Assembly: GCA_028286905.1 (NCBI GenBank)
Contig: JAQBQP010000002.1
Location: 383,430-447,429 of the forward strand
DNA length: 64,000 bases
Origin: Candidatus Doudnabacteria bacterium
GTDB taxonomy: Bacteria; Patescibacteriota; Doudnabacteria; UBA920; VMFF01
Reading direction: 5' to 3'
Shown: positions 1 to 64,000 of the stretch, in pieces
Numbering within the stretch: the first letter of the stretch is position 1
Layout: each line of letters opens with the position of its first letter
The notes under the pieces: model-generated
Told to the model about the DNA's origin: nothing
Databases searched by the model: none
The model's input: only the letters and a program-made list of their open reading frames with translations
Made by a program: the position numbers and the translations under genes

Positions 1-830
1 AGGTTGTAATCATTTTTATTTTTGTACACTGCGGCTAGCGCTTTAAGGGTGTGATTAAAAACATTTCCTTCAGCATGATAATCGTTAGATTGCCCAATTT
101 TCCTTAAGTTATCCACTTCTGGAAAAAGCGCTTTTAAGATTTTTGTTTCGTTCAATAAAAGTATTCCGCTTAAAAAATTATCTGAAAGCAGTATTTTGTC
201 TAGTTCATTTTTTATACGCTGGCCCGATATTTTATTTATTTCTTTGAAGTGCTTTGAAATAAACTTTTGATCTTTAGCAACAATTTTAAAATCAAGCATT
301 GCCGCAAAGCGAATTGCACGAATCAATCTCAAAGGATCTTCTTTGATCCGTTCTTCGGCCTTGCCAACGAAACGCAAAGTTTTTGCCTTTAGATCCTTCA
401 GACCGCCGTGAAAATCCAGAACTTCGTCTGCTCCCGGGTTCCAATATAACGCATTAACCGTGAAGTCTCGCCGATTACTATCTTCCTTTGCTGTTTTTGC
501 ATAGATAACTTTATCGGGATGCCGGCTATCGCTGTAGCCGCTTTCTGCTCTGAAAGTCGTTATCTCAATATTGTCTTCAGCGGTTATCACACCAATCGTG
601 CCAAATTTTTCTCCAATCGTATAGATTTTGTATTTTTTTGCAACAACTTCTTTGATCTGCAGAGGTGTCGCATTAGTGGCTAAATCAATATCGGAGCTTA
701 CTTGTTGCAGCAACATGTCTCGAACAGCGCCACCAACCCAATAACAAACAAAACCTCGGCTTTGAAATTCAAGACAAATTTCATTTGCGAGGTTTTGGTA
801 AGCACTAAATTTATTTTTATGCTTAAGCAT
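1..830 (-). CDS. cca: CCA-adding tRNA nucleotidyltransferase (5' part; gene continues beyond window start)
   Basis: Reverse translation from the ATG at 828-830 gives MLKHKNKFSAYQNLANEICLEFQSRGFVCYWVGGAVRDMLLQQ...DIDLAT, with the GGxVRD and DxD nucleotidyltransferase motifs. It is absent from the ORF track because its stop lies outside the window. Confidence 0.7.
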   Translation of the reverse strand, partial: MLKHKNKFSAYQNLANEICLEFQSRGFVCYWVGGAVRDMLLQQVSSDIDLATNATPLQIKEVVAKKYKIYTIGEKFGTIGVITAEDNIEITTFRAESGYSDSRHPDKVIYAKTAKEDSNRRDFTVNALYWNPGADEVLDFHGGLKDLKAKTLRFVGKAEERIKEDPLRLIRAIRFAAMLDFKIVAKDQKFISKHFKEINKISGQRIKNELDKILLSDNFLSGILLLNETKILKALFPEVDNLRKIGQSNDYHAEGNVFNHTLKALAAVYKNKNDYN

Positions 831-841
831 TTTTATCAATA

Positions 842-1291
842 TTATTCTTTTTCGTTCAAACGAACTGGCGTGTGTCGAGCATTTTTTCTGACTCCTACTC
901 TAGTGCGAACCAGGTTCTTTTGAAAAACAGATGAAAAATTTGCATACTCCGGAGAGTTTTTGGCTTTAACACTTTTCATGTCTTCGGCTGCTTGTGCTTT
1001 TGCTTGTTCTGCCCGCTCCAGATCAATTTCATCTGAATGCTCGGCGGTATCCGCTAAAATAATAATTTCATTCCCCGGACGTACTTCTATAAAACCGCCG
1101 GACACTGCGAGGTATTCCGTTTTGCCGGCATTCTTTACAATTAGCTCCCCTGCTTGCAACGTTGAAATTAAAGGAACATGGTTTGGCAAAATTGTAATCT
1201 GGCCTTCTTGAGTTGGCACCGTTAAAGAATCCACATCGTCATGCAGAACAGTTCTTTCCGGACTAACTATTTGAAATTTAAGTTTTGCCAT
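842..1291 (-). CDS. atpC: F1Fo ATP synthase epsilon subunit
   Basis: 149 aa last gene of the atp operon; N-terminus MAKLKFQIVSPE...PTQEGQITILPNHVPL is typical of epsilon. Confidence 0.88.
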   Translation of the reverse strand: MAKLKFQIVSPERTVLHDDVDSLTVPTQEGQITILPNHVPLISTLQAGELIVKNAGKTEYLAVSGGFIEVRPGNEIIILADTAEHSDEIDLERAEQAKAQAAEDMKSVKAKNSPEYANFSSVFQKNLVRTRVGVRKNARHTPVRLNEKE

Positions 1292-1300
1292 AAAAAAATA

Positions 1301-3626
<2,326 letters not shown>

Positions 3627-3672
3627 AAATTTGTCTTTGTCCGAGGTCTGATCTCGTTAGCAGTTCGATGTT

Positions 3673-5175
3673 TTAATTGTTCTTATACCCTTGTTTAAAT
3701 TCAGCGACTGCGCGTTTCAAAACTTCTTCAGTATTATCGGTCCAATTGCCGGCGCCAATTTCTTCCAACAAGTATTTAGCTTGCGTATCGATAAACTGGT
3801 GGAATTTAGTTTCAAAATCTTTAACTTTTTCTACAGGAATGTCATTTAAGTGGCCGTTTGTTACTGCATAAATAATCGCGACCTGGTGTGCTACGGACAT
3901 TGGCTGATACTGCCCTTGCTTCAATACTTCAGAAGTTCTAGAACCTAAGTCCAAAGCTTGTTTGGTAGCGTCATCTAAATCGGAACCAAATTGCGCGAAA
4001 GCTGCTAATTCACGATATTGCGCCATGGTTAATCGGAGTTTGCCAGCAACTTTTTTCATTGCTTTAGTTTGTGCGGAAGACCCGACACGGGAAACGGAAA
4101 TACCAACGTTTAACGCCGGACGAGTTCCTTGATAGAACAAATCTGTTTCAAGGTAAATCTGTCCGTCAGTAATAGAAATAACATTTGTCGGAATGTAAGC
4201 AGATACATCGCCAGCCTGAGTTTCAATAATTGGCAAAGCAGTGATAGAACCACCGCCATTTTCTTTATTTAACTTTGCTGCTCTTTCTAACAAACGGGAG
4301 TGTAGATAGAAAACATCTCCTGGATATGCTTCACGGCCCGGTGGGCGGCGCAGCAACAAGGAAATTTGTCTGTAAGCAACCGCGTGCTTTGAAAGGTCAT
4401 CGTAAACAATTAAAACGTCTTTGCCTTGATCCATAAAGTATTCTGCCATAGCAACGCCAGCGTACGGCGCAATAAAGGACATTGCAGCTGGCTCAGAAGC
4501 TCCAGCAACTACTACGATAGTATTTTCCATCGCGCCACGTTCTTCTAAGTCCGCTACCATCTTTGCAATCTTTGATTCTTTTTGAGTAATCGCAACATAA
4601 ATAGAAATAACGTTCTGGCCTTTTTGGTTTACAATCGCATCCAACGCAATTGCGGTTTTGCCGGTTTGTCTATCACCGATAATTAATTGGCGCTGACCAC
4701 GTCCGATCGGAATCATTGAGTCGATCGCTTTTAATCCGGTTTGCAAAGGCTGGTTAACTGACTGTCTAGTAATAACTCCGGGTGCTACCTTTTCAATTGG
4801 GTAAAAACCATTGTTTTTAATTTCACCTTTACCATCTTTTGGTTCACCCAAAGCAGAAACTACGCGACCAATCATGCCTTCGCCGACTGGTACTGAAAGA
4901 ATCTTGCCAGTTGCGCGGACAACGCTGCCCTGTTGAACTTTGCTGCTTTCTCCAAAAAGAATCGCACCAATACTATTTTCTTCAAGGTTTAAGGCCACAC
5001 CCATAATTCCGCCTTCGAACTCCAACATTTCTGATGCCGCAACTTGAGACAAACCAGAAACGCGCGCGATACCATCGCCGACTTCTAAAACTGTTCCAAC
5101 TTTTTCAACTTTTACATCGTTGCTAAAGCTTGAAATCTTATCTTTTAAATTCTGAATAATTTGTTCGTTTTTCAT
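3673..5175 (-). CDS. atpA: F1Fo ATP synthase alpha subunit
   Basis: 500 aa with Walker A GDRQTGKT and the conserved alpha-subunit core. Confidence 0.97.
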
Positions 5176-5247
5176 ATGTTTATACCAAGGCCAGACCTTC
5201 TCTAATTAATATTGAGGAAGGTCAGACCTTCCGATGCTCTACAATTC

Positions 5248-5634
5248 TTAATCCTTTGCTATTAAATCTCTTAAGTTTTCTAAGCTATTCCGTACTGAAG
5301 CGTCTATAAGTGTGTCATCGACTCTGACCACTACCCCGCCGATTATATTCTGATCGATCTTTTCTTTAACCTCGGTTTTATCGCCGACAATTTTATTTAG
5401 ATCTTTAATCAATTCTTTAGTATTTAAATGATGCGCGCTAGTAACTTCCACTTCCTTAATACCATGCGCTTTCGAATCAAGCTTCTGATACTCTTCGGCA
5501 ACTTGATCAAACATCCCAAGGTCACCGCGCTGCGCCATTATCTTTGCCATATTATCCAGTACTTTATCTTGATCTTCGGGGCGCACCTCATGGATCGCTT
5601 CGTATAAAGCCTGGGCGTATTGCTGTGCTTTCAT
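5248..5634 (-). CDS. atpH: F1Fo ATP synthase delta (OSCP) subunit, short form
   Basis: 128 aa located between atpF and atpA with a delta-like C-terminal domain. Confidence 0.75.
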   Translation of the reverse strand: MKAQQYAQALYEAIHEVRPEDQDKVLDNMAKIMAQRGDLGMFDQVAEEYQKLDSKAHGIKEVEVTSAHHLNTKELIKDLNKIVGDKTEVKEKIDQNIIGGVVVRVDDTLIDASVRNSLENLRDLIAKD

Positions 5635-5635
5635 A

Positions 5636-6136
5636 TTAGATATCCTTAAGGCTTTCTTTAATTAGCTGCTCGTCTCTTTTGGGATCAAGTTTTTCTCTTA
5701 AAATCTTTTCAGTCGCGGATACAATTAAGTTCGCAGCCTCTGTTCGAATGTCAGCCATTGCACGGCTTTTTTCGCCTTCGATTTCTTTCTTTGCTTGTTC
5801 TAACATCTTATCCGAGCTTACTTTTGCCTCAGCTAAAATCTGCTGTTTTACCAATTCGGCATTTTTTTGGGCTTGAGCGATTGCGGTATTTGCTTCTGCT
5901 CGTACTTTTTCCATTTCTGCTTGACGATATTTTTCAGCCTCTTTAAGCTTCTGTTCCACTTCTTCTGAATGCTTAATTGATAGTTCGATTTTACTGGTTC
6001 GCTCTTCTAGCTTTTTACCCAAAGGCTTGAAAACCCAGCGCCATAATACAAACAAAACAATAACAAAGTTAAACAACTGTGCTAAGAACAGCTTCCAATC
6101 TAAACCTAATAATGCTGTAACTGATTGATTTTCCAT
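5636..6136 (-). CDS. atpF: F1Fo ATP synthase subunit b
   Basis: 166 aa with an N-terminal transmembrane helix followed by a long charged coiled coil, at the expected operon position. Confidence 0.85.
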   Translation of the reverse strand: MENQSVTALLGLDWKLFLAQLFNFVIVLFVLWRWVFKPLGKKLEERTSKIELSIKHSEEVEQKLKEAEKYRQAEMEKVRAEANTAIAQAQKNAELVKQQILAEAKVSSDKMLEQAKKEIEGEKSRAMADIRTEAANLIVSATEKILREKLDPKRDEQLIKESLKDI

Positions 6137-6201
6137 AGTTCTCTATTAAATATATTCAAGCTCCAGGGCACGAGTGCCCAAGAGTCTGAACACATTCCCA
6201 A

Positions 6202-6450
<249 letters not shown>

Positions 6451-6521
6451 TTATTTGGTTTTATAGTTGGTGAGCTAATTCTTAGACTCATTAGATGAGT
6501 GTAAGATCTAGACCATCAAAA

Positions 6522-7361
6522 CTAATTATGTGCCGGTTCTAGATCGTGCCCATGTTTCTTCTTATCATTGTGACCATGGTCTGGCAATGGCATTGTTGCC
6601 ACAGAAATATAAACCAAGACCAACAATGAGAACACTGTGGCTTGAATTAAACCTACTAATAATTCCAAAGCAATAAACGGCAATGGCACAGCGTATGCAA
6701 TAATGCTGCCCAAAACTGTTAACAATACTTCGCCGGCAAAAACGTTACCAAATAATCGCAATGATAAAGAAAATAGCTTAGCTATTTCAGAAACAATTTC
6801 GATTAAACCGACGCCGAATTCTATAAAAGCTGTGAAAACAATCATAAAGTTCTTGCTTTTGAATGATTTTACGATATCACCAGCTTTAATAAACTTGTTG
6901 AAATATCTCCAAAAGCCAATCGTGCCTATCCCAATAACATGCGAGGCGATAACGCCAAATACTGCCATCGCAAGAGTTAAGTTCAAGTCAGTGTTTGCGC
7001 CTCGAAACAAAGGAATAAACTCTGCGCCGCGATGAATTCCGACCGAGCCAACCCCTGGCAGCAAGCCAATCCAGTTAGAAACAACAATAAATAAGAACAG
7101 CGTTCCAATTAAAGGCAAAAACTTTAAAGACTTTTTACGGTCGCCGGTAACCTGATCAAAATATGTAAGTAAAGTTTCAATAATAAATTCAAAAAAATTC
7201 TGAATCCCTGTCGGCACTTCTTTAATACTACGCTTTACAAAAAAAGCTAGGATTACAAAGAGAATTACAGTCAATGTTGAATTAATGTAAGTGTTTGTAA
7301 CACTGAAAGTTCCGATATTAAAAATGGATTCAGCCGCTAACGGCGGTAGTGCGTATAACAT
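6522..7361 (-). CDS. atpB: F1Fo ATP synthase subunit a
   Basis: 279 aa polytopic membrane protein carrying the conserved Arg helix (LSLRLFGN...). Confidence 0.9.
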   Translation of the reverse strand: MLYALPPLAAESIFNIGTFSVTNTYINSTLTVILFVILAFFVKRSIKEVPTGIQNFFEFIIETLLTYFDQVTGDRKKSLKFLPLIGTLFLFIVVSNWIGLLPGVGSVGIHRGAEFIPLFRGANTDLNLTLAMAVFGVIASHVIGIGTIGFWRYFNKFIKAGDIVKSFKSKNFMIVFTAFIEFGVGLIEIVSEIAKLFSLSLRLFGNVFAGEVLLTVLGSIIAYAVPLPFIALELLVGLIQATVFSLLVLVYISVATMPLPDHGHNDKKKHGHDLEPAHN

Positions 7362-7669
7362 TATTTGATTTCTTTCGGTTCGTTCTGAGTTTCTTTTTTT
7401 AACTGCGCTGCTTCGCGAAGCTTGTCAGCTAACGCTGCAAACCTTCTATATATTACAACACTAGTTAAAAGCACTGCGGCAATAATGCCAATAAATAGAA
7501 AGTAATTTGTATGCTCTTTCTGATCCAACCACTTTCCGCCTAACGCAAAGGCCACAATTGGCAAAGCGATAATAAAACCTAATTCGAAAGCAACACTAAG
7601 CACTTGCGCACTTTCTTTAGTGTAGCTTTTGTTGGGTTTTTGTTGGAGGTTTGGTATATTTTCAGACAT
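7361..7669 (-). CDS. AtpI/AtpZ-like small membrane protein at the head of the atp operon
   Basis: 102 aa with two transmembrane helices, immediately upstream of atpB in the same orientation. Confidence 0.55.
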   Translation of the reverse strand: MSENIPNLQQKPNKSYTKESAQVLSVAFELGFIIALPIVAFALGGKWLDQKEHTNYFLFIGIIAAVLLTSVVIYRRFAALADKLREAAQLKKETQNEPKEIK

Positions 7670-7813
7670 AAAGTAGCTTTTTTGAACAGAAATATTATAA
7701 AGGAAATAAGGGCTTTCTGCAAGCTTGGCTTTTTTAACTAGCCAAAAAATTATCTTATTGCTACTATGTTACCGATCATGAAGCACAGTCGCTTCCCGTC
7801 CAACGGAGGACCA

Positions 7814-8182
7814 ATGACAGAAGTGAAACTGCAAGACATCAATCTGAAGGCTTTTACGGGCGGCCAGTTCATTCGGACGTTCCACGGCCAGTTGCAAGGT
7901 AACATTCGTGAAATCGAGCTGATCAAACCCAAACGCGAGGGCGGACCGTTCCAGATCGATATCGAGTATGATTGGATCTTCGCACACGGTGATGGTACTC
8001 GGCGAGTCCAGCACCAACCCGGGCTGATCAGCGCGCTCTTGAGCCAGAACACGACCGTAACGCACGAAGTTGACCAGTCGGTTCGCATTCCGATGGTCGG
8101 CAACGGCGAACTGCTGTTGCTGCCGATCGAACACATCCGCGAGATTGACCCCAGTAACCAGCCGAACAGATCAGCTGCTTGA
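7814..8182 (+). CDS. Hypothetical protein in an anomalously GC-rich patch
   Basis: The 7766-8182 ORF has an internal Met at 7814 (MTEVKLQDINLKAF...). Local GC is about 56% against about 38% in the flanks, and an intrinsic terminator follows. Several overlapping ORFs on both strands are expected from GC-rich DNA, so the choice of strand is uncertain. Confidence 0.35.
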   Translation: MTEVKLQDINLKAFTGGQFIRTFHGQLQGNIREIELIKPKREGGPFQIDIEYDWIFAHGDGTRRVQHQPGLISALLSQNTTVTHEVDQSVRIPMVGNGELLLLPIEHIREIDPSNQPNRSAA

Positions 8183-8206
8183 AGTATTCATTCTGTAATG
8201 ACGAAA

Positions 8207-8240
8207 AGAGCGTTCCGACCAAAATCGGAACGCTCTTTCT
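8207..8240. terminator. Intrinsic (bidirectional) terminator hairpin
   Basis: AGAGCGTTCCGACC-AAAA-TCGGAACGCTCT followed by TTCT. Confidence 0.6.
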
Positions 8241-8271
8241 CTTTAACACTACTAATTTGCATATTTATATA

Positions 8272-8347
8272 TGGAGCCGGCTGCCGGACTTGAACCGGCC
8301 ACCTGCGGTTTACGATACCGCTGCTCTACCAGATGAGCTAAGCCGGC
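8272..8347 (-). tRNA. tRNA-Thr (anticodon CGU)
   Basis: The reverse complement folds as a cloverleaf: acceptor GCCGGCT/AGCCGGC, T-arm GCCGG-TTCAAGT-CCGGC, anticodon loop AT-CGT-AA, 3' CCA encoded. Confidence 0.85.
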
Positions 8348-8351
8348 GAAT

Positions 8352-9413
8352 TTACTTATACATCGTTTCGGAAACACCCAGTTTTGCCAAAATTGCAGCT
8401 TGATCTTTTGAATCCGTTACAATTTGTGGCTGCGAGTAATCATAAATCATTACGGGAGTAAACTCAATTTTTTCTAAACCTTCTTTATTGAATGTTGTTT
8501 TTGTAATAACGCTTTGTCTTGTTTCTAATGAGAACATTTGATCAAAAACAAAATTACCTAAACTGTATAAAATATATTTACCGTGATACTTTTCAACGGT
8601 CTGTAAAACATGCGGGTGATGCCCTAAAACCATTTCAGCGCCAGCATCGATTGCAGCATGATCAAAATCAATCTGATGTTGGTCCGGAGTTTTATATTCG
8701 ATTCCGGAGTGCAAGGAAACAATTACAATGTCAGCGTTTTGTTTAGCAGCTTTGACAGCAGTCTGCATTTTCGGAATATCTAACCGATTTGTACCAGGTT
8801 TATTTACCGTAGCAAAATAATTATCAGGAACGACATCAGGATCATTGTAACCAAGGAAAGCAAATTTTATTCCATTTTTTTCGATGTATACAGGCGCAGA
8901 AGCTTCAGCGCTATCTTTCCCGGCTCCGACATAATTAATGCCGGCCATTTTTAATAAACTGACGGTGTCGAGCATTCCTTTATTACCAAAGTTCATAGTG
9001 TGATTATTTGCCAACGAAACAATGTTAAACCCAGCATGCTGTAAACCAAGTTCATCTCCAGGATTCGCATGGAAGATCATTGAACCGGTAGGCACTGGCG
9101 GGCCAGCAGTTATAGGGCACTCTAAGTTCGCAAAGACTATATCTGCTTGGAGGTAAGGCTTAACTTTTTCAAAAGGGTAATCTACTCCATTTTCTTTTAT
9201 TTTTACTCCAACGTTTCGAGCAAGCATTATATCCCCCACTGCAACCAAAGTCGCTTCAGGTGGTGCTGGCGGTTTATTAATAGAAGGATTAGAAGCTTTT
9301 TCAAATGGCACCGGGTTCTGTGCTAAAAAGTCTGAGGTTCGATATATTGAAAACAGTGCGAAGCCAAGCACTACGAAAAAGAAAATTAAAATTGGAGCTA
9401 TAATTTTTTTCAT
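8352..9413 (-). CDS. CapA/PgsA-family poly-gamma-glutamate synthesis-type metallophosphatase, signal-anchored
   Basis: 353 aa with an N-terminal transmembrane helix and the CapA-family (PGA_cap) motifs GDIMLAR, NLEC and GHHPHV. Confidence 0.8.
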   Translation of the reverse strand: MKKIIAPILIFFFVVLGFALFSIYRTSDFLAQNPVPFEKASNPSINKPPAPPEATLVAVGDIMLARNVGVKIKENGVDYPFEKVKPYLQADIVFANLECPITAGPPVPTGSMIFHANPGDELGLQHAGFNIVSLANNHTMNFGNKGMLDTVSLLKMAGINYVGAGKDSAEASAPVYIEKNGIKFAFLGYNDPDVVPDNYFATVNKPGTNRLDIPKMQTAVKAAKQNADIVIVSLHSGIEYKTPDQHQIDFDHAAIDAGAEMVLGHHPHVLQTVEKYHGKYILYSLGNFVFDQMFSLETRQSVITKTTFNKEGLEKIEFTPVMIYDYSQPQIVTDSKDQAAILAKLGVSETMYK

Positions 9414-9952
9414 TTTTCAAATACAGTTGGTTGGATAAAACGCGCTAAAGCACAAATTACGCCATCACGATAAGCGTCGGTGCGGGTAATATGGCCATTC
9501 GTAATTAAGCCAAAGAAGCCGCTAGCTTGTTTAGAGTTGTGAGTTTCAAAAACCTTATCAACGACATCTCCAAGCTCCATTCCTTCTAAAATCATTTGTT
9601 CAATCACTTTTGGTAATTCTATTTTCAAAGTTGAACCAATTCCTTGATTCATAAATTTATCTAGAACGACTATCCAGCCGCATTCGTAATACCGATCATC
9701 AACAAATTGCGAGCCGCCCTCCAAGCCAACATAGTAGTCGGCTTCACCTAGTTTCATCAAAGCTTTAGCGCGGTTTCGAGCCCCAAGCACTGCTTCATCA
9801 TCGCTCATTGGTTGCGCAGCAACTCCAGATGCAACATCAAAACCTTCAAAAGAAAATTCTTTTTCGTTTTTAATTTCCGGCCAAACCCTTTCAAAAGCCA
9901 GCCGAGTGGCTTCAATTTTAACGGGATTTTTTGAACCAATAAGTACTCTCAT
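9410..9952 (-). CDS. Inosine/xanthosine triphosphatase (YjjX family non-canonical NTP phosphatase)
   Basis: 180 aa; MRVLIGSKNPVKIEA...GARNRA...GLEGG matches the YjjX/Ham1-like pattern. Confidence 0.75.
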   Translation of the reverse strand: MRVLIGSKNPVKIEATRLAFERVWPEIKNEKEFSFEGFDVASGVAAQPMSDDEAVLGARNRAKALMKLGEADYYVGLEGGSQFVDDRYYECGWIVVLDKFMNQGIGSTLKIELPKVIEQMILEGMELGDVVDKVFETHNSKQASGFFGLITNGHITRTDAYRDGVICALARFIQPTVFEK

Positions 9953-9957
9953 AAAAT

Positions 9958-10031
9958 TGGAGCGGGTAGCGGGAATCGAACCCGCGTCTCAGCCTTGGGA
10001 AGGCCGCATTCTGCCACTGAACAATACCCGC
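9958..10031 (-). tRNA. tRNA-Gly (anticodon CCC)
   Basis: The reverse complement GCGGGTATTGTTCAGTGGCAGAATGCGGCCTTCCCAAGGCTGAGACGCGGGTTCGATTCCCGCTACCCGCTCCA forms a cloverleaf with anticodon loop TT-CCC-AA. Confidence 0.85.
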
Positions 10032-10043
10032 GTTGAGCTATTT

Positions 10044-10907
10044 CTAATGTTTCAGTTTTAAAACACTATAAAGAATTTTTTCTTTCTCAAACCACTTCGG
10101 ATAATCTGTAGTTTTTATAAAGACTTGTCGGACATGATAACGAGCTGAGTTGGCAGGGCCTTTTGAATCTTTATCCAAAACCTCTACAATATGAATTCCA
10201 AAGCGTGAAATAATAACATGCGGATTGTGATCTTGAATAGACTCAAGTTGATTAAAAATTTCCGGTACCAAATCGGTATTGGAAACATAGCCCAAATCAC
10301 CACCAATTTTTGCACTTAAAGCATCGTCACTATACTGGCTAGCGACAACATCAAAAGAATCCCCAGCGGCTAGTTGTTTTTTAGCCTGATCTAATGTTTT
10401 ATATTGAGCCGCATTAAGCTTTTGATTTGAAGCCAGCCAAATTTGAAGCTTAATCTTAAGCAAATCCGGTAGAATAATTTGCTTTTTAAAATCAGATTCG
10501 CTAACAGCATAATCGGCACCGAGCAATTGCTTGCCAGTTGCTTGCTTAAGCAATGTGTAGCTTTGCTCAATATCGGTGCTGGTGACTGAAAGATTTTTTG
10601 CCTTAGCACTTAGCTCTACTATTTTGTTATTAACCAACTGATCTAAAAGTGTACCATTTTGAAAATCCTGCACACCTGAAATTTTAGTTGCAATATCAAT
10701 GCGATTATAATAATTTCCCAATAACACAGCATCAGCATTAACAAAAGCAACAGGCAATGGTAAAAAGCTCAAGACTTTTTTGCCGAAAACATATTTAACC
10801 GGTAAAAGATATGCTTGAATTACAAACAAAACAACCAAAGCTAAAATTGTGTAGGCTGTCCTGCCAATCCATTTGCGATGCGCTTTTTTTTCTTTTGTAT
10901 TTGCCAT
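10044..10907 (-). CDS. Parvulin-type peptidyl-prolyl isomerase (PrsA/SurA-like foldase), membrane-anchored
   Basis: 287 aa with an N-terminal transmembrane helix and a C-terminal parvulin domain (GGDLGYV...FGIHIVEV). Confidence 0.8.
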   Translation of the reverse strand: MANTKEKKAHRKWIGRTAYTILALVVLFVIQAYLLPVKYVFGKKVLSFLPLPVAFVNADAVLLGNYYNRIDIATKISGVQDFQNGTLLDQLVNNKIVELSAKAKNLSVTSTDIEQSYTLLKQATGKQLLGADYAVSESDFKKQIILPDLLKIKLQIWLASNQKLNAAQYKTLDQAKKQLAAGDSFDVVASQYSDDALSAKIGGDLGYVSNTDLVPEIFNQLESIQDHNPHVIISRFGIHIVEVLDKDSKGPANSARYHVRQVFIKTTDYPKWFEKEKILYSVLKLKH

Positions 10908-10915
10908 AAAAATAA

Positions 10916-11320
10916 TTAATTAGAGCCAAAAAAATAATTCCACCATTTTGAAGGATTCGATTCATTTTTAACCTTTTCTGCCTGCGCAATTTGGGCTGGA
11001 GTTGGCGCTTGTGCAGCAGTACTCGAAAAGGAATAAACGGTCTCCCCTGCTTTGCGCATGCTTAGCTGCTCGCGCGCAGTCTTTTCTTTGTAAGAATCTG
11101 TTTTCAAATATGCAATCATGTTTTGCAAGTCTTGATTATTTTTTTGAGTTTGATCGGCTTGCTTCGAAAGGTCATTAATTTCTTTCTGAATTTCGCGCTT
11201 GCTTTGATATTGGCGGAATTGCACAATTAGCAAAAACAAAATGAAACCGGAGCCAAAAATAATAAACCATTTGTTTGTAACAAGTTTTTGTAAGTTAGAC
11301 ACTGCGTTTTTTCTTAACAA
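10916..11320 (-). CDS. Septum formation initiator (FtsB/DivIC family)
   Basis: 134 aa with a transmembrane helix and a coiled coil, plus the AREQLSMRKAGE motif typical of FtsB/DivIC. Confidence 0.7.
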   Translation of the reverse strand: MLRKNAVSNLQKLVTNKWFIIFGSGFILFLLIVQFRQYQSKREIQKEINDLSKQADQTQKNNQDLQNMIAYLKTDSYKEKTAREQLSMRKAGETVYSFSSTAAQAPTPAQIAQAEKVKNESNPSKWWNYFFGSN

Positions 11321-11894
11321 TTATTTTTGGTTCGATGTTTGGCGCGTAAGGAATGTGAGCGTCAGCTCGAGCAATTTCTGGTTTGGTGTAGGTAATTTTT
11401 TGATCACCGCCGTATTCCAAATGCATTTTCCAAATGAAATCTTTTACCCAAGAAGGATTCGGCACATCTTTTAAAATCAAGGGGTGATCTAATCCAACAA
11501 TTTGAACTAAAACATCGCCATAACGAAATAAAGTTGAAAATAATCCTGTAGTTCTAAAGCTGACGTTTAAAATACGGTCAAGCGGCGTCTCACTAACCAT
11601 TTTTTTAAACAAACCTGTGTGGGCAATATGCAATAACCGCTTAGATGTAACCATATAAACATTGATCGACCATACTAAGAAGACGTGTGCAGCAAAAAAA
11701 GCAACCAGTATTGTCCAAGCCAAAAACAATTGGGTGTGTAAGTGGCTAGAAAAAACAAATTGATATTTCAAGCCAAAAAACCAAGGAATAAAAACTAAGA
11801 TAAAAATCTGAAAAACCTTTGGCACAAGCGTTAGTTCGTGCTTTCGGTAAACCTGAAGCAGGTTTTCATCGTCATGAATTTGATGAGTAAACAT
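11295..11894 (-). CDS. Hypothetical membrane protein
   Basis: 199 aa with several transmembrane helices; no motif I recognise. Confidence 0.55.
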   Translation of the reverse strand: MFTHQIHDDENLLQVYRKHELTLVPKVFQIFILVFIPWFFGLKYQFVFSSHLHTQLFLAWTILVAFFAAHVFLVWSINVYMVTSKRLLHIAHTGLFKKMVSETPLDRILNVSFRTTGLFSTLFRYGDVLVQIVGLDHPLILKDVPNPSWVKDFIWKMHLEYGGDQKITYTKPEIARADAHIPYAPNIEPKIIVKKKRSV

Positions 11895-12034
11895 CTTTAT
11901 ATTTGGAAACCAGGCAAAACTAGGGCTAAAATCATCGCAATTGCGACAAGGCTAACCATAACTGCCATAATTTTGTTTAAAGTTTTTCTGTTGCGAATCA
12001 TGCTTTTATTATAACATAACTGGTTTGCAAGGTT

Positions 12035-13822
12035 TTATTTCTTTAGCACCGCCAAAAAGGCTTCTTGAGGAATTTCTACTTTGCCAATTTTCTTCATGCG
12101 TTTTTTGCCTTTTTTCTGTTTGTTCAAAACTTTCATTTTTCGAGTAACATCGCCGCCGTATAATCCGCCGGTTACATCTTTTCTAAAAGCTTTGATAGTT
12201 TCTCGAGCGACAACTTTCCCGCCAATCGTTGCTTGCAAAGGAATTTCGAACTGTTGTTTTGGAATAAGCTCCTTTAGACTAGCAACCAATTCCCGGCCTT
12301 CAACTTCTGCAACACTTCGATGCACAATTGTAGCCAAAGCTTCCACTTTTTCTCCGGAAACTATAATGTCTACCTTTTGTAAATCACCAACCCGTTCATC
12401 TAAGAAATCGTAGTTCAAGGAAGCGTATCCGGACGAAACGCTTTTTAGCTTATCGTAAAAATCAATAATTATGTTGGCAAGTGGCATTTCAAATTTCATC
12501 AAGACCCGGTCCTGACGAACGTAATTTATATCGACGCTAATACCACGACGTTGTGAGACTATTTCCATAATCGGTCCGATGTACTCTTGCGGTGTTAAAA
12601 TTTCTACCGACATCCAAGGCTCAGAAACGTTTTGAATTGTCGAAGGATCCGGCCATTCTGCAGGAGTATGGATAACTTTATCTACTCCGCTCATTAAATG
12701 CACTCTGTAAGCAACGCTTGGCGCGGTTAGCACTAAATCTAAATCATATTCTCTAGACAAACGTTCCTGAACGATATCCATATGTAGCAAGCCCAAAAAA
12801 CCGGTTCTGAAACCAAAACCGATTGAAGGAATGTTTTCTGGCTCAAATTGCAGTGCTGCATCGCTTAGCTTTAGCTTATCCATTGCTTCGCGAAGTTTTG
12901 GATAATCTTCGGCAGAGGTTGGAAAAATTGTTGCAAAGACCATCGGCTTTACCTGTTTATAGCCAGGTAATTGCTGGATGTCTTCTTTGTACTCTTTTAA
13001 TGTAACCGTATCGCCAACGCGCGCCTTGCTAACGTCGCGTAAGCCGGTAACGATATAACCCACTTCTCCGGTCATGATTTTTTCCTGGCCTTCAAACTTC
13101 GGCCTAAAGAATCCAACGTCTAAAGCTTGCGCTTCGGTATTTGTGCCAATCATTCGGATCGTTTGATTTTTTCTAATTTCACCGTCAAAAACTCTTATAA
13201 AAGAAATTACTCCACGGTGCGTGTCATAAACAGAATCAAAAATCAATCCGCGAAACGGCGCGTCTGGATTGCCTTGTGGCCTTGGTACTCGTTCAACCAC
13301 GGCTTTTAAAATTTCATCGACCCCTTCACCAGTCTTCCCAGAAGCGTATAAAATTTCTTCTTCATCAAAACCGAAGATATTCATAATTTCTTCTGCAGTT
13401 TTAACTCGATCCGAGTTTGGCAAATCAATTTTATTTACAACTGGAATTATTTTTAAATTGTGTTCCTGTGCTAAGTGCACATTTGCTAAGGTTTGCGCTT
13501 CGATTCCTTGAGTAGAATCAACAACTAGGATCGCCCCTTCGCAACACGCCAAAGAACGGGATACTTCATAAGTAAAATCAACGTGCCCGGGAGTATCAAT
13601 CAAATTCAAAACATAATCCTGTCCATCTAAAGAATAGTTCATTCGGACTGGTTGCAGTTTTATAGTAATACCGCGTTCGCGTTCTAAATCCATTTGATCG
13701 AGCAGCTGATCCTTCATATCCCTTTTTGCAACAGTATTAGTGGTCTGTAAAAGGCGGTCCGCTAAAGTGGACTTACCATGGTCGATATGCGCAATAATAC
13801 AAAAATTTCGAACGTTATTCAT
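12035..13822 (-). CDS. lepA: Elongation factor 4 (LepA)
   Basis: 595 aa; NFCIIAHIDHGKSTLADRLL G-domain and LepA-specific C-terminus. Confidence 0.97.
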   Translation of the reverse strand: MNNVRNFCIIAHIDHGKSTLADRLLQTTNTVAKRDMKDQLLDQMDLERERGITIKLQPVRMNYSLDGQDYVLNLIDTPGHVDFTYEVSRSLACCEGAILVVDSTQGIEAQTLANVHLAQEHNLKIIPVVNKIDLPNSDRVKTAEEIMNIFGFDEEEILYASGKTGEGVDEILKAVVERVPRPQGNPDAPFRGLIFDSVYDTHRGVISFIRVFDGEIRKNQTIRMIGTNTEAQALDVGFFRPKFEGQEKIMTGEVGYIVTGLRDVSKARVGDTVTLKEYKEDIQQLPGYKQVKPMVFATIFPTSAEDYPKLREAMDKLKLSDAALQFEPENIPSIGFGFRTGFLGLLHMDIVQERLSREYDLDLVLTAPSVAYRVHLMSGVDKVIHTPAEWPDPSTIQNVSEPWMSVEILTPQEYIGPIMEIVSQRRGISVDINYVRQDRVLMKFEMPLANIIIDFYDKLKSVSSGYASLNYDFLDERVGDLQKVDIIVSGEKVEALATIVHRSVAEVEGRELVASLKELIPKQQFEIPLQATIGGKVVARETIKAFRKDVTGGLYGGDVTRKMKVLNKQKKGKKRMKKIGKVEIPQEAFLAVLKK

Positions 13823-13848
13823 AAATTTATTACGGTGTAGAGCTAATT

Positions 13849-15432
13849 CTAACCGAGAATCTTTCTTTTTACAATGCTCACCGCCGTTCTTGCCTCTTCT
13901 ATTCCAAAGGCCAGCGCTGCTCCCAAGAAAACAACTAAACCAAATCCGCCTGCAACAACTGCTTGCGCAAGAACCTTTAAAGTACTATCCAAGTTAAAAA
14001 ATATGCTGAACAGATGCGCTGCGGCGTAAGTGCCTATTCCTAATAAAACAGAGGCCATAATTATTTTAGAAAGTACTTTAAACAAATATTTGTCATCAAA
14101 ATCAGATAAATGTTTGCGTAAGAATATAAAGAGCGCTGCGGCATTGACGATGTTGGAAATGCTAAATCCAATTACCAAACCCATCGCTCCATATGTTTTT
14201 GCAAAGAAAAAAGAAAGAACAGCGTTTAAAGCCAAGGTCGACAAGCCAATTAAAACCGGAGTGACGGTATTCTGTCGGGCATAAAATGCCCGCGAAAATA
14301 ACGGAGAGATACTTTGAGCAAAAATGCTAATTGCAAAAATACCTAAAGCGTTTGCCGTAAGCTTAGTTGCTTCCCAGTCAAAATGCCCGGCTCCCAATAC
14401 TAATCGAATTATTTGAGCGCGCAGCAATATAATTAAAATCGAAATTGGAATAACAAAAAATAAAATGTTTATTGCAGTTTTTAAGAAAATCTTGTTAAAG
14501 AGCAAATTATCACCTTTTGCAAAGCTCTCAGATAAATCTGGAAATGCCGCAATTGCAAAGGATATTCCAAACATTCCAATCGCTACTGCCTGAAGATTGT
14601 TCGCTAAGTTAAAAATTGCGACCGTGCCAGAGGCGAGCAACGACCCAATAATTCCCGCGATCAATAAGCTCATCTGAGCATTATCAATCCCAAAGATTCT
14701 TGGAATGAATAATTTAACAATTTTTTTAACGCCAACGTGATGAATGTTCCAACTAGGTTTTAAAACAAACCCAGCGCTTAGAGCGCCGAGCATTTGCACG
14801 ACCAAATGCAAAACTGCCCCGATTACAACGCCATAGCCTAACCCCATAATACCGTAGCGCGGATAAAAAAATACAATTCCTAAAATAATGCCGAAATTAT
14901 AAATAATTGGCGCCAATGAAACCAACACAAATCTTTTTAAAGAATTTAAAACGCTGCCAAAGACATTAGAAATGGTAAATAATATTGGTGAAATTAAAAA
15001 CAGTCGGGTTAACATTACCGTATTATCAAATTTGACCCCGCTAAAACCTGGCGCGGTTAAGCGCGTAATTTCCGGAACAATAAAAAATAGGACCGCACAA
15101 ATTATAGACATCCCTACAAAAGTCACACTTAAAACAGTATTTGCGATGTCGTTGGCTTCGTCTTGATCTTTAATAAAATATTCAGTAAAAACCGGAATAA
15201 AAGCCACGGACAGCGTGCCTAAAATTAACAAATTAAAAACCAAATCTGGAATTCTGAAAGCAACATAGTAAGAATCCAATACGTCCCCTGCTCCAAAAGT
15301 TGAAGCAAACAATCGATCTCGAAACAATCCTACTAAACGTGAAAGCAAAGTAAAGACTGCTAGAATTGTTGCGGCTTTATAAATTGAGCTTTTATTATTA
15401 ATTTGCATAAAGTTATTTCTGCTTATCATCAA
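13849..15432 (-). CDS. murJ: Lipid II flippase MurJ (MviN)
   Basis: 527 aa, about 14 transmembrane helices, MurJ-family N-terminus (LSRLVGLFRDRLFASTFGAG). Confidence 0.9.
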   Translation of the reverse strand: MMISRNNFMQINNKSSIYKAATILAVFTLLSRLVGLFRDRLFASTFGAGDVLDSYYVAFRIPDLVFNLLILGTLSVAFIPVFTEYFIKDQDEANDIANTVLSVTFVGMSIICAVLFFIVPEITRLTAPGFSGVKFDNTVMLTRLFLISPILFTISNVFGSVLNSLKRFVLVSLAPIIYNFGIILGIVFFYPRYGIMGLGYGVVIGAVLHLVVQMLGALSAGFVLKPSWNIHHVGVKKIVKLFIPRIFGIDNAQMSLLIAGIIGSLLASGTVAIFNLANNLQAVAIGMFGISFAIAAFPDLSESFAKGDNLLFNKIFLKTAINILFFVIPISILIILLRAQIIRLVLGAGHFDWEATKLTANALGIFAISIFAQSISPLFSRAFYARQNTVTPVLIGLSTLALNAVLSFFFAKTYGAMGLVIGFSISNIVNAAALFIFLRKHLSDFDDKYLFKVLSKIIMASVLLGIGTYAAAHLFSIFFNLDSTLKVLAQAVVAGGFGLVVFLGAALAFGIEEARTAVSIVKRKILG

Positions 15433-17479
15433 AGACTATTCCTAAAAAAGTATCTTCAGTTAAATCTTGAGAAAAATTAATCTGTCCGTTGTCAGCGCCT
15501 AAATTATTTGGCGTATACCAAGCAATTTTCTTGGGCTGGGATAGAATGTAGTCCAAACTGATCGGATTGTTTCCCGGCTGCTTTTGAAACAAAATGCTGA
15601 AATGCTTCATATTTCCATAATTGAACGGCAGTAAGTATTTTACTGTTACGGTAGTCTTTTGACCAGGATCAACTTCTATCCAGTTTCCAAAACTGGTTTT
15701 ACCAGCTTCTACACTGGTTACAGTAAGCGAATTTTGATCTACGGTTGATGAGTCATCAATTGCCATTAAATCAGGATCTAACTTGTAATTGGTAGGGTCA
15801 GGATTAGCGCTGCCATTTGCTAAATAATGCGGTTTTGGGGTAAAACCCTGGGCAGAAATTAATTTACTACCAACGGGCACTAAGAATCTGACATAATCAA
15901 TATTTTTATCGGGTTGGTTTAAATTAATTTGATGTTCTCTGGTATAAGTCAAAGTATTGATAATACTGCCGTCCGGCTGCACTTCACTTTTCAAATTTGC
16001 CGACTGGCTCACATCTAGGTCAGTTTTTTTGCCACCAATGTTCGCGTTATAAATTGCTAAATAGTCAGCATCGTTTTGCGCAATTAATCCAGCCCAATTA
16101 TATTTTTCAAACTGCGCTTGAACTGTTGGGTTGCGGTCGTAAAATAAAATATTTTTTTCAAAAATATTTGTGAAAAGCGTCGTAAGTAAAGCTGTTTTTG
16201 AGGTATCATTTGCAGCGCCTAATTTTTGCAGCAATAACGGCGCAAAATCGGCCAGCATTTGTTTTGGATTATTTGTGGTCTTATCATACAAAATTGAAGT
16301 ATTTAACTGAATCACATCGCGGAAGTTTTCAGCTGTTAAAGTTAAATTGTATTTTGGAAAATCGATCGGTCCAGTAATTTTTAAGAGATCTACAAACATA
16401 TCGGGGGTCACGGCTATCACCGCATCCGGCGTTTCTCCGGCTTCTTTTTCATAAAAACTGCTGGCTTTAATTGCCGATTGCTTAAAATCAACAAACCAAT
16501 TTGAATCCCTTAAAGCCCAGGCTTGAGTTGCGTCATGAAAAGGACCTGGAGGCGCAATCCGTTCTTTTAACTGACCATCAATATCATAAATGCTGCTGAT
16601 TTTTTGTGATACGATTTTACCATCGATTGTTTTAAAATAGCCGTAAGTTCCAATAAATCCTCCGGTTGGTCGAAGCTCATTATTATTTTCAAACAGCACT
16701 AAGAAGCTTTTCTGTCCTGGTCCGACAAACTGCTGAAATAAAGTAAATAGCTCAGTTAGCTGAGTTGCAGCATTGCTCGCAAAGTTTAACTGCTCTTTAT
16801 AATTAGAAAATTGATCTTTGTAATTTGCCGGCAAATCGTTTTGGCTAACCGAAGAAAGATTCTGGTCTGCTGCCACTAGATTGGTGTTAGCATTATCTAA
16901 ATATTTTTTTGCAGCATTCATGGTTTCGTAAAAACCATCGGGAGTTTCAAATCCAGCCGGACTTACTTTTATTTGCGAGCTTAAAACGTAAAAATTATCT
17001 AAATCAATCCCTGCTTCCGAAAGCTGCTGTCCAGCTTTTAAAAGCTGACTTGCGCTATTTCCTTGTGGAGTAAGCTTTAAAAGCGAGCTCACCGCCGCGC
17101 CTAAGTCAGAAATATTTTTTTGAGCTTCAATAAAATTTTGCTGAGCAAAAATAAACTGCTGCTCGGCGCCCAAGAAATCTTTTTGCTGGACTAAATTCTG
17201 CGCTTCTTTTAAATGCGACAAGGCTTCGTTTGTGGTGCCTAAAACTGTAGCCTTGGTACTCAAACCCGAAGCAATTATTTTTGCTGCTTGGAAACCAAAA
17301 ATAATTACAATCAAAATCATTGCAAAGGTTCGAATTTCTCTTAACTTAAAATTATTTTTCAGCATCGGCTGCCCAGGTTTCAGCTTTTGTTTTAGCTCGA
17401 ATTCGCTCAAATCTAAAACAATCGGCTGATAAGCGCGCTTAGGGCGAAAATCTTCAGTTGGATTATTTTTTTGGAGCAT
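15413..17479 (-). CDS. Large membrane-anchored extracytoplasmic hypothetical protein
   Basis: 688 aa with one N-terminal transmembrane helix and a large soluble domain; lies between murJ and ftsW. Confidence 0.65.
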   Translation of the reverse strand: MLQKNNPTEDFRPKRAYQPIVLDLSEFELKQKLKPGQPMLKNNFKLREIRTFAMILIVIIFGFQAAKIIASGLSTKATVLGTTNEALSHLKEAQNLVQQKDFLGAEQQFIFAQQNFIEAQKNISDLGAAVSSLLKLTPQGNSASQLLKAGQQLSEAGIDLDNFYVLSSQIKVSPAGFETPDGFYETMNAAKKYLDNANTNLVAADQNLSSVSQNDLPANYKDQFSNYKEQLNFASNAATQLTELFTLFQQFVGPGQKSFLVLFENNNELRPTGGFIGTYGYFKTIDGKIVSQKISSIYDIDGQLKERIAPPGPFHDATQAWALRDSNWFVDFKQSAIKASSFYEKEAGETPDAVIAVTPDMFVDLLKITGPIDFPKYNLTLTAENFRDVIQLNTSILYDKTTNNPKQMLADFAPLLLQKLGAANDTSKTALLTTLFTNIFEKNILFYDRNPTVQAQFEKYNWAGLIAQNDADYLAIYNANIGGKKTDLDVSQSANLKSEVQPDGSIINTLTYTREHQINLNQPDKNIDYVRFLVPVGSKLISAQGFTPKPHYLANGSANPDPTNYKLDPDLMAIDDSSTVDQNSLTVTSVEAGKTSFGNWIEVDPGQKTTVTVKYLLPFNYGNMKHFSILFQKQPGNNPISLDYILSQPKKIAWYTPNNLGADNGQINFSQDLTEDTFLGIVFDDKQK

Positions 17480-17482
17480 AAA

Positions 17483-18601
17483 TTAAAACTTTGCCTGCTT
17501 TGAAACGTTTAAGAGAATACCCATTGCAGCTAACGTTACAACCAAAGAAGAAGATCCATAGGAAATAAATGGCAATGGAATTCCAGTTAATGGCAACAAT
17601 CCAATAATTGCGCCGATATTGATTAATGCCTGGAACACTATCCAAGCAATAATTCCGCTCGCGAGCATTTTTCCGAAAGCATCTGGCGCATGGTCTGCAA
17701 TTTTCAAACCTCTAAAAGCAAAAAGAATATATAAGCCAACAATTAAACCGCTTCTTAAAAACCCAAGTTCTTCTACCGTAACCGCAAAAATCGAATCGCC
17801 CATAACCTCGGGAAGGAAATTATATTTTTGCCTGGAGTTGCCGTAACCTTGGCCCCAAAATCCAGCGGAACCAACAGCCACCAATGCTTGGTTTATTTGA
17901 TAACCAATCCCCTGCGGGTCGGCGCCTGGATTTAAAAAAGTAGTAAAGCGCGCTAAACGGTAGGGCTGCAATTTAACCAAGACAACTAATGTTAAAAACC
18001 CTCCGACCAAAATCCAACCCAAATGTTTAATTCTCGAACCGCCCACAAATAATAGCGTGAAGGAGGTTGCAATAACCACCAACATCGTCCCGATGTCCGG
18101 TTCTAAAATTATTAATCCGGCAACCAAGCTAATAATAATTAACGAAGGAATAATGCCGTAATAAAAATCTTTTATCTCATGGCTGCGTTTATCTATCCAA
18201 GAAGAGATGTAAAAAATTAAACTTAATTTGGCAAGTTCCGCTGGTTGAAAGGAAAATCCACCATGCGCAATCCAACGCCTAGAATTTCCCACTTTTAAAC
18301 CAATTCCCGGAACCAACACTGCCATTAATAAAGCGATACTGGCAAACATGAACAAAGGTGCGTATTTTTGCCAGAAGTGATAATCGATTTTGCTACAAAT
18401 GTACATTAAAACCAGACCCAGCAGCACTCCCTGCACTAGCTGATTGAAAAAGAAATGGGTGTTAGTATGGAATTTTGAAAAAGATAAAACTGTTGAAGCA
18501 GAATATAAAATTATTAAACCGAGTAAAAGCATGCTAAAAACAATCGCCAGCATTTTATAATCCATTGTTTGATTTTTGCTTTTAGGAGTGTTCTTATTCA
18601 T
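17483..18601 (-). CDS. ftsW: SEDS-family peptidoglycan glycosyltransferase (FtsW/RodA)
   Basis: 372 aa polytopic protein with SEDS motifs, immediately downstream of murD. Confidence 0.88.
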   Translation of the reverse strand: MNKNTPKSKNQTMDYKMLAIVFSMLLLGLIILYSASTVLSFSKFHTNTHFFFNQLVQGVLLGLVLMYICSKIDYHFWQKYAPLFMFASIALLMAVLVPGIGLKVGNSRRWIAHGGFSFQPAELAKLSLIFYISSWIDKRSHEIKDFYYGIIPSLIIISLVAGLIILEPDIGTMLVVIATSFTLLFVGGSRIKHLGWILVGGFLTLVVLVKLQPYRLARFTTFLNPGADPQGIGYQINQALVAVGSAGFWGQGYGNSRQKYNFLPEVMGDSIFAVTVEELGFLRSGLIVGLYILFAFRGLKIADHAPDAFGKMLASGIIAWIVFQALINIGAIIGLLPLTGIPLPFISYGSSSLVVTLAAMGILLNVSKQAKF

Positions 18602-19967
18602 ATTGCTCCGCGAACTTTTTAAATTGGTTGCCTCGATCTTTGTAGTCTTTAAACATGTCGAAGCTGGAAGTTCCTGGGGCTAACAAAACCACATCGCCAG
18701 CTTCGGCAATATTTTTCAGCTGTGAAAAAATTTCAGTCATGTTTTGTGCACCGGTCAAAATTTTTCCAGTAAAACCAAGCTCTTTTAGATCGGCATTAAT
18801 CCCAGCGGCAATCTCTCCGATTAAAACTAAGGCTTTTAAGTTTTTTTGGCGGCAAAGTTCTTCCGTGAATTCTCGATAATTTACCTTTTTGTCCACTCCG
18901 CCAATAATGACAATCTCCGGTTCATTAAAAGCTTTGATTGCAGCCAGTGCGCTCTGCGGAGTAGTGCCAATTGAATCGTTATAAAATTTAACTTTGTTTT
19001 TTTCCACCACAAACTCCAACCGATGCTCCAAGCCTTTGTAATTGTGAATCGTTTCTAAAACAATACTGTCTTTGATATTTAAAATTTTTGAAACCATTAA
19101 AGCTGCAGAAATATTTTCAATATTATGAAATCCTCTTAACGGAGAATCTTTTGTTTCTGCGATCTGGCTTAGCTGCCCTTTTTCTACCAAATAAATGGCG
19201 CCGTGCAACTGTTCTGCAAAAATTCCATTTTTTATCTTCAAAAATTCTTCCGGCTTATAAATATTAAAAGGATCAGTGCTTACTTTTTCTGCTGGTAAAG
19301 TTTGAATATAAAATTTCTGTCCACTCCCGTTTTTCCCAATTTTAACTGAAGGCTCGTAATCGACATTAATTACCGCAAAATCTGAATCTTTTTGATACTT
19401 AGTTATCGAACTTTTAGCTTCAATATATTCTTCCATACCTAAATGGTAATCAAAGTGTTCTGGAACCACCATTAAAACTACTGCGATATGCGGAGAAGTT
19501 TTTAAATCTTGCAATTGAAAACTGGAAAGCTCTAGCACCACATAGCTATCTTCCGTTATTGTTTCTAACAAATCAATCGCCGGGATACCAATGTTCCCTG
19601 CTAAATAAGCTTTTATTTTTGCGTTTTGTAAAATCTCAAAAATTAATTTACTAGTAGTCCCTTTTCCTTTTGAGCCGGTAACTCCAATAACTTTTGCTGG
19701 ACAATTTTCTAAAAAAAATTTTACTTGCGAGGTTATTTCAATTCCTTTTTTTTGAGCAGCAATCAACAACGGTTCATTAATTTTAACTCCCGGGGAGCGA
19801 AACAATATTTCGTATTGCGTTACTTTTTCTAAATATGCAGGGTCATCTTTTTTATCAAGAATATCAAAATCAATTTGATGTTTCTTCAAATAATTAGCGA
19901 CGGCTTGACCTTCAATCCCAAAGCCAAGAATTGCAATTTTCTTATTTTTTAAGTCTGCTAAAGTCAT
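18594..19967 (-). CDS. murD: UDP-N-acetylmuramoylalanine--D-glutamate ligase
   Basis: 457 aa; Rossmann N-terminus KIAILGFGIEGQA and Mur-ligase P-loop GVTGSKGKGTT. Confidence 0.92.
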   Translation of the reverse strand: MTLADLKNKKIAILGFGIEGQAVANYLKKHQIDFDILDKKDDPAYLEKVTQYEILFRSPGVKINEPLLIAAQKKGIEITSQVKFFLENCPAKVIGVTGSKGKGTTSKLIFEILQNAKIKAYLAGNIGIPAIDLLETITEDSYVVLELSSFQLQDLKTSPHIAVVLMVVPEHFDYHLGMEEYIEAKSSITKYQKDSDFAVINVDYEPSVKIGKNGSGQKFYIQTLPAEKVSTDPFNIYKPEEFLKIKNGIFAEQLHGAIYLVEKGQLSQIAETKDSPLRGFHNIENISAALMVSKILNIKDSIVLETIHNYKGLEHRLEFVVEKNKVKFYNDSIGTTPQSALAAIKAFNEPEIVIIGGVDKKVNYREFTEELCRQKNLKALVLIGEIAAGINADLKELGFTGKILTGAQNMTEIFSQLKNIAEAGDVVLLAPGTSSFDMFKDYKDRGNQFKKFAEQYE

Positions 19968-21532
19968 TATGATTTTCTTAAAACTCTGCCTTTACTTATG
20001 CCAAACAAACTGCCCTTTTGCGAGACGATTGTACCGTTCACGAAAACGTACTCAATTCCTTCCGGGGCCTGATAAGGATTTTTATAGTTTGCTTGAGAAT
20101 TTATTTTAGAATTAAAAACTACTAAGTCGGCATAGTTATCGATGGCAATCGTGCCCCGTTTATGCAAACCAACTTTCGTTGCAGGAATTGAAGTAATTTT
20201 TTGCACTGCCATTTCCAAGCTGCAAATATTATTTGCTACAGCCATATTCAAAAATTTCGGCATTGAACCAAAGCATCGCGGGTGCGCCAAGGATTGTTGA
20301 TTGCGGGCCAATGGAAAACCGGCGCCATCAGTTGCAATCATTGATAACGGGTGGCCAAGTAAAGTTTGAACTTGGCTGATATTTAAATTCTCTTCAAATA
20401 CCAAAATTTCGCTGCCACCGCGTTCAATCATATTTAACAAAGCATCTTCGGAATCGCATTCTTGTCCGGCAGCAAGCTCGCCCAAAGTTTTGCCAACCAC
20501 ATTTAATTGCATTGAGGTGCTAGCAATCATGATTGCGCTGTAATTGATATCTTTGCTCATCAAATATGCTTTGATTTTTTTACGTTGTTCCGGGTCTTTT
20601 AAATGTTTCAGCATTACATCGCGGCCGCCTTCATAAGCCCACTTCGGCAAATAGGTATAAAGCACTTGCCAAATAAAATCATACGGATACAAATCAAAAT
20701 GAATTGAACCTTTTTTTTGATAGTTCGCTTCAATTAAATTTAAAGCATGCGGCAAAAGATGCCAGTTTGATTTATTGCGAACTTTTAAATGAGAAATTTT
20801 TAAATTGACTCCGGTCTTGTTTACCAACTCTAGCGCTTCCGCCACGCTTTCGGTAAGTTCCGCGCCTTCTGAGCGCAAATGTACTGACATTAAAGCATTT
20901 TTGTTTTTTACTATTTTTGCCAGCTCTAATAATTCATCTTCCGAAATAATCGCTTCATGGGCATAGGAAAGACCGGATGATAAACCAAATGCTCCAGCGT
21001 CAATGCTTTCTTCCAGAGAACGTTTTAAAATTTTTCGTTCATCTTCGTTTAACGCTCGAATATCATCCTTCACTAAGCCACGACGAAGGGTGGAATACCC
21101 GACCAAGCTACCAATGTTCACCCCAAAAGAACGGGCCGACAAAACTTCCAAGTATTCTTTAAAAGTCAGCCAGTTAAGATTGACGCCTTCTAAATTGTGC
21201 CACTTTCGAATCGAAAGTAACGCGTCAGGCGAAAGCAACGGTGCTAAAGACGCGCCACAATTTCCAATAATTGCGGTTGTAATCCCTTGCGAAACTAAAC
21301 TGTCTAAAGTAGGATTGTCAAAAATGGTCCAATAAACATCAGAGTGGTTTTGGATATCAACGAAACCCGGCGCAACGTACATTCCTTCAACATCTATAAT
21401 TTCTTGGGCATTGGCTTTCTGCAGGTTTCCGATTTGAACAATTTTATCTTGTTCAATCGCAATATCTGCCTTGTAAGCTGGCTTGCCTGTGCCGTCAATT
21501 ATATTTGCGTTTTTTAAAATTTTTGAATACAT
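19967..21532 (-). CDS. Amidohydrolase-superfamily enzyme, N-acyl-D-amino-acid deacylase (D-aminoacylase)-like
   Basis: 521 aa; N-terminus ILKNANIIDGTGKPAYKADIAI...GFVDIQNHSD matches the metal-dependent D-aminoacylase family. Confidence 0.75.
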   Translation of the reverse strand: MYSKILKNANIIDGTGKPAYKADIAIEQDKIVQIGNLQKANAQEIIDVEGMYVAPGFVDIQNHSDVYWTIFDNPTLDSLVSQGITTAIIGNCGASLAPLLSPDALLSIRKWHNLEGVNLNWLTFKEYLEVLSARSFGVNIGSLVGYSTLRRGLVKDDIRALNEDERKILKRSLEESIDAGAFGLSSGLSYAHEAIISEDELLELAKIVKNKNALMSVHLRSEGAELTESVAEALELVNKTGVNLKISHLKVRNKSNWHLLPHALNLIEANYQKKGSIHFDLYPYDFIWQVLYTYLPKWAYEGGRDVMLKHLKDPEQRKKIKAYLMSKDINYSAIMIASTSMQLNVVGKTLGELAAGQECDSEDALLNMIERGGSEILVFEENLNISQVQTLLGHPLSMIATDGAGFPLARNQQSLAHPRCFGSMPKFLNMAVANNICSLEMAVQKITSIPATKVGLHKRGTIAIDNYADLVVFNSKINSQANYKNPYQAPEGIEYVFVNGTIVSQKGSLFGISKGRVLRKS

Positions 21533-21570
21533 TTTGTTTTTTAGTTACTAGCTTATCCGGTTTTAAATTT

Positions 21571-22614
21571 CTAAATAATGCTAACGAAGTGAATAATTAC
21601 TCCTAATATTCCAAACACTAGCGCGATGATCCAAAGCCGCATTGTAACTTTAGCTTCGGGCCATCCTGAAGCTTCCAAGTGATGATGCAGCGGCGATGAT
21701 AAAAATAATTTCTTATGAAAAACCTTTCGCCAGAAAAGCTGGCCAAAGTAAGACAAGGCTTCCAATAAAAAAACAATTCCGATTACAGGCAACAAAAGCG
21801 AACCATTAACCAAAAAAGCAATCACCGCAAGTACTGTGCCCAAACCCATTGAGCCAGTGTCACCCATAAAAAAGCTGGCCGGAAAAATATTAAACCACAA
21901 GAATGCTAACAGCGCCCCAATCAGCACGCCTATAAATGACGCTAAATCGTATCTCCCCTCTAAATAAGCAAGCAATCCATAAGCGAAAAACGCCATTAAT
22001 AAAGCGCCTCCAGCAAGGCCGTCTAAACCATCGGTTTGGTTCACGGAAAAACTAGTGCCAACCACAACCAAAATAAAAAACGGAATGTATAACCAACCCA
22101 GAGTTAAATTACCTGCAAAAGGAATGCCGACATAATTAAAGCCAAGCTTATAGTAAAACCAGTATGCTCCGATTGCGGCTACAAGCGTATATAAAATTAA
22201 TTTATACCGAAATCTAAATCCTCTACCCTTAAAACCTCGTCCGCGTAAATCAAGAATATCATCAAACAAACCGATCATCGCAGCGCCAAGCAAAGCTCCT
22301 AATGGCAAAAGTGTTTCTTTTCTGGTTAGGAAATTCAAAAGGTGAAAGTATTGAATCCCCAACAATCTGTCTAAAACCCAAAAGACTACGATCAAAACTG
22401 TGAGCGTTCCCCAAATTAAAACGCCGGCCATCGTGGGAGTCCCTTGTTTTGCGGCATGTAACTTGCTAAAAATCGGGGTTGAACCGTCGTTTCGAATATT
22501 TTTGCCAACTTTTAATCGAACCAGGAATTTAATTAAAAACGGCGTCATCAGTAACGCAAATGCGAATGAGATCGCCGTTAAAATAAGTACTTTTAAAAGA
22601 TGGTAACTGATCAT
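21571..22614 (-). CDS. mraY: Phospho-N-acetylmuramoyl-pentapeptide transferase
   Basis: 347 aa, 10 transmembrane helices, conserved DD and NxxNxxDGxDGL-type motifs (NQTDGLDGLAGG). Confidence 0.95.
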   Translation of the reverse strand: MISYHLLKVLILTAISFAFALLMTPFLIKFLVRLKVGKNIRNDGSTPIFSKLHAAKQGTPTMAGVLIWGTLTVLIVVFWVLDRLLGIQYFHLLNFLTRKETLLPLGALLGAAMIGLFDDILDLRGRGFKGRGFRFRYKLILYTLVAAIGAYWFYYKLGFNYVGIPFAGNLTLGWLYIPFFILVVVGTSFSVNQTDGLDGLAGGALLMAFFAYGLLAYLEGRYDLASFIGVLIGALLAFLWFNIFPASFFMGDTGSMGLGTVLAVIAFLVNGSLLLPVIGIVFLLEALSYFGQLFWRKVFHKKLFLSSPLHHHLEASGWPEAKVTMRLWIIALVFGILGVIIHFVSII

Positions 22615-22663
22615 AAAGTTGCCTTAATTATACCATATTTTGGCTTGTTTCTAAAATGCTCTG

Positions 22664-23743
22664 CTACTTCCAAACAAAACTCCCAAAAACGTAATTTACT
22701 GCCTGCAAGGTGCTGTTGTTTCGATCTAATGAACCTAAAACGATTGATATAATTTTATTGCCATCTGAATCTTCCGCTTGGACAATCATGTTTCCTAATG
22801 CAACTGGTGTCAGGCCAGTTTTGATTGATTTAATTGAAGAATGGTTTGCTACTAAAGCGTTACTATTTTTTATTGAATATTTATTGCCCTGTTCGCTCTT
22901 GAACGTCAGATTATTTTGCTGCCAAATTTGTTCGTAAGGCAAGGTTTTTAAGGCATAGTTCACAAGTTTTTGAAGATCCGCAGCGGTTGAATAATTATTT
23001 TCAGAATCAAAACCAACCGGATTATCATAATGGGTGTTAGTCATGCCTAATTCCTCTGCCTTGGCATTCATCTTTTTTACAAAATCTGCAGTGTTTCCAA
23101 AATGATTTGCTAAAGTTACGGCGGCATCGTTAGCAGAGCCAACCAACATTGCTTCTACTAAATTTTCGGGCAGAACGCTATCGCCAGTTTTAATATTTAA
23201 AACCGGACTAACGCCAACATGATCTACTGCGGTGATTTCTACCGGTTTTGAAAAATCCGACTGCTCGACAGCAACAACAGCAGCCATCAGCTTTGTTAGT
23301 GAAGCAATCTCTAGTTTTTTATCAATGTTTCTTGAAATCAGCTCTTTTCCGGTTTTTGAATCGTAAACTAATTCGGCTTTAGCATTATCAGAAAGAGCCT
23401 TATCAAAACTTACTTGATAAGGCTCAATATTAGAGTCAGCTGCTGCTGGCTTATTCTCAGAAAACGCGCCTAAAACCGCTGCCGGCTCTGGAGTATTGAC
23501 TGTTTGCGCTTCAATAGTATTTTCTACTGATGGCAAAAAAACTGTAAATACAAAAACTGGAATCAGGACTGAAAAAACTTTTGCTAATTTTTCGGCTTTA
23601 GTATTTTTCTGCAAAGTTTTTTGGAAATTTATTTTGGTTTTAAGATCTGCGCAGATCGTTTTATTTTGCTTTTGTGCTTTAAATATATACCTCCTAAAAT
23701 TCGTTGACAACAAGGAAGATTGTGGATAAAATTCTATTACCAA
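22664..23743 (-). CDS. Serine-type D-Ala-D-Ala carboxypeptidase (PBP5/DacA-like, peptidase S11)
   Basis: 359 aa with a signal anchor, SxxK (SLTKLMAA), SxN-like and KTG (KTGLT) motifs. Confidence 0.8.
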   Translation of the reverse strand: MVIEFYPQSSLLSTNFRRYIFKAQKQNKTICADLKTKINFQKTLQKNTKAEKLAKVFSVLIPVFVFTVFLPSVENTIEAQTVNTPEPAAVLGAFSENKPAAADSNIEPYQVSFDKALSDNAKAELVYDSKTGKELISRNIDKKLEIASLTKLMAAVVAVEQSDFSKPVEITAVDHVGVSPVLNIKTGDSVLPENLVEAMLVGSANDAAVTLANHFGNTADFVKKMNAKAEELGMTNTHYDNPVGFDSENNYSTAADLQKLVNYALKTLPYEQIWQQNNLTFKSEQGNKYSIKNSNALVANHSSIKSIKTGLTPVALGNMIVQAEDSDGNKIISIVLGSLDRNNSTLQAVNYVFGSFVWK

Positions 23744-23764
23744 TTAAATTTGTTAGGAACCAAA

Positions 23765-24076
23765 ATGGATTTGAAAAAAGAAAATTTTGATCAAGAGGTT
23801 TTGCACTCTGAACAGCCAGTAATAGTGGATTTTTGGGCTGAGTGGTGCGTGCCTTGCAAAGCGTTAAGCCCTACTGTTGAAGAAATTGGTACTGAATTCG
23901 CTGGAAAAGCAAAAGTTTTTAAAGTTAATGTTGATGACGAAACAGAACTACAAATGAAATATGGGATTATGAGCATTCCAACTTTGAAATTCTTTAAAAA
24001 TGGCCAAATTGTTGGGGAAATTGTAGGCGCATATCCAAAAGCTACTATTGTTGCGGAACTTAACAAACACCTTTAA
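23765..24076 (+). CDS. trxA: Thioredoxin
   Basis: Thioredoxin fold with active site WAEWCVPCK, a CVPC variant of WCGPC; the most plausible start is the Met at 23765, inside ORF 23720-24076. Confidence 0.9.
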   Translation: MDLKKENFDQEVLHSEQPVIVDFWAEWCVPCKALSPTVEEIGTEFAGKAKVFKVNVDDETELQMKYGIMSIPTLKFFKNGQIVGEIVGAYPKATIVAELNKHL

Positions 24077-24078
24077 AT

Positions 24079-24468
24079 ATGACTAATAAAAAACTACACT
24101 TATCGCACGAACATCGAGTGATTGCTGGAGTATGTGGCGGCTTAGCGGAATATTTTGAAACAGATCCAGTGTTAATTAGGTTAATATTCCTGTTTTTTGC
24201 CTTTGTAGGCGGTGGCGGAATCCTTGTCTATCTTGCGCTCTGGCTAATGTTGGCAAACAAAAACGAATTGCACGATATGGAAAATGAAATTTTAGCTAAA
24301 GGCCATCATGATCATCACGGCTTTGGAATAATGGGTTTCTTTTTCATAATAGTCGGGGCTTTATTCTTGGCAGATAATTTTTTTCCAGGATATGGCATTA
24401 AAACTTTTTGGCCGCTTCTATTAATATTCTTTGGCTTAGCATTGATGCTCCGAAAACATCGAGCATAA
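24079..24468 (+). CDS. PspC-domain membrane protein
   Basis: HRVIAGVCGGLAEYFETDPVLIRLIF is the PspC domain; two transmembrane segments follow. Confidence 0.8.
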   Translation: MTNKKLHLSHEHRVIAGVCGGLAEYFETDPVLIRLIFLFFAFVGGGGILVYLALWLMLANKNELHDMENEILAKGHHDHHGFGIMGFFFIIVGALFLADNFFPGYGIKTFWPLLLIFFGLALMLRKHRA

Positions 24469-24477
24469 TATAAATTA

Positions 24478-24512
24478 AAACGACCCTGCTTTAAAAGCTG
24501 GGTCGTTTTTTA
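24478..24512. terminator. Bidirectional intrinsic terminator between the convergent pspC-like gene and the 24526-25380 gene
   Basis: AAACGACCCTGC-TTTAAAA-GCTGGGTCGTTTTTT, with A and T tracts on both sides. Confidence 0.75.
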
Positions 24513-24525
24513 TTGTCTAAATAAA

Positions 24526-25380
24526 TTATTGGCCGTTTTTGATACCTCTCCAGATATAAGGACTTTCCCAAACACAGTAGTCGTACTGGCTCGCTGCGTA
24601 ATCAGGACAGTTATTTACAACCTTTCCAGCTGTTGTTGTGGATGGCACCATAAGATTAGGGTTGTAACTTGAAGGTACATAGCTCGGAGCACTATAAGTC
24701 GGAGGCGTGTAACCTGGGTATGACGGAGTATAAGCCGGGGTGCTCAAACTTAGATTTTGGCTCGCAGCGGGGTGTTGCGCTCGGGATTGGATGTCCGCAT
24801 CGTATTCCGCTTTTGTTTTATACGGACGGAATATATATGGACTAGTCCATTCGCAATAATAATATTGATTGCCTAAATAATCCGGACAATTGTTGGAAGA
24901 AATCGAAGCACCTAAAACTTGGCCGTTAGAATTAACATTCGACATTCCACCGGAATAATTAGGAGTAGTGCTTGAAGTTGCACCGGTGCCAACCGGAACG
25001 ATATTATAGCTTGAAACAACAGGTTCAGTCGGATGCGAACTAAATGGATCAGCGTTTGATTTTAATATTGGTGAAATTATTGGCGACTGTGCCTGAGCGG
25101 TTCCAGAAACTTTGTGAATTGCAGCGTTTACTCCTTTACCAACAAAATAAAAAACACCAATAGCAATCGCTATGATTAGTACTCCCAACGTTACGCGCCA
25201 AGCCAGAATTGATTTCTTCTGCTGATTATGCGTTTGCGCTGGGCTTTCTATTTTATTGGAACTATAAGGACCGTCTTCCGGGTTCTCCAAGTGTGAAGCG
25301 TTTCCGGTCATAGAATAAACTTCCGTTTCCGAATTTCCGGCTAGATCCTTATCAGTTCTTTTTTCTAAATTTTCTGCCAT
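24526..25380 (-). CDS. Membrane-anchored Ser/Pro/Tyr-rich protein with two copies of a Cys-containing module
   Basis: 284 aa with one transmembrane helix; contains duplicated motifs NNCPDYLGNQYYYCEWTSPYIFR and NNCPDYAASQYDYCVWESPYIWR. Confidence 0.6.
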   Translation of the reverse strand: MAENLEKRTDKDLAGNSETEVYSMTGNASHLENPEDGPYSSNKIESPAQTHNQQKKSILAWRVTLGVLIIAIAIGVFYFVGKGVNAAIHKVSGTAQAQSPIISPILKSNADPFSSHPTEPVVSSYNIVPVGTGATSSTTPNYSGGMSNVNSNGQVLGASISSNNCPDYLGNQYYYCEWTSPYIFRPYKTKAEYDADIQSRAQHPAASQNLSLSTPAYTPSYPGYTPPTYSAPSYVPSSYNPNLMVPSTTTAGKVVNNCPDYAASQYDYCVWESPYIWRGIKNGQ

Positions 25381-25505
25381 GTAAGTATATTAACAACAAA
25401 AATCAAGCAAATATATGGATAAACCATACAAATTAAACTCAAAAGGACGATTATTACTTGGCATTTAAGTAAAATCGTCCCCAATTGTATAGAACTGGAA
25501 TCCTT

Positions 25506-25793
25506 TTATTCCTGGAGCATATGCCCAAATTTGCTCTGCATCAGCTTTTTATACTTCTCATTTACATCAGTTAAAGCTTCTCTAATATCCTGAGCAATCT
25601 TTTTTCGGTCCCCTACTACTCCGTCTAAAACTTCGACGCTTTTAATTTCTTGATTACCATCAATAATCAATTTAATTTGATTATCTTTAGAGTGACCTTC
25701 AATTTGTTCTTGGGCAAGCAGCATTTGCATTTGCTTCGCTTGCTGACGCATTTTGTTTAAGTCTTTGATTTGATCTAGAAAACCCATTTGCAA
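25506..25793 (-). CDS. YbaB/EbfC-family nucleoid-associated protein
   Basis: 95 aa; MQMGFLDQIKDLNKMRQQAKQMQ and the helical dimer pattern fit YbaB. Confidence 0.65.
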   Translation of the reverse strand: MQMGFLDQIKDLNKMRQQAKQMQMLLAQEQIEGHSKDNQIKLIIDGNQEIKSVEVLDGVVGDRKKIAQDIREALTDVNEKYKKLMQSKFGHMLQE

Positions 25794-25812
25794 TCCTTTC
25801 GTCTAAATTATT

Positions 25813-26958
25813 TTATGCAGTTTTTCGATAGTGTCTAAAAAATATGCCTAAGCCTGCAAGTGCTAAAACAATTCCAAACAGAAAACCAATTAAAGGAATT
25901 GTTGTCAGCAGTGCTGCCAGGATTATACCAATGATTACAGTAAGCCAATCAACCCGCATTTCTTTTTTGTCTAGTTTAGAAACTAGCCATGATCCGAAGT
26001 ATGCCGCGCTGGCTAACCAGGCGAACATCAGCATCAAAACGTACATTAACAACAAAGCTACTCCAACATACCAGCCAATTATTGTTACAAAGAAAATTCC
26101 AGCAACGATCGGCACCAGAATTAAAGTAAGTGCACCAATTCCCACATTATGCCAAAATCCATAACCAACTTTACGCACAGCGTTTCTAAAGTGATCTTTG
26201 AAAATCCAAAGCAACAACAATGCTGCTAATAACTCGCCGGCTAATTTAACCAAGAAACCGAAAGTTAGCAAAGTTAGCGCATAATTTCGATGGTTTTCTT
26301 TAATTGTATAATTTACTGCGCCACCAACTTTAGCGTTAGCATCACGCTGGTAGACATATGCCGAAGTGTAATTAACATTCCCTTTTATATTAGCGCTTGA
26401 GCCAAGAACTAAGCCCTTGTTGGTCTTGGCATCAACGTTACCATCTACGGCTCCATTTAAACTAATTGTACCTGCAGTAGCCTTAATATTACCGCGTACT
26501 GCCCCATCAACATATACATTTCCGCCGGCAACCAAAAGATCGCCATAAATTATAGTGTCCGAGCTTACATACACAGTTCCGCCAGCGACAACTAAATCTT
26601 GACCGATTACTTTGCTATCGATATGAATATTTCCGCCGATGATCCGAGCTGAGCCACTAACATCTCCTTTTACATTCACTGTGCCGCCTGCTGCTAAAAG
26701 GTCATCGCCCACTGTTCCATCTATATCCAAATTCGCACCAGCGATAACTAAGTCCTTAGCAGTTTTTGCTTTTACAATTACCTGCGATCCCGCTGTATAC
26801 AAATTTGTTACTGATTCATTTGAACCGATTTCCAATGCAGAATTGTTATTGTTATTAAATCTTAGATCGGCGGCCAAAGTGGTGCCGGCGAAAGCTAAGG
26901 TTAAAGCGCTGGCTAACATAGCGACTGCGACAGCTCTTTTGTTGATTGACTTTAACAT
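25813..26958 (-). CDS. Secreted beta-helical-repeat (bactofilin-like) protein with a C-terminal polytopic membrane domain
   Basis: 381 aa: signal peptide, repeated GG(N/T)V.V.G.V motifs, then about 5 transmembrane helices. Confidence 0.6.
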   Translation of the reverse strand: MLKSINKRAVAVAMLASALTLAFAGTTLAADLRFNNNNNSALEIGSNESVTNLYTAGSQVIVKAKTAKDLVIAGANLDIDGTVGDDLLAAGGTVNVKGDVSGSARIIGGNIHIDSKVIGQDLVVAGGTVYVSSDTIIYGDLLVAGGNVYVDGAVRGNIKATAGTISLNGAVDGNVDAKTNKGLVLGSSANIKGNVNYTSAYVYQRDANAKVGGAVNYTIKENHRNYALTLLTFGFLVKLAGELLAALLLLWIFKDHFRNAVRKVGYGFWHNVGIGALTLILVPIVAGIFFVTIIGWYVGVALLLMYVLMLMFAWLASAAYFGSWLVSKLDKKEMRVDWLTVIIGIILAALLTTIPLIGFLFGIVLALAGLGIFFRHYRKTA

Positions 26959-27026
26959 TTATTTATTCCTTAATAATTCGAGTTTAGATATAAAAATCTT
27001 ATATTTTATTAGCATTTACGTCAAAT

Positions 27027-27055
27027 TTGACATCTTTTTTTCGATCGTGTATAAT
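27027..27055 (+). promoter_or_regulatory. Near-consensus sigma70 promoter (TTGACA-17-TATAAT)
   Basis: TTGACA at 27027-27032, a 17-nt spacer, then TATAAT at 27050-27055, preceded by TG. Confidence 0.5.
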
Positions 27056-27080
27056 ATCTTTATAAGTTAATAAAAGAGCA

Positions 27081-27107
27081 GCGAACGCCGCAAGGCGATT
27101 TTTTTAT
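27081..27107 (+). terminator. Intrinsic terminator about 20-45 nt downstream of the consensus promoter
   Basis: GCGAACGCCGCAAGGCGATTTTTTT: a CGCC/GGCG stem followed by a T7 tract. Confidence 0.5.
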
Positions 27108-27134
27108 GTCTAATTTAGTCGACCCTATTCAATC

Positions 27135-27827
27135 TTAAGAGAAAAGTTCCAGCTTTATTTCTCTAGCTTCTTTGCCTTTTGCCATTAACAAGGCGCGTAC
27201 TTCTTTGACCATCACTGGCGATCCACAAATATAAGGGCGGTGGTCCTTATAAGCTTCGTAGTTTTCTTCGATGAAATTTGTTACCCGTCCTTTAGCGCCG
27301 TTCCAAACTCCTTTTGGTTGCGAGAAAGTTGGGATGAAAAAAAAGTTATGATTTTCTTGAGAAAGTTTTTCAAAAAAATCAAAATAAATTTTATCTTCTT
27401 CGCTGCGCACTCCAAACAATAATGTAATATCCTTCGGATAATTTTTACTTAGCAGCTGCGCAATGATAGATTTGAATGGCGCAATCCCCGCTCCTGTGGC
27501 TATGAACAAAAGGTCGTGGCTTTCATCGTTTACTGTAAACGCTCCGTAAGGTCCTTCAATAGTAAACCGCTCGCCAATATTTAAAGCCAAAATAAATTGA
27601 GAACCAACGCCCATATGTGAGACATCGACGCAGAAACTAAGTTCGTTCGGTCTTTCTGGGACTGATGCGATTGAATACAAACGCTTTTCTTTTTCAGCAA
27701 TTTGAAAACCAACACACTGTCCGGCCTTAAAAACCATGGTGTTGGGTTCAATCAAACGCACTTTTAGATCATAGAGCTTCGACGTCACTTGTTTCCGAGA
27801 TAGGAGCTCAACGCTATATAAGTTCAT
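27135..27827 (-). CDS. FAD/NAD(P)-binding oxidoreductase (ferredoxin-NADP reductase / electron-transfer-subunit family)
   Basis: 230 aa with RxYS-type FAD site (RLYSIAS), GxGxAP NAD site (ATGAGIAPF) and C-terminal CGSPVMV. Confidence 0.75.
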   Translation of the reverse strand: MNLYSVELLSRKQVTSKLYDLKVRLIEPNTMVFKAGQCVGFQIAEKEKRLYSIASVPERPNELSFCVDVSHMGVGSQFILALNIGERFTIEGPYGAFTVNDESHDLLFIATGAGIAPFKSIIAQLLSKNYPKDITLLFGVRSEEDKIYFDFFEKLSQENHNFFFIPTFSQPKGVWNGAKGRVTNFIEENYEAYKDHRPYICGSPVMVKEVRALLMAKGKEAREIKLELFS

Positions 27828-27913
27828 GAAGGTTGATTAATCAGCCCAAACATTATATACTTTTATGGCTTTTCCCACTAGAGACGTATTCTACGCACTC
27901 GACCAACCGATAT

Positions 27914-27988
27914 TGCCCGGTAGCCAAGTGGTAAGGCAGGGGCCTTTGAAGCCTCCATTCGCAGGTTCGATCCCTGCCCGGGCAGCCA
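27914..27988 (+). tRNA. tRNA-Gln (anticodon UUG)
   Basis: Cloverleaf TGCCCGG/CCGGGCA acceptor, anticodon arm GGGGC-CTTTGAA-GCCTC, T-arm GCAGG-TTCGATC-CCTGC, discriminator G, encoded CCA. Confidence 0.85.
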
Positions 27989-28021
27989 GACCAAACACGT
28001 TTCCCCGCTGACCTAGCGGGG
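27983..28021 (+). repeat. att-like direct repeat, copy 1, overlapping the last 6 nt of tRNA-Gln
   Basis: CAGCCAGACCAAACACGTTTCCCCGCTGACCTAGCGGGG; matches 50272-50309 with one indel. Confidence 0.8.
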
Positions 28022-28066
28022 TGAGTAAAAACAGTTAATAATATTTTAATAATGGAAAGTTATAAT

Positions 28067-28099
28067 AAAATCGCTTCATAGGCGATTTTTTGCTAAGAT
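28067..28099 (+). promoter_or_regulatory. Conserved terminator-hairpin / extended -10 module (AAAATCGC-loop-GCGATTTTTTGCTAAGAT) upstream of the methyltransferase gene
   Basis: Same ATCGCC/GGCGAT-T-tract-TGnTA module as at 50320, 53328 and 61523. Confidence 0.5.
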
Positions 28100-28126
28100 A
28101 AAGGGGTATATTAAGACAAAAAATAA

Positions 28127-29173
28127 ATGTCTCAAAAAATAAAAGCAGTAGATTTTTTTTGTTCTGGCGGAGGTATGACTTGTGGCCTAACCCAAGCAGG
28201 AATCGACGTCATTGCAGGAATCGATAATGACGCTACATGCGAAGAAACCTATAGTAAAAATAACCCGAACTCAAAATTCATTTTAGCGGATGTTTTTACA
28301 TTAAAGGAAAAAGAATTAGCTAAAAGATTGGGTCTTAAGAAGAACGATAAAAATTTAGTTCTCATAGGGTGTAGCCCTTGCCAATATTGGTCTATTATCC
28401 AAACAAATAAAACAAAATCCCAAAAATCCAAAAACTTGTTAATGGAATTTAAAAGATTTGTTGACTATTTCAATCCAGGTTATGTCTTAGTCGAAAATGT
28501 TCCTGGAATACTAGCAAAAAAAGAACAAAGCGGTTTAGCTAACTTTATCAAAGATCTTGAATCTAAGGGATATAAAGTTCATTTCGAAATTGTAAACATG
28601 AATGATTACGCTGTCCCTCAATCTCGCAAACGTTTTTCTTTAATCGCCAATAGGGTTTCAAAAAAGGCAATTTTCCCAAAACCCACTAAAGACAAGCGTC
28701 CTACGGTCGCAGATTTTATTGGTCAAAATAATGGATTTAAAAAGGTTAAGGTGGGTTTCAAAGATACAACACCCTTTAACCATAGTGTGGCAGGATTAAC
28801 CAAAAAAAATCTTTTGCGTTTGAGAAAAACGGAGAAAAACGGAGGTTCATGGTTAAGCTGGTCTAATGACAAAGAACTAAAACGAAAACTTTACCGCGGT
28901 AACGGTTTTATAGATAACTATGGTAGAATGTCTTGGGAAAAACCAGCTCCAACTATTACAACAAAATTTTTCAGCATCTCAAATGGCAGATTTGCTCATC
29001 CTGAAGAAGACAGAGCTCTTTCGATACGTGAAGGAGCTACTCTGCAAACCTTTCCTAAAACATATAATTTCTATTCAACTAGCATGACAAGCATCGCGCG
29101 AATGATAGGCAACGCGGTGCCTCCTGAATTTGCAAAAAAACTCGGAAGAACAATAATCGAAAATCATGAATAA
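28127..29173 (+). CDS. DNA (cytosine-5)-methyltransferase
   Basis: 348 aa with m5C methyltransferase motif I FCSGGGMTCGL, motif IV GCSPCQYWS (catalytic PC) and motif VI ENVPGI. Confidence 0.93.
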   Translation: MSQKIKAVDFFCSGGGMTCGLTQAGIDVIAGIDNDATCEETYSKNNPNSKFILADVFTLKEKELAKRLGLKKNDKNLVLIGCSPCQYWSIIQTNKTKSQKSKNLLMEFKRFVDYFNPGYVLVENVPGILAKKEQSGLANFIKDLESKGYKVHFEIVNMNDYAVPQSRKRFSLIANRVSKKAIFPKPTKDKRPTVADFIGQNNGFKKVKVGFKDTTPFNHSVAGLTKKNLLRLRKTEKNGGSWLSWSNDKELKRKLYRGNGFIDNYGRMSWEKPAPTITTKFFSISNGRFAHPEEDRALSIREGATLQTFPKTYNFYSTSMTSIARMIGNAVPPEFAKKLGRTIIENHE

Positions 29174-30851
29174 AACAGAAAAACTTAAGATGACTTTTAC
29201 ACCCAATACCATTGAGCATTTGGGTGTACGGATGTACTCTACGCTACCTCCTGTTATAGCTGAGCTTATCGCTAATGCTCAGGATGCTGACGCTACTGGA
29301 GTTAAAATACACCTGAGCGATACTGCAGATAAAGAAATCGTCATCTCAGACGATGGTCACGGAATGTCGTTTGAAGATATAAATAGCAAATTTTTACGTA
29401 TTGGACGTAATCGCCGCAATGAAGAAGGTGGACAGACCTCACCAGGCGGTAGAAAAGTTATTGGTAAAAAAGGATTGGGTAAACTATCCTTTTTTGGTAT
29501 TGCTCATGAAATAGAGGTCCGCACCACACAAGATCACAAAAGGAACTCCTTTGTTATGCGATGGGAAGACATTCTTTCTGACGATGACCAAAGTAAACAA
29601 AAAGATTACTCTCCAGAGATTTTGGAAAAGGATGTAAAATCTTCCGATAAAGCTGGTACGACTATAATTTTAAGAAAAATAGAACGCGTTAGCGACTTTG
29701 ATGCGAATTCTCTTGCAGACAAGCTATCAAAGTTTTTTATTATAGACCCTGATTTTAATATTTACGTAAAACATAATAATGAGAAAACAATTTTAATAGA
29801 AAACGACCGTAAATATTCCAATCTTACCAAAGAAGTTGAATGGCAAGTACCTGCAGATATTGATTTAGAGTCAGATTACGAAAAACAATCAGAAATTAGA
29901 GGACACCTAATTGCTGCTGAAAAGCCAATTCCTCCTGCAACCAATATGAAAGGCATTACATTATTTTCACGCAAAAAACTAGTAAATAGTCCAGAATACT
30001 TCTCAGACAGTACTTCAAGCCATTTTTTTACGTACTTAACTGGTTGGCTTGAAGTAGATTTTATAGATGATCTTGGGGAAGATGTGATCGGCACCAACCG
30101 TCAATCTCTAAATTGGGAACATCCTGATATGGTGGCATTACGAGAATATTTACAAAAAATGTTACGTTGGCTAGAAACCGACTGGCGTAAAAAAAGAGCA
30201 AAAATAAAAGAAAAGAAATTTGATGAAGGAACAGGTTTAAAAATTGGTGAATGGAGGGAGCATATCCCAAAAAATATAAACGATAATTTGGATCCTATCA
30301 TAAACGCCTTAACACAAGATGCAGAGTTACCCGATAATGAAGCCATCGCGAGCTTGAAAGGTTTGCAAAATATAATTAAACCTTATCCTTATTTTCATTG
30401 GCAAAACCTACATCCCACTCTTCATAACTTAGTCTTTCCTTTTTACAAAAGTGAAGATTATTACAGAGCTGTCTCGGAAGGTGTAATCAAATATGTGAGA
30501 GAAATACAAAAAAAATCTACCAGCGGATTAAATGACTCCGCGTTAATTAAATTTGCCTTTGCCCCTGACCAGCCTCCACCTCCTGCCCCACAAGCTAATC
30601 CCGAATTATCTGTTACCAAAAAGTTTAAAAGACCTAACGGAACCAACTTCGAAAATGATACAATCTCAAACATTCGTAGGGGCCATGGTCTTCTTGCACA
30701 TGCCATGTGGTTAGCTTTTAGAAATCCTATCCACCATGAACTAACTTCTGATTTAAAAGATTCTGGGCTTTATACAGAACAAGATTGTTTAGATGCTTTA
30801 GGACTTCTTTCTCATCTTTTTAGACGTTTGGAAAACTCTGAGCTGACCTAA
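29166..30851 (+). CDS. GHKL (HATPase_c / MORC-like) ATPase with a C-terminal HEPN-like domain
   Basis: 561 aa. Bergerat-fold motifs are ELIANAQDA (N box), DDGHGM (G1) and GKKGLGKLS (G2). The C-terminal roughly 120 aa is all-alpha and carries RGHGLLAH and FRNPIHHE (Rx4-6H) motifs. The ATG at 29166 overlaps the methyltransferase stop (ATGAATAA), so the two genes are translationally coupled. Confidence 0.8.
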   Translation: MNKTEKLKMTFTPNTIEHLGVRMYSTLPPVIAELIANAQDADATGVKIHLSDTADKEIVISDDGHGMSFEDINSKFLRIGRNRRNEEGGQTSPGGRKVIGKKGLGKLSFFGIAHEIEVRTTQDHKRNSFVMRWEDILSDDDQSKQKDYSPEILEKDVKSSDKAGTTIILRKIERVSDFDANSLADKLSKFFIIDPDFNIYVKHNNEKTILIENDRKYSNLTKEVEWQVPADIDLESDYEKQSEIRGHLIAAEKPIPPATNMKGITLFSRKKLVNSPEYFSDSTSSHFFTYLTGWLEVDFIDDLGEDVIGTNRQSLNWEHPDMVALREYLQKMLRWLETDWRKKRAKIKEKKFDEGTGLKIGEWREHIPKNINDNLDPIINALTQDAELPDNEAIASLKGLQNIIKPYPYFHWQNLHPTLHNLVFPFYKSEDYYRAVSEGVIKYVREIQKKSTSGLNDSALIKFAFAPDQPPPPAPQANPELSVTKKFKRPNGTNFENDTISNIRRGHGLLAHAMWLAFRNPIHHELTSDLKDSGLYTEQDCLDALGLLSHLFRRLENSELT

Positions 30852-30862
30852 CCTATTCAAAG

Positions 30863-31513
30863 CTAGCGGGCAAACTCCCCCGCCCAAGTTCCCAAGTAAG
30901 GGCCATGACAGGTCACGCTAAAGTTTAAAGGTTTTTGAAACAAAGGATTAAAAGCAGTGCCGTCGGATTTATAGAAATTTCTTTGGGTGACCACCATTGT
31001 GTCATGCGTATCTTTTGGATTGGATTGCAACTCACTTGGGATATCAATGAAATCTAGATGTGACTTGTAGGAATCATTCAATGTTAAGTCGCAGTTAGCC
31101 CAGTCAAGAGAGTTTAAATTCTTTATAGTAAATACTGGCTGGTCATCAAATTCTGAACCCATAGCTTCCATTGCGGTAGTTCGAAGAACCTTTAGGTTCA
31201 TTATTTCTTGAGGCTGGGTCGTAGCTGAGTTTTCGCTAGGAGTATTTAGGAAATGGTCTTTGAGCATTGCATAAGTCATGAATGCAAAAGTTAGAATGAA
31301 AAATCCTACCAAGATTTTATTTTTTGTTTTACTTAAATCTATTGATTGCACCGGCTTATTCTCAGGCATTTTTTTGAGTCTTTCTGCCAGCGTAGAAACA
31401 CAAAGCCCCACGCTAGCTGGGCCGTGAAGCCCCATACCAGTTTCCCGGTATGGCTCGTAAAAGCGCTGAACGTGGGGTTCAGTATCTTTTACGAGTCTTT
31501 GTGCCATGCTCAT
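30863..31513 (-). CDS. Hypothetical single-pass membrane protein
   Basis: 216 aa: cytoplasmic N-terminus, one transmembrane helix (ILVGFFILTFAFMTYAML) and an extracytoplasmic domain; convergent with the GHKL gene. Confidence 0.5.
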   Translation of the reverse strand: MSMAQRLVKDTEPHVQRFYEPYRETGMGLHGPASVGLCVSTLAERLKKMPENKPVQSIDLSKTKNKILVGFFILTFAFMTYAMLKDHFLNTPSENSATTQPQEIMNLKVLRTTAMEAMGSEFDDQPVFTIKNLNSLDWANCDLTLNDSYKSHLDFIDIPSELQSNPKDTHDTMVVTQRNFYKSDGTAFNPLFQKPLNFSVTCHGPYLGTWAGEFAR

Positions 31514-31559
31514 ATTCCTATAAGTTTAGGCTTATTATTAAGTTGTTAATGTAATTATA

Positions 31560-32882
31560 CTACAAATTTTCCGCTATTGTAACACTGTTGTTTTCTACCT
31601 TTATTCGACCTTTTAACAAAGTTAGCAAGCTGCGCTTTTCATCATTGCTCCCATCCCTCAATATGTATTTTGCATAAGCTCTGGTATCTATACTATCTTG
31701 ATCTAAAGGTTTGTCAGTTAACTTTAGAATGTCCTTTCTAAATTTATTGTATCTAGCAATCTCTTCTTGAAATTTATGCCGTACTCCAAGTTCGTTAATA
31801 TCTATAATGTCTATTATCTTTAACAGACCGATAATAAGATTATCTTCTCTTATATATTTGTTATGGCATATAGCGCGTTTTCCTCTGGTGCAGCCATAGT
31901 AGATATAATGCGAAACGTTACCGTCTTTTAATTGTTTAAATTTTTCTTCCGCGGTAATTCCAGATCCACAAAGACCACAGATCATAAGTCTAGTAAATGC
32001 GAACTCTCTAGTTTGCCTTGGGGCATTATCTCTCTTCATCTGTTCTTGGGTAGCAAAAAACAGATCTTTAGATATTAAAGGTTCCTGTCTTCCAGAATAA
32101 AAATTACCACTCCCCTTTGGATACTCTAAAGTTCCGTAGTAGAAATGGTTTTGTAATATATTGTATACGTTTGAAAGAGATAAGTGCTTTCCATGGATTG
32201 ACCTAAAGTTTAATTCATCTTTTAACCAATGGTGAATTCTTCTGCCGCTTAATCCTTGGTTTGCATACCTTTCAAATATTTGTTTTATAACTCCTGCCCT
32301 ATCTGGGTCGATATTAACCTCGCATTTGTGATCTATTCTTTTTTCGTTTAAGTATCCGGTTGGCGCAGTTGCTGGCCACAATCCCATTTCAACTCTTGCT
32401 CTCATCCCTCTTTTTACATTTACACTCTTATTATCGTTTTCAAGCTTTGCTTGAGAACCCAGAATCATTAACAAAAATTTTTCATTCGGGTTATTTGTAA
32501 ACCTTTGGCTAAAAGTTCTAATTTCAACTAGCTTCTTTTGATCTAACAAATCTACAAGTGCTCCAAGGTCACCAGCATTTCTACTTAGTCTATCTGGGTG
32601 CCAGACAAGAATGCCACTGAACTTACCGCTTCTAATGTTTGTGAGAAGCTGGTTATATACCGGTCTTTGACCACAATCTTTGGCTGAGTGGGATTCCCTA
32701 TAAACCTCTGCCACAGTAAGGCCATTTCGGTCCGCTACGGCAAGCATTTCCTTTACCTGGGATTCTATTGAAAGTGCTTGCTTCTCCTCAGCTTCGCTCG
32801 ATTTTCGCGCATACAGGCAATACTGGATGGTATCAGCGACCAGTTCGGTTTGTGGGCTAATATATAAAGTCTTTTCTTGCAT
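31560..32882 (-). CDS. Large serine recombinase (resolvase/invertase catalytic domain, recombinase domain and zinc ribbon)
   Basis: N-terminal YARKSSEAEE catalytic-serine motif, recombinase domain, and zinc ribbon CGLCGS...YYGCTRGKRAICHN. The likely start is the Met at 32882 (MQEKTLYIS...) inside ORF 31560-33023. Confidence 0.88.
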   Translation of the reverse strand: MQEKTLYISPQTELVADTIQYCLYARKSSEAEEKQALSIESQVKEMLAVADRNGLTVAEVYRESHSAKDCGQRPVYNQLLTNIRSGKFSGILVWHPDRLSRNAGDLGALVDLLDQKKLVEIRTFSQRFTNNPNEKFLLMILGSQAKLENDNKSVNVKRGMRARVEMGLWPATAPTGYLNEKRIDHKCEVNIDPDRAGVIKQIFERYANQGLSGRRIHHWLKDELNFRSIHGKHLSLSNVYNILQNHFYYGTLEYPKGSGNFYSGRQEPLISKDLFFATQEQMKRDNAPRQTREFAFTRLMICGLCGSGITAEEKFKQLKDGNVSHYIYYGCTRGKRAICHNKYIREDNLIIGLLKIIDIIDINELGVRHKFQEEIARYNKFRKDILKLTDKPLDQDSIDTRAYAKYILRDGSNDEKRSLLTLLKGRIKVENNSVTIAENL

Positions 32883-32904
32883 ACACACATTAAGCCGCAC
32901 ACAA

Positions 32905-32944
32905 GGATATATAGCAAGCGGGGCTATAGTGGATAAATATAGAC
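32905..32944 (+). repeat. About 31 bp conserved site, copy 1 (TATATAGCAAGCGGGGCTATAGTGGATAAATAT), between the divergent recombinase and HEPN-like genes
   Basis: 29 of 31 positions identical to 41335-41370 on the same strand. Confidence 0.7.
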
Positions 32945-32986
32945 AAAAAACTCTCTGTTTTTGCTTATATTTGTTAAAATACTGCC

Positions 32987-33754
32987 ATGAAGATAAATCC
33001 ATATTTTCGGACAACGCTAGCAAAACCTTTCCAGGGTAAATTTTTACACGAAGCAGGTGCTGAGGTAATTCTAAATATTCCTATTAATTCAAAAACAATT
33101 GGAAACTTTATCATAATGCTTCCAGATCCAGTTTCTCTAAACTTAAATAATGCCCAAGCTTTTATAGATAAGTGGGTAAAACTAAAAGAACGCATCAATA
33201 AATCAAAAAACTTCACCGTTTACAGCAGCGCTCTTTCTGAGGATGACATATCGGGTAAAAGCCAAGAACAAATAAAACACTTGGATCCTAATGCAAATTT
33301 TTATAGAACCTTAGATGAGGAAAAAGTGTTTGAGTGTATACAAAGTAGTATAGGCGTGGTTATCTCCTTAATCACTGCTATGGAAGCCTTCGTTAATGTT
33401 GTCATTCCTCATGATTACATTTTGCAGAGGACTAATAAACGAAGTGAAAAAGAAAATCTAAATAAAGATTCTATTGTAAAAAAACTATCTATTTCGGAAA
33501 AGATAATTTTAATTGCAGATATAAAAGGCAAGGCGGACTTGAAAGAACAAGTATTCTGGTCAACTTTTCACGAAGTAAAAAAATTGAGAAATGATATTAT
33601 TCATTTCAAAAAAACTGACGCTAACATAAATAATATGTGGGCTCCTATAATTATCGGTTTCCTAGATTCCGATTTACAGAAATTTTTTGATCACTTCGTA
33701 ATTATGATTGATTATCTTCACTCTGGTTATTTAGATACTAAAACTAATATCTAG
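32987..33754 (+). CDS. HEPN-like (Abi-type) hypothetical protein
   Basis: 255 aa, predicted all-alpha, with an Rx4H motif KKLRNDIIHFK near the C-terminus; divergent from the recombinase. The start may instead be the internal Met at about 33114. Confidence 0.5.
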   Translation: MKINPYFRTTLAKPFQGKFLHEAGAEVILNIPINSKTIGNFIIMLPDPVSLNLNNAQAFIDKWVKLKERINKSKNFTVYSSALSEDDISGKSQEQIKHLDPNANFYRTLDEEKVFECIQSSIGVVISLITAMEAFVNVVIPHDYILQRTNKRSEKENLNKDSIVKKLSISEKIILIADIKGKADLKEQVFWSTFHEVKKLRNDIIHFKKTDANINNMWAPIIIGFLDSDLQKFFDHFVIMIDYLHSGYLDTKTNI

Positions 33755-33759
33755 GGTTT

Positions 33760-34230
33760 CTAATCTAAATAACCCCCGTGCTTATCTCTAAAATCTTTGG
33801 GAATTAATTTATCAGCGCTTCTTAAAGACCTGTAGTGATAGACTACACCCATCACTATAACCACTGTGGTTATAGTGATGGTGAGCATCAAACTTATCTT
33901 CAATGGATAAACTACAGCCAAAGCTTGTCCTATAAAACCTAAGATTAAAAAAGTAAAACCAAAGTAACTACTTAGACGTGTTTCATGTTCGGAAGCTTTT
34001 GCGTACGGGTTTTCATCAAAAAAAGTATCTGCTTTTAACTTACTTACTCTTGAAGAAGTAATAATGATGCTTTTTACCAACCAAAAAGATCCATACACGT
34101 CTAATATTAAGCCTAGGAATGATATAGAATATTGTTTAGATATAATTTGAACTAAAGTACTCATAGCGAATCGTCGATTATACGGGCCGTTCTTCTTCAC
34201 TGAGATCTTATATTTTTTTCTGATGTTCAA
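33760..34230 (-). CDS. Hypothetical membrane protein (3-4 transmembrane helices)
   Basis: 156 aa hydrophobic ORF with no recognisable motif. Confidence 0.45.
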   Translation of the reverse strand: MNIRKKYKISVKKNGPYNRRFAMSTLVQIISKQYSISFLGLILDVYGSFWLVKSIIITSSRVSKLKADTFFDENPYAKASEHETRLSSYFGFTFLILGFIGQALAVVYPLKISLMLTITITTVVIVMGVVYHYRSLRSADKLIPKDFRDKHGGYLD

Positions 34231-34479
34231 TCAGTTGATTGTTTAGCATAGTTTTTGTTAATCACCCTTGGATTGTTCGAAATCTAGCACAAAACCAGCG
34301 TGACCAACTATTTGGACAGCTTTCTCGTAAAATTCTATAGCTTTTGTGTTAAGAGCATATTTTATTCTGATGGCTAATTTCAAAGAATTCTCAAAGGTAA
34401 AATAAATACCAAATATTTTAGTTTGTATTTATTTTCTGTGCCTTGATCTTAGGACCCGCAACTGTTTCTACCAACACCA

Positions 34480-34794
34480 TTAATCAAGAGTATTTTTCTT
34501 CACAAATACACCTTCTATCCCATCGTACAACATGTGTAATTTGCCGTCATTAGTTAGTTTTATTTTGGTTCGCTCTTCTCTCGGAGCCGAAGGTTGATTG
34601 GTTACCAAATAATCTCCTTCTATTTGATAAGTTAGAAAAATATACTGATTTTTATCACCTTCTGACGTGGAGTAGGTCAATTTGCCATCTGCTTGAAAGT
34701 TCATTGTCACATCACCAAATTTATTATAGGCTTTCTTATTATCGCCATCCGGTGCTAGTACCCATATACCAATAATTTGTGTTTGTGTATCCAT
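34480..34794 (-). CDS. Small protein immediately downstream of RHS-1; candidate cognate immunity protein
   Basis: 104 aa; its ATG lies 1 nt after the RHS-1 stop; predicted soluble beta-rich protein. Confidence 0.55.
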   Translation of the reverse strand: MDTQTQIIGIWVLAPDGDNKKAYNKFGDVTMNFQADGKLTYSTSEGDKNQYIFLTYQIEGDYLVTNQPSAPREERTKIKLTNDGKLHMLYDGIEGVFVKKNTLD

Positions 34795-34795
34795 A

Positions 34796-37700
34796 TTATT
34801 TATCCTTATCTCTTATAACATTTACTATGTAATTTTGAAAAGTTTTTAAGTAGTAATCCTTAGCTCTTTGAGAGGGGGTATAGCGCGAATTTCCGGTTTT
34901 AGTTTCTACTCCACCTAAAAGATTTCCTTTTTGATCCTTAACTTCTATATCTATCACTCTCTTACCTAAGAAAGTATCTTTTGTAACTTCTTTTTGAACT
35001 AACCTACCATCATTTTGCAATTGATTAGCGACGGTATCTCTAAATGCATCTCCCTTTGCCTTGTTTAATAATACATTAGCCTGTGGTACTTCGCTAACTG
35101 TATTGCTTTCAGATTGTAAACGTTGCCACGCTGATATTCCTGCTACGGTAGGAATTGCTGCTAATATATCCACTACCGCCAATGGTGCATCACCCACAAT
35201 AGCCGGAGCTAGCGGATGATCCATTAACCAATGCGCGCTAGAACTAGAACTATACCAATTATTTGCGTTGTTTCCAACATTTATAACAGCACCGTTCCAA
35301 GCGGCAGCGATTGACCACCTACCTGTGGGGTCTCTAAATAACAATGGGTTATTCCTACCATAACTATAACTATTCAAGCTCTGGGGGTCAGCTAAATAAC
35401 TTTGAGTGTCACTTCCGATCATCGCCATGAGAAGGCTTGTATTTCCCAAGGCCAAAAATGCAGAATCTTCGCTTACAAATCTCCCTATGATCGAATCGTA
35501 ATATCTTGCATTCATATAGTTCAAACCACTATCAGTATCCAACTCAGATCCTGCGTACTGACGTTGATCGCCATACGAACCAGCCTTTTGGTCTATCCTT
35601 ACTGACCCGAACGGTAAATAGTCTAGTAGTTCTTCCTGAACATCAGATGAGTTGGTGGTTATATTAGACCCTGTTAGATTATCCGTAGCTGTGGAATGAA
35701 CAACAGCACTTACTCCTGTACCAGTTACAGTTGCGATCTCAACTCCATTGGCGAAAATATGTTTAGTTTTAATAGTACCATCTGTGTTATAGGAACTCGA
35801 CGGGTAAACAGTGGTTGAGGAGCCTTTTGTGTAAGTTACTCGCTGACCCGTTGGGTCATATTTAAAGGTAACTGTATTTGACCCAGCGACTGTTTGGGTA
35901 ATCCGATTATTATAATCCCAAGTATTTGTATAAGAGGTACCTTTGGTTAACATGTTCCCATTATTATCATAGGTCAATGTCGCAGAACCAATAGTTGTCG
36001 CGGCGTTAGGGTTTGCATAGTTGCTGCCAGTATTTCCTGCATATGTGTAAGAGCCCGGTCCCGTTTTGCTAGTAATATTCCCTATCGCATCATACGCATA
36101 ATTTTCTGTGTATGTTGATTGCCCAGATGCTACGCCAGTTGCCGTAGCTGAGGTTAAGCGATTTAAATCGTCATAGACATACGCAACAGTTTTACTAGAG
36201 TTGGTTCCGGAAGCATCTACGATCTGAGTAATGTTTCCATTATTATCATAAGTATAAGCCAAATCCTGTCCATGCACAGAACTTGCGATCGTCGTAACTT
36301 TATTAGTTAACCGGTAAAGCTTTGTAGCATCGTATGTGTTAGTTGTACTCATACCATTTGCATACGTTGCCGTAGTAACTTGCTCTACCGGGGAATAATC
36401 ATAATTTGAAACCACATTGATAAAACTGGCATCTGTAGATTCTTTTCTTTGCACAGAATTAAGCAGTCCTCCTGTATTAAAGACGTACTGTATCTGTGAA
36501 GAATCAGGATTTGTAATTGTCAGTTGGTTACCCTGGCGATCATAGGTATCGCTAGTAAGATAGGTTGTCGAATTAATAACTTTACTTTCACTCTTTAATC
36601 CCCCGTTCGGGTTATATGTATTTGTTTGGGTAACACTTGCACTCGTAGTACCAGTTAGATGACCCTTACCATCTGTTCCTGAGTCATATGTATTAGTTAC
36701 TTCTGTTCCCGCAGCTCCTGTATAGTCCTCTGTTAGCTGACGGTTGATGTCATCATAGGTATAGTTAACGGTCTGACTCTTCGGATCTACAACCTGGGTT
36801 ATATTTCCCGTATCGTCGTAGGTATACGCCCAACTTCCGTAGGTCGAATCAGCTGACGCGTGTAGGTCTTGCGCAGTTAATCGCCTACCTAAACCATCAT
36901 AAGTAAAGTTTCTCACATTGCTCAATGCATCGGTAATGTTTGTAAGATTATTATTAAGATTCCAAGTGTACGTAGTTGTATAGGTTGAAGCAGAATTGTT
37001 TTCTTCTACCTTTATCAAATTACCATAAGCGTCCTTGTATAGATTTTTTGTCTTACTACGTGGGTCGGTAATAGTAACTTTAAAGCCAAAATAACTATTA
37101 CTTGTTGTTCCAACATTATTTTGCTGAGTTAAGATTCGATCTAAAGGATCGTAAGTATAAGTTATAAATAGACTCGTAGTACTAGTTGGCGAGGTCTTAC
37201 TTGAACCGCTGCTTGCATATGGCAAGGATTCTTGCGACAAGCGACCCGCTGTATCATATACATAATCCTTGGTCGTAAATGATCCTGATGTTTCAGTTTC
37301 TTTGCGCGTCTGTAACAATCGACCTCGACCATCGAAATACTGGTATGTATCGACTCCGTTACTACCGTCTAGATAATCTGTGCGTTGAACAGAAAGAGCT
37401 CCAGAAGTATCCGTATAAACATAAGTAGTCTTAGTCACGGAAGAACCACTAGAAGGATCGGGCATCTTCTCTTCAATCAAGCGACCAAATCCATCATAAT
37501 TTGTTGTCCAAACTCTGCTATTTGGATCCGTCATTGTTGCAACCTTGCCATTCAAGTAATTGTAAGTGTAAGTAGTTGCTTGAGTTAATGGGTTTGTAAC
37601 AGTTGCTGGATAAAGATTATTAATGTCATAAGCATAGGTCGTCACTTTACCTCGTGGATCTGTGGAGGTAGCGACGGTACCATTTGAGTTGTATGTTTTT

Positions 37701-40700
37701 TGAGAATTTATATAAGTAGCGCCTGTTTTCCACTGTTCAATTTTTGTTAGATTACCAACACTAACAGAGCCATAGGCAAGGGTATCAAAGTAATATTTAG
37801 ATTCGTTAACTTTTGCTGCAGATGTATCTGTAACGGTAATATCCTTTGGCACAGTTACGTTAGTTGTGCTATTTGTTGCATAGGCATAAGTTGTAACCTT
37901 TTTATCAGAACCCATGTCTGTAAATGTCCCATCCGTAGCGCCTGTGACCTGACCCCAATCCGTTTGAGTAGCTAAAGTACCATCTGCATTATTATAGGTG
38001 TACTCTGTGGCAGTATCAGTATGGGTAGAGGTTCCATCGTATTGCTCTACAACATCTTTTAATTTTCTTACGAAATCTCTGCCTGTAGCAATATTGTATT
38101 TATCCCATATATCAATCGAACGATTATACAGATTATTAGATAAATCAAAGCGTTCCGATCGATACGCTAAACCAATTTTAGAAACATCATCGTTAGCTTC
38201 GTAGCTTGCTGAGTCATTTGAATCGCCTTGATGATAATAAGTAACTGTTTTACCTGAGGGGTCTGTTGCGGTTACAGTTTGAAAACCGGCAAATTTCTTT
38301 CCTGTATCCAAAGAGTAATAATTTCTGCCATTTACATAATCGTATTGAGTTACTTCATTTGAACCTACGTCAGGAACTACGGTCATTTGCTGAACAACAA
38401 GTTTGGTTTCTCCAATGGTATTGGGTTCATCTTGTTTGCCAATAATAGCAACTTGCTTATAATCGACATTCGTAGTTACACCTCTATTTGAGATAGAACT
38501 AATTAGATCGCTTTTTTTGCCTTGAGTAATATAACCCTTGCTATCTAAAGAACCATAGTTATATATATAATCTATAGCTATGCCGTCAGCATATAAATAA
38601 TCAATTACACCATCGCCATTCAAATCGTATGGCCTAGCGCGATCACCATAGCGAGCCGAAAATTTATCAGATGGAATAATGTAAGTTGACGCTGTATCTT
38701 GTATTAAATTAGTTCCAGTATTTTTATATACATTGGAGTCAATGATGTCGGGTAAATTATCAGCATTAGCATCTATAATTCTTGAAGGGCCGTCAGTTGT
38801 TTCATTGCTTGCCAAAGTATTAGCTACAAAAGCAAATGTTCTATGATCACCGTTTGGACCTGTATATAAATCAGGCATCGCCCAATCAGTTGAAGGTGTA
38901 TTACGATACCATCCATGCCCATTATTAATGTAAACAGCAGTGTCTGTATTCGTAGCTGGAACTCCGCCCGAACCCCTAATTGCATCTGCCAAAACAATAT
39001 CAACTAATCCGTCGTTATTTATATCGCTATACTGAAAATCATTAGAACCATTATCTATATTAGGTATCTCAAAACAAGGGTCATAGACCCAACCACTTCC
39101 TGTATTTCTGAAGTAACCTCCGCGAGCTTGCCCAGAACAGACACTAGCTGCCTCTATATTAGGATCAATAATATCTGGTAGACCATCGCCGTTAACATCT
39201 ATTAAATCAGCGTGAAAATTAATTGGCGCTACATTAGATACATTGTTCGGAGCTGAGTAACTAGTAAAAGAACTAGGATATGTTGGTAAACGCCATCCCG
39301 TGGGAGTACTCCAACCTGTCCCTGTATTTATAAATACAGTAGCATTTTTCTCATAACAGCTGGTTCCAGAATTATCCATACATCCCGTTGCGTATACCAC
39401 GTCCATCAAACCATCCCCATTAACATCAGAAAAACGTACAGGATTACCAGTAACACCACCAGAAGCCACAATTTGCTCAAATCTAATAGTAGACGCTGGA
39501 CCCGAACTTGGAGTATATACATTAGGAAGTTGCCAAGCTGAATCATAAGCCCAGCCATGGGTATTATTAATAAATACAGCCGCAGTATTCCAATAACAAC
39601 TGGTAACGGCTCCAATACAACCCCCTCCGGTCACGACATCTTGTAACCCATCGCCATTTAAATCCACAAACTTAGTAGAAGCCGGTTGGATTATAAAGGT
39701 ATAATCACTTCCATTATTACTGTAGAGGGTAGGAAAGTCTGTAGAAGAAGCGTAAGACCACCCAGAGCCACTATTGTTCTGAAGTTGCGGTGGAATATCC
39801 GAAGGGCCACCTTTCCAAGCTAAATATTTACTTCCGTCGCTATTGATTATGTCCGGCAAACCATCATCATTGGCATCTAAGACATCCGTGTATGTATTAG
39901 TTCCGTAACTAGGAAAATTTAAAGTAGGAGGGGTACGTGATGCCCCAGACCATGTATTTTGAAAAGTTGGAAGCTGCCAATTTGCAAGACTATTGGTTCC
40001 TTGCGCCGCTGCTTGATATGAGAAAGTAATCGCCGGCTGCGATACTTCTGATCCTGAAGTTGGATCTTTTGCTTTTTGGGTTATAGAAGAAAGTAGCGAT
40101 CTGTATCCGTTTACTCCCGTAGTGTAAGCAAGCGCAACGCGACTCTGCCATACTGAGCTTATCTTTGTTTCAATCAAATTTATTCGGTAATTAGTTGAGA
40201 CAGCAAATCCAGCGAAGTACTTGTTAAACCCACCTGTAGAAGATTCTCTTGAAAAATCTATTTCATAAATAGATCCATATGTTATTGCACTAGGATATAT
40301 CTGCCCCGCGTCTTTGTAATACGTATAATTGATGGTGTTTCCATTTGCATCAGTAACACTAGTTAAATACCATCTGAAAATATGAGTGCTGTCACTTGGG
40401 TCATCTTGACGAGTTGCTGCACTGCTCCCAAAAACATAAACAGTCCCTGACTTATCTGTTACTGTCCACGCACTGCTTGAGAAATCGTATTTTCTAAAAT
40501 CTCCTCGCTCTACTTTGGCAGCATAGGAATTACCAGAAATAAAGGTTAAATCATCATCAAGGGAAGAATAATAATCTTTATAGGTACTGTTATATAAATC
40601 TCCGCTTCCATGTTTATTTTCTCTCTCAATGTAAGGTATGTCTAAGCTCCAACCATAGCCAACAATCGAATCATCTCGTAAGTTTTGACTATTATAAGAA

Positions 40701-41245
40701 ATGTTAATACTTGGTGTGAGATTATTCCTGCCTGGAGGAACAACTACCGGATAAGAATAATGCAGAGCTCCCGTGTTACCTAAAACAGATGCCTTTTGAT
40801 TTGATAAGGCCTGCTGTGAATAAACAAGTTTTTGGTCTCCTGTTTCCCCTCCTGTGCTACCTACTCCAGAAGCGTTAGAAACTATTCCACCGGAAGTAGT
40901 TTTAGGAGTTTTCGTTTTAACCTTAGTGCCATTTTTAGCTTCTTCTTTTTCAATTTCTTTTTCTTGTCTCGCGGACACTTCCTGTTCATAAGGAGATTTA
41001 ATCGCGCCTCCCTGAGTAGGGTCATCGTACCCAGAGCTAGTAGACGTATCAGGTGGAATAGATGTAGGGGTAGTAGATAAAGAAGTACTACTGGTGGAGG
41101 AATCCGCTGTGGGCGTAGCAGAACTATCCACAGTGCTAGCTGCTGGTTCATCAGCAAAAACTGGAGCTAGTGGAGTTAAAACAAATAAAAAAGCTAACAG
41201 CACACCTGTTAACTTGCGAACAAAAGCTCCACGAAAAATTTTCAT
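34796..41245 (-). CDS. Giant RHS/YD-repeat polymorphic toxin-like secreted protein (RHS-1)
   Basis: 2149 aa with a signal peptide, a Thr/Ser/Pro-rich linker, FG-GAP/VCBS-like DxNGDGxxD repeats, long YD repeats and the RHS core ending at DPTGRW (DPxG autoproteolysis motif). A divergent roughly 190 aa C-terminal tip containing ...GKRVIDIEVKD... follows. Confidence 0.9.
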   Translation of the reverse strand: MKIFRGAFVRKLTGVLLAFLFVLTPLAPVFADEPAASTVDSSATPTADSSTSSTSLSTTPTSIPPDTSTSSGYDDPTQGGAIKSPYEQEVSARQEKEIEKEEAKNGTKVKTKTPKTTSGGIVSNASGVGSTGGETGDQKLVYSQQALSNQKASVLGNTGALHYSYPVVVPPGRNNLTPSINISYNSQNLRDDSIVGYGWSLDIPYIERENKHGSGDLYNSTYKDYYSSLDDDLTFISGNSYAAKVERGDFRKYDFSSSAWTVTDKSGTVYVFGSSAATRQDDPSDSTHIFRWYLTSVTDANGNTINYTYYKDAGQIYPSAITYGSIYEIDFSRESSTGGFNKYFAGFAVSTNYRINLIETKISSVWQSRVALAYTTGVNGYRSLLSSITQKAKDPTSGSEVSQPAITFSYQAAAQGTNSLANWQLPTFQNTWSGASRTPPTLNFPSYGTNTYTDVLDANDDGLPDIINSDGSKYLAWKGGPSDIPPQLQNNSGSGWSYASSTDFPTLYSNNGSDYTFIIQPASTKFVDLNGDGLQDVVTGGGCIGAVTSCYWNTAAVFINNTHGWAYDSAWQLPNVYTPSSGPASTIRFEQIVASGGVTGNPVRFSDVNGDGLMDVVYATGCMDNSGTSCYEKNATVFINTGTGWSTPTGWRLPTYPSSFTSYSAPNNVSNVAPINFHADLIDVNGDGLPDIIDPNIEAASVCSGQARGGYFRNTGSGWVYDPCFEIPNIDNGSNDFQYSDINNDGLVDIVLADAIRGSGGVPATNTDTAVYINNGHGWYRNTPSTDWAMPDLYTGPNGDHRTFAFVANTLASNETTDGPSRIIDANADNLPDIIDSNVYKNTGTNLIQDTASTYIIPSDKFSARYGDRARPYDLNGDGVIDYLYADGIAIDYIYNYGSLDSKGYITQGKKSDLISSISNRGVTTNVDYKQVAIIGKQDEPNTIGETKLVVQQMTVVPDVGSNEVTQYDYVNGRNYYSLDTGKKFAGFQTVTATDPSGKTVTYYHQGDSNDSASYEANDDVSKIGLAYRSERFDLSNNLYNRSIDIWDKYNIATGRDFVRKLKDVVEQYDGTSTHTDTATEYTYNNADGTLATQTDWGQVTGATDGTFTDMGSDKKVTTYAYATNSTTNVTVPKDITVTDTSAAKVNESKYYFDTLAYGSVSVGNLTKIEQWKTGATYINSQKTYNSNGTVATSTDPRGKVTTYAYDINNLYPATVTNPLTQATTYTYNYLNGKVATMTDPNSRVWTTNYDGFGRLIEEKMPDPSSGSSVTKTTYVYTDTSGALSVQRTDYLDGSNGVDTYQYFDGRGRLLQTRKETETSGSFTTKDYVYDTAGRLSQESLPYASSGSSKTSPTSTTSLFITYTYDPLDRILTQQNNVGTTSNSYFGFKVTITDPRSKTKNLYKDAYGNLIKVEENNSASTYTTTYTWNLNNNLTNITDALSNVRNFTYDGLGRRLTAQDLHASADSTYGSWAYTYDDTGNITQVVDPKSQTVNYTYDDINRQLTEDYTGAAGTEVTNTYDSGTDGKGHLTGTTSASVTQTNTYNPNGGLKSESKVINSTTYLTSDTYDRQGNQLTITNPDSSQIQYVFNTGGLLNSVQRKESTDASFINVVSNYDYSPVEQVTTATYANGMSTTNTYDATKLYRLTNKVTTIASSVHGQDLAYTYDNNGNITQIVDASGTNSSKTVAYVYDDLNRLTSATATGVASGQSTYTENYAYDAIGNITSKTGPGSYTYAGNTGSNYANPNAATTIGSATLTYDNNGNMLTKGTSYTNTWDYNNRITQTVAGSNTVTFKYDPTGQRVTYTKGSSTTVYPSSSYNTDGTIKTKHIFANGVEIATVTGTGVSAVVHSTATDNLTGSNITTNSSDVQEELLDYLPFGSVRIDQKAGSYGDQRQYAGSELDTDSGLNYMNARYYDSIIGRFVSEDSAFLALGNTSLLMAMIGSDTQSYLADPQSLNSYSYGRNNPLLFRDPTGRWSIAAAWNGAVINVGNNANNWYSSSSSAHWLMDHPLAPAIVGDAPLAVVDILAAIPTVAGISAWQRLQSESNTVSEVPQANVLLNKAKGDAFRDTVANQLQNDGRLVQKEVTKDTFLGKRVIDIEVKDQKGNLLGGVETKTGNSRYTPSQRAKDYYLKTFQNYIVNVIRDKDK

Positions 41246-41334
41246 GTAAATTTATTTAATTGCTATTTCTTTAAAAATATACTCTTCGTAATTGCTTGTC
41301 AAAGAATTTAATAAATATTTAACAATTTCTTAAT

Positions 41335-41370
41335 ATCTATATAGCAAGTGGGTCTATAGTGGATAACTAT
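41335..41370 (+). repeat. About 31 bp conserved site, copy 2 (TATATAGCAAGTGGGTCTATAGTGGATAACTAT)
   Basis: Direct-orientation near-identical copy of 32905-32944, upstream of RHS-1 and of ORF 41400. Confidence 0.7.
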
Positions 41371-41399
41371 TAGGTTGAACAAAAGAATCCAATCAAAAC

Positions 41400-41741
41400 T
41401 TGGAAATCGGCAAAGAAGAAAAGGATGAAAATTTATTTTCACCCGACCCAACAGATGCCAATCTTGCATTGGCTTGGCTGAGGATTGAAGTTGAAAAAAG
41501 AATCCGTAAAATTGCTGAAATAAATGATGTAAAAGATACAAACCGAGGTGTTTCGCTTTTATTACACCAATTAGTTTTAAAAGGGTTTTTTGATGAAAGT
41601 ACGACTAGTGGCTTGGCTAATCTATTAAGTATTTTAAACGGTGTTCAGGCCATAACAAAAGGCAATCAATTGATAGGTATTCTGAATGCTAAAATACGTT
41701 TTGAAAGCAAGAAAAAGATTGCTGCAATAATTTCTGCTTGA
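41400..41741 (+). CDS. Hypothetical small ORF (TTG start, no in-frame ATG)
   Basis: 113 aa ORF between the two RHS genes on the opposite strand. It depends on a TTG start, and its upstream region carries copy 2 of the 31 bp site. Confidence 0.2.
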   Translation: MEIGKEEKDENLFSPDPTDANLALAWLRIEVEKRIRKIAEINDVKDTNRGVSLLLHQLVLKGFFDESTTSGLANLLSILNGVQAITKGNQLIGILNAKIRFESKKKIAAIISA

Positions 41742-41761
41742 TTGTTTTACCCTAGTTGGTG

Positions 41762-42202
41762 TTAGATACCAGAAACAGTTGGGTATTCGTAAAGACTTTT
41801 AGCTATTCCATCATAATACTTTTTAAAGTATTTATTATCCCGTTCGATGTCCCATTCTTTTAAGTACGTGAAAAAACCAAATTCTCCTTGCTCACAAAGT
41901 TCCTTTACAGCACTCAACATGTTTTCCAGTGTTACCTTTTCCAAAACAATCATTCCAGGAGCAGCCTCAAATGGGTGATGGATATCGGCGTTGCGTTTTA
42001 AGGATAGCTCTAAATTATTAATATCATAAAATGTAACCTGGTAACACTTACCGTTTTGAAGCTCTACCAAAACAAACTGAATCCAACCGTTCTCTTTTAC
42101 CTCAGCGGCCATTCTATCATCAAAACCGCCATAAAATTTTAATTTTGGCCAAACGTCATTTTGATTTAAGGTCAGAGGATGGGGTAAATTTAAGTCCTTC
42201 AT
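41762..42202 (-). CDS. Small protein downstream of RHS-2; candidate cognate immunity protein
   Basis: 146 aa whose start overlaps the 3' end of RHS-2 by about 47 nt, the overlap typical of toxin-immunity pairs. Confidence 0.55.
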   Translation of the reverse strand: MKDLNLPHPLTLNQNDVWPKLKFYGGFDDRMAAEVKENGWIQFVLVELQNGKCYQVTFYDINNLELSLKRNADIHHPFEAAPGMIVLEKVTLENMLSAVKELCEQGEFGFFTYLKEWDIERDNKYFKKYYDGIAKSLYEYPTVSGI

Positions 42203-45200
42203 ATGGTTTGGTTTGTATCTTATTTAATGATTCTTGAAACTGTTTTGGGGTAAGGTTTACTCCCTTTTTTGGAACTATTGAGCCATGCCCATTACTACCC
42301 TGTAGAATTTCCAGTTGATCAGGAATACTAATTATTTGATTTGCTCCTCCATATTTTACAACATTTGCATTAGCTGGATCAATATTTACTGAAGGGCCTT
42401 GTGTTCTTCCTACATATCCTGTCTTTGGATCAACTGTAAAGTCTGCGCCCGCCCTACCAGTGAGATCAAAACTTCCACCTCCGCGGTAAAAGCCACCTTC
42501 AACAGATACATTACCTTCAGGAATTGGAATGCCATCAACTGAAATCATATCACCCATAAATATAAACTGCGGTTGATATTTCTTTGTCTGCGCATATTGT
42601 TGAGGCTCATAAACAGGATCGGCTTGCAATATTTTGGGTTGTAATAATCCGATAACTATAAGTGTAATAAGATCGTCAATACCGAAAAATTTTCCTGTTG
42701 GGTCTGTATATTTTAGAGGATTATTTCGAGCATAGCTATAACTATTTAGAGCTTGAGGGTCTGTTAGAAACACTAGCCCATCTTTATCCGTGTCTTTCTT
42801 GATGAGGCTTGGAGAGCCTACTTCCAGAAAGGCAGGATCTTCACTTTGAAATCTCCCGGTTGCTTGATCATAATATCTTGCATCCATATAAGTAAGCCCA
42901 GTGTCGGCATCAAATTCATGTCCGGCAAACTTACGTTGTTCACTAAATGTGCCTGCTTTTTCGTCTAATCTGGATGTACCAAATGGGTAATAATCCAACA
43001 ACTCGTCTTGCGCTCCAACAGCATTAAGCACAATATTACTACCCGTTAAATTATCAGTAACGGTATTGCGAGCGACTGCTGTAGTCCCAGTTCCTGAAAT
43101 TGTCGCCACATCCATACCGTTTGCAAAAATGTGTTTAGTTATATTTGTGCCGTCCGTATTATATAACTTGGTTGGGTAAGCTACAACAGTTGAACCATTT
43201 ACGTATTTTGCTCTTTCTCCATTTGCATCATAGGCATAAGCTATGGTTGTAGATCCAGCAACAGTTTGAGTGAGACGATTATTATAGTCCCAAGTATTTG
43301 TATAGGATGTTCCTTTAGTTAAGACATTTCCATTTCTGTCGTAAGTGAGTCCGACAGAACCTATTGCAGTTACTGCATGAGGATTCGCATACAAGGTTCC
43401 TGTATTACCTGAGTACGCATATGTTCCGGTGATATCAGATTTGGTTAGTAAATTACCGATCGCATCATAAGTGTAAGTTTCTGAATGGTTGTTACTGTTT
43501 ACTGCACTTGTGGTAGTCATCGAGGCCAAGCGATACAAGTCGTCATAGCCATAAGCTACATTCTTCTTTGTGTTAGTCGTAGAATTATCTACAATTGCAG
43601 TTATATTTCCAACGTTATCATAGGTATAAGAAACATCTTGGAATTTAGGATTAAAGTTTACTGTTGCGGTTCTGGTTGTAGAACCTGAACTATTACTTGC
43701 AGTTAACGTATAAGTAGTTGTCGTTGTTGGGCTTACAGATGTGGAGCCATGCCCAAACATGCCCCCAACGCCATTATCAATACTAAAGGTTGTCGGCGTA
43801 CCTCCTGAGACCGTCCAAGTTAACGTCGAACTATGCCCTGAACTAATATTTGCGGGCGTTGCTTGAAAAGTATTAATTACTGGTGCGATACTTGTGTTTC
43901 CTATAATCCAAGAGTAAATAGTGCCCCACCAATTGGTGGCAAAGAGCGTTGCAGTATTGGGATCAAATAATAATGCGTAGACTGAATTTCCGAAACTGGA
44001 ACCTGGAAGACCGGTACTCATTTCTGACCAATTTGTACCGCCGTCAGTTGAAGTTTGCACCCTAGCACCATTGAATACCGAATATAAAGTTGTGTGGCTT
44101 TGTGGACTTATTATCATTCCATCATGGGCAACAAAACCATTTAGATCGGTAATTTTGGTCCAAGTGCTTCCCGAGTTAGTAGTTTTATAAAGATGATTTT
44201 GATTTGACCAGGAATCCACTGATGCCACATATATTGTACTAGTACTGGTAGGGTCTATTACTAATGCTGTCATCTTTGTGGTGGAGTTCAAAGTGTAGGT
44301 AAACACACGAGACCAAGAAGTTCCAGAGTTCGTCGTCTTGATCACTCCAGTATTTACTGAAGCATATAATGTACTTGGAGTCGTGGGGTCTATAACTAAG
44401 TCGTAGGGCAAGTCATTTGTGACACCGCTTGGATCATACACTTTAGACCAAGAAGTTCCAGAGTTCGTCGTCTTATAAATTCCAGTAGTATCGTTAACAA
44501 CGTAAACCGTTCCGGATGTTGCAGGATCAACTACCAAGTCAATATAATTTTGACAACTACTAATTGTCAGTCCACTATTTATTTCAGACCATGTTGTTCC
44601 CGCATCTGTAGATTTATAGACACTGCCATGCGCCCAGCATGAAGAGTCCCAATCTGTAGCGGCATATACTGTATTGTGATTCAGTGGATCCACAGCGATT
44701 GAATTTACTAACCAACTTGAGGTGGAAGTAATTTGTGTCCACGTTGTGCCGCTGTCCGTCGACTTATAAATTCCATTCCATGTGCCAGAATATTCTATTG
44801 TTGAATTAGTTGGATCCATCACCAAGGCTTTTGCAACTTGAGGAGAACCCGAAACCCCAGACCAGCTTGTAGAGATAGTATTGACTGCAGGTGTCGTTGG
44901 TGGAGTACCTGCTGATGAAGTAGGTGTTGTCAATTTATTACTTAACCGGTATAGATGGGCGGCATCATAAGTATTTGCTGTTATGATACCGTTCGCGTAA
45001 TCTGTTTCAGAAATTTGTCCAGTTGGAGAATAATCAAAGTTTGTGACAACGTCCGAATAACTTGAATCCGTAGATTCTTTTCTTTGAACTTGATTTAATA
45101 GACCCGCAGAATTATAAATATATTTTACCTGTGAACTATCAGGGTTGGTAATAATTAACTGGTTACCTTGTCTGTCATATGTGTAATCAGTTTCGTAGCT

Positions 45201-48200
45201 ATTTCCACCAATTACTTTTATCTCAGATTTTAATCCACCTAAGGGATTATACGTATTCGTTTGAGTCACTGCACTTGTTGTCGAAGAATAGAGATGACCT
45301 TTGCCGTCTGTCCCCGTGTCATACACGTAGGTGTTTTCTGTTCCGGTTGCTCCGGTGTAATCTTCAGTGAGTACTCTATTTATATTATCAAAGGTGTAAT
45401 TTGTAGTCTGACTTAAAGCGTCTACCTTCTGAGTTAAATTACCTGCGTCATCATAAACGTAAGCCCAGGTGCCATAAGTAGCATCGGCAGAAGCGTGAAG
45501 ATCTTGAGCAGTTAGATTTCTACCTAAACCATCGTAGGTAAAATTACGAACATTTCCAGAAGCATCGGTAATCTTTAATAGATCACCTAAGAAATCATAA
45601 ACATAATACGTACTATAGGTGCTACCGCTATTATGCTCATCGACCTGAATTAGGTTTCCATAAGCATTTTTATAGAAATCTTTGACTTTAGAATTTGCAT
45701 CATTTACAGTCAGTTTCCAGTCGTTATATGTGTTTGTGGTGGTACCTGCAGCATTTACAGAAGTTGTGATTCTATTCATTGGATCGTATGAGTAGACAGT
45801 ATAAAGTGCTGTGGTAATGGTTGGAGAAGTTTTAGTTGTTCCTATTGAGAAATATGGCAGAGATTCTTTATACAAGTTTCCCCTGCTGTCATATACATAA
45901 TCTTTTACCGAGAAATTACTGCCCTCTGCTTCTGTTCTTTCCTGTAATTTTCTACCTAGACCATCAAAATAGGTATAAACATCAACTGTTGTTGAAGAAT
46001 CTAGATAATTTGAAATCAAAGTCTTCACAGCACCAGAAGTATCTGTATAGATAGTAGTGTTTTTTGTAACCAACGTCGAAGGAGTAATTAAGTCCGGTTG
46101 ATCTTGTTCAACCAAACGATCTAGCCCATCATAAACGTTTTTAAACACTCTAGTATTAGGATCGGTTGTTTGTAAAACCTGTCCTGATGAATAATCATAC
46201 GTATTCGTTGTGACTTGAGAAAGTGGATTTGTTACCGTTGTTGGATACAGATGATAGGTATCATAAGAATACGATGTTGTTTTTCCTCTTGGGTCTGTAT
46301 CTACTGTAACGATTCCATAGGTACCATCATAAGTTTTTTGAGTATTAACAAATGTCGTACTCACTTTCCACATTTCGTGTTTAGTCTGATTTCCTTTTGT
46401 AACTGCTCCAAAAGATTGGGTATCATAATAATACTTATCCTCTTTTACTTTTGTAGCACTATGATCTGTTACAGAAATGTCATCGGGTAAACCAATAACA
46501 TTAGCTCCGTCTGTGGCATAGGTGTACGCGGTTGTAAAATCGTCAGTTCCAATATCAACGTAAGAACCATCGTCACTGCCAGTAACTTCACCTAGTTCAG
46601 TTTTCTGAGACACGTTTCCTGTTGAATTGTTATATAGGTAAGTTCTTGCAACATCTCGGTGTGTACTATCTCCGTCGTATGTTGAAGTGACAGTGCGGGT
46701 CACCCTTACAAATTTCTTTCCGCCTGTTAGATTGTAGCTATCCCATCTATTAATAACCTTTGAGAACAAACTGCCACTAGAATTAGCGACGGTCATGCGA
46801 TACATTTTTCCAATTTTCCAGTACTCATCGCTATACTCACCATGTGTGGAGTCACTTCCATTGCCTTGGTGAAAATATGAAGTCATTACATTTCCTGACG
46901 GATCTGTTTTAGTGATTACTCCAAAGCCTGCAAATTTACGGGTAGTAAAATCTCCACTGTCGAAATAAAAAGACCCTAAAGAATTCGAATATGTGTCGGT
47001 ACCGGTTGTTCCTAAACCATCGTTAGAAGTAACTTGATAAACTGTTTGGATTACATAAGGAAGTTTTGGGTTCAATCCGTTATAGCCAGACAGTGCTGAA
47101 GACTTGTAAGTAAACGTACTAGACCCACCAAAAGGAAAAGTTGTACTAGATAGTAGGTCTGTTGCTGCACTGTTGTTTATATAAATAGAAGTATACCCAT
47201 CCGTAATATCTGCCATCCCATCCCCATTCAAGTCTAAAATATCCGCGCTTGAACCATACCCGTTTGTAAAAGAGAATGTTCCAGGAGTATTCCAGCTAGT
47301 AGTATTCGAGGTCCAACCGTTACCAGTATTCAAATATGTTGTTCTATAAATTGCTCCGTACCAATTTATAGATTGGATCAAATCTGGTAAACCATCCCCG
47401 TTGACGTCCGCAAATCTAACCCCCAGATCTGAAGGATAGTACCCACTCAGATAAGAAGTTGTTAGTGCGGGTGTATAATCGGTGCTTGAAGTCCAGGTTC
47501 CTTTACCATCACCTAGATATGCGCTTGTATTAAACGTTGTACCTGTCCAAGCCAATCTTATAATGTCTTCCAAGCCATCACCGTTTAAATCTAAGAATGT
47601 AGCGTTATCGCCGCTTATAACAGGGAAAGTCCAGCTAGAACCCACGTCGCTGGTCCATCCAGAACCTGTGTTTAAATAAACATGTGCTGCGATTGAACCT
47701 CCCGAAATTGTATTTGATTGAAATATATCTGGAAGACCGTCTCCGTTTAAATCCACTATTCTCGTGCCAAAATCTGACCATAAATACGTAAAATTAATTG
47801 GAGAAGTCCAAGCCGTAGTTACTGTCCACCCACTGCCATTATTTATGTATGTGGCAGCTGTAATCGTACCAGAACTGTCTTTGTTCGAATATATTAAATC
47901 AGCCAAGCCATCGCCGTTTACATCAATAGCGTGAACATTAAAATCAATGTTACTTCCGGCATTAAATGATTTAAACGGGGTAGGAGCGTTGTATGCGGAA
48001 GACGCCGTCCAAGTGCCACTACTATTATTTAAATATGTAGCACGATAGTCAGTTCCGTTTGAAGCGGTGAAAGAAGTGATAATATCAGGCAAACCATCAC
48101 CATTTATGTCTGCAAATAAAGATCTTCCATCGAACGAGGTGTCTGATGGAAAAGACCAACTAGAATTCTGTGTCCAACCAGACGAAGTTGTGGACGTGTA

Positions 48201-49424
48201 CGCATTTGTTGTTGCTGGTAATGTAACGGTTGAGGTGGTAATTTCATCTGTTCCCGCTTCTGTTATAGATGTCAGTATAGAACGTGTACCGTTATCCCCT
48301 GTTGAGTACGCAAAGGTGTACTTACGAGTTATAGTACCATTTGTTTTTATGTCTATTTCGTAGATTCGATAATTCGTAGTTGTGAGAAAACCGCCTTGAT
48401 AAGATTTGGTTACATCACCCCTGGTTTGACGAAGGAAATCTATTTCAAAAATACCGGTCGTTACACCATTCCCCGTATAAATTATTGTATTTGGATAAAT
48501 TTGTCCACTGTCTTTGTAATATGTGTAGGTAATGTAGTTGCTGTTTGTGTCTCTTACTTCATCTAGCATCCACTTAACCACTTTAGAAGAATCCCCCGGA
48601 TTATCCTGTCTTGAACCAGACGCTGTACCAAATTTATAAATAGTTCCTTTTTTATCTGTCACTGTCCATGCAGTTCCATCAAAATTGTATTTAAGGAAAT
48701 CTCCATTTTCTACAGTAGACGCGTAAGTAGTTCCAGAAACAAAAGATAAATCTCCAGAAAGACTGGAGTTAAAATAATTATCAGTAAATAGAGTGCTTAC
48801 ACCTTTTTTATTTACTCTGGAAATATAAGGAACAGTGGTTGTCCATCCATACCCAACGGGACTATCACCAGAAACAGATTGGCTATTGTAAGCAAGTTTT
48901 AAATCCGGTTGCATTCCGTTTCGGCCAGGTGGAATTGTGATCGGATAACTTGAAACCAATGCTCCTGTTGTTTGATCAGGTTGTGGAATTATTTGCTTAG
49001 TTACGGTAGGCTGTGGCAATCCGGTTGCTACATCCTGTTGGATTAGTGCACTTGATTGTGGCGCAACTTTGACCTTTGAAGACTTAGCCGTTGCTGACAA
49101 AGGGTCAGAGCTCAAAGAATCAGTGGTAGGGTCAAGACCAGCAACATCAGGACCTGCTACTGTTGGATCAGTCACAGGCGCGGGAACGGCAGCATTAGGA
49201 GTGTTTACTACAGGATCGGTAAGGGGCGCAGTTGGAGTATCCACCACTACAGGGGAGCTAAGAGCATTACTAGGAGTATCTGATACGGGCGCAGAAATAA
49301 CAGTATTAGAAGTATCTGCGAAAACAGGAGCTAAAGGAGCTATAACAAATAAAAAAGCTAACAGAAAAACTGTTAACCGAGTTACTAGACGCCTCTTAAA
49401 TAGAGTTGCCATTATTTTGTTCAA
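42156..49424 (-). CDS. Giant RHS/YD-repeat polymorphic toxin-like secreted protein (RHS-2) with an embedded BNR/Asp-box beta-propeller
   Basis: 2422 aa with a signal peptide near-identical to RHS-1 (LLAFLFV..PLAPVFAD), FG-GAP-like repeats, YD repeats, six SxDxGxTW Asp-box repeats and a Thr-rich Ig-like segment. The RHS core ends at DPTGKF, followed by a roughly 190 aa C-terminal tip unrelated to that of RHS-1. Confidence 0.9.
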   Translation of the reverse strand: MNKIMATLFKRRLVTRLTVFLLAFLFVIAPLAPVFADTSNTVISAPVSDTPSNALSSPVVVDTPTAPLTDPVVNTPNAAVPAPVTDPTVAGPDVAGLDPTTDSLSSDPLSATAKSSKVKVAPQSSALIQQDVATGLPQPTVTKQIIPQPDQTTGALVSSYPITIPPGRNGMQPDLKLAYNSQSVSGDSPVGYGWTTTVPYISRVNKKGVSTLFTDNYFNSSLSGDLSFVSGTTYASTVENGDFLKYNFDGTAWTVTDKKGTIYKFGTASGSRQDNPGDSSKVVKWMLDEVRDTNSNYITYTYYKDSGQIYPNTIIYTGNGVTTGIFEIDFLRQTRGDVTKSYQGGFLTTTNYRIYEIDIKTNGTITRKYTFAYSTGDNGTRSILTSITEAGTDEITTSTVTLPATTNAYTSTTSSGWTQNSSWSFPSDTSFDGRSLFADINGDGLPDIITSFTASNGTDYRATYLNNSSGTWTASSAYNAPTPFKSFNAGSNIDFNVHAIDVNGDGLADLIYSNKDSSGTITAATYINNGSGWTVTTAWTSPINFTYLWSDFGTRIVDLNGDGLPDIFQSNTISGGSIAAHVYLNTGSGWTSDVGSSWTFPVISGDNATFLDLNGDGLEDIIRLAWTGTTFNTSAYLGDGKGTWTSSTDYTPALTTSYLSGYYPSDLGVRFADVNGDGLPDLIQSINWYGAIYRTTYLNTGNGWTSNTTSWNTPGTFSFTNGYGSSADILDLNGDGMADITDGYTSIYINNSAATDLLSSTTFPFGGSSTFTYKSSALSGYNGLNPKLPYVIQTVYQVTSNDGLGTTGTDTYSNSLGSFYFDSGDFTTRKFAGFGVITKTDPSGNVMTSYFHQGNGSDSTHGEYSDEYWKIGKMYRMTVANSSGSLFSKVINRWDSYNLTGGKKFVRVTRTVTSTYDGDSTHRDVARTYLYNNSTGNVSQKTELGEVTGSDDGSYVDIGTDDFTTAYTYATDGANVIGLPDDISVTDHSATKVKEDKYYYDTQSFGAVTKGNQTKHEMWKVSTTFVNTQKTYDGTYGIVTVDTDPRGKTTSYSYDTYHLYPTTVTNPLSQVTTNTYDYSSGQVLQTTDPNTRVFKNVYDGLDRLVEQDQPDLITPSTLVTKNTTIYTDTSGAVKTLISNYLDSSTTVDVYTYFDGLGRKLQERTEAEGSNFSVKDYVYDSRGNLYKESLPYFSIGTTKTSPTITTALYTVYSYDPMNRITTSVNAAGTTTNTYNDWKLTVNDANSKVKDFYKNAYGNLIQVDEHNSGSTYSTYYVYDFLGDLLKITDASGNVRNFTYDGLGRNLTAQDLHASADATYGTWAYVYDDAGNLTQKVDALSQTTNYTFDNINRVLTEDYTGATGTENTYVYDTGTDGKGHLYSSTTSAVTQTNTYNPLGGLKSEIKVIGGNSYETDYTYDRQGNQLIITNPDSSQVKYIYNSAGLLNQVQRKESTDSSYSDVVTNFDYSPTGQISETDYANGIITANTYDAAHLYRLSNKLTTPTSSAGTPPTTPAVNTISTSWSGVSGSPQVAKALVMDPTNSTIEYSGTWNGIYKSTDSGTTWTQITSTSSWLVNSIAVDPLNHNTVYAATDWDSSCWAHGSVYKSTDAGTTWSEINSGLTISSCQNYIDLVVDPATSGTVYVVNDTTGIYKTTNSGTSWSKVYDPSGVTNDLPYDLVIDPTTPSTLYASVNTGVIKTTNSGTSWSRVFTYTLNSTTKMTALVIDPTSTSTIYVASVDSWSNQNHLYKTTNSGSTWTKITDLNGFVAHDGMIISPQSHTTLYSVFNGARVQTSTDGGTNWSEMSTGLPGSSFGNSVYALLFDPNTATLFATNWWGTIYSWIIGNTSIAPVINTFQATPANISSGHSSTLTWTVSGGTPTTFSIDNGVGGMFGHGSTSVSPTTTTTYTLTASNSSGSTTRTATVNFNPKFQDVSYTYDNVGNITAIVDNSTTNTKKNVAYGYDDLYRLASMTTTSAVNSNNHSETYTYDAIGNLLTKSDITGTYAYSGNTGTLYANPHAVTAIGSVGLTYDRNGNVLTKGTSYTNTWDYNNRLTQTVAGSTTIAYAYDANGERAKYVNGSTVVAYPTKLYNTDGTNITKHIFANGMDVATISGTGTTAVARNTVTDNLTGSNIVLNAVGAQDELLDYYPFGTSRLDEKAGTFSEQRKFAGHEFDADTGLTYMDARYYDQATGRFQSEDPAFLEVGSPSLIKKDTDKDGLVFLTDPQALNSYSYARNNPLKYTDPTGKFFGIDDLITLIVIGLLQPKILQADPVYEPQQYAQTKKYQPQFIFMGDMISVDGIPIPEGNVSVEGGFYRGGGSFDLTGRAGADFTVDPKTGYVGRTQGPSVNIDPANANVVKYGGANQIISIPDQLEILQGSNGHGSIVPKKGVNLTPKQFQESLNKIQTKPYEGLKFTPSSDLKSK

Positions 49425-49492
49425 TTAAGATTTAATCTATTTTCAATATATTCTTTATTTGAATTGCTTGTCAAATCGATGTAAGTATGGCT

Positions 49493-50020
49493 TTATAAAG
49501 GATTGTCTTTATTATATTGCTCATATTCAGCTTCGCTCATATCATTCTCCAGATTAGAAAAGAATCGAGAATCTGTGAGCAGATCCATTAGCAAACTATT
49601 GTATTTATTTTGCAACCATTCTGGAAGTTTGTCGATTAAGGTACGCATATCATCTTCACTAAAATAACTCTTCTGATTTTCATTTTTAAGTATCTTTGGA
49701 TCAAAGCCTTCAATATAGGCCATCCAGAATCTCTGACTTTTTGCATTCCCTTTTATAGCGGCGTTGTACATCGCCTGAAGCATAGCTGGCAGCCTATCCC
49801 TACCCCACTGTTTTAAAATTGCATCAACCTGAGGCTTAAAGTCCGCCCGATTCTTCCAGTGTGTTAGAGTATTCTGGTTTATGTTATAATGCTCCGCAAA
49901 TTCGCCTTGATCGCTTAGGTGAAGCCTTGCTCTTTCAAAAGGAGGAAGCGCTGACCAGCGAATGAACTCCCGGTAAACATCCACTTTATAAACCCCCTTC
50001 TTTTCTACATTTGTCTGCAT
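49493..50020 (-). CDS. HTH DNA-binding protein, phage small-terminase-like
   Basis: The likely start is the Met at 50020 (MQTNVEKKG...) inside ORF 49493-50224. It has an HTH-like segment EFAEHYNINQNTLTHWKN and a ...AIKGNAKSQRFWMAYIEGF motif reminiscent of TerS. Palindromic operators lie upstream. Confidence 0.5.
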   Translation of the reverse strand: MQTNVEKKGVYKVDVYREFIRWSALPPFERARLHLSDQGEFAEHYNINQNTLTHWKNRADFKPQVDAILKQWGRDRLPAMLQAMYNAAIKGNAKSQRFWMAYIEGFDPKILKNENQKSYFSEDDMRTLIDKLPEWLQNKYNSLLMDLLTDSRFFSNLENDMSEAEYEQYNKDNPL

Positions 50021-50113
50021 TTTGATTTCTGCTGATTGAGTCGATAATGTCTTTATTATGGGCCAAATGAGCAAAAAAGTTAAATCTTTTAGATGCAACT
50101 TGCAATAGGGATT

Positions 50114-50128
50114 GTGATTGGCAATCAC
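50114..50128. promoter_or_regulatory. Perfect 15 bp palindrome GTGATTGGCAATCAC (candidate operator) with additional TTCAAT/ATTGAA half-sites nearby
   Basis: Located in the 5' region of the HTH gene. The annotated 243 aa ORF probably over-extends through this regulatory region. Confidence 0.5.
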
Positions 50129-50271
50129 TGTTGCTTTCGCTTTCAATCCGCTTTGAATCACTATTGAAAATCCGCATAGAAAGCGACCTATCCGGGTCAT
50201 TTCCCTATTTGGAAATATCCCCAAATACCCCTTATAATCCGTCTATATTCCTGGGACTGGACCGGCCCCTC

Positions 50272-50309
50272 CAGCCAGACCAAACACGTTCCCCGCTGAC
50301 CTAGCGGGG
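50272..50309 (+). repeat. att-like direct repeat, copy 2
   Basis: CAGCCAGACCAAACACGTTCCCCGCTGACCTAGCGGGG, followed directly by the ATCGCC hairpin module. Confidence 0.8.
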
Positions 50310-50319
50310 TTAAAAAAAT

Positions 50320-50352
50320 AAAATCGCCGAAGAGGCGATTTTTTGTTATGCT
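50320..50352 (+). promoter_or_regulatory. Terminator hairpin / extended -10 module (AAAATCGCCGAAGAGGCGATTTTTTGTTATGCT)
   Basis: Conserved module also at 28067, 53328, 61523, and weaker at 51703, 52414 and 63878. Confidence 0.55.
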
Positions 50353-50409
50353 AGATATGTATTAATGTCAACTTTAAAACCTGCAGATCAGCGGCTCTTC
50401 TGAAAATGA

Positions 50410-50943
50410 ATGAACAATATGGATGTGCTTCAAATCTTAAATACAATTTTTACCGGTTTTACTGTAATAGTGGCTATTATTGCAGTTATTTTGGCGTTTA
50501 AAATAGGGCAAAAACAAAATGAAATAAATAACCGGCTCTTATCCCTTCAAGATTACGTTGCGATATCTTTTATCCCTGATTCCCGCAACGGTGTTATAAA
50601 ATTACTCAACACTGGAAAATCAAATTTGTATTTGTGGGGGTTTGATTGGAGTTTTAATTCCGCTAATAACAACTATCACTATGAAAAAGCAAGGCTCATA
50701 AGCGCAGGCACAAACGACTCTTCGTACTATTGGATTCCTCTTCCAAAAAATATTGATAAAATTTCTACCACAACCAATTTTGATATCAAACTTTATTTAG
50801 AAGATGACTATGGAAATAAATGGGTTTCGGAGGGGGGAGGTGAGGCAAATCCAATAAAAATTATGAGCGATGAAAAAGAAGTTCCCGCCGCTGCAATTAC
50901 CATATGGTCTTATAAAACTTATAAAGATAAGTGGTCATTTTAA
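50410..50943 (+). CDS. Hypothetical membrane-anchored protein (cassette 1)
   Basis: 177 aa with one N-terminal transmembrane helix; AT-rich. Confidence 0.55.
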   Translation: MNNMDVLQILNTIFTGFTVIVAIIAVILAFKIGQKQNEINNRLLSLQDYVAISFIPDSRNGVIKLLNTGKSNLYLWGFDWSFNSANNNYHYEKARLISAGTNDSSYYWIPLPKNIDKISTTTNFDIKLYLEDDYGNKWVSEGGGEANPIKIMSDEKEVPAAAITIWSYKTYKDKWSF

Positions 50944-50980
50944 AACGGTATGGCGGACAAGCTGCCTCACTCTAATCAAA

Positions 50981-51012
50981 GTTCCAACTTCGTCCCATGT
51001 CCGCGGCCAATT
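50981..51012 (+). repeat. Cassette-junction motif copy M1 (GTTCCAACTTCGTCCCATGTCCGCGGCCAATTGA)
   Basis: One of nine same-orientation copies of a roughly 33 bp intergenic motif. Confidence 0.75.
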
Positions 51013-51093
51013 GACAAATACCATTAAATATGGTATTTTTTTATATTCAAGTTAAATTGGAGGATAACCCTTTCATCACAATGGAGTTTCGAC

Positions 51094-51588
51094 ATGCGTA
51101 TCTCTCGGAACAGTCTTGCCTACCGCATAGCCTTCGCCTTTGAGGACGAGAAACCCTCCCAGGTCGGGCTCTGCGAGCTTTGCTGGAGCGTCATTCTTAG
51201 CCCTATGGCACTCTTGTTCCACGGCGCGAAGATGGCGTGGCTGTACTTCTGGGGCCTTTTCATCGCTTGCAAACCAATCGGTACTGAAACGCGTTACGTC
51301 GGGCGATCATATGCGTCCCCCGATGGGTACGCCAAGATGACCCTCTGGGAGACCTACCCCCGGTGGCCGAAGATCCACGGAATCGTGACTCGTCCGGTGT
51401 ACCTGATCGGCGCGCTCGGCGGACTGGTCTTCCTCTACGTCACCTGGAAGATCCTCATCGGCATCGGCGCCTTCATGCTTCTGCTATTCTCGATTACCGC
51501 AGGAGTCGAAGGTTTGGAGAAACTCTACAACGGTCTCTACAACGCAGCCAACAGGAAAGGGCTGTGCCCGGTGGTGGAAGTGAAATGA
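51094..51588 (+). CDS. Hypothetical polytopic membrane protein in a GC-rich cassette
   Basis: 164 aa with about 4 transmembrane helices; local GC is about 58%, against about 38% in adjacent units. Confidence 0.5.
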   Translation: MRISRNSLAYRIAFAFEDEKPSQVGLCELCWSVILSPMALLFHGAKMAWLYFWGLFIACKPIGTETRYVGRSYASPDGYAKMTLWETYPRWPKIHGIVTRPVYLIGALGGLVFLYVTWKILIGIGAFMLLLFSITAGVEGLEKLYNGLYNAANRKGLCPVVEVK

Positions 51589-51611
51589 AGCAACGCTTCA
51601 ATGCGTGCAGA

Positions 51612-51645
51612 AAGCGCGGTGCCCCAAGGTGCCGCGCTTTTCTGA
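51612..51645 (+). terminator. Intrinsic terminator
   Basis: AAAGCGCGGTGCC-CCAA-GGTGCCGCGCTTTTCTG. Confidence 0.65.
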
Positions 51646-51664
51646 TAAATTTTTTACAATTGTC

Positions 51665-51698
51665 CTTCCAACTTCGTCCCATGTCCGCAGCCAATACT
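51665..51698 (+). repeat. Cassette-junction motif copy M2
   Basis: CTTCCAACTTCGTCCCATGTCCGCAGCCAATAC, followed by a weak hairpin and TGTTATACT. Confidence 0.75.
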
Positions 51699-51753
51699 TT
51701 TAATCGCCTAATAAGCGGTTTTTTGTTATACTTAGAACAATTAAATGACAATA

Positions 51754-52307
51754 TGAAAAAACTATTTTTATCAATCTTTGCCTTAGGATTAATCGGAGCG
51801 GGTTGCAACCAACAAACTGCTACGCCCACAACAAATAATCAACCTGAAAAAACCGTCTCCATCCCGGCTAGCAACACAACCACTTATGACGCTAAAGATT
51901 TTCAATTTCAAATATCTTACCCTAAAGACTGGACCGTTACACCCGCATCGGAAGCAGACCATGTAAAAGTAGGTTATCAATTTTCAAACTTCAAAAACAA
52001 CGAAACAGACTTTTACACGCTTGTAGTGACCAAAGAGCCAAACACTTTTACTCAACTTACCGGGTCTACAAAAGTTAAGTTACCTAACGGAATGGATGCA
52101 ACAGAGTATGACAATAAGTACGATAACCGGGTTACCGAACAAGTATTCCATATTCAACAAACTGGCTACTATTACACCCTAAGCTTTCAAGTACACCACG
52201 CTATTCCTAGCGATGGTACGGTAAATCCACCAGCTTTAAGCGCAGAAGACCTAACTGTTAGAGATTCACTTATCGCTTCATTTAAAATGACAGCTTCTTC
52301 AAGGTAA
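51754..52307 (+). CDS. Lipoprotein
   Basis: MKKLFLSIFALGLIGAGC signal peptide with a lipobox. The long 51363-52307 ORF in the track is a read-through artefact crossing the junction motif. Confidence 0.65.
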
Positions 52308-52321
52308 CCTCGTTAACTTCT

Positions 52322-52355
52322 GTTCCAACTTCGTCCCACAATTGCAGCAATGACC
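52322..52355 (+). repeat. Cassette-junction motif copy M3 (variant 3' half)
   Basis: GTTCCAACTTCGTCCCACAATTGCAGCAATGACC. Confidence 0.7.
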
Positions 52356-52454
52356 TTCATCTGGGATGTTTGTGCGGGAGCGTCAGCGAAGGCAAAAATA
52401 CTTTTTCGAAACTAAAAAATCGTCTCCATGACGATTTTTTGATATACTCAGCTC

Positions 52455-53267
52455 ATGTCAGAAATTCCACATCTTGATAGAGCCATTGGCCTTCCTTCTT
52501 CTGAAAGTCATGCCCAGGAAGAGTACGAATCCCATATTAGAGAAATTTATGAAACCAGGGGCGTAAATCCTTATGAAAATTTTGAATTGCCTAAAACAGA
52601 ACGCGACAAAGAGATCATTGATTTTGTTCAACAATCTTTGGATCAGTATCTTGCTATTTATAATCGTGAAAAAATAGTGAGCGTACCTGTTTCTAAAATT
52701 CATATTTTTTCAGAGAATGGAGTCAAGGACTTCACGAATGGTAATGTAGAAAAAGGATCTGCAGCTATAAAATTTGGGAGTATGCTAGTAGAGAGGCCTG
52801 CTTCAGATATACAGTTTGCGCTTAACGTTTTTCATGAGATGGTTCATTTAAAGTCGTACTCAGCGGTTCAAATAGTCAACCAACCAGAGGGACTGGAAAT
52901 AATTAACTATCGTTCAGGTTTTTCAGTTACAAGTCGCGAGGGTAAAAATTTATATTTTCAAGATTTAGAAGAAGGAGTGATTGGATTTCTCGTAAGAAGA
53001 TTTTACCAAGAACATGTTCAAAATAATACGATATTCTCCGAAAAGAGAGCCATGTACAACTATTCCAGAGATGAGGAGTATGGGAAATTGGAAGCTCTGA
53101 TCCAGGATCTTTGGGAAAAGAATCAAGATAAATTCGAAAATATAAAATCAATTTGGGATATTTTTATTAATACACAGTTGAATGGGAATTTATTACCAAT
53201 TGGTCGCTTAATTGAATCTACCTATGGTAAAGGATCATTTCGCAAACTAGGTGAAAATAATTTATAA
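52455..53267 (+). CDS. Hypothetical protein with HExxH motif (putative zinc metallopeptidase)
   Basis: 270 aa with the VFHEMVHLKSY motif. It is preceded by the AAAAAATCGTCTCCATGACGATTTTTTGATATACT module; the -10 ends about 7 nt before the ATG, so the mRNA may be leaderless. Confidence 0.5.
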   Translation: MSEIPHLDRAIGLPSSESHAQEEYESHIREIYETRGVNPYENFELPKTERDKEIIDFVQQSLDQYLAIYNREKIVSVPVSKIHIFSENGVKDFTNGNVEKGSAAIKFGSMLVERPASDIQFALNVFHEMVHLKSYSAVQIVNQPEGLEIINYRSGFSVTSREGKNLYFQDLEEGVIGFLVRRFYQEHVQNNTIFSEKRAMYNYSRDEEYGKLEALIQDLWEKNQDKFENIKSIWDIFINTQLNGNLLPIGRLIESTYGKGSFRKLGENNL

Positions 53268-53291
53268 TTATTTATTAATTGATCTATTTCA

Positions 53292-53327
53292 GTTTCCGAC
53301 TTCGTCCCCCAATCGCAGCCAGAAATT
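53292..53327 (+). repeat. Cassette-junction motif copy M4
   Basis: GTTTCCGACTTCGTCCCCCAATCGCAGCCAGAAATT, followed by the ATCGCC hairpin and TGTTAAACT (53328-53358). Confidence 0.75.
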
Positions 53328-53384
53328 AAATCGCCGAGCAGGCGATTTTTTGTTAAACTTAATATGTAATTAAGCAGAGCATTT

Positions 53385-53870
53385 ATGAAAAACATCAAAA
53401 CCAATCCCGCACTAAAGGATCTTGAATTACTTATTGGACATTGGACAACAGAGCTATCGAACGCTTCGTTTCTCAATGACCGATCAGCTGTCCTACAAGG
53501 CAATGCCTCTTTCGAATGGTTTGGGGACGGAGATTTTCTGGTTTTATACCAAGGGACAAAAAATGTCGATGCGGCGTGGGCGACATGGATTATCGGCCGA
53601 GATCAAGACACATCGGACTACACTATTCTTTATTTTGACGATCGACGTTTTTCTCGTGTCTACGAAATGAGCTTTAAAAAAGGCGTTTGGAAAATATGGC
53701 GTAATTCTCCAAAATTTATACAAAGCTTTAAGGGCGTAATAAGTAAGGATAAAAAAACAATCACGGGGCGCTGGAGAAAATCATCTGACGGAAAGCGTTG
53801 GGAACACGATTTTGATTTAGTCTATAAAAGAGTTAGCACAAAAAAGAAATTAACGTCAAAAAAGAGATAG
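53385..53870 (+). CDS. Hypothetical protein
   Basis: 161 aa soluble protein with a Lys-rich C-terminal tail. Confidence 0.55.
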   Translation: MKNIKTNPALKDLELLIGHWTTELSNASFLNDRSAVLQGNASFEWFGDGDFLVLYQGTKNVDAAWATWIIGRDQDTSDYTILYFDDRRFSRVYEMSFKKGVWKIWRNSPKFIQSFKGVISKDKKTITGRWRKSSDGKRWEHDFDLVYKRVSTKKKLTSKKR

Positions 53871-53911
53871 TCTTTTTTACCTCCATGTGCTTTATTAGAT
53901 CCGAGCTAACC

Positions 53912-53945
53912 GTTCCAACTTCGTCCCATCTCCGCAGCCAATACC
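53912..53945 (+). repeat. Cassette-junction motif copy M5
   Basis: GTTCCAACTTCGTCCCATCTCCGCAGCCAATACC. Confidence 0.75.
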
Positions 53946-54067
53946 GCTAGATCTAAGCCAAGCCGCTTGATTGTCGTAAAGATAGGTCTGTGCTAAAATT
54001 CTCGCAGTATTAGAAGGAGGAGTTCAAGCAGACAATATCCCCTCCTTAGCCCTTAACTAAGACCACA

Positions 54068-55156
54068 ATGCCTGAGAGATTTTTCGGAGATTTTCACGAT
54101 CAAAAGAACCCCATCAATCCAGAGAAAGTTGAGACTCACCATCGAATGGTTGTAGAATCCGCTCTAGAAGGACCTGAGGGCGAACATGCTCAATTGAGTA
54201 TCGCCTTAGATCAAGATGGCGTAGCCCGTAGGGTCAACTTCTGGGATCTGGATAAGACCTTGCTCCGAGCTGAACCGATACACGCTGTGGCTGTTACGGA
54301 GATCTTCCCGCACGTTCAGGATGTTGATGAACTGCGAAAGATCTACTTTGCAGGTTTCAAACTCGGCAATTCATTTCGAGAATGGGACCGGATGCACCGT
54401 ATTTACACTGAGGGTCAAAACCGCTTCAAGGACCCACAAGTGTACTTCGACGAAGTGATCGCAGCGGACAGCGAACGCCGCAAGGTAGACGAAGAAGGAA
54501 ACCCAACGCACGAGCGAGCTAACGACACGCTTCAGCGTTATGGCAAGATCGCCTATCAGCTCATGGCTGATCGACGGACTCAGGAAACCGAGGAAGGAAC
54601 ACCAAGCTTTTTCGAGAGCAACGGATTCCAACTGGAAGCCGCAGTACATCTGCTCCGCGCAAAATCGCGTATGGGCGAGGTTCATGTTTTTATGACCGCG
54701 AACCAGCAAGATTTCGCTCGGGCGTTAGTAGCGTTCTCTGGCTTATACAAGCATGGAATGTTCTTGGCCACAGATGAAACAATGGTTGGAGGCGGTAAAG
54801 ATATCGCGATCTTGAAGCTCATCGCGCAAATCGAGGCTCAAGGGATAAAGGTTCCTCGACACGACAAGCGTAGACTCGTAGTCTACGGCGACTCAGCTAC
54901 TGGAGATATCGGTAGCAGCAGCAAGATTACCGCTGCACATCCTGAGTTTCAATTCTCGGGCGGGCTGGTCACCGATGATCTTGCAGGAGTAGAAGACTGG
55001 AAACGCAAGATCAAGGAAGAAGAAGGTCTTCCCGAAGCCAAGCAACAGTTGACCGGAATATTTCGCACTGTCGACACCATCACACTTCCCAACGAAGACA
55101 TCGCTCGAAGCGAACGCGGAGTGCACAAGCTCGGTAAGAAACGTTCCCAGGTTTAG
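54068..55156 (+). CDS. HAD-superfamily hydrolase-like protein (GC-rich cassette)
   Basis: 362 aa with HAD motif I FWDLDKTLL and motif IV VYGDSATGD. The segment 54.0-58.6 kb has about 55% GC. Confidence 0.5.
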   Translation: MPERFFGDFHDQKNPINPEKVETHHRMVVESALEGPEGEHAQLSIALDQDGVARRVNFWDLDKTLLRAEPIHAVAVTEIFPHVQDVDELRKIYFAGFKLGNSFREWDRMHRIYTEGQNRFKDPQVYFDEVIAADSERRKVDEEGNPTHERANDTLQRYGKIAYQLMADRRTQETEEGTPSFFESNGFQLEAAVHLLRAKSRMGEVHVFMTANQQDFARALVAFSGLYKHGMFLATDETMVGGGKDIAILKLIAQIEAQGIKVPRHDKRRLVVYGDSATGDIGSSSKITAAHPEFQFSGGLVTDDLAGVEDWKRKIKEEEGLPEAKQQLTGIFRTVDTITLPNEDIARSERGVHKLGKKRSQV

Positions 55157-55241
55157 GTATTGAACTGTATAAGAACAACTTTACAACCGGCGGTCTCCAT
55201 TAGGAAACTGCCGGTTGTTGTTTTTCATGTTCTCTAATAAT

Positions 55242-55275
55242 AGTTCCAACTTCGCCCATGTCCGCAGCCAATACC
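55242..55275 (+). repeat. Cassette-junction motif copy M6 (inside the GC-rich segment)
   Basis: GTTCCAACTTCGCCCATGTCCGCAGCCAATACCA. Confidence 0.75.
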
Positions 55276-55339
55276 AGAACTCAAATGTCGCCGAAGCACG
55301 CAGCAATGACCATAATTGGATTCACAAAAAATATGTTAA

Positions 55340-55527
55340 GATTTTGAAGATGAAATAACTTTAGGCCAGCTTGGTGCTTTACCCTATCCTGAATTGCATC
55401 AATTTACAAAAGAATATTCTAAACGTGTCAGCGAAGAAGCTCATATCTGGCTACGTGAAAAGGGAATGAAAATACAGATCTTTACAGTCAAATATCCTAC
55501 TGCTATACTCAGGCATAACTTGAATGA
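55340..55527 (+). pseudogene. Possible gene remnant (ORF fragment lacking a start codon)
   Basis: A 62-codon open frame ...LGQLGALPYPELHQFTKEYSKRVSEEAHIWLREKGMKIQIFTVKYPTAILRHNLNEDE* that begins right after a stop, with no ATG/GTG/TTG near its start; AT-rich DNA embedded in the GC-rich segment. Confidence 0.2.
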
Positions 55528-55563
55528 GGACGAATAAAAACCACCTTCTCAGAGAGGCGTAAA

Positions 55564-57558
55564 ATGAAGAAACGCTCTCCGAACGGTGGAGCGCTTAGTA
55601 TTAGAGAGGTGTTGGCCACCCAGACGGAGTTGGAACTGATAAATCGTTTCCTAGGCGGCGAAGAACGCGCCTTTCAGGAACTTGTTGAGCGTTATCAGAC
55701 TAGACTTCTGAACTTCATCTATCGCACAATCGGCGACAGAGAGAAGGCGGAAGACCTTGTCCAAGAAACGTTCATACGAATTTACCGCCATCTGCATCGC
55801 TTTGACCGCGACAAGAAGTTTTCGACTTGGGCCTACACGATCGCATCGAACCTGGCGAAGAACGAACTCCGAAATCGTTCGCGGAATCCGCTCGTCCTAT
55901 TTCAGACAATCCAAGGAAATTGGGAAGATGAGGATCGGCCTCTGCAATTCGAAGATACCCAAGCACGCCCAGACGACATGTTCAACAAACGTCATCTTCG
56001 CGAGTTGGTTGACGATGCAGTAGCCTTACTCCCCGTGCATCACCGCTCTGTGTTCATAATGCGAGAGTTGGAGGGCAAGAGCTATGAAGAGATTGCCGAC
56101 GAAACCGACACAAACCTTGGGACAGTGAAGTCCAGGTTGAACCGGGCTAGGAACGCTTTCGCAGAACTGATCGAAGATCATATCGAGCAAGAGGAATTTT
56201 CACAGTCCAAACCCCTCCCTCCCAACGGAGCGCTGACAATGCCCATAGAAACGGCTATCAGACCTACTCAGCCCTCCGCAAACGGAACGGCTCCGGATGG
56301 TCTTAGGGACACACTGCGAGGTGTGTTCATGTGGTGGCTGGATTTGGAGAACGCGCATATCGTTTTTCAGATTCTGAAACCGCCGAAGAAGTTCGACGAT
56401 TTCGCAAACATTTTTTCGCAAATCCGCGCCGAAATTTGGCAAAGAAATGCGAAAAGAGCTTTGCCGCCAACGTCCCTGATGACGAAGGCGCTGCCCGTGA
56501 TAAAGCAGATTGCGGAGCGAGCCAAGCAGATGCGACTCCCGAATGTTCCCGCCGTACCCGGAAGCGAGCCTGAAACACTCCAACCCCCCGACAACGATAT
56601 GAGCGGTAAATATTCCGGAAGCAACAACCGTCGGCGCGTCGAGAGTGAGTCAGCCGTCGTCAAGCGGCCCCAGACCAAGGACGAACTGGAACACGAAAAA
56701 GCGCGGATCCGCGCTAAGCTCGTCGAATACCTGGGCAGACCGGCGAACTGGGAAGTTCTTCAGAGCACCACCTACTCGCATTTCTGCAAATCAGCCGGAA
56801 TGAGTCTGGCGCGCAATGAATTCAACATCATGTTCTCCGAAGTCAACGCCGAGCTCAAGCAGCTAAGAAGAACGGTGCGCGCGGCATCGACGAACGGTTC
56901 TGCGCCGCACGTTGAGCCCGCTAGTTCTGTCGTTGGCATAATCGCGCCGGCGACACCAGCTGTACCAATCGCGCTCGTAACACCACCATCGCCGGCAAAC
57001 ACTTCAGCCAACACGACAATGCCAGCAAAGATCGTCTGGCTAGCTGAGAATGGTAAGCATGGTCAGATGTACGCCGCCGACAGAATTCAGTTGGAATCCA
57101 TGCTCAGCAAGTTGCTAGTCGCCGAGCCTACGATCACCGTGCAAAAGGCCTACTCTCACCTGAAACCTCCGGTGAGTGAGGTTACTTTCAAGAAGCACTT
57201 CGCGGCTGCACAGTCACGTCTTGCCCCTTCGGCGGATGCCGAAGAAGTTGTAGCAACGGAAGCGCTTCCGGTCTTCGAACCCGAAGCAGCGGCCGAGACA
57301 ACAAAGGCAGAAGTGCCGACAATTGCCGAAGTCACTTCGGCCACGACGATCGAAGCCGCAGAGCCAGCAACGACGGTCGAAGATGCGCCAGCAAAGCAGG
57401 CTCGCAAGAGCATTCGGCTTCGTAGCGATGAAGTGTTCTTCCGAGCCGTACCGAACGATGATGGTACTTGGGCAGTAGAACAGCACTACCGGAGCCTGGA
57501 CGCCCTGACCATGCTAAAGATGTTGGAGCTGGCCGCCCAGCTTATGACCCAGGCGTAA
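55564..57558 (+). CDS. ECF-type sigma-70 family factor with a roughly 460 aa Ala/Pro/Thr-rich C-terminal extension
   Basis: N-terminal sigma region 2 (LVERYQTRLLNFIYRTIGDREKAEDLVQETFIRIY) and region 4 (RELEGKSYEEIADETDTNLGTVKSRLNRAR); about 58% GC. Confidence 0.8.
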   Translation: MKKRSPNGGALSIREVLATQTELELINRFLGGEERAFQELVERYQTRLLNFIYRTIGDREKAEDLVQETFIRIYRHLHRFDRDKKFSTWAYTIASNLAKNELRNRSRNPLVLFQTIQGNWEDEDRPLQFEDTQARPDDMFNKRHLRELVDDAVALLPVHHRSVFIMRELEGKSYEEIADETDTNLGTVKSRLNRARNAFAELIEDHIEQEEFSQSKPLPPNGALTMPIETAIRPTQPSANGTAPDGLRDTLRGVFMWWLDLENAHIVFQILKPPKKFDDFANIFSQIRAEIWQRNAKRALPPTSLMTKALPVIKQIAERAKQMRLPNVPAVPGSEPETLQPPDNDMSGKYSGSNNRRRVESESAVVKRPQTKDELEHEKARIRAKLVEYLGRPANWEVLQSTTYSHFCKSAGMSLARNEFNIMFSEVNAELKQLRRTVRAASTNGSAPHVEPASSVVGIIAPATPAVPIALVTPPSPANTSANTTMPAKIVWLAENGKHGQMYAADRIQLESMLSKLLVAEPTITVQKAYSHLKPPVSEVTFKKHFAAAQSRLAPSADAEEVVATEALPVFEPEAAAETTKAEVPTIAEVTSATTIEAAEPATTVEDAPAKQARKSIRLRSDEVFFRAVPNDDGTWAVEQHYRSLDALTMLKMLELAAQLMTQA

Positions 57559-57596
57559 ACAAACAACCCAAAGGAGAAACAGGAGAAAAACGAAAA

Positions 57597-57633
57597 CTCC
57601 GGCACCGATCTAATCGATGTCGGAGTTTTTTTC
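57597..57633 (+). terminator. Intrinsic terminator after the sigma-factor gene
   Basis: CTCCGGCACCGATCTAATCGATGTCGGAG followed by TTTTTTTC. Confidence 0.65.
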
Positions 57634-57708
57634 TTAATAACGCTTTGGCGTGCATGGACTCAACTGCACTAAAGAAGCTTAAAAAAATATTCAGTAAAAA
57701 AACAAAGC

Positions 57709-57749
57709 ACCGCGGTATACTTCGACAATTTGTCGAAGTATACCGCGGT
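57709..57749. terminator. Perfect 41 bp palindrome (20 bp arms) between convergent genes
   Basis: ACCGCGGTATACTTCGACAA-T-TTGTCGAAGTATACCGCGGT, with a T-tract on the minus-strand side. Confidence 0.6.
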
Positions 57750-57754
57750 AGCGC

Positions 57755-58618
57755 TTAGCAGGACGCCCTGGCCCTTTGGTGGGATGAGCGTTTTCTTCTT
57801 TCCTCCGTTCTTTTGATTTCCCCTTTCGTCGCCGGACGCGGGAAGCTTGGCACTTCCTGCTGGAACGACCAGATCGTTTCCGCGAATCCGGTCAGATTGT
57901 ACACTCGCGAGGCGACCGAGCGAGCCTGCCCTTTGAATGCACCAACAACGGCATGAACCATACCGGCCGTCAGCTCTTCACAGGACGCCTTCATAAGCGA
58001 CCCACTGAAGCTCTGCTGAACGACATAGCGAACTTCACGTTCGTTCAGAAAGTCACGCCCTGGGACATACAGAACGTCCAGATCGCCTTCGAACGAACCG
58101 TCATAGCCGCCGCAGATCGCATCGTCAACGAGCTGAGCGTTGACGGAAAGCCGCTTCAGCGAAATGACACGCGAGCCCTGCTTCGGCCTGAACTGCGCTG
58201 GCAGCGTACCCCACTGACCAACAGCACGACCCTGATCGTGAGGCGTGCGAACTTCCGCGTGCACGCCGACCAGCCGATCGCCAATCTCCCCCCTGGAGAG
58301 GCGGACGATGGACTTGGCCAGCCGATCATTGGTATCGTCAGGCCTTACCATCTGAACGAAGCTGATGAAGCTCCGGTTGTCGACAACGAAGCCAGAGGAG
58401 TCTGGCCAGGCCGTCAGAGAGACGTTGACCATGTACTGGTCGTCCTCGACGTCTGAACCAATACGCCCCCTCGTATCTCGAGAGACTGGAAAGTCCTTCA
58501 AGTACAAGGTCACCGGCGCAGAACCTTTTGGTTGCACTGCAACCTCCAGTTGAAAGTGATCGCCTAAGCTTTGGCGATATAGAAGAGTAGCATATAACTG
58601 CCCTTTTTTCAAGTTCAA
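57755..58618 (-). CDS. Hypothetical protein (GC-rich cassette)
   Basis: 287 aa ORF at about 58% GC, convergent with the sigma-factor gene. Many overlapping ORFs in this region are GC-driven artefacts. Confidence 0.5.
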   Translation of the reverse strand: MNLKKGQLYATLLYRQSLGDHFQLEVAVQPKGSAPVTLYLKDFPVSRDTRGRIGSDVEDDQYMVNVSLTAWPDSSGFVVDNRSFISFVQMVRPDDTNDRLAKSIVRLSRGEIGDRLVGVHAEVRTPHDQGRAVGQWGTLPAQFRPKQGSRVISLKRLSVNAQLVDDAICGGYDGSFEGDLDVLYVPGRDFLNEREVRYVVQQSFSGSLMKASCEELTAGMVHAVVGAFKGQARSVASRVYNLTGFAETIWSFQQEVPSFPRPATKGEIKRTEERRKRSSHQRARASC

Positions 58619-58635
58619 GTGTGTTGGTAAAAACA

Positions 58636-58660
58636 GTTCGATTTTTTGTTATACTTTATA
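58636..58660 (+). promoter_or_regulatory. Right half of the hairpin/extended -10 module (CAGTTCGATTTTTTGTTATACTTTATAT) followed by an orphan ATG and junction motif M7
   Basis: Module order is inverted relative to the other junctions: module, then ATG, then motif. Confidence 0.4.
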
Positions 58661-58680
58661 TATGAAACCGACACTAAACT

Positions 58681-58707
58681 TGTTCCAACTTCGCCCATGT
58701 CCGCAGC
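58681..58707 (+). repeat. Cassette-junction motif copy M7 (3'-truncated)
   Basis: GTTCCAACTTCGCCCATGTCCGCAGCA, after which similarity ends. Confidence 0.7.
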
Positions 58708-58777
58708 ATAAAAAAAGTACACCGCTATCATGATGTACTTTTTATTTCACTTACTTTTTGTAAAAGTTAATCAATAC

Positions 58778-59545
58778 CTAACCTAATTTTGTAATAGCTG
58801 TTTCCATTTCATCTAACATATATTGTCCCTCTGTCGGGTATTCTGCCAACGCTTTTTGAAATAGCGGAAAGTAGATTTCTCTTGTTTCAGCAACAATTCT
58901 TCGCTGCTTTTCAGGGGTTGTTCCAGCCAAACTTCTTAAATTGTGCAGCCTGTCAGCCATTTTAGCTAATATAGTTTTTGCAGGAGCGTTGCTCAAGTTT
59001 TCAATATAAAAATGATGGGCTTCTGCTTTAGTCTTTAATTCTTGTCCATCAACTTTTGGCTTTGTCAAAGTGATAACTATGTCAGCAACCTGTGAATTGA
59101 AAACCTTCCTCAAGCGAAACTCAGCAACCTCTTTCCATTTAGAGTAAGCTTGGGTTGCATTTCCAAACATAGCTGAATCTTCAACTGAATCATGTAAAAG
59201 ACATGCGATAATTAAATCTGGATCTTTAATTTTGCACTCATCAATTAAAATTAAGGCTACCGCTCTTAAGTGTTCAAAGTAACGCTCACCGGTATCACGC
59301 TCATGCGGGCGATGAGCTTCTTTACCCAAATCGTAAGCAAAATCAATTGTATTGATGACTTCTATTGGCAAGCCTTCTAATCTTTTGAGAAAGCTAGCTC
59401 GATTTTCCAATTCTACTTTTTCGTATTCTGCTTCAACCGGATTACTAATGCGCGCGGCCTCCTCATCTTCTATAAAAGGATGGTTTATTTCCTTGCCCTC
59501 CCCCGCTGATTGAGCCGCGAGTCTTGCCTCAATATTTTGATCCAT
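58778..59545 (-). CDS. HD-domain (p)ppGpp hydrolase-like protein (RelA/SpoT hydrolase-domain-only, small alarmone hydrolase type)
   Basis: 255 aa with HD motifs RYFEHLRAVALIL, LLHDSVEDS and MADRLHNLRSL as in the SpoT hydrolase domain; no synthetase domain. Confidence 0.7.
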   Translation of the reverse strand: MDQNIEARLAAQSAGEGKEINHPFIEDEEAARISNPVEAEYEKVELENRASFLKRLEGLPIEVINTIDFAYDLGKEAHRPHERDTGERYFEHLRAVALILIDECKIKDPDLIIACLLHDSVEDSAMFGNATQAYSKWKEVAEFRLRKVFNSQVADIVITLTKPKVDGQELKTKAEAHHFYIENLSNAPAKTILAKMADRLHNLRSLAGTTPEKQRRIVAETREIYFPLFQKALAEYPTEGQYMLDEMETAITKLG

Positions 59546-59667
59546 ACTTGTAAGTTAATTTATACAATTATTATAGCTTTTTTTGAATCTACGTGCTAAC
59601 CTTCGCCTTTATAACCTCAAGCAGTATTTTAATCGCCTCTAAGGCTATTTTTTGATATAGTTTAGAC

Positions 59668-60138
59668 ATGAATGAAAATAGAGAAAATCAGCGAGAAATA
59701 GGGACCAATCCTTTCTGGGTTCGGCCAAACCCAGAAAAGGAGCAAGGAGAAATTCAAAGGGCTGTTCAAGAATTTCTGAAAGTACAGCCCAGTGGAGAGG
59801 TACTCCAACAAGTTATCGATCAGATTAATATATCTCCAATTGTTGATCTTGCCGATGATACCTGGAGCCTTTTGGAAAACACAGACTCTTACGACATCAG
59901 ACCAGGATTTCTAGAAGATGCTGAAAACCTAACTGAAGAATATAATTCCCAATTATCTGTAGAAAATAAGCGTAACTTTAAAGCATTGGTTCAAGGCTTT
60001 AAAAGAAACCAACCGATGGAAGTCCCTATAATCATAAAAAGTAATGATCGACTTCATTTACTGAGCGGTAATACTCGCCTTATGATTTCGAGAGCGTTAT
60101 CCATTAAACCGAAGGTTATTATTGCAGAGCTTCCATAA
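59668..60138 (+). CDS. Hypothetical protein
   Basis: 156 aa acidic soluble protein. Confidence 0.5.
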   Translation: MNENRENQREIGTNPFWVRPNPEKEQGEIQRAVQEFLKVQPSGEVLQQVIDQINISPIVDLADDTWSLLENTDSYDIRPGFLEDAENLTEEYNSQLSVENKRNFKALVQGFKRNQPMEVPIIIKSNDRLHLLSGNTRLMISRALSIKPKVIIAELP

Positions 60139-60230
60139 TTTCCGCTCTAGCGCAGTTTTCTGTTTCATCTATATGATTTGGATATGAATGAAAGCCCTCT
60201 CATGAGGTTCCTTGCGTTAAATTTATAAGC

Positions 60231-60686
60231 TTATGAGTACGTACTGATAAGTAATAAAAAGAATATTAGTCCATTCAATGTAATCAAGGCTGTCCTAATC
60301 CAATGAGTTTCTCTCAATCGTTTCATTAATGGACTGGTTGAACTTTGATGCTCAGCACTTATTTTTCTCTCCCAGCGTCCCCACATACTCCCTGTAAGCA
60401 CAAGGATCATATATTGAATTAATACAGCGAGCAAAAGTAATGGGAAGAGAATTTTTGCAGGATGCACCCAAAGCAGTATGGTACTACAAAGTACCAATAT
60501 TCCCGTTGGAATAAATACCAAATACGGTAGTACCCTCCAATGAACGCCCCGGACCTTATGGAATAACTCAGTATCGTCAACCACCATCCATGAGCGCAAT
60601 GTTATTAACTCCATGGACCAGATCAGGCCAATCCCGTAAAACGAGAGCGCTCCGCAAAGCAAAAATAAGATATTAGGGAAATGCAT
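60231..60686 (-). CDS. Hypothetical membrane protein (4 transmembrane helices)
   Basis: 151 aa hydrophobic ORF. Confidence 0.5.
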   Translation of the reverse strand: MHFPNILFLLCGALSFYGIGLIWSMELITLRSWMVVDDTELFHKVRGVHWRVLPYLVFIPTGILVLCSTILLWVHPAKILFPLLLLAVLIQYMILVLTGSMWGRWERKISAEHQSSTSPLMKRLRETHWIRTALITLNGLIFFLLLISTYS

Positions 60687-60715
60687 AATATTTTTTTATT
60701 ATTTCTTTAGATTTC

Positions 60716-61180
60716 TTATACTACTAGCGCAACAAGAAGCGAAAAACCTCCGACCAGTAATACCACTTCGCGTATCCAGGAGAAGATGAGCCACAATCTT
60801 GTACCCGTAATGATTTCTGTGGACGAAGGAACGAATGTTCCGGCCTTACCCCATTCAATAATCTTTGGAGCCAGGTATGCTCCGCTTAAAATTGCTGTAA
60901 CTATATAGCAGATTCCGGCAAGAAGAATGAGCATACGTCGCTCAGGATTGTTCCAATTGAGCACTAACGCCGTCACCATTACAAGAACTGTCGCAACTTG
61001 CAGGGCAATCCAGAAGTTTTTTTCCATCGTACCATTTTGATTTATCTTCCCAAACGACACAGGAGGATTCGCAAACCACGTGGGCATGACAACAATGCTT
61101 TGGTACATTCCTATACCGACAACCGTTACCAAAAGAAAGCTAGCAATAATTAGAACCAAACTTGCAGGTGTAAAATTCAT
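60716..61180 (-). CDS. Hypothetical membrane protein (DUF1772-like, 4 transmembrane helices)
   Basis: 154 aa; adjacent to and co-oriented with the 60231-60686 gene. Confidence 0.5.
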   Translation of the reverse strand: MNFTPASLVLIIASFLLVTVVGIGMYQSIVVMPTWFANPPVSFGKINQNGTMEKNFWIALQVATVLVMVTALVLNWNNPERRMLILLAGICYIVTAILSGAYLAPKIIEWGKAGTFVPSSTEIITGTRLWLIFSWIREVVLLVGGFSLLVALVV

Positions 61181-61488
61181 ATTCGTGTCATATTAAGATT
61201 AAAATTTGACACTTGTCGAGAGAAAAGCAAAAGAGCAGACTCTCTATCAAGCATCTTTCAAACACAAAAATATCTCTAGAGTATATCCAGTGTTTGAAAG
61301 AACTGCGATTCGGAGTTTTGCTCCTAGATAGAGAATCTACTCTTAAAACGTAAGTGAGTATATTCTTTTCAGAAATTTCCTAAAAGGGAATTTCCTAGAT
61401 CAGTTCTTATTTATATAATACGCTGATAATGGTAAAAACTCAAGTAACCACAATACTGTGGCTACTTATAGTACTCGTCAAATAAAAA

Positions 61489-61522
61489 GTTCTAACATTG
61501 TCCTATGTTTGCAGCCATACTC
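61489..61522 (+). repeat. Cassette-junction motif copy M8 (degenerate)
   Basis: GTTCTAACATTGTCCTATGTTTGCAGCCATACTC, followed by hairpin TACTCGCCCCTTAGGCGGTTTTTT and TGTTATGCT (61523-61553). Confidence 0.6.
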
Positions 61523-61560
61523 TACTCGCCCCTTAGGCGGTTTTTTGTTATGCTTTAAAT

Positions 61561-62124
61561 ATGTTTTACGATATAGGCATAGGAATTTTATTGTCGTTGG
61601 GTTTAGCAAATCTTTTCGATACACACTTAACTGCAAGTTGGATTATTTTAGGAGTGGTCTTCTCTCTTATTCCGGACTTGGATTATTTGTTTCATCTCCA
61701 AAAAGGAGGCTCAACAAAAAATGCTCACGAACATAGGGACTACTGGCACTACCCAGTGGTATTTATTCCATTTGGCATGTTGCTTATTGCTCTACTTGCC
61801 AATTGGCATTACGCTGTTCTTTTTCTTTTTGCCACCCTGCTTCATTTTATCCACGATAGCATCGGGATCGGATGGGGTGTACAATGGCTCTATCCTTTTA
61901 ACTCAAACCATTATTCTTTTTTCTACCACTACGAACCTAGCGACAGAAGACTAGCTCGAAAAAATCTTTACATTTGGAACCATGATGAAATAAATACGTT
62001 ATCAAAGAAACATGGAGACGACGAATGGGTAAAAAATATTTATTTTAAATTACATCCTTATGGACTAATTGAATACGCTGTTTTTATAATAGCGCTTGTG
62101 ATACTAATTTTTGTTATTGGCTAA
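61561..62124 (+). CDS. Membrane-bound metal-dependent hydrolase (YdjM/DUF457-like)
   Basis: 187 aa with several transmembrane helices and His-rich motifs (HEHRDYWHYP, HFIHDSIGIGWGVQW). Confidence 0.55.
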   Translation: MFYDIGIGILLSLGLANLFDTHLTASWIILGVVFSLIPDLDYLFHLQKGGSTKNAHEHRDYWHYPVVFIPFGMLLIALLANWHYAVLFLFATLLHFIHDSIGIGWGVQWLYPFNSNHYSFFYHYEPSDRRLARKNLYIWNHDEINTLSKKHGDDEWVKNIYFKLHPYGLIEYAVFIIALVILIFVIG

Positions 62125-62127
62125 AAT

Positions 62128-62160
62128 CGTTCCCGCTTCGTCCGATGTGGCCAGTCTAAA
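62128..62160 (+). repeat. Cassette-junction motif copy M9 (degenerate)
   Basis: CGTTCCCGCTTCGTCCGATGTGGCCAGTCTAAA. Confidence 0.55.
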
Positions 62161-62237
62161 AACGAAAGAATACCGAACCCAAACAAATTTGAAATCTTTG
62201 TCAAAGTACTTCAACAGGAAATTAACGGCCTTAACTT

Positions 62238-62834
62238 ATGCCCAGTATATATACCCAAATTGCATATTTGTCTTGGAACGCAATACTCTTGGTTTGGCTG
62301 CCCGGTTATTTTACGGGTAAACGCACCATACAAAGACCAAATCCAATTCGCCGAGCCTTTGCATTCGCATTGATAATTGCCGGATTTATGTTTTTGTTTT
62401 CCAATTCTGGACCTGGAAATTCTTTTGCAGAACGCTTTCTAGCTGTCCCCCATCTTTTTATTACTCCCTCTACGGTACCTTTCGGCATAATCGGCCTCAT
62501 CATTGACCTCACAGCCATAGTCTTTGCGATATGGGCACGTATAGCCTTAGGCAGAAATTGGTCTAATGCCATCGCACTAAAAGAAAACCATGAACTAGTA
62601 CAGACCGGACCATATGCTATAGTTAGACATCCAATTTATACTGGCTTGGTATTCGCAGCATTTGGTACCGCCTTGACCATAGGCAGACTTACTGACTACA
62701 TTGGTGTCATACTACTGTTAGTAGCAATTCTTATTCGGATTCAAGATGAAGATGCGCTTATGGCCGAACAGTTTTCAGAATCGCATCCTGCATATAGACA
62801 ACGGACTAAAAAATTGGTTCCGTTTGTTTGGTAA
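62238..62834 (+). CDS. Isoprenylcysteine carboxyl methyltransferase (ICMT/PEMT) family membrane methyltransferase
   Basis: 198 aa with the GPYAIVRHPIYTG signature and about 5 transmembrane helices. Confidence 0.8.
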   Translation: MPSIYTQIAYLSWNAILLVWLPGYFTGKRTIQRPNPIRRAFAFALIIAGFMFLFSNSGPGNSFAERFLAVPHLFITPSTVPFGIIGLIIDLTAIVFAIWARIALGRNWSNAIALKENHELVQTGPYAIVRHPIYTGLVFAAFGTALTIGRLTDYIGVILLLVAILIRIQDEDALMAEQFSESHPAYRQRTKKLVPFVW

Positions 62835-62913
62835 ACATGAATTCCAGGAACCCTGCTTGGCTTTGGAGTTGGAACCTACACGTAGGAAGAATTTTATCTG
62901 TAATAACAAAACG

Positions 62914-63219
62914 ATGAATAAATCAATTTCCAGTGGTACGGTACATACATTACCCAATGATATACGCACAGCTTTAGCTTCGGACAAGGCTGCACTAGAA
63001 GCATGGGAGGATATCAGCCCACTTGCTCGCAATGAATGGATTTGCTGGGTCACATTCGTTAAAAAAGATGCAACTAGAAAAGAGCATCTCAAAAGATTAA
63101 TAAGCGAACTCAAGGAAGGGATGCGAAGGCCTTGTTGCTGGCTAGGTTGTATCCATCGTAAAGATAAGCCTATGAGCGCTTCTGTGCAGTATGTGCTCAA
63201 CAGACAATCAAAAAATTAA
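62914..63219 (+). CDS. YdeI/OmpD-associated family protein
   Basis: MNKSISSGTVHTLPNDIRTALASDKAALEAWEDISPLARNEWICWVTFVKKDATRKEHLKRLISELKEG matches the YdeI family. The ORF-track start at 62746 overlaps the upstream gene, so the Met at 62914 is preferred. Confidence 0.65.
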   Translation: MNKSISSGTVHTLPNDIRTALASDKAALEAWEDISPLARNEWICWVTFVKKDATRKEHLKRLISELKEGMRRPCCWLGCIHRKDKPMSASVQYVLNRQSKN

Positions 63220-63234
63220 AATAATATTATACAT

Positions 63235-63396
63235 ATGATAAAAGGAAATTTTCTTGGTGCAGCAATTATTGCGATAATATACACGGTTTATATTTTAATG
63301 AATCCTAGTGTGGCGACATCAAAACCAACATTCGTTGCAATATTAGTAATTCTCAATGCCTTAACTATAGTGTTGATGTATTATGCGTTTAAATAA
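63235..63396 (+). CDS. Possible small membrane protein (53 aa)
   Basis: ATG at 63235 to TAA at 63396 with two hydrophobic helices; below the ORF-track size cutoff. Confidence 0.3.
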   Translation: MIKGNFLGAAIIAIIYTVYILMNPSVATSKPTFVAILVILNALTIVLMYYAFK

Positions 63397-63418
63397 AAGC
63401 GATTGTTAAAATATTTGT

Positions 63419-63868
63419 ATGGATATAAATACATCTTTAATTACCGCTACGAAATGTCCTGAATGTGGTGCTGTTTCTAATTTAAGCTGTTGGGAAATGC
63501 TCGGTGTAATTTGTTCTTGGGAATGGGCGGATCGTGATCTACAAAAAGAACATTTTCTTATTGTTGCGTCTTACAACCTTCAACACCCCGCCAAATTTGT
63601 CGACGAAGCGATTAAGGGTCTACAAATAGCCTTAATTGATTATTTAGATCACGGCATCTCTCCCGAAGAAATACGCCGCAGAACGTCGAGAGCGTACGAA
63701 GGAAATAAGAAAGTTTTGAAAAACGATCAGAACGTTACCTTACGATTAAGAAACTGGCCGGTGACAATAGATAATATCTACGCAAACGGAGATCTAATTG
63801 ATGCTGCCACTCGTGTAAAAAAATGGGGACAATCCATCAAAGAAGAACTTCTCAAAGATGCCCAGTAA
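63419..63868 (+). CDS. Hypothetical protein
   Basis: 149 aa soluble ORF with an N-terminal CxxC. Confidence 0.5.
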   Translation: MDINTSLITATKCPECGAVSNLSCWEMLGVICSWEWADRDLQKEHFLIVASYNLQHPAKFVDEAIKGLQIALIDYLDHGISPEEIRRRTSRAYEGNKKVLKNDQNVTLRLRNWPVTIDNIYANGDLIDAATRVKKWGQSIKEELLKDAQ

Positions 63869-63877
63869 TAATATCAA

Positions 63878-63905
63878 CCGATCGCCTCTCAGGCAATTTT
63901 TTGTT
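63878..63905 (+). promoter_or_regulatory. Weak copy of the hairpin/extended -10 module (CCGATCGCCTCTCAGGCAATTTTTTGTTATAGT)
   Basis: Same organisation as the other junction modules. Confidence 0.4.
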
Positions 63906-63953
63906 ATAGTTTAAGTACACACAACATATATAATTAGAGGTAAAGAAAACACC

Positions 63954-64000
63954 ATGAAAACAATCACACCTAATCTATGGTTTGATGGAAATGCTAAAGA
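63954..64000 (+). CDS. PhnB/VOC-like protein, N-terminal fragment (continues beyond window)
   Basis: MKTITPNLWFDGNAK... is the characteristic N-terminus of the PhnB-like (3-demethylubiquinone-9 methyltransferase-like) family. Confidence 0.45.
   Translation, partial: MKTITPNLWFDGNAK

Follow-up and report, generated by a model that had tools for sequence, protein, structure and literature searches.

The stretch of DNA analysed here (the window) comprises 64 kb of a metagenome-assembled genome of Candidatus Doudnabacteria, with a GC content of about 38%. Within an array of short genes, one promoter and the ATG that follows it run straight into a copy of a repeated motif, with no gene body between them. 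This raises the question of whether a gene cassette has lost its coding sequence at this place, and whether recombination at the motif removed it, as had been proposed in a reading of the sequence alone. The evidence set out below tips slightly towards a deletion as the way in which this one array cassette lost its coding body. The scar itself is ordinary gene decay. It is moderately interesting as a marker, and the array in which it lies merits more attention than the decayed cassette. A literature search returned nothing on such arrays in Patescibacteria.

Setting and repeated elements of the array

Housekeeping operons, including ATP synthase, FtsW and MraY-type genes, occupy 1-27 kb of the window. 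From 50.3 kb, short genes follow one another, most of them on the plus strand, past the end of the window to about 72 kb, where dnaX is reached (minus strand). Two short elements, designated motif A and module B, recur between the genes of this array. The array units are small (0.6-3.4 kb), mostly hold a single gene and contain no integrase, and in most of the cassettes a TGnTATACT promoter of their own precedes the start codon, at a distance of 6-40 nt. Three segments, at 51094-51588, 54068-55156 and 55540-58555, are GC-rich (50-63% versus 38% GC), and each is bounded by copies of motif A. The coordinates of the individual features are collected in Table 1.

Motif A is a 32-nt repeat with the consensus GTTCCAACTTCGTCCCATGTCCGCAGCCAATAC. 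It consists of a core formed by the left 16 nt (GTTCCAACTTCGTCCC), a variable stretch and then GCAGC, and it does not have the dyad symmetry typical of recombinase core sites. Nine copies, all on the plus strand, begin at 50981, 51665, 52322, 53293, 53912, 55243, 58682, 61489 and 62129; a degenerate copy was recognized by eye near 59587, and a profile search of 74 kb revealed no further ones. The most diverged copies (61489 and 62129) are also the farthest from the tRNA-Gln gene discussed below. A tail, CAATAC, is present in M2, M5 and M6 and reads CAATTG in M1, while the other five copies have no tail. M6 and M7 are identical over 26 nt and have in common a 1-nt deletion that is found in no other copy. 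When the 26-nt M7 motif was searched for with up to three mismatches, the only matches were at 55244 and 58683, against 0.00 expected. Both of these copies flank or follow GC-rich units, which, together with the common deletion, suits a common donor.

Module B (AATCGCC-loop-GGCGATTTTTTGTTATACT) combines the hairpin of an intrinsic terminator with an extended -10 promoter that overlaps the T-run of the hairpin. Seven full copies are present in the array (50316-63874), and one more is located at 28065, beside tRNA-Gln. The copy at 52419 contains a compensatory change in the stem (ATCGTC/GACGAT), which argues that the hairpin is real. The sequence-only reading held that gene, motif, hairpin with promoter and the ATG of the next gene follow one another at all other junctions; this is true at about half of them. 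Five copies are followed by hairpin/promoter and then ATG, namely M2, M4, the one at 61489, the degenerate one near 59587, and M3, where 65 nt are inserted. A different hairpin follows M1, and none follows M5, M6 or the copy at 62129.

Table 1. Features of the array and of the unit that ends at M7, numbered from the first letter of the window
Feature	Position	Strand	Basis or remarks
Array start: displaced tRNA-Gln 3' end with its terminator, then the first junction module	50273-50380	+	aligned to 27978-28134
Intact DUF1579-family cassette	53385-53870	+	homologues carry PF07617; N-terminus MKNIKTNPALKDLE
Motif copy M6	55243-55274	+	left boundary of the unit ending at M7
Sigma-70/ECF-like protein, 664 aa	55564-57558	+	Pfam Sigma70_r2 and r4_2; in the GC-rich (50-63% GC) part of the unit
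287-aa protein, GC-rich, function not known	57755-58618	-	no match in Pfam, NCBIfam or PHROGs
Complete module-type hairpin ATCGCCTAAGCTTTGGCGAT (ATCGCC-TAAGCTTT-GGCGAT)	58559-58578	+	exact pattern match
AT-rich 60-nt segment between hairpin and promoter half	58579-58638	.	CGAT at both edges (58575-58578 and 58639-58642)
Promoter half of junction module	58639-58661	+	CGAT, T-run, extended -10 TGtTATACT (TGTTATACT), 6-nt spacer TTATAT
Putative stub of a lost leaderless gene, ATG AAA CCG ACA CTA AAC (MKPTLN)	58662-58679	+	spacing from the -10; likeness to the DUF1579 N-terminus
23-codon ORF, MKPTLNLFQLRPCPQHKKSTPLS*, from the stub through the motif into the terminator	58662-58733	+	translation
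Motif copy M7, GTTCCAACTTCGCCCATGTCCGCAGC A	58682-58708	+	att-like; resembles the tRNA-Gln 3' half
Bidirectional intrinsic terminator	58710-58747	.	A-run, stem GTACA/TGTAC extended by A-U pairs, T-run
HD-domain (HD_4) gene of the next unit, in reverse orientation	58778-59545	-	Pfam

The unit that ends at M7

The bases at this junction are as the sequence-only reading described them: half a module, an ATG and the motif follow one another with no gene body, and the sole forward ORF in the unit has 23 codons. This ORF is probably not a real gene. The promoter half, which reads CGATTTTTTGTTATACT over 58639-58655 with the -10 hexamer at 58650-58655, is 73-88% identical to seven other modules (repeat family D3), and the ATG at 58662-58664 is followed directly by AAACCGACACTAAACTT. 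M7 begins 20 nt after this ATG. It had been described as truncated after GCAGCA, but its core is complete and only the variable 6-nt tail is missing; M3 also reads GCAGCA. The profile built from the nine copies matches 58682-58712 over model positions 1-32 (27.3 bits, E=2.6e-7), and the A-tract of the bidirectional terminator occupies the position of the tail. The hairpin of this terminator is present in both the MFE and the centroid folds, and it is predicted to end the stub transcript as well as that of the convergent HD-domain gene.

The module at this junction had been taken for the right half of a hairpin. The module B profile agrees to the extent that it matches 58639-58667 at model positions 21-49 only (E=0.0022), the left arm being absent there; yet a complete hairpin is found 60 nt to the left of the promoter half. 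The exact pattern ATCGCC-N4-9-GGCGAT has three matches in the 64-kb window against 0.02 expected, and the other two are the junction modules at 50323 and 53330. Because the whole hairpin lies 60 nt to the left and CGAT stands at both edges of the intervening segment, the module looks split by 60 nt rather than halved. The hairpin likely sits in the 5' UTR of the minus-strand 287-aa gene, whose true start is probably the GTG at 58537, behind GGAGG, and whose protein has two homologues only. As read by eye, the minus strand of the 60-nt segment plausibly holds a promoter for this gene (TTGAAA, 17 nt, TGcTACTCT); the output of the promoter scan did not contain it. Fragments that resemble the left arm of the module (TCGCCGAAG) and an M3-type motif tail (GCAGCAATGACC) are located after M6, at 55288-55311, and no motif lies between the GC-rich block and the module in M7's unit. 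The 60-nt segment inside the module and the GC-rich block that no motif separates from the module point to a history more complicated than one deletion.

Over 58500-58600 the GC content falls from 0.57 to 0.35. Such an abrupt shift (near 58555-58600), the presence of repeats and the fact that another assembly of the same sample breaks at 61311 would be in keeping with the arrangement at M7 being an assembly chimera, formed at a repeat or a composition boundary. However, the M7 junction is spanned by a single 33-kb contig in the Logan assembly of SRR13312974, and an independent 940-nt contig from another metagenome (JGI; designated L014) is 98.5% identical over 57727-58669. The latter carries the 287-aa gene, the half module and ATGAAACC, which corresponds to the first stub codons only. 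These two contigs argue that the arrangement is not an assembly artefact, and a chimera is extremely improbable.

Likeness of the stub to DUF1579 genes

The ATG at 58662 is located exactly 6 nt after the -10, as is the case for the leaderless cassette genes at 52455, 59668 and 61561. The codons that follow resemble the beginning of the intact DUF1579 cassette of the same array, the protein of which is identical to NCBI protein JWO40_682. The stub (AAACCGACACTAAAC) and the start of that cassette (AATCCCGCACTAAAG) match at 11 of 15 nt, a level reached by only three of the 1823 ATG contexts in the window. Among these 1823 ATGs, the one of the stub alone encodes M[KN]P[AST]L[KNQ], and it ranks fourth when all are scored with a PSSM from 115 DUF1579 homologues. 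In this family the N-terminus is conserved as NP[AST]L[KQ][DE]L; several homologues have NPTL, and one begins MNPSLK. The p-value of the match between stub and DUF1579 is about 0.002 uncorrected, or about 0.03 when the dozen or so families that were compared informally are allowed for. The homology rests on 15-18 nt, and the K and N at motif positions 1 and 5 are unseen in the 115 homologues. The likeness to the DUF1579 N-terminus is suggestive but short, and we infer from it that the stub is a gene remnant.

An intact counterpart is found on a Parcubacteria contig (L032), in which a leaderless DUF1579 cassette (protein 64% identical) has motif A on both sides. The layout there is motif A, CGATGATTTGATATAAT, CAGCTC, ATG AAT CCA ATG CTA..., the gene, TAG, 15 nt and again motif A. 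As in the M7 unit, the promoter half has no left hairpin arm and the spacing to the ATG is 6 nt, and the M7 unit looks like the L032 cassette minus the stretch from codon 7 to the motif. The proposal that a cassette lost its coding sequence is thus modestly supported, by the match of the stub and by this counterpart, although no ancestral state was recovered. Comparison with related arrays yielded the intact cassette of L032 but no intact gene at this position; look-ups of three window proteins, made to find the M7 position in another genome, returned only SRR13312974.

We consider it unlikely that there was never a gene at this place. The half module and its ATG would then be the edge of a junction module, left behind by insertion or rearrangement of the GC-rich block that holds the sigma-like and 287-aa genes, and the likeness of the stub to DUF1579 would be due to chance. 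ATATG is contained in the module consensus, and ATGs also follow the -10 at 50356 and 53363, where they lead straight into stop codons, so that an ATG in that place is partly a feature of the module. The module is also visibly disrupted, with its hairpin 60 nt away, the left-arm-like and M3-type tail fragments remain after M6, and a minus-strand gene has its 5' end before the motif in about six of 22 copies (our own tally). Nevertheless, 4 nt separate the -10 from the orphan ATGs at 50356 and 53363, whereas a distance of 6 nt is specific to real leaderless starts. The likeness to DUF1579 codons, moreover, runs 15 nt past the ATG, and the layout of the intact L032 cassette matches that of the M7 unit.

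Gene-less units in related genomes

Gene-less units composed of a promoter, 23-27 nt, motif A and a terminator occur twice in a Patescibacteria genome (L004) and once in a further related locus (L010), and no gene remnant is recognisable in them. Cassettes may often be gutted in this way, or the gene-less units may have a use or a systematic origin beyond a one-off deletion. One such use would be that of a working small transcription unit, the product of which would be an RNA of about 80 nt or a 23-aa peptide carrying motif A. Motif A would then act at the RNA level, e.g. as a shared 3'-UTR or sRNA element, and the gene-less units would be its stand-alone form, kept since a minus-strand neighbour cannot transcribe the motif. 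The distance from the -10 to the motif is 26 and 23 nt in the two units of L004 and 26 nt here, and the same architecture is seen in L010. An intrinsic terminator is present within 10 nt after the motif in eight of about 14 copies (by eye), the extended -10 is intact in both samples, and, in the folds of M7 and of the two L004 units (L004b and L004c), base pairs form between the spacer and the variable part of the motif.

Several observations make a function of this kind improbable. In another related locus (L015), the terminator stands before the motif and the next promoter overlaps the motif tail; the motif therefore need not be transcribed. No internal structure is conserved in the motif, the M7 transcript folds no better than shuffled sequences (z = -1.36), no Rfam family matches and there is no complementary target in 74 kb. 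Between genomes the spacer sequence shows no conservation (10 of 26 positions match), and the promoter-plus-motif units of L004 have no counterpart of the 23-codon ORF. An action at the RNA level would also leave unexplained why the motif bounds genes of foreign composition and why it resembles tRNA-Gln.

Other identities of motif A were considered. At the gathering score, Rfam 15 gave nothing in 50-64 kb or in the related loci except tRNAs, and LOOT elsewhere. A tRNA or tmRNA gene was rejected on the basis of ARAGORN, which found none. An ECF-sigma promoter, a dif site and a coding sequence on either strand were likewise rejected, since the required features are unconserved (by eye).

Motif A, tRNA-Gln and related loci

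The array is connected with the tRNA-Gln gene at 27914-27988 by a direct repeat of at least 41 nt, which comprises the tRNA-Gln 3' end and its flank and is found at 27978 and 50273; the terminator and a B module are repeated as well. In L004, dnaX is followed by tRNA-Gln and then directly by the array. The repetition of the tRNA-Gln 3' end at the array start indicates that here, too, the array followed tRNA-Gln, before the insertion of the 22 kb that now separate the two. This insertion contains a C5 methylase, a serine recombinase and two RHS giants.

Motif A itself resembles the 3' halves of tRNA-Gln, with scores of 13-14 versus 5-9 for tRNA-Thr and tRNA-Gly (p<=0.004 against shuffles); the identity is only about 65-75%, with gaps, and the copies of L004 fit their own tRNA-Gln poorly. 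A 12-nt match (GTAAAAACAGTT) between the tRNA-Gln flank and the sequence to the left of the half module was no better than shuffles. Judged by its sequence, motif A is best interpreted as an att-type junction, i.e. a putative recombination site. The array has probably arisen at a tRNA-Gln hotspot, by accretion of small integrated elements in tandem, because the motif is tRNA-Gln-like, the array once lay downstream of tRNA-Gln and the GC-rich cassettes are bounded by the motif.

Motif A belongs to a family that is also found in other CPR genomes, in which the same 16-nt core is joined to locus-specific right halves. The core occurs in contigs of Doudnabacteria, Parcubacteria and other Patescibacteria; L004 and L032 each contain three copies of the motif, L010 two and the locus L006 one, and L015 contains diverged copies. 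Genomes and metagenomes were scanned with one exact pattern each. The real relatives among the matches to these exact patterns are L004, L006 and L010, and the others lie in GC-rich genes and match by chance. The strict motif pattern had no matches in viral contigs, and the 16-nt core had 16 there, all of them single copies that, judged by their flanks, look like chance within coding sequence. The proteins common to the arrays, as determined by all-against-all BLAST, are only cargo families and the serine recombinase. The cassettes differ in GC content, and one gene family fills motif-bounded cassettes in different genomes.

In L006, a 5-kb island of low GC content, in a host of 65% GC, ends on its right exactly at the motif. 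Among the products of the island are a large serine recombinase and a phage RepO-like protein, and it starts right after ruvB, at a place where GTCCCAGTCCGCA resembles the GTCCCACAACCGCA of the motif.

Recombinases

No member of the Phage_integrase family was found among about 50 larger ORFs between 1.3 and 74 kb (searched with Pfam, and about ten of them also with NCBIfam and PHROGs), and no recombinase was found that is linked to motif A or located beside any array examined. The large serine recombinase at 31560-33023, in the island next to tRNA-Gln, was the one recombinase encountered. Its family is very large in CPR, with more than 8000 matches. In three of three further loci, its homologues are located 2-8 kb from tRNA-Gln, with restriction-modification cargo in between. 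The serine recombinase was considered as the enzyme acting on motif A and set aside as unsupported, since the three loci with homologues have tRNA-Gln and no motif A.

Motif A could also be the recombination site of a previously undescribed, integron-like system of cassette capture in CPR bacteria, a tentative reading that we hold to be possible but rather doubtful. Such a system would be anchored at tRNA-Gln, with its recombinase encoded elsewhere, and would mobilise one gene at a time, along with a standard terminator/promoter module. The cut of the enzyme would then be marked by the M7 scar, which ends on its right within 2 nt of the core. If the repeat is a recombination site, it would offer bacteria with very small genomes a way of acquiring genes that is distinct from classical integrons.

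How the scar may have arisen

In the deletion scenario favoured here, the original unit would have comprised a leaderless DUF1579-family gene with its own extended -10 promoter, followed by motif A and then the terminator. An internal deletion would have started at about codon 7 of the gene and reached to within 2 nt of the repeat core, and the promoter, six codons, motif A and the terminator would have been left behind. If the promoter still fires, the product would be a transcript of about 80 nt of no evident use.

Excision from motif to motif removes the promoter, the gene and one motif, and thus would not leave a promoter that faces a motif. A scar of the present form instead implies two breaks, the first a short way into the gene and the second at the left edge of the motif. 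That its right end lies within 2 nt of the motif core is suggestive. This position is compatible with cleavage at the motif edge, and equally with an illegitimate deletion that needed the motif intact to survive. Microhomology may have played a part, since CTAA is found in the stub as well as in front of other motif copies. The further proposal of the sequence-only reading, that recombination at or near the motif caused the loss, goes beyond this single case, for which an illegitimate deletion, with or without microhomology, is an equally good explanation. As a marker, the scar would show that neither the promoter module nor the repeat is tied to the gene that lies between them, and it would fix one deletion end beside the repeat.

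Comparison with known systems

In its workings the array is like a sedentary integron, yet it lacks three defining features of one. In common with sedentary integrons, it consists of mostly unidirectional single-gene cassettes with similar short repeats, and some cassettes are decayed or empty. The functions of the cassettes (DUF1579, OmdA, DUF1801, glyoxalase-like neighbours at related loci) are of a kind typical of integron cassettes. The differences are as follows. No IntI-type tyrosine recombinase is located beside the array. Motif A is not an attC palindrome, with its R''/L'' and L'/R' boxes and RYYYAAC ... GTTRRRY; the junctions of motif and module fold only into the short terminator hairpin, with no long-range pairing, and no complementary partner of GTTCCAAC was found downstream of it when read by eye. 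Instead of being promoterless and expressed from a common Pc, the array cassettes have their own promoters, and several of them are leaderless. Unlike an integron, the array is also anchored at a tRNA gene.

Tandem islets at tRNA genes, in which integrated elements and remnants without an integrase accumulate and cis-mobilisable elements lie between att repeats, offer a second comparison. Like these, the array starts at a displaced tRNA-Gln 3' end, and a recombinase-bearing island lies beside the tRNA. The repeat is tRNA-Gln-like, the units vary in GC content and the more diverged copies are farther from the tRNA. The array differs from such islets in the small size of its units, which have no integrase, and in the standard terminator/promoter module that many of them carry. 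It also differs in the conservation of GTTCCAACTTCGTCCC, which extends over distant CPR genomes, including places with a different local tRNA-Gln.

Composite islands of the staphylococcal cassette chromosome (SCC) at rlmH are composed of tandem SCC and pseudo-SCC elements that are moved by large serine recombinases. The array resembles them in having tandem elements between direct repeats of an integration site, some of them with no recombinase genes. A large serine recombinase is likewise present nearby (31560-33023), and the serine-recombinase island of L006 ends exactly at motif A. In contrast to SCC, the family of the window's serine recombinase occurs without motif A in three other loci.

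The M7 unit, for its part, is like leaderless extended -10 cassettes that have decayed by internal deletion, with an ATG 6 nt after TGnTATACT and with the promoter and first codons kept. The array as a whole is closer to tRNA-linked tandem islets with integrase-less members and, by analogy, to composite SCC islands.

A probable island between tRNA-Gln and the cassette array

Two copies of the 3' end of tRNA-Gln(TTG), each followed by a terminator and the junction module (the hairpin and extended -10 promoter that recur between cassette genes), flank a 22-kb segment upstream of the cassette array. The copies share 41 near-identical nucleotides and can be aligned, with gaps, over ~130 nt. Between them lie genes encoding a C5 DNA methylase, a HATPase/Ymh protein, a large serine recombinase, a terminase-small-like HTH protein and two RHS/FG-GAP giants. 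The giants are 45% identical over 1185 aa and their genes are separated by a 146-aa ORF; the 2422-aa giant, the only one of the two scanned against Pfam, contains SpvB, FG-GAP and RHS repeats. The segment looks like an island inserted between tRNA-Gln and the cassette array.

Features of the window and of related contigs (aa, protein length)
Feature	Location	Strand	Remarks
tRNA-Gln(TTG) 3' end, terminator and junction module, two copies	window 27914-28134 and 50240-50380		22 kb apart
LOOT RNA (RF03000)	window 31419-31532	-	75.7 bits
LOOT RNA (RF03000)	L039 9717-9836	-	93.3 bits
Large serine recombinase	window 31560-33023	-	homologue loci L037, L039, L043
Two paralogous giant proteins, 2149 and 2422 aa	window 34796-41245 and 42156-49424	-	
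ECF-type sigma-70 paralogue pair	window 55564-57558; L001 (contig reaching past the window end) 7459-8277		second copy at about window 68.8-69.6 kb
Long stable hairpin-like structure	L010 1505-1690	-	
Long stable hairpin-like structure	L004 7029-7192		
5-kb island	L006 620-5690		42-57% GC within 63-72% GC host
Array of small genes	L015 2100-3000	-	GC-rich (54%)

The recombinase and its surroundings

The window recombinase belongs to a very large and well-conserved CPR family, with >8000 matches at E<1e-30, many of them ~60% identical. In all three of the longer homologue loci, the sole tRNA is tRNA-Gln, located 2.3-8.4 kb from the recombinase. The recombinase is antisense to tRNA-Gln in these three loci, as it is in the window, and restriction-modification or defence genes lie between the two. 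By eye, three recombinase genes share AGTCCAGA(C) in their upstream regions, and two of the tRNAs have AGACCGAGA in their downstream flank; the attachment sites may be marked by these sequences.

Two of the four loci have a LOOT RNA immediately beside the recombinase gene. In the window the RNA is downstream of the gene and shares its strand; in L039 it is upstream, in divergent orientation.

Hairpin-like structures with one strand like the 3' half of tRNA-Gln were found in L010 and L004, contigs of other genomes with copies of motif A, the 32-nt repeat between cassettes. In both, this strand, which corresponds to the stretch from the T-loop to the acceptor end, is paired with a complement located upstream of it, beyond an insert of 100-130 nt. 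An Rfam search returned no match for either structure and ARAGORN did not call them; the 386-nt L010 stretch containing one of them has a fold z-score of -4.7.

Probable junction debris and signs of variation within the array

Just after M6, a copy of motif A, window 55284-55311 contains TCGCCGAAG, a fragment similar to the junction hairpin's left arm and loop, and then GCAGCAATGACC, which is identical to the tail of motif copy M3. Next comes an AT-rich patch (55300-55540) whose ORF of 47 codons resembles a gene remnant; fragments and patch together are probably older junction debris.

The two ECF-type sigma-70 paralogues of this one variable region are 58% identical over 205 aa, and the ~450-aa C-terminal extension of the window copy is without a Pfam domain. 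This sigma-factor gene converges on that of a 287-aa protein; the two are separated by an inverted repeat at 57709-57749, perfect over 20 bp around a 1-nt loop, that is probably a bidirectional terminator. Further along, the Logan assembly of this sample has the end of one contig and the start of another at 61311-61340, within non-coding sequence that leads up to the motif copy at 61489. The break hints that the array is heterogeneous among strains at this point.

Comparison with motif-bearing loci in other genomes

The only distant homologue of the 287-aa protein is encoded on L015, a contig whose array carries diverged motif copies (GGTTCCAAC ... CAGC). In these copies the motif comes after a terminator, and its tail, CAATTGAC, serves as the -35 element for the promoter that follows. 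The L006 island starts directly after ruvB and encodes a phage RepO-like protein, a DUF3592 protein and a large serine recombinase that shares 34% identity with the one in the window. The island's end coincides exactly with a motif A copy that directly borders the ATG of the next host gene.
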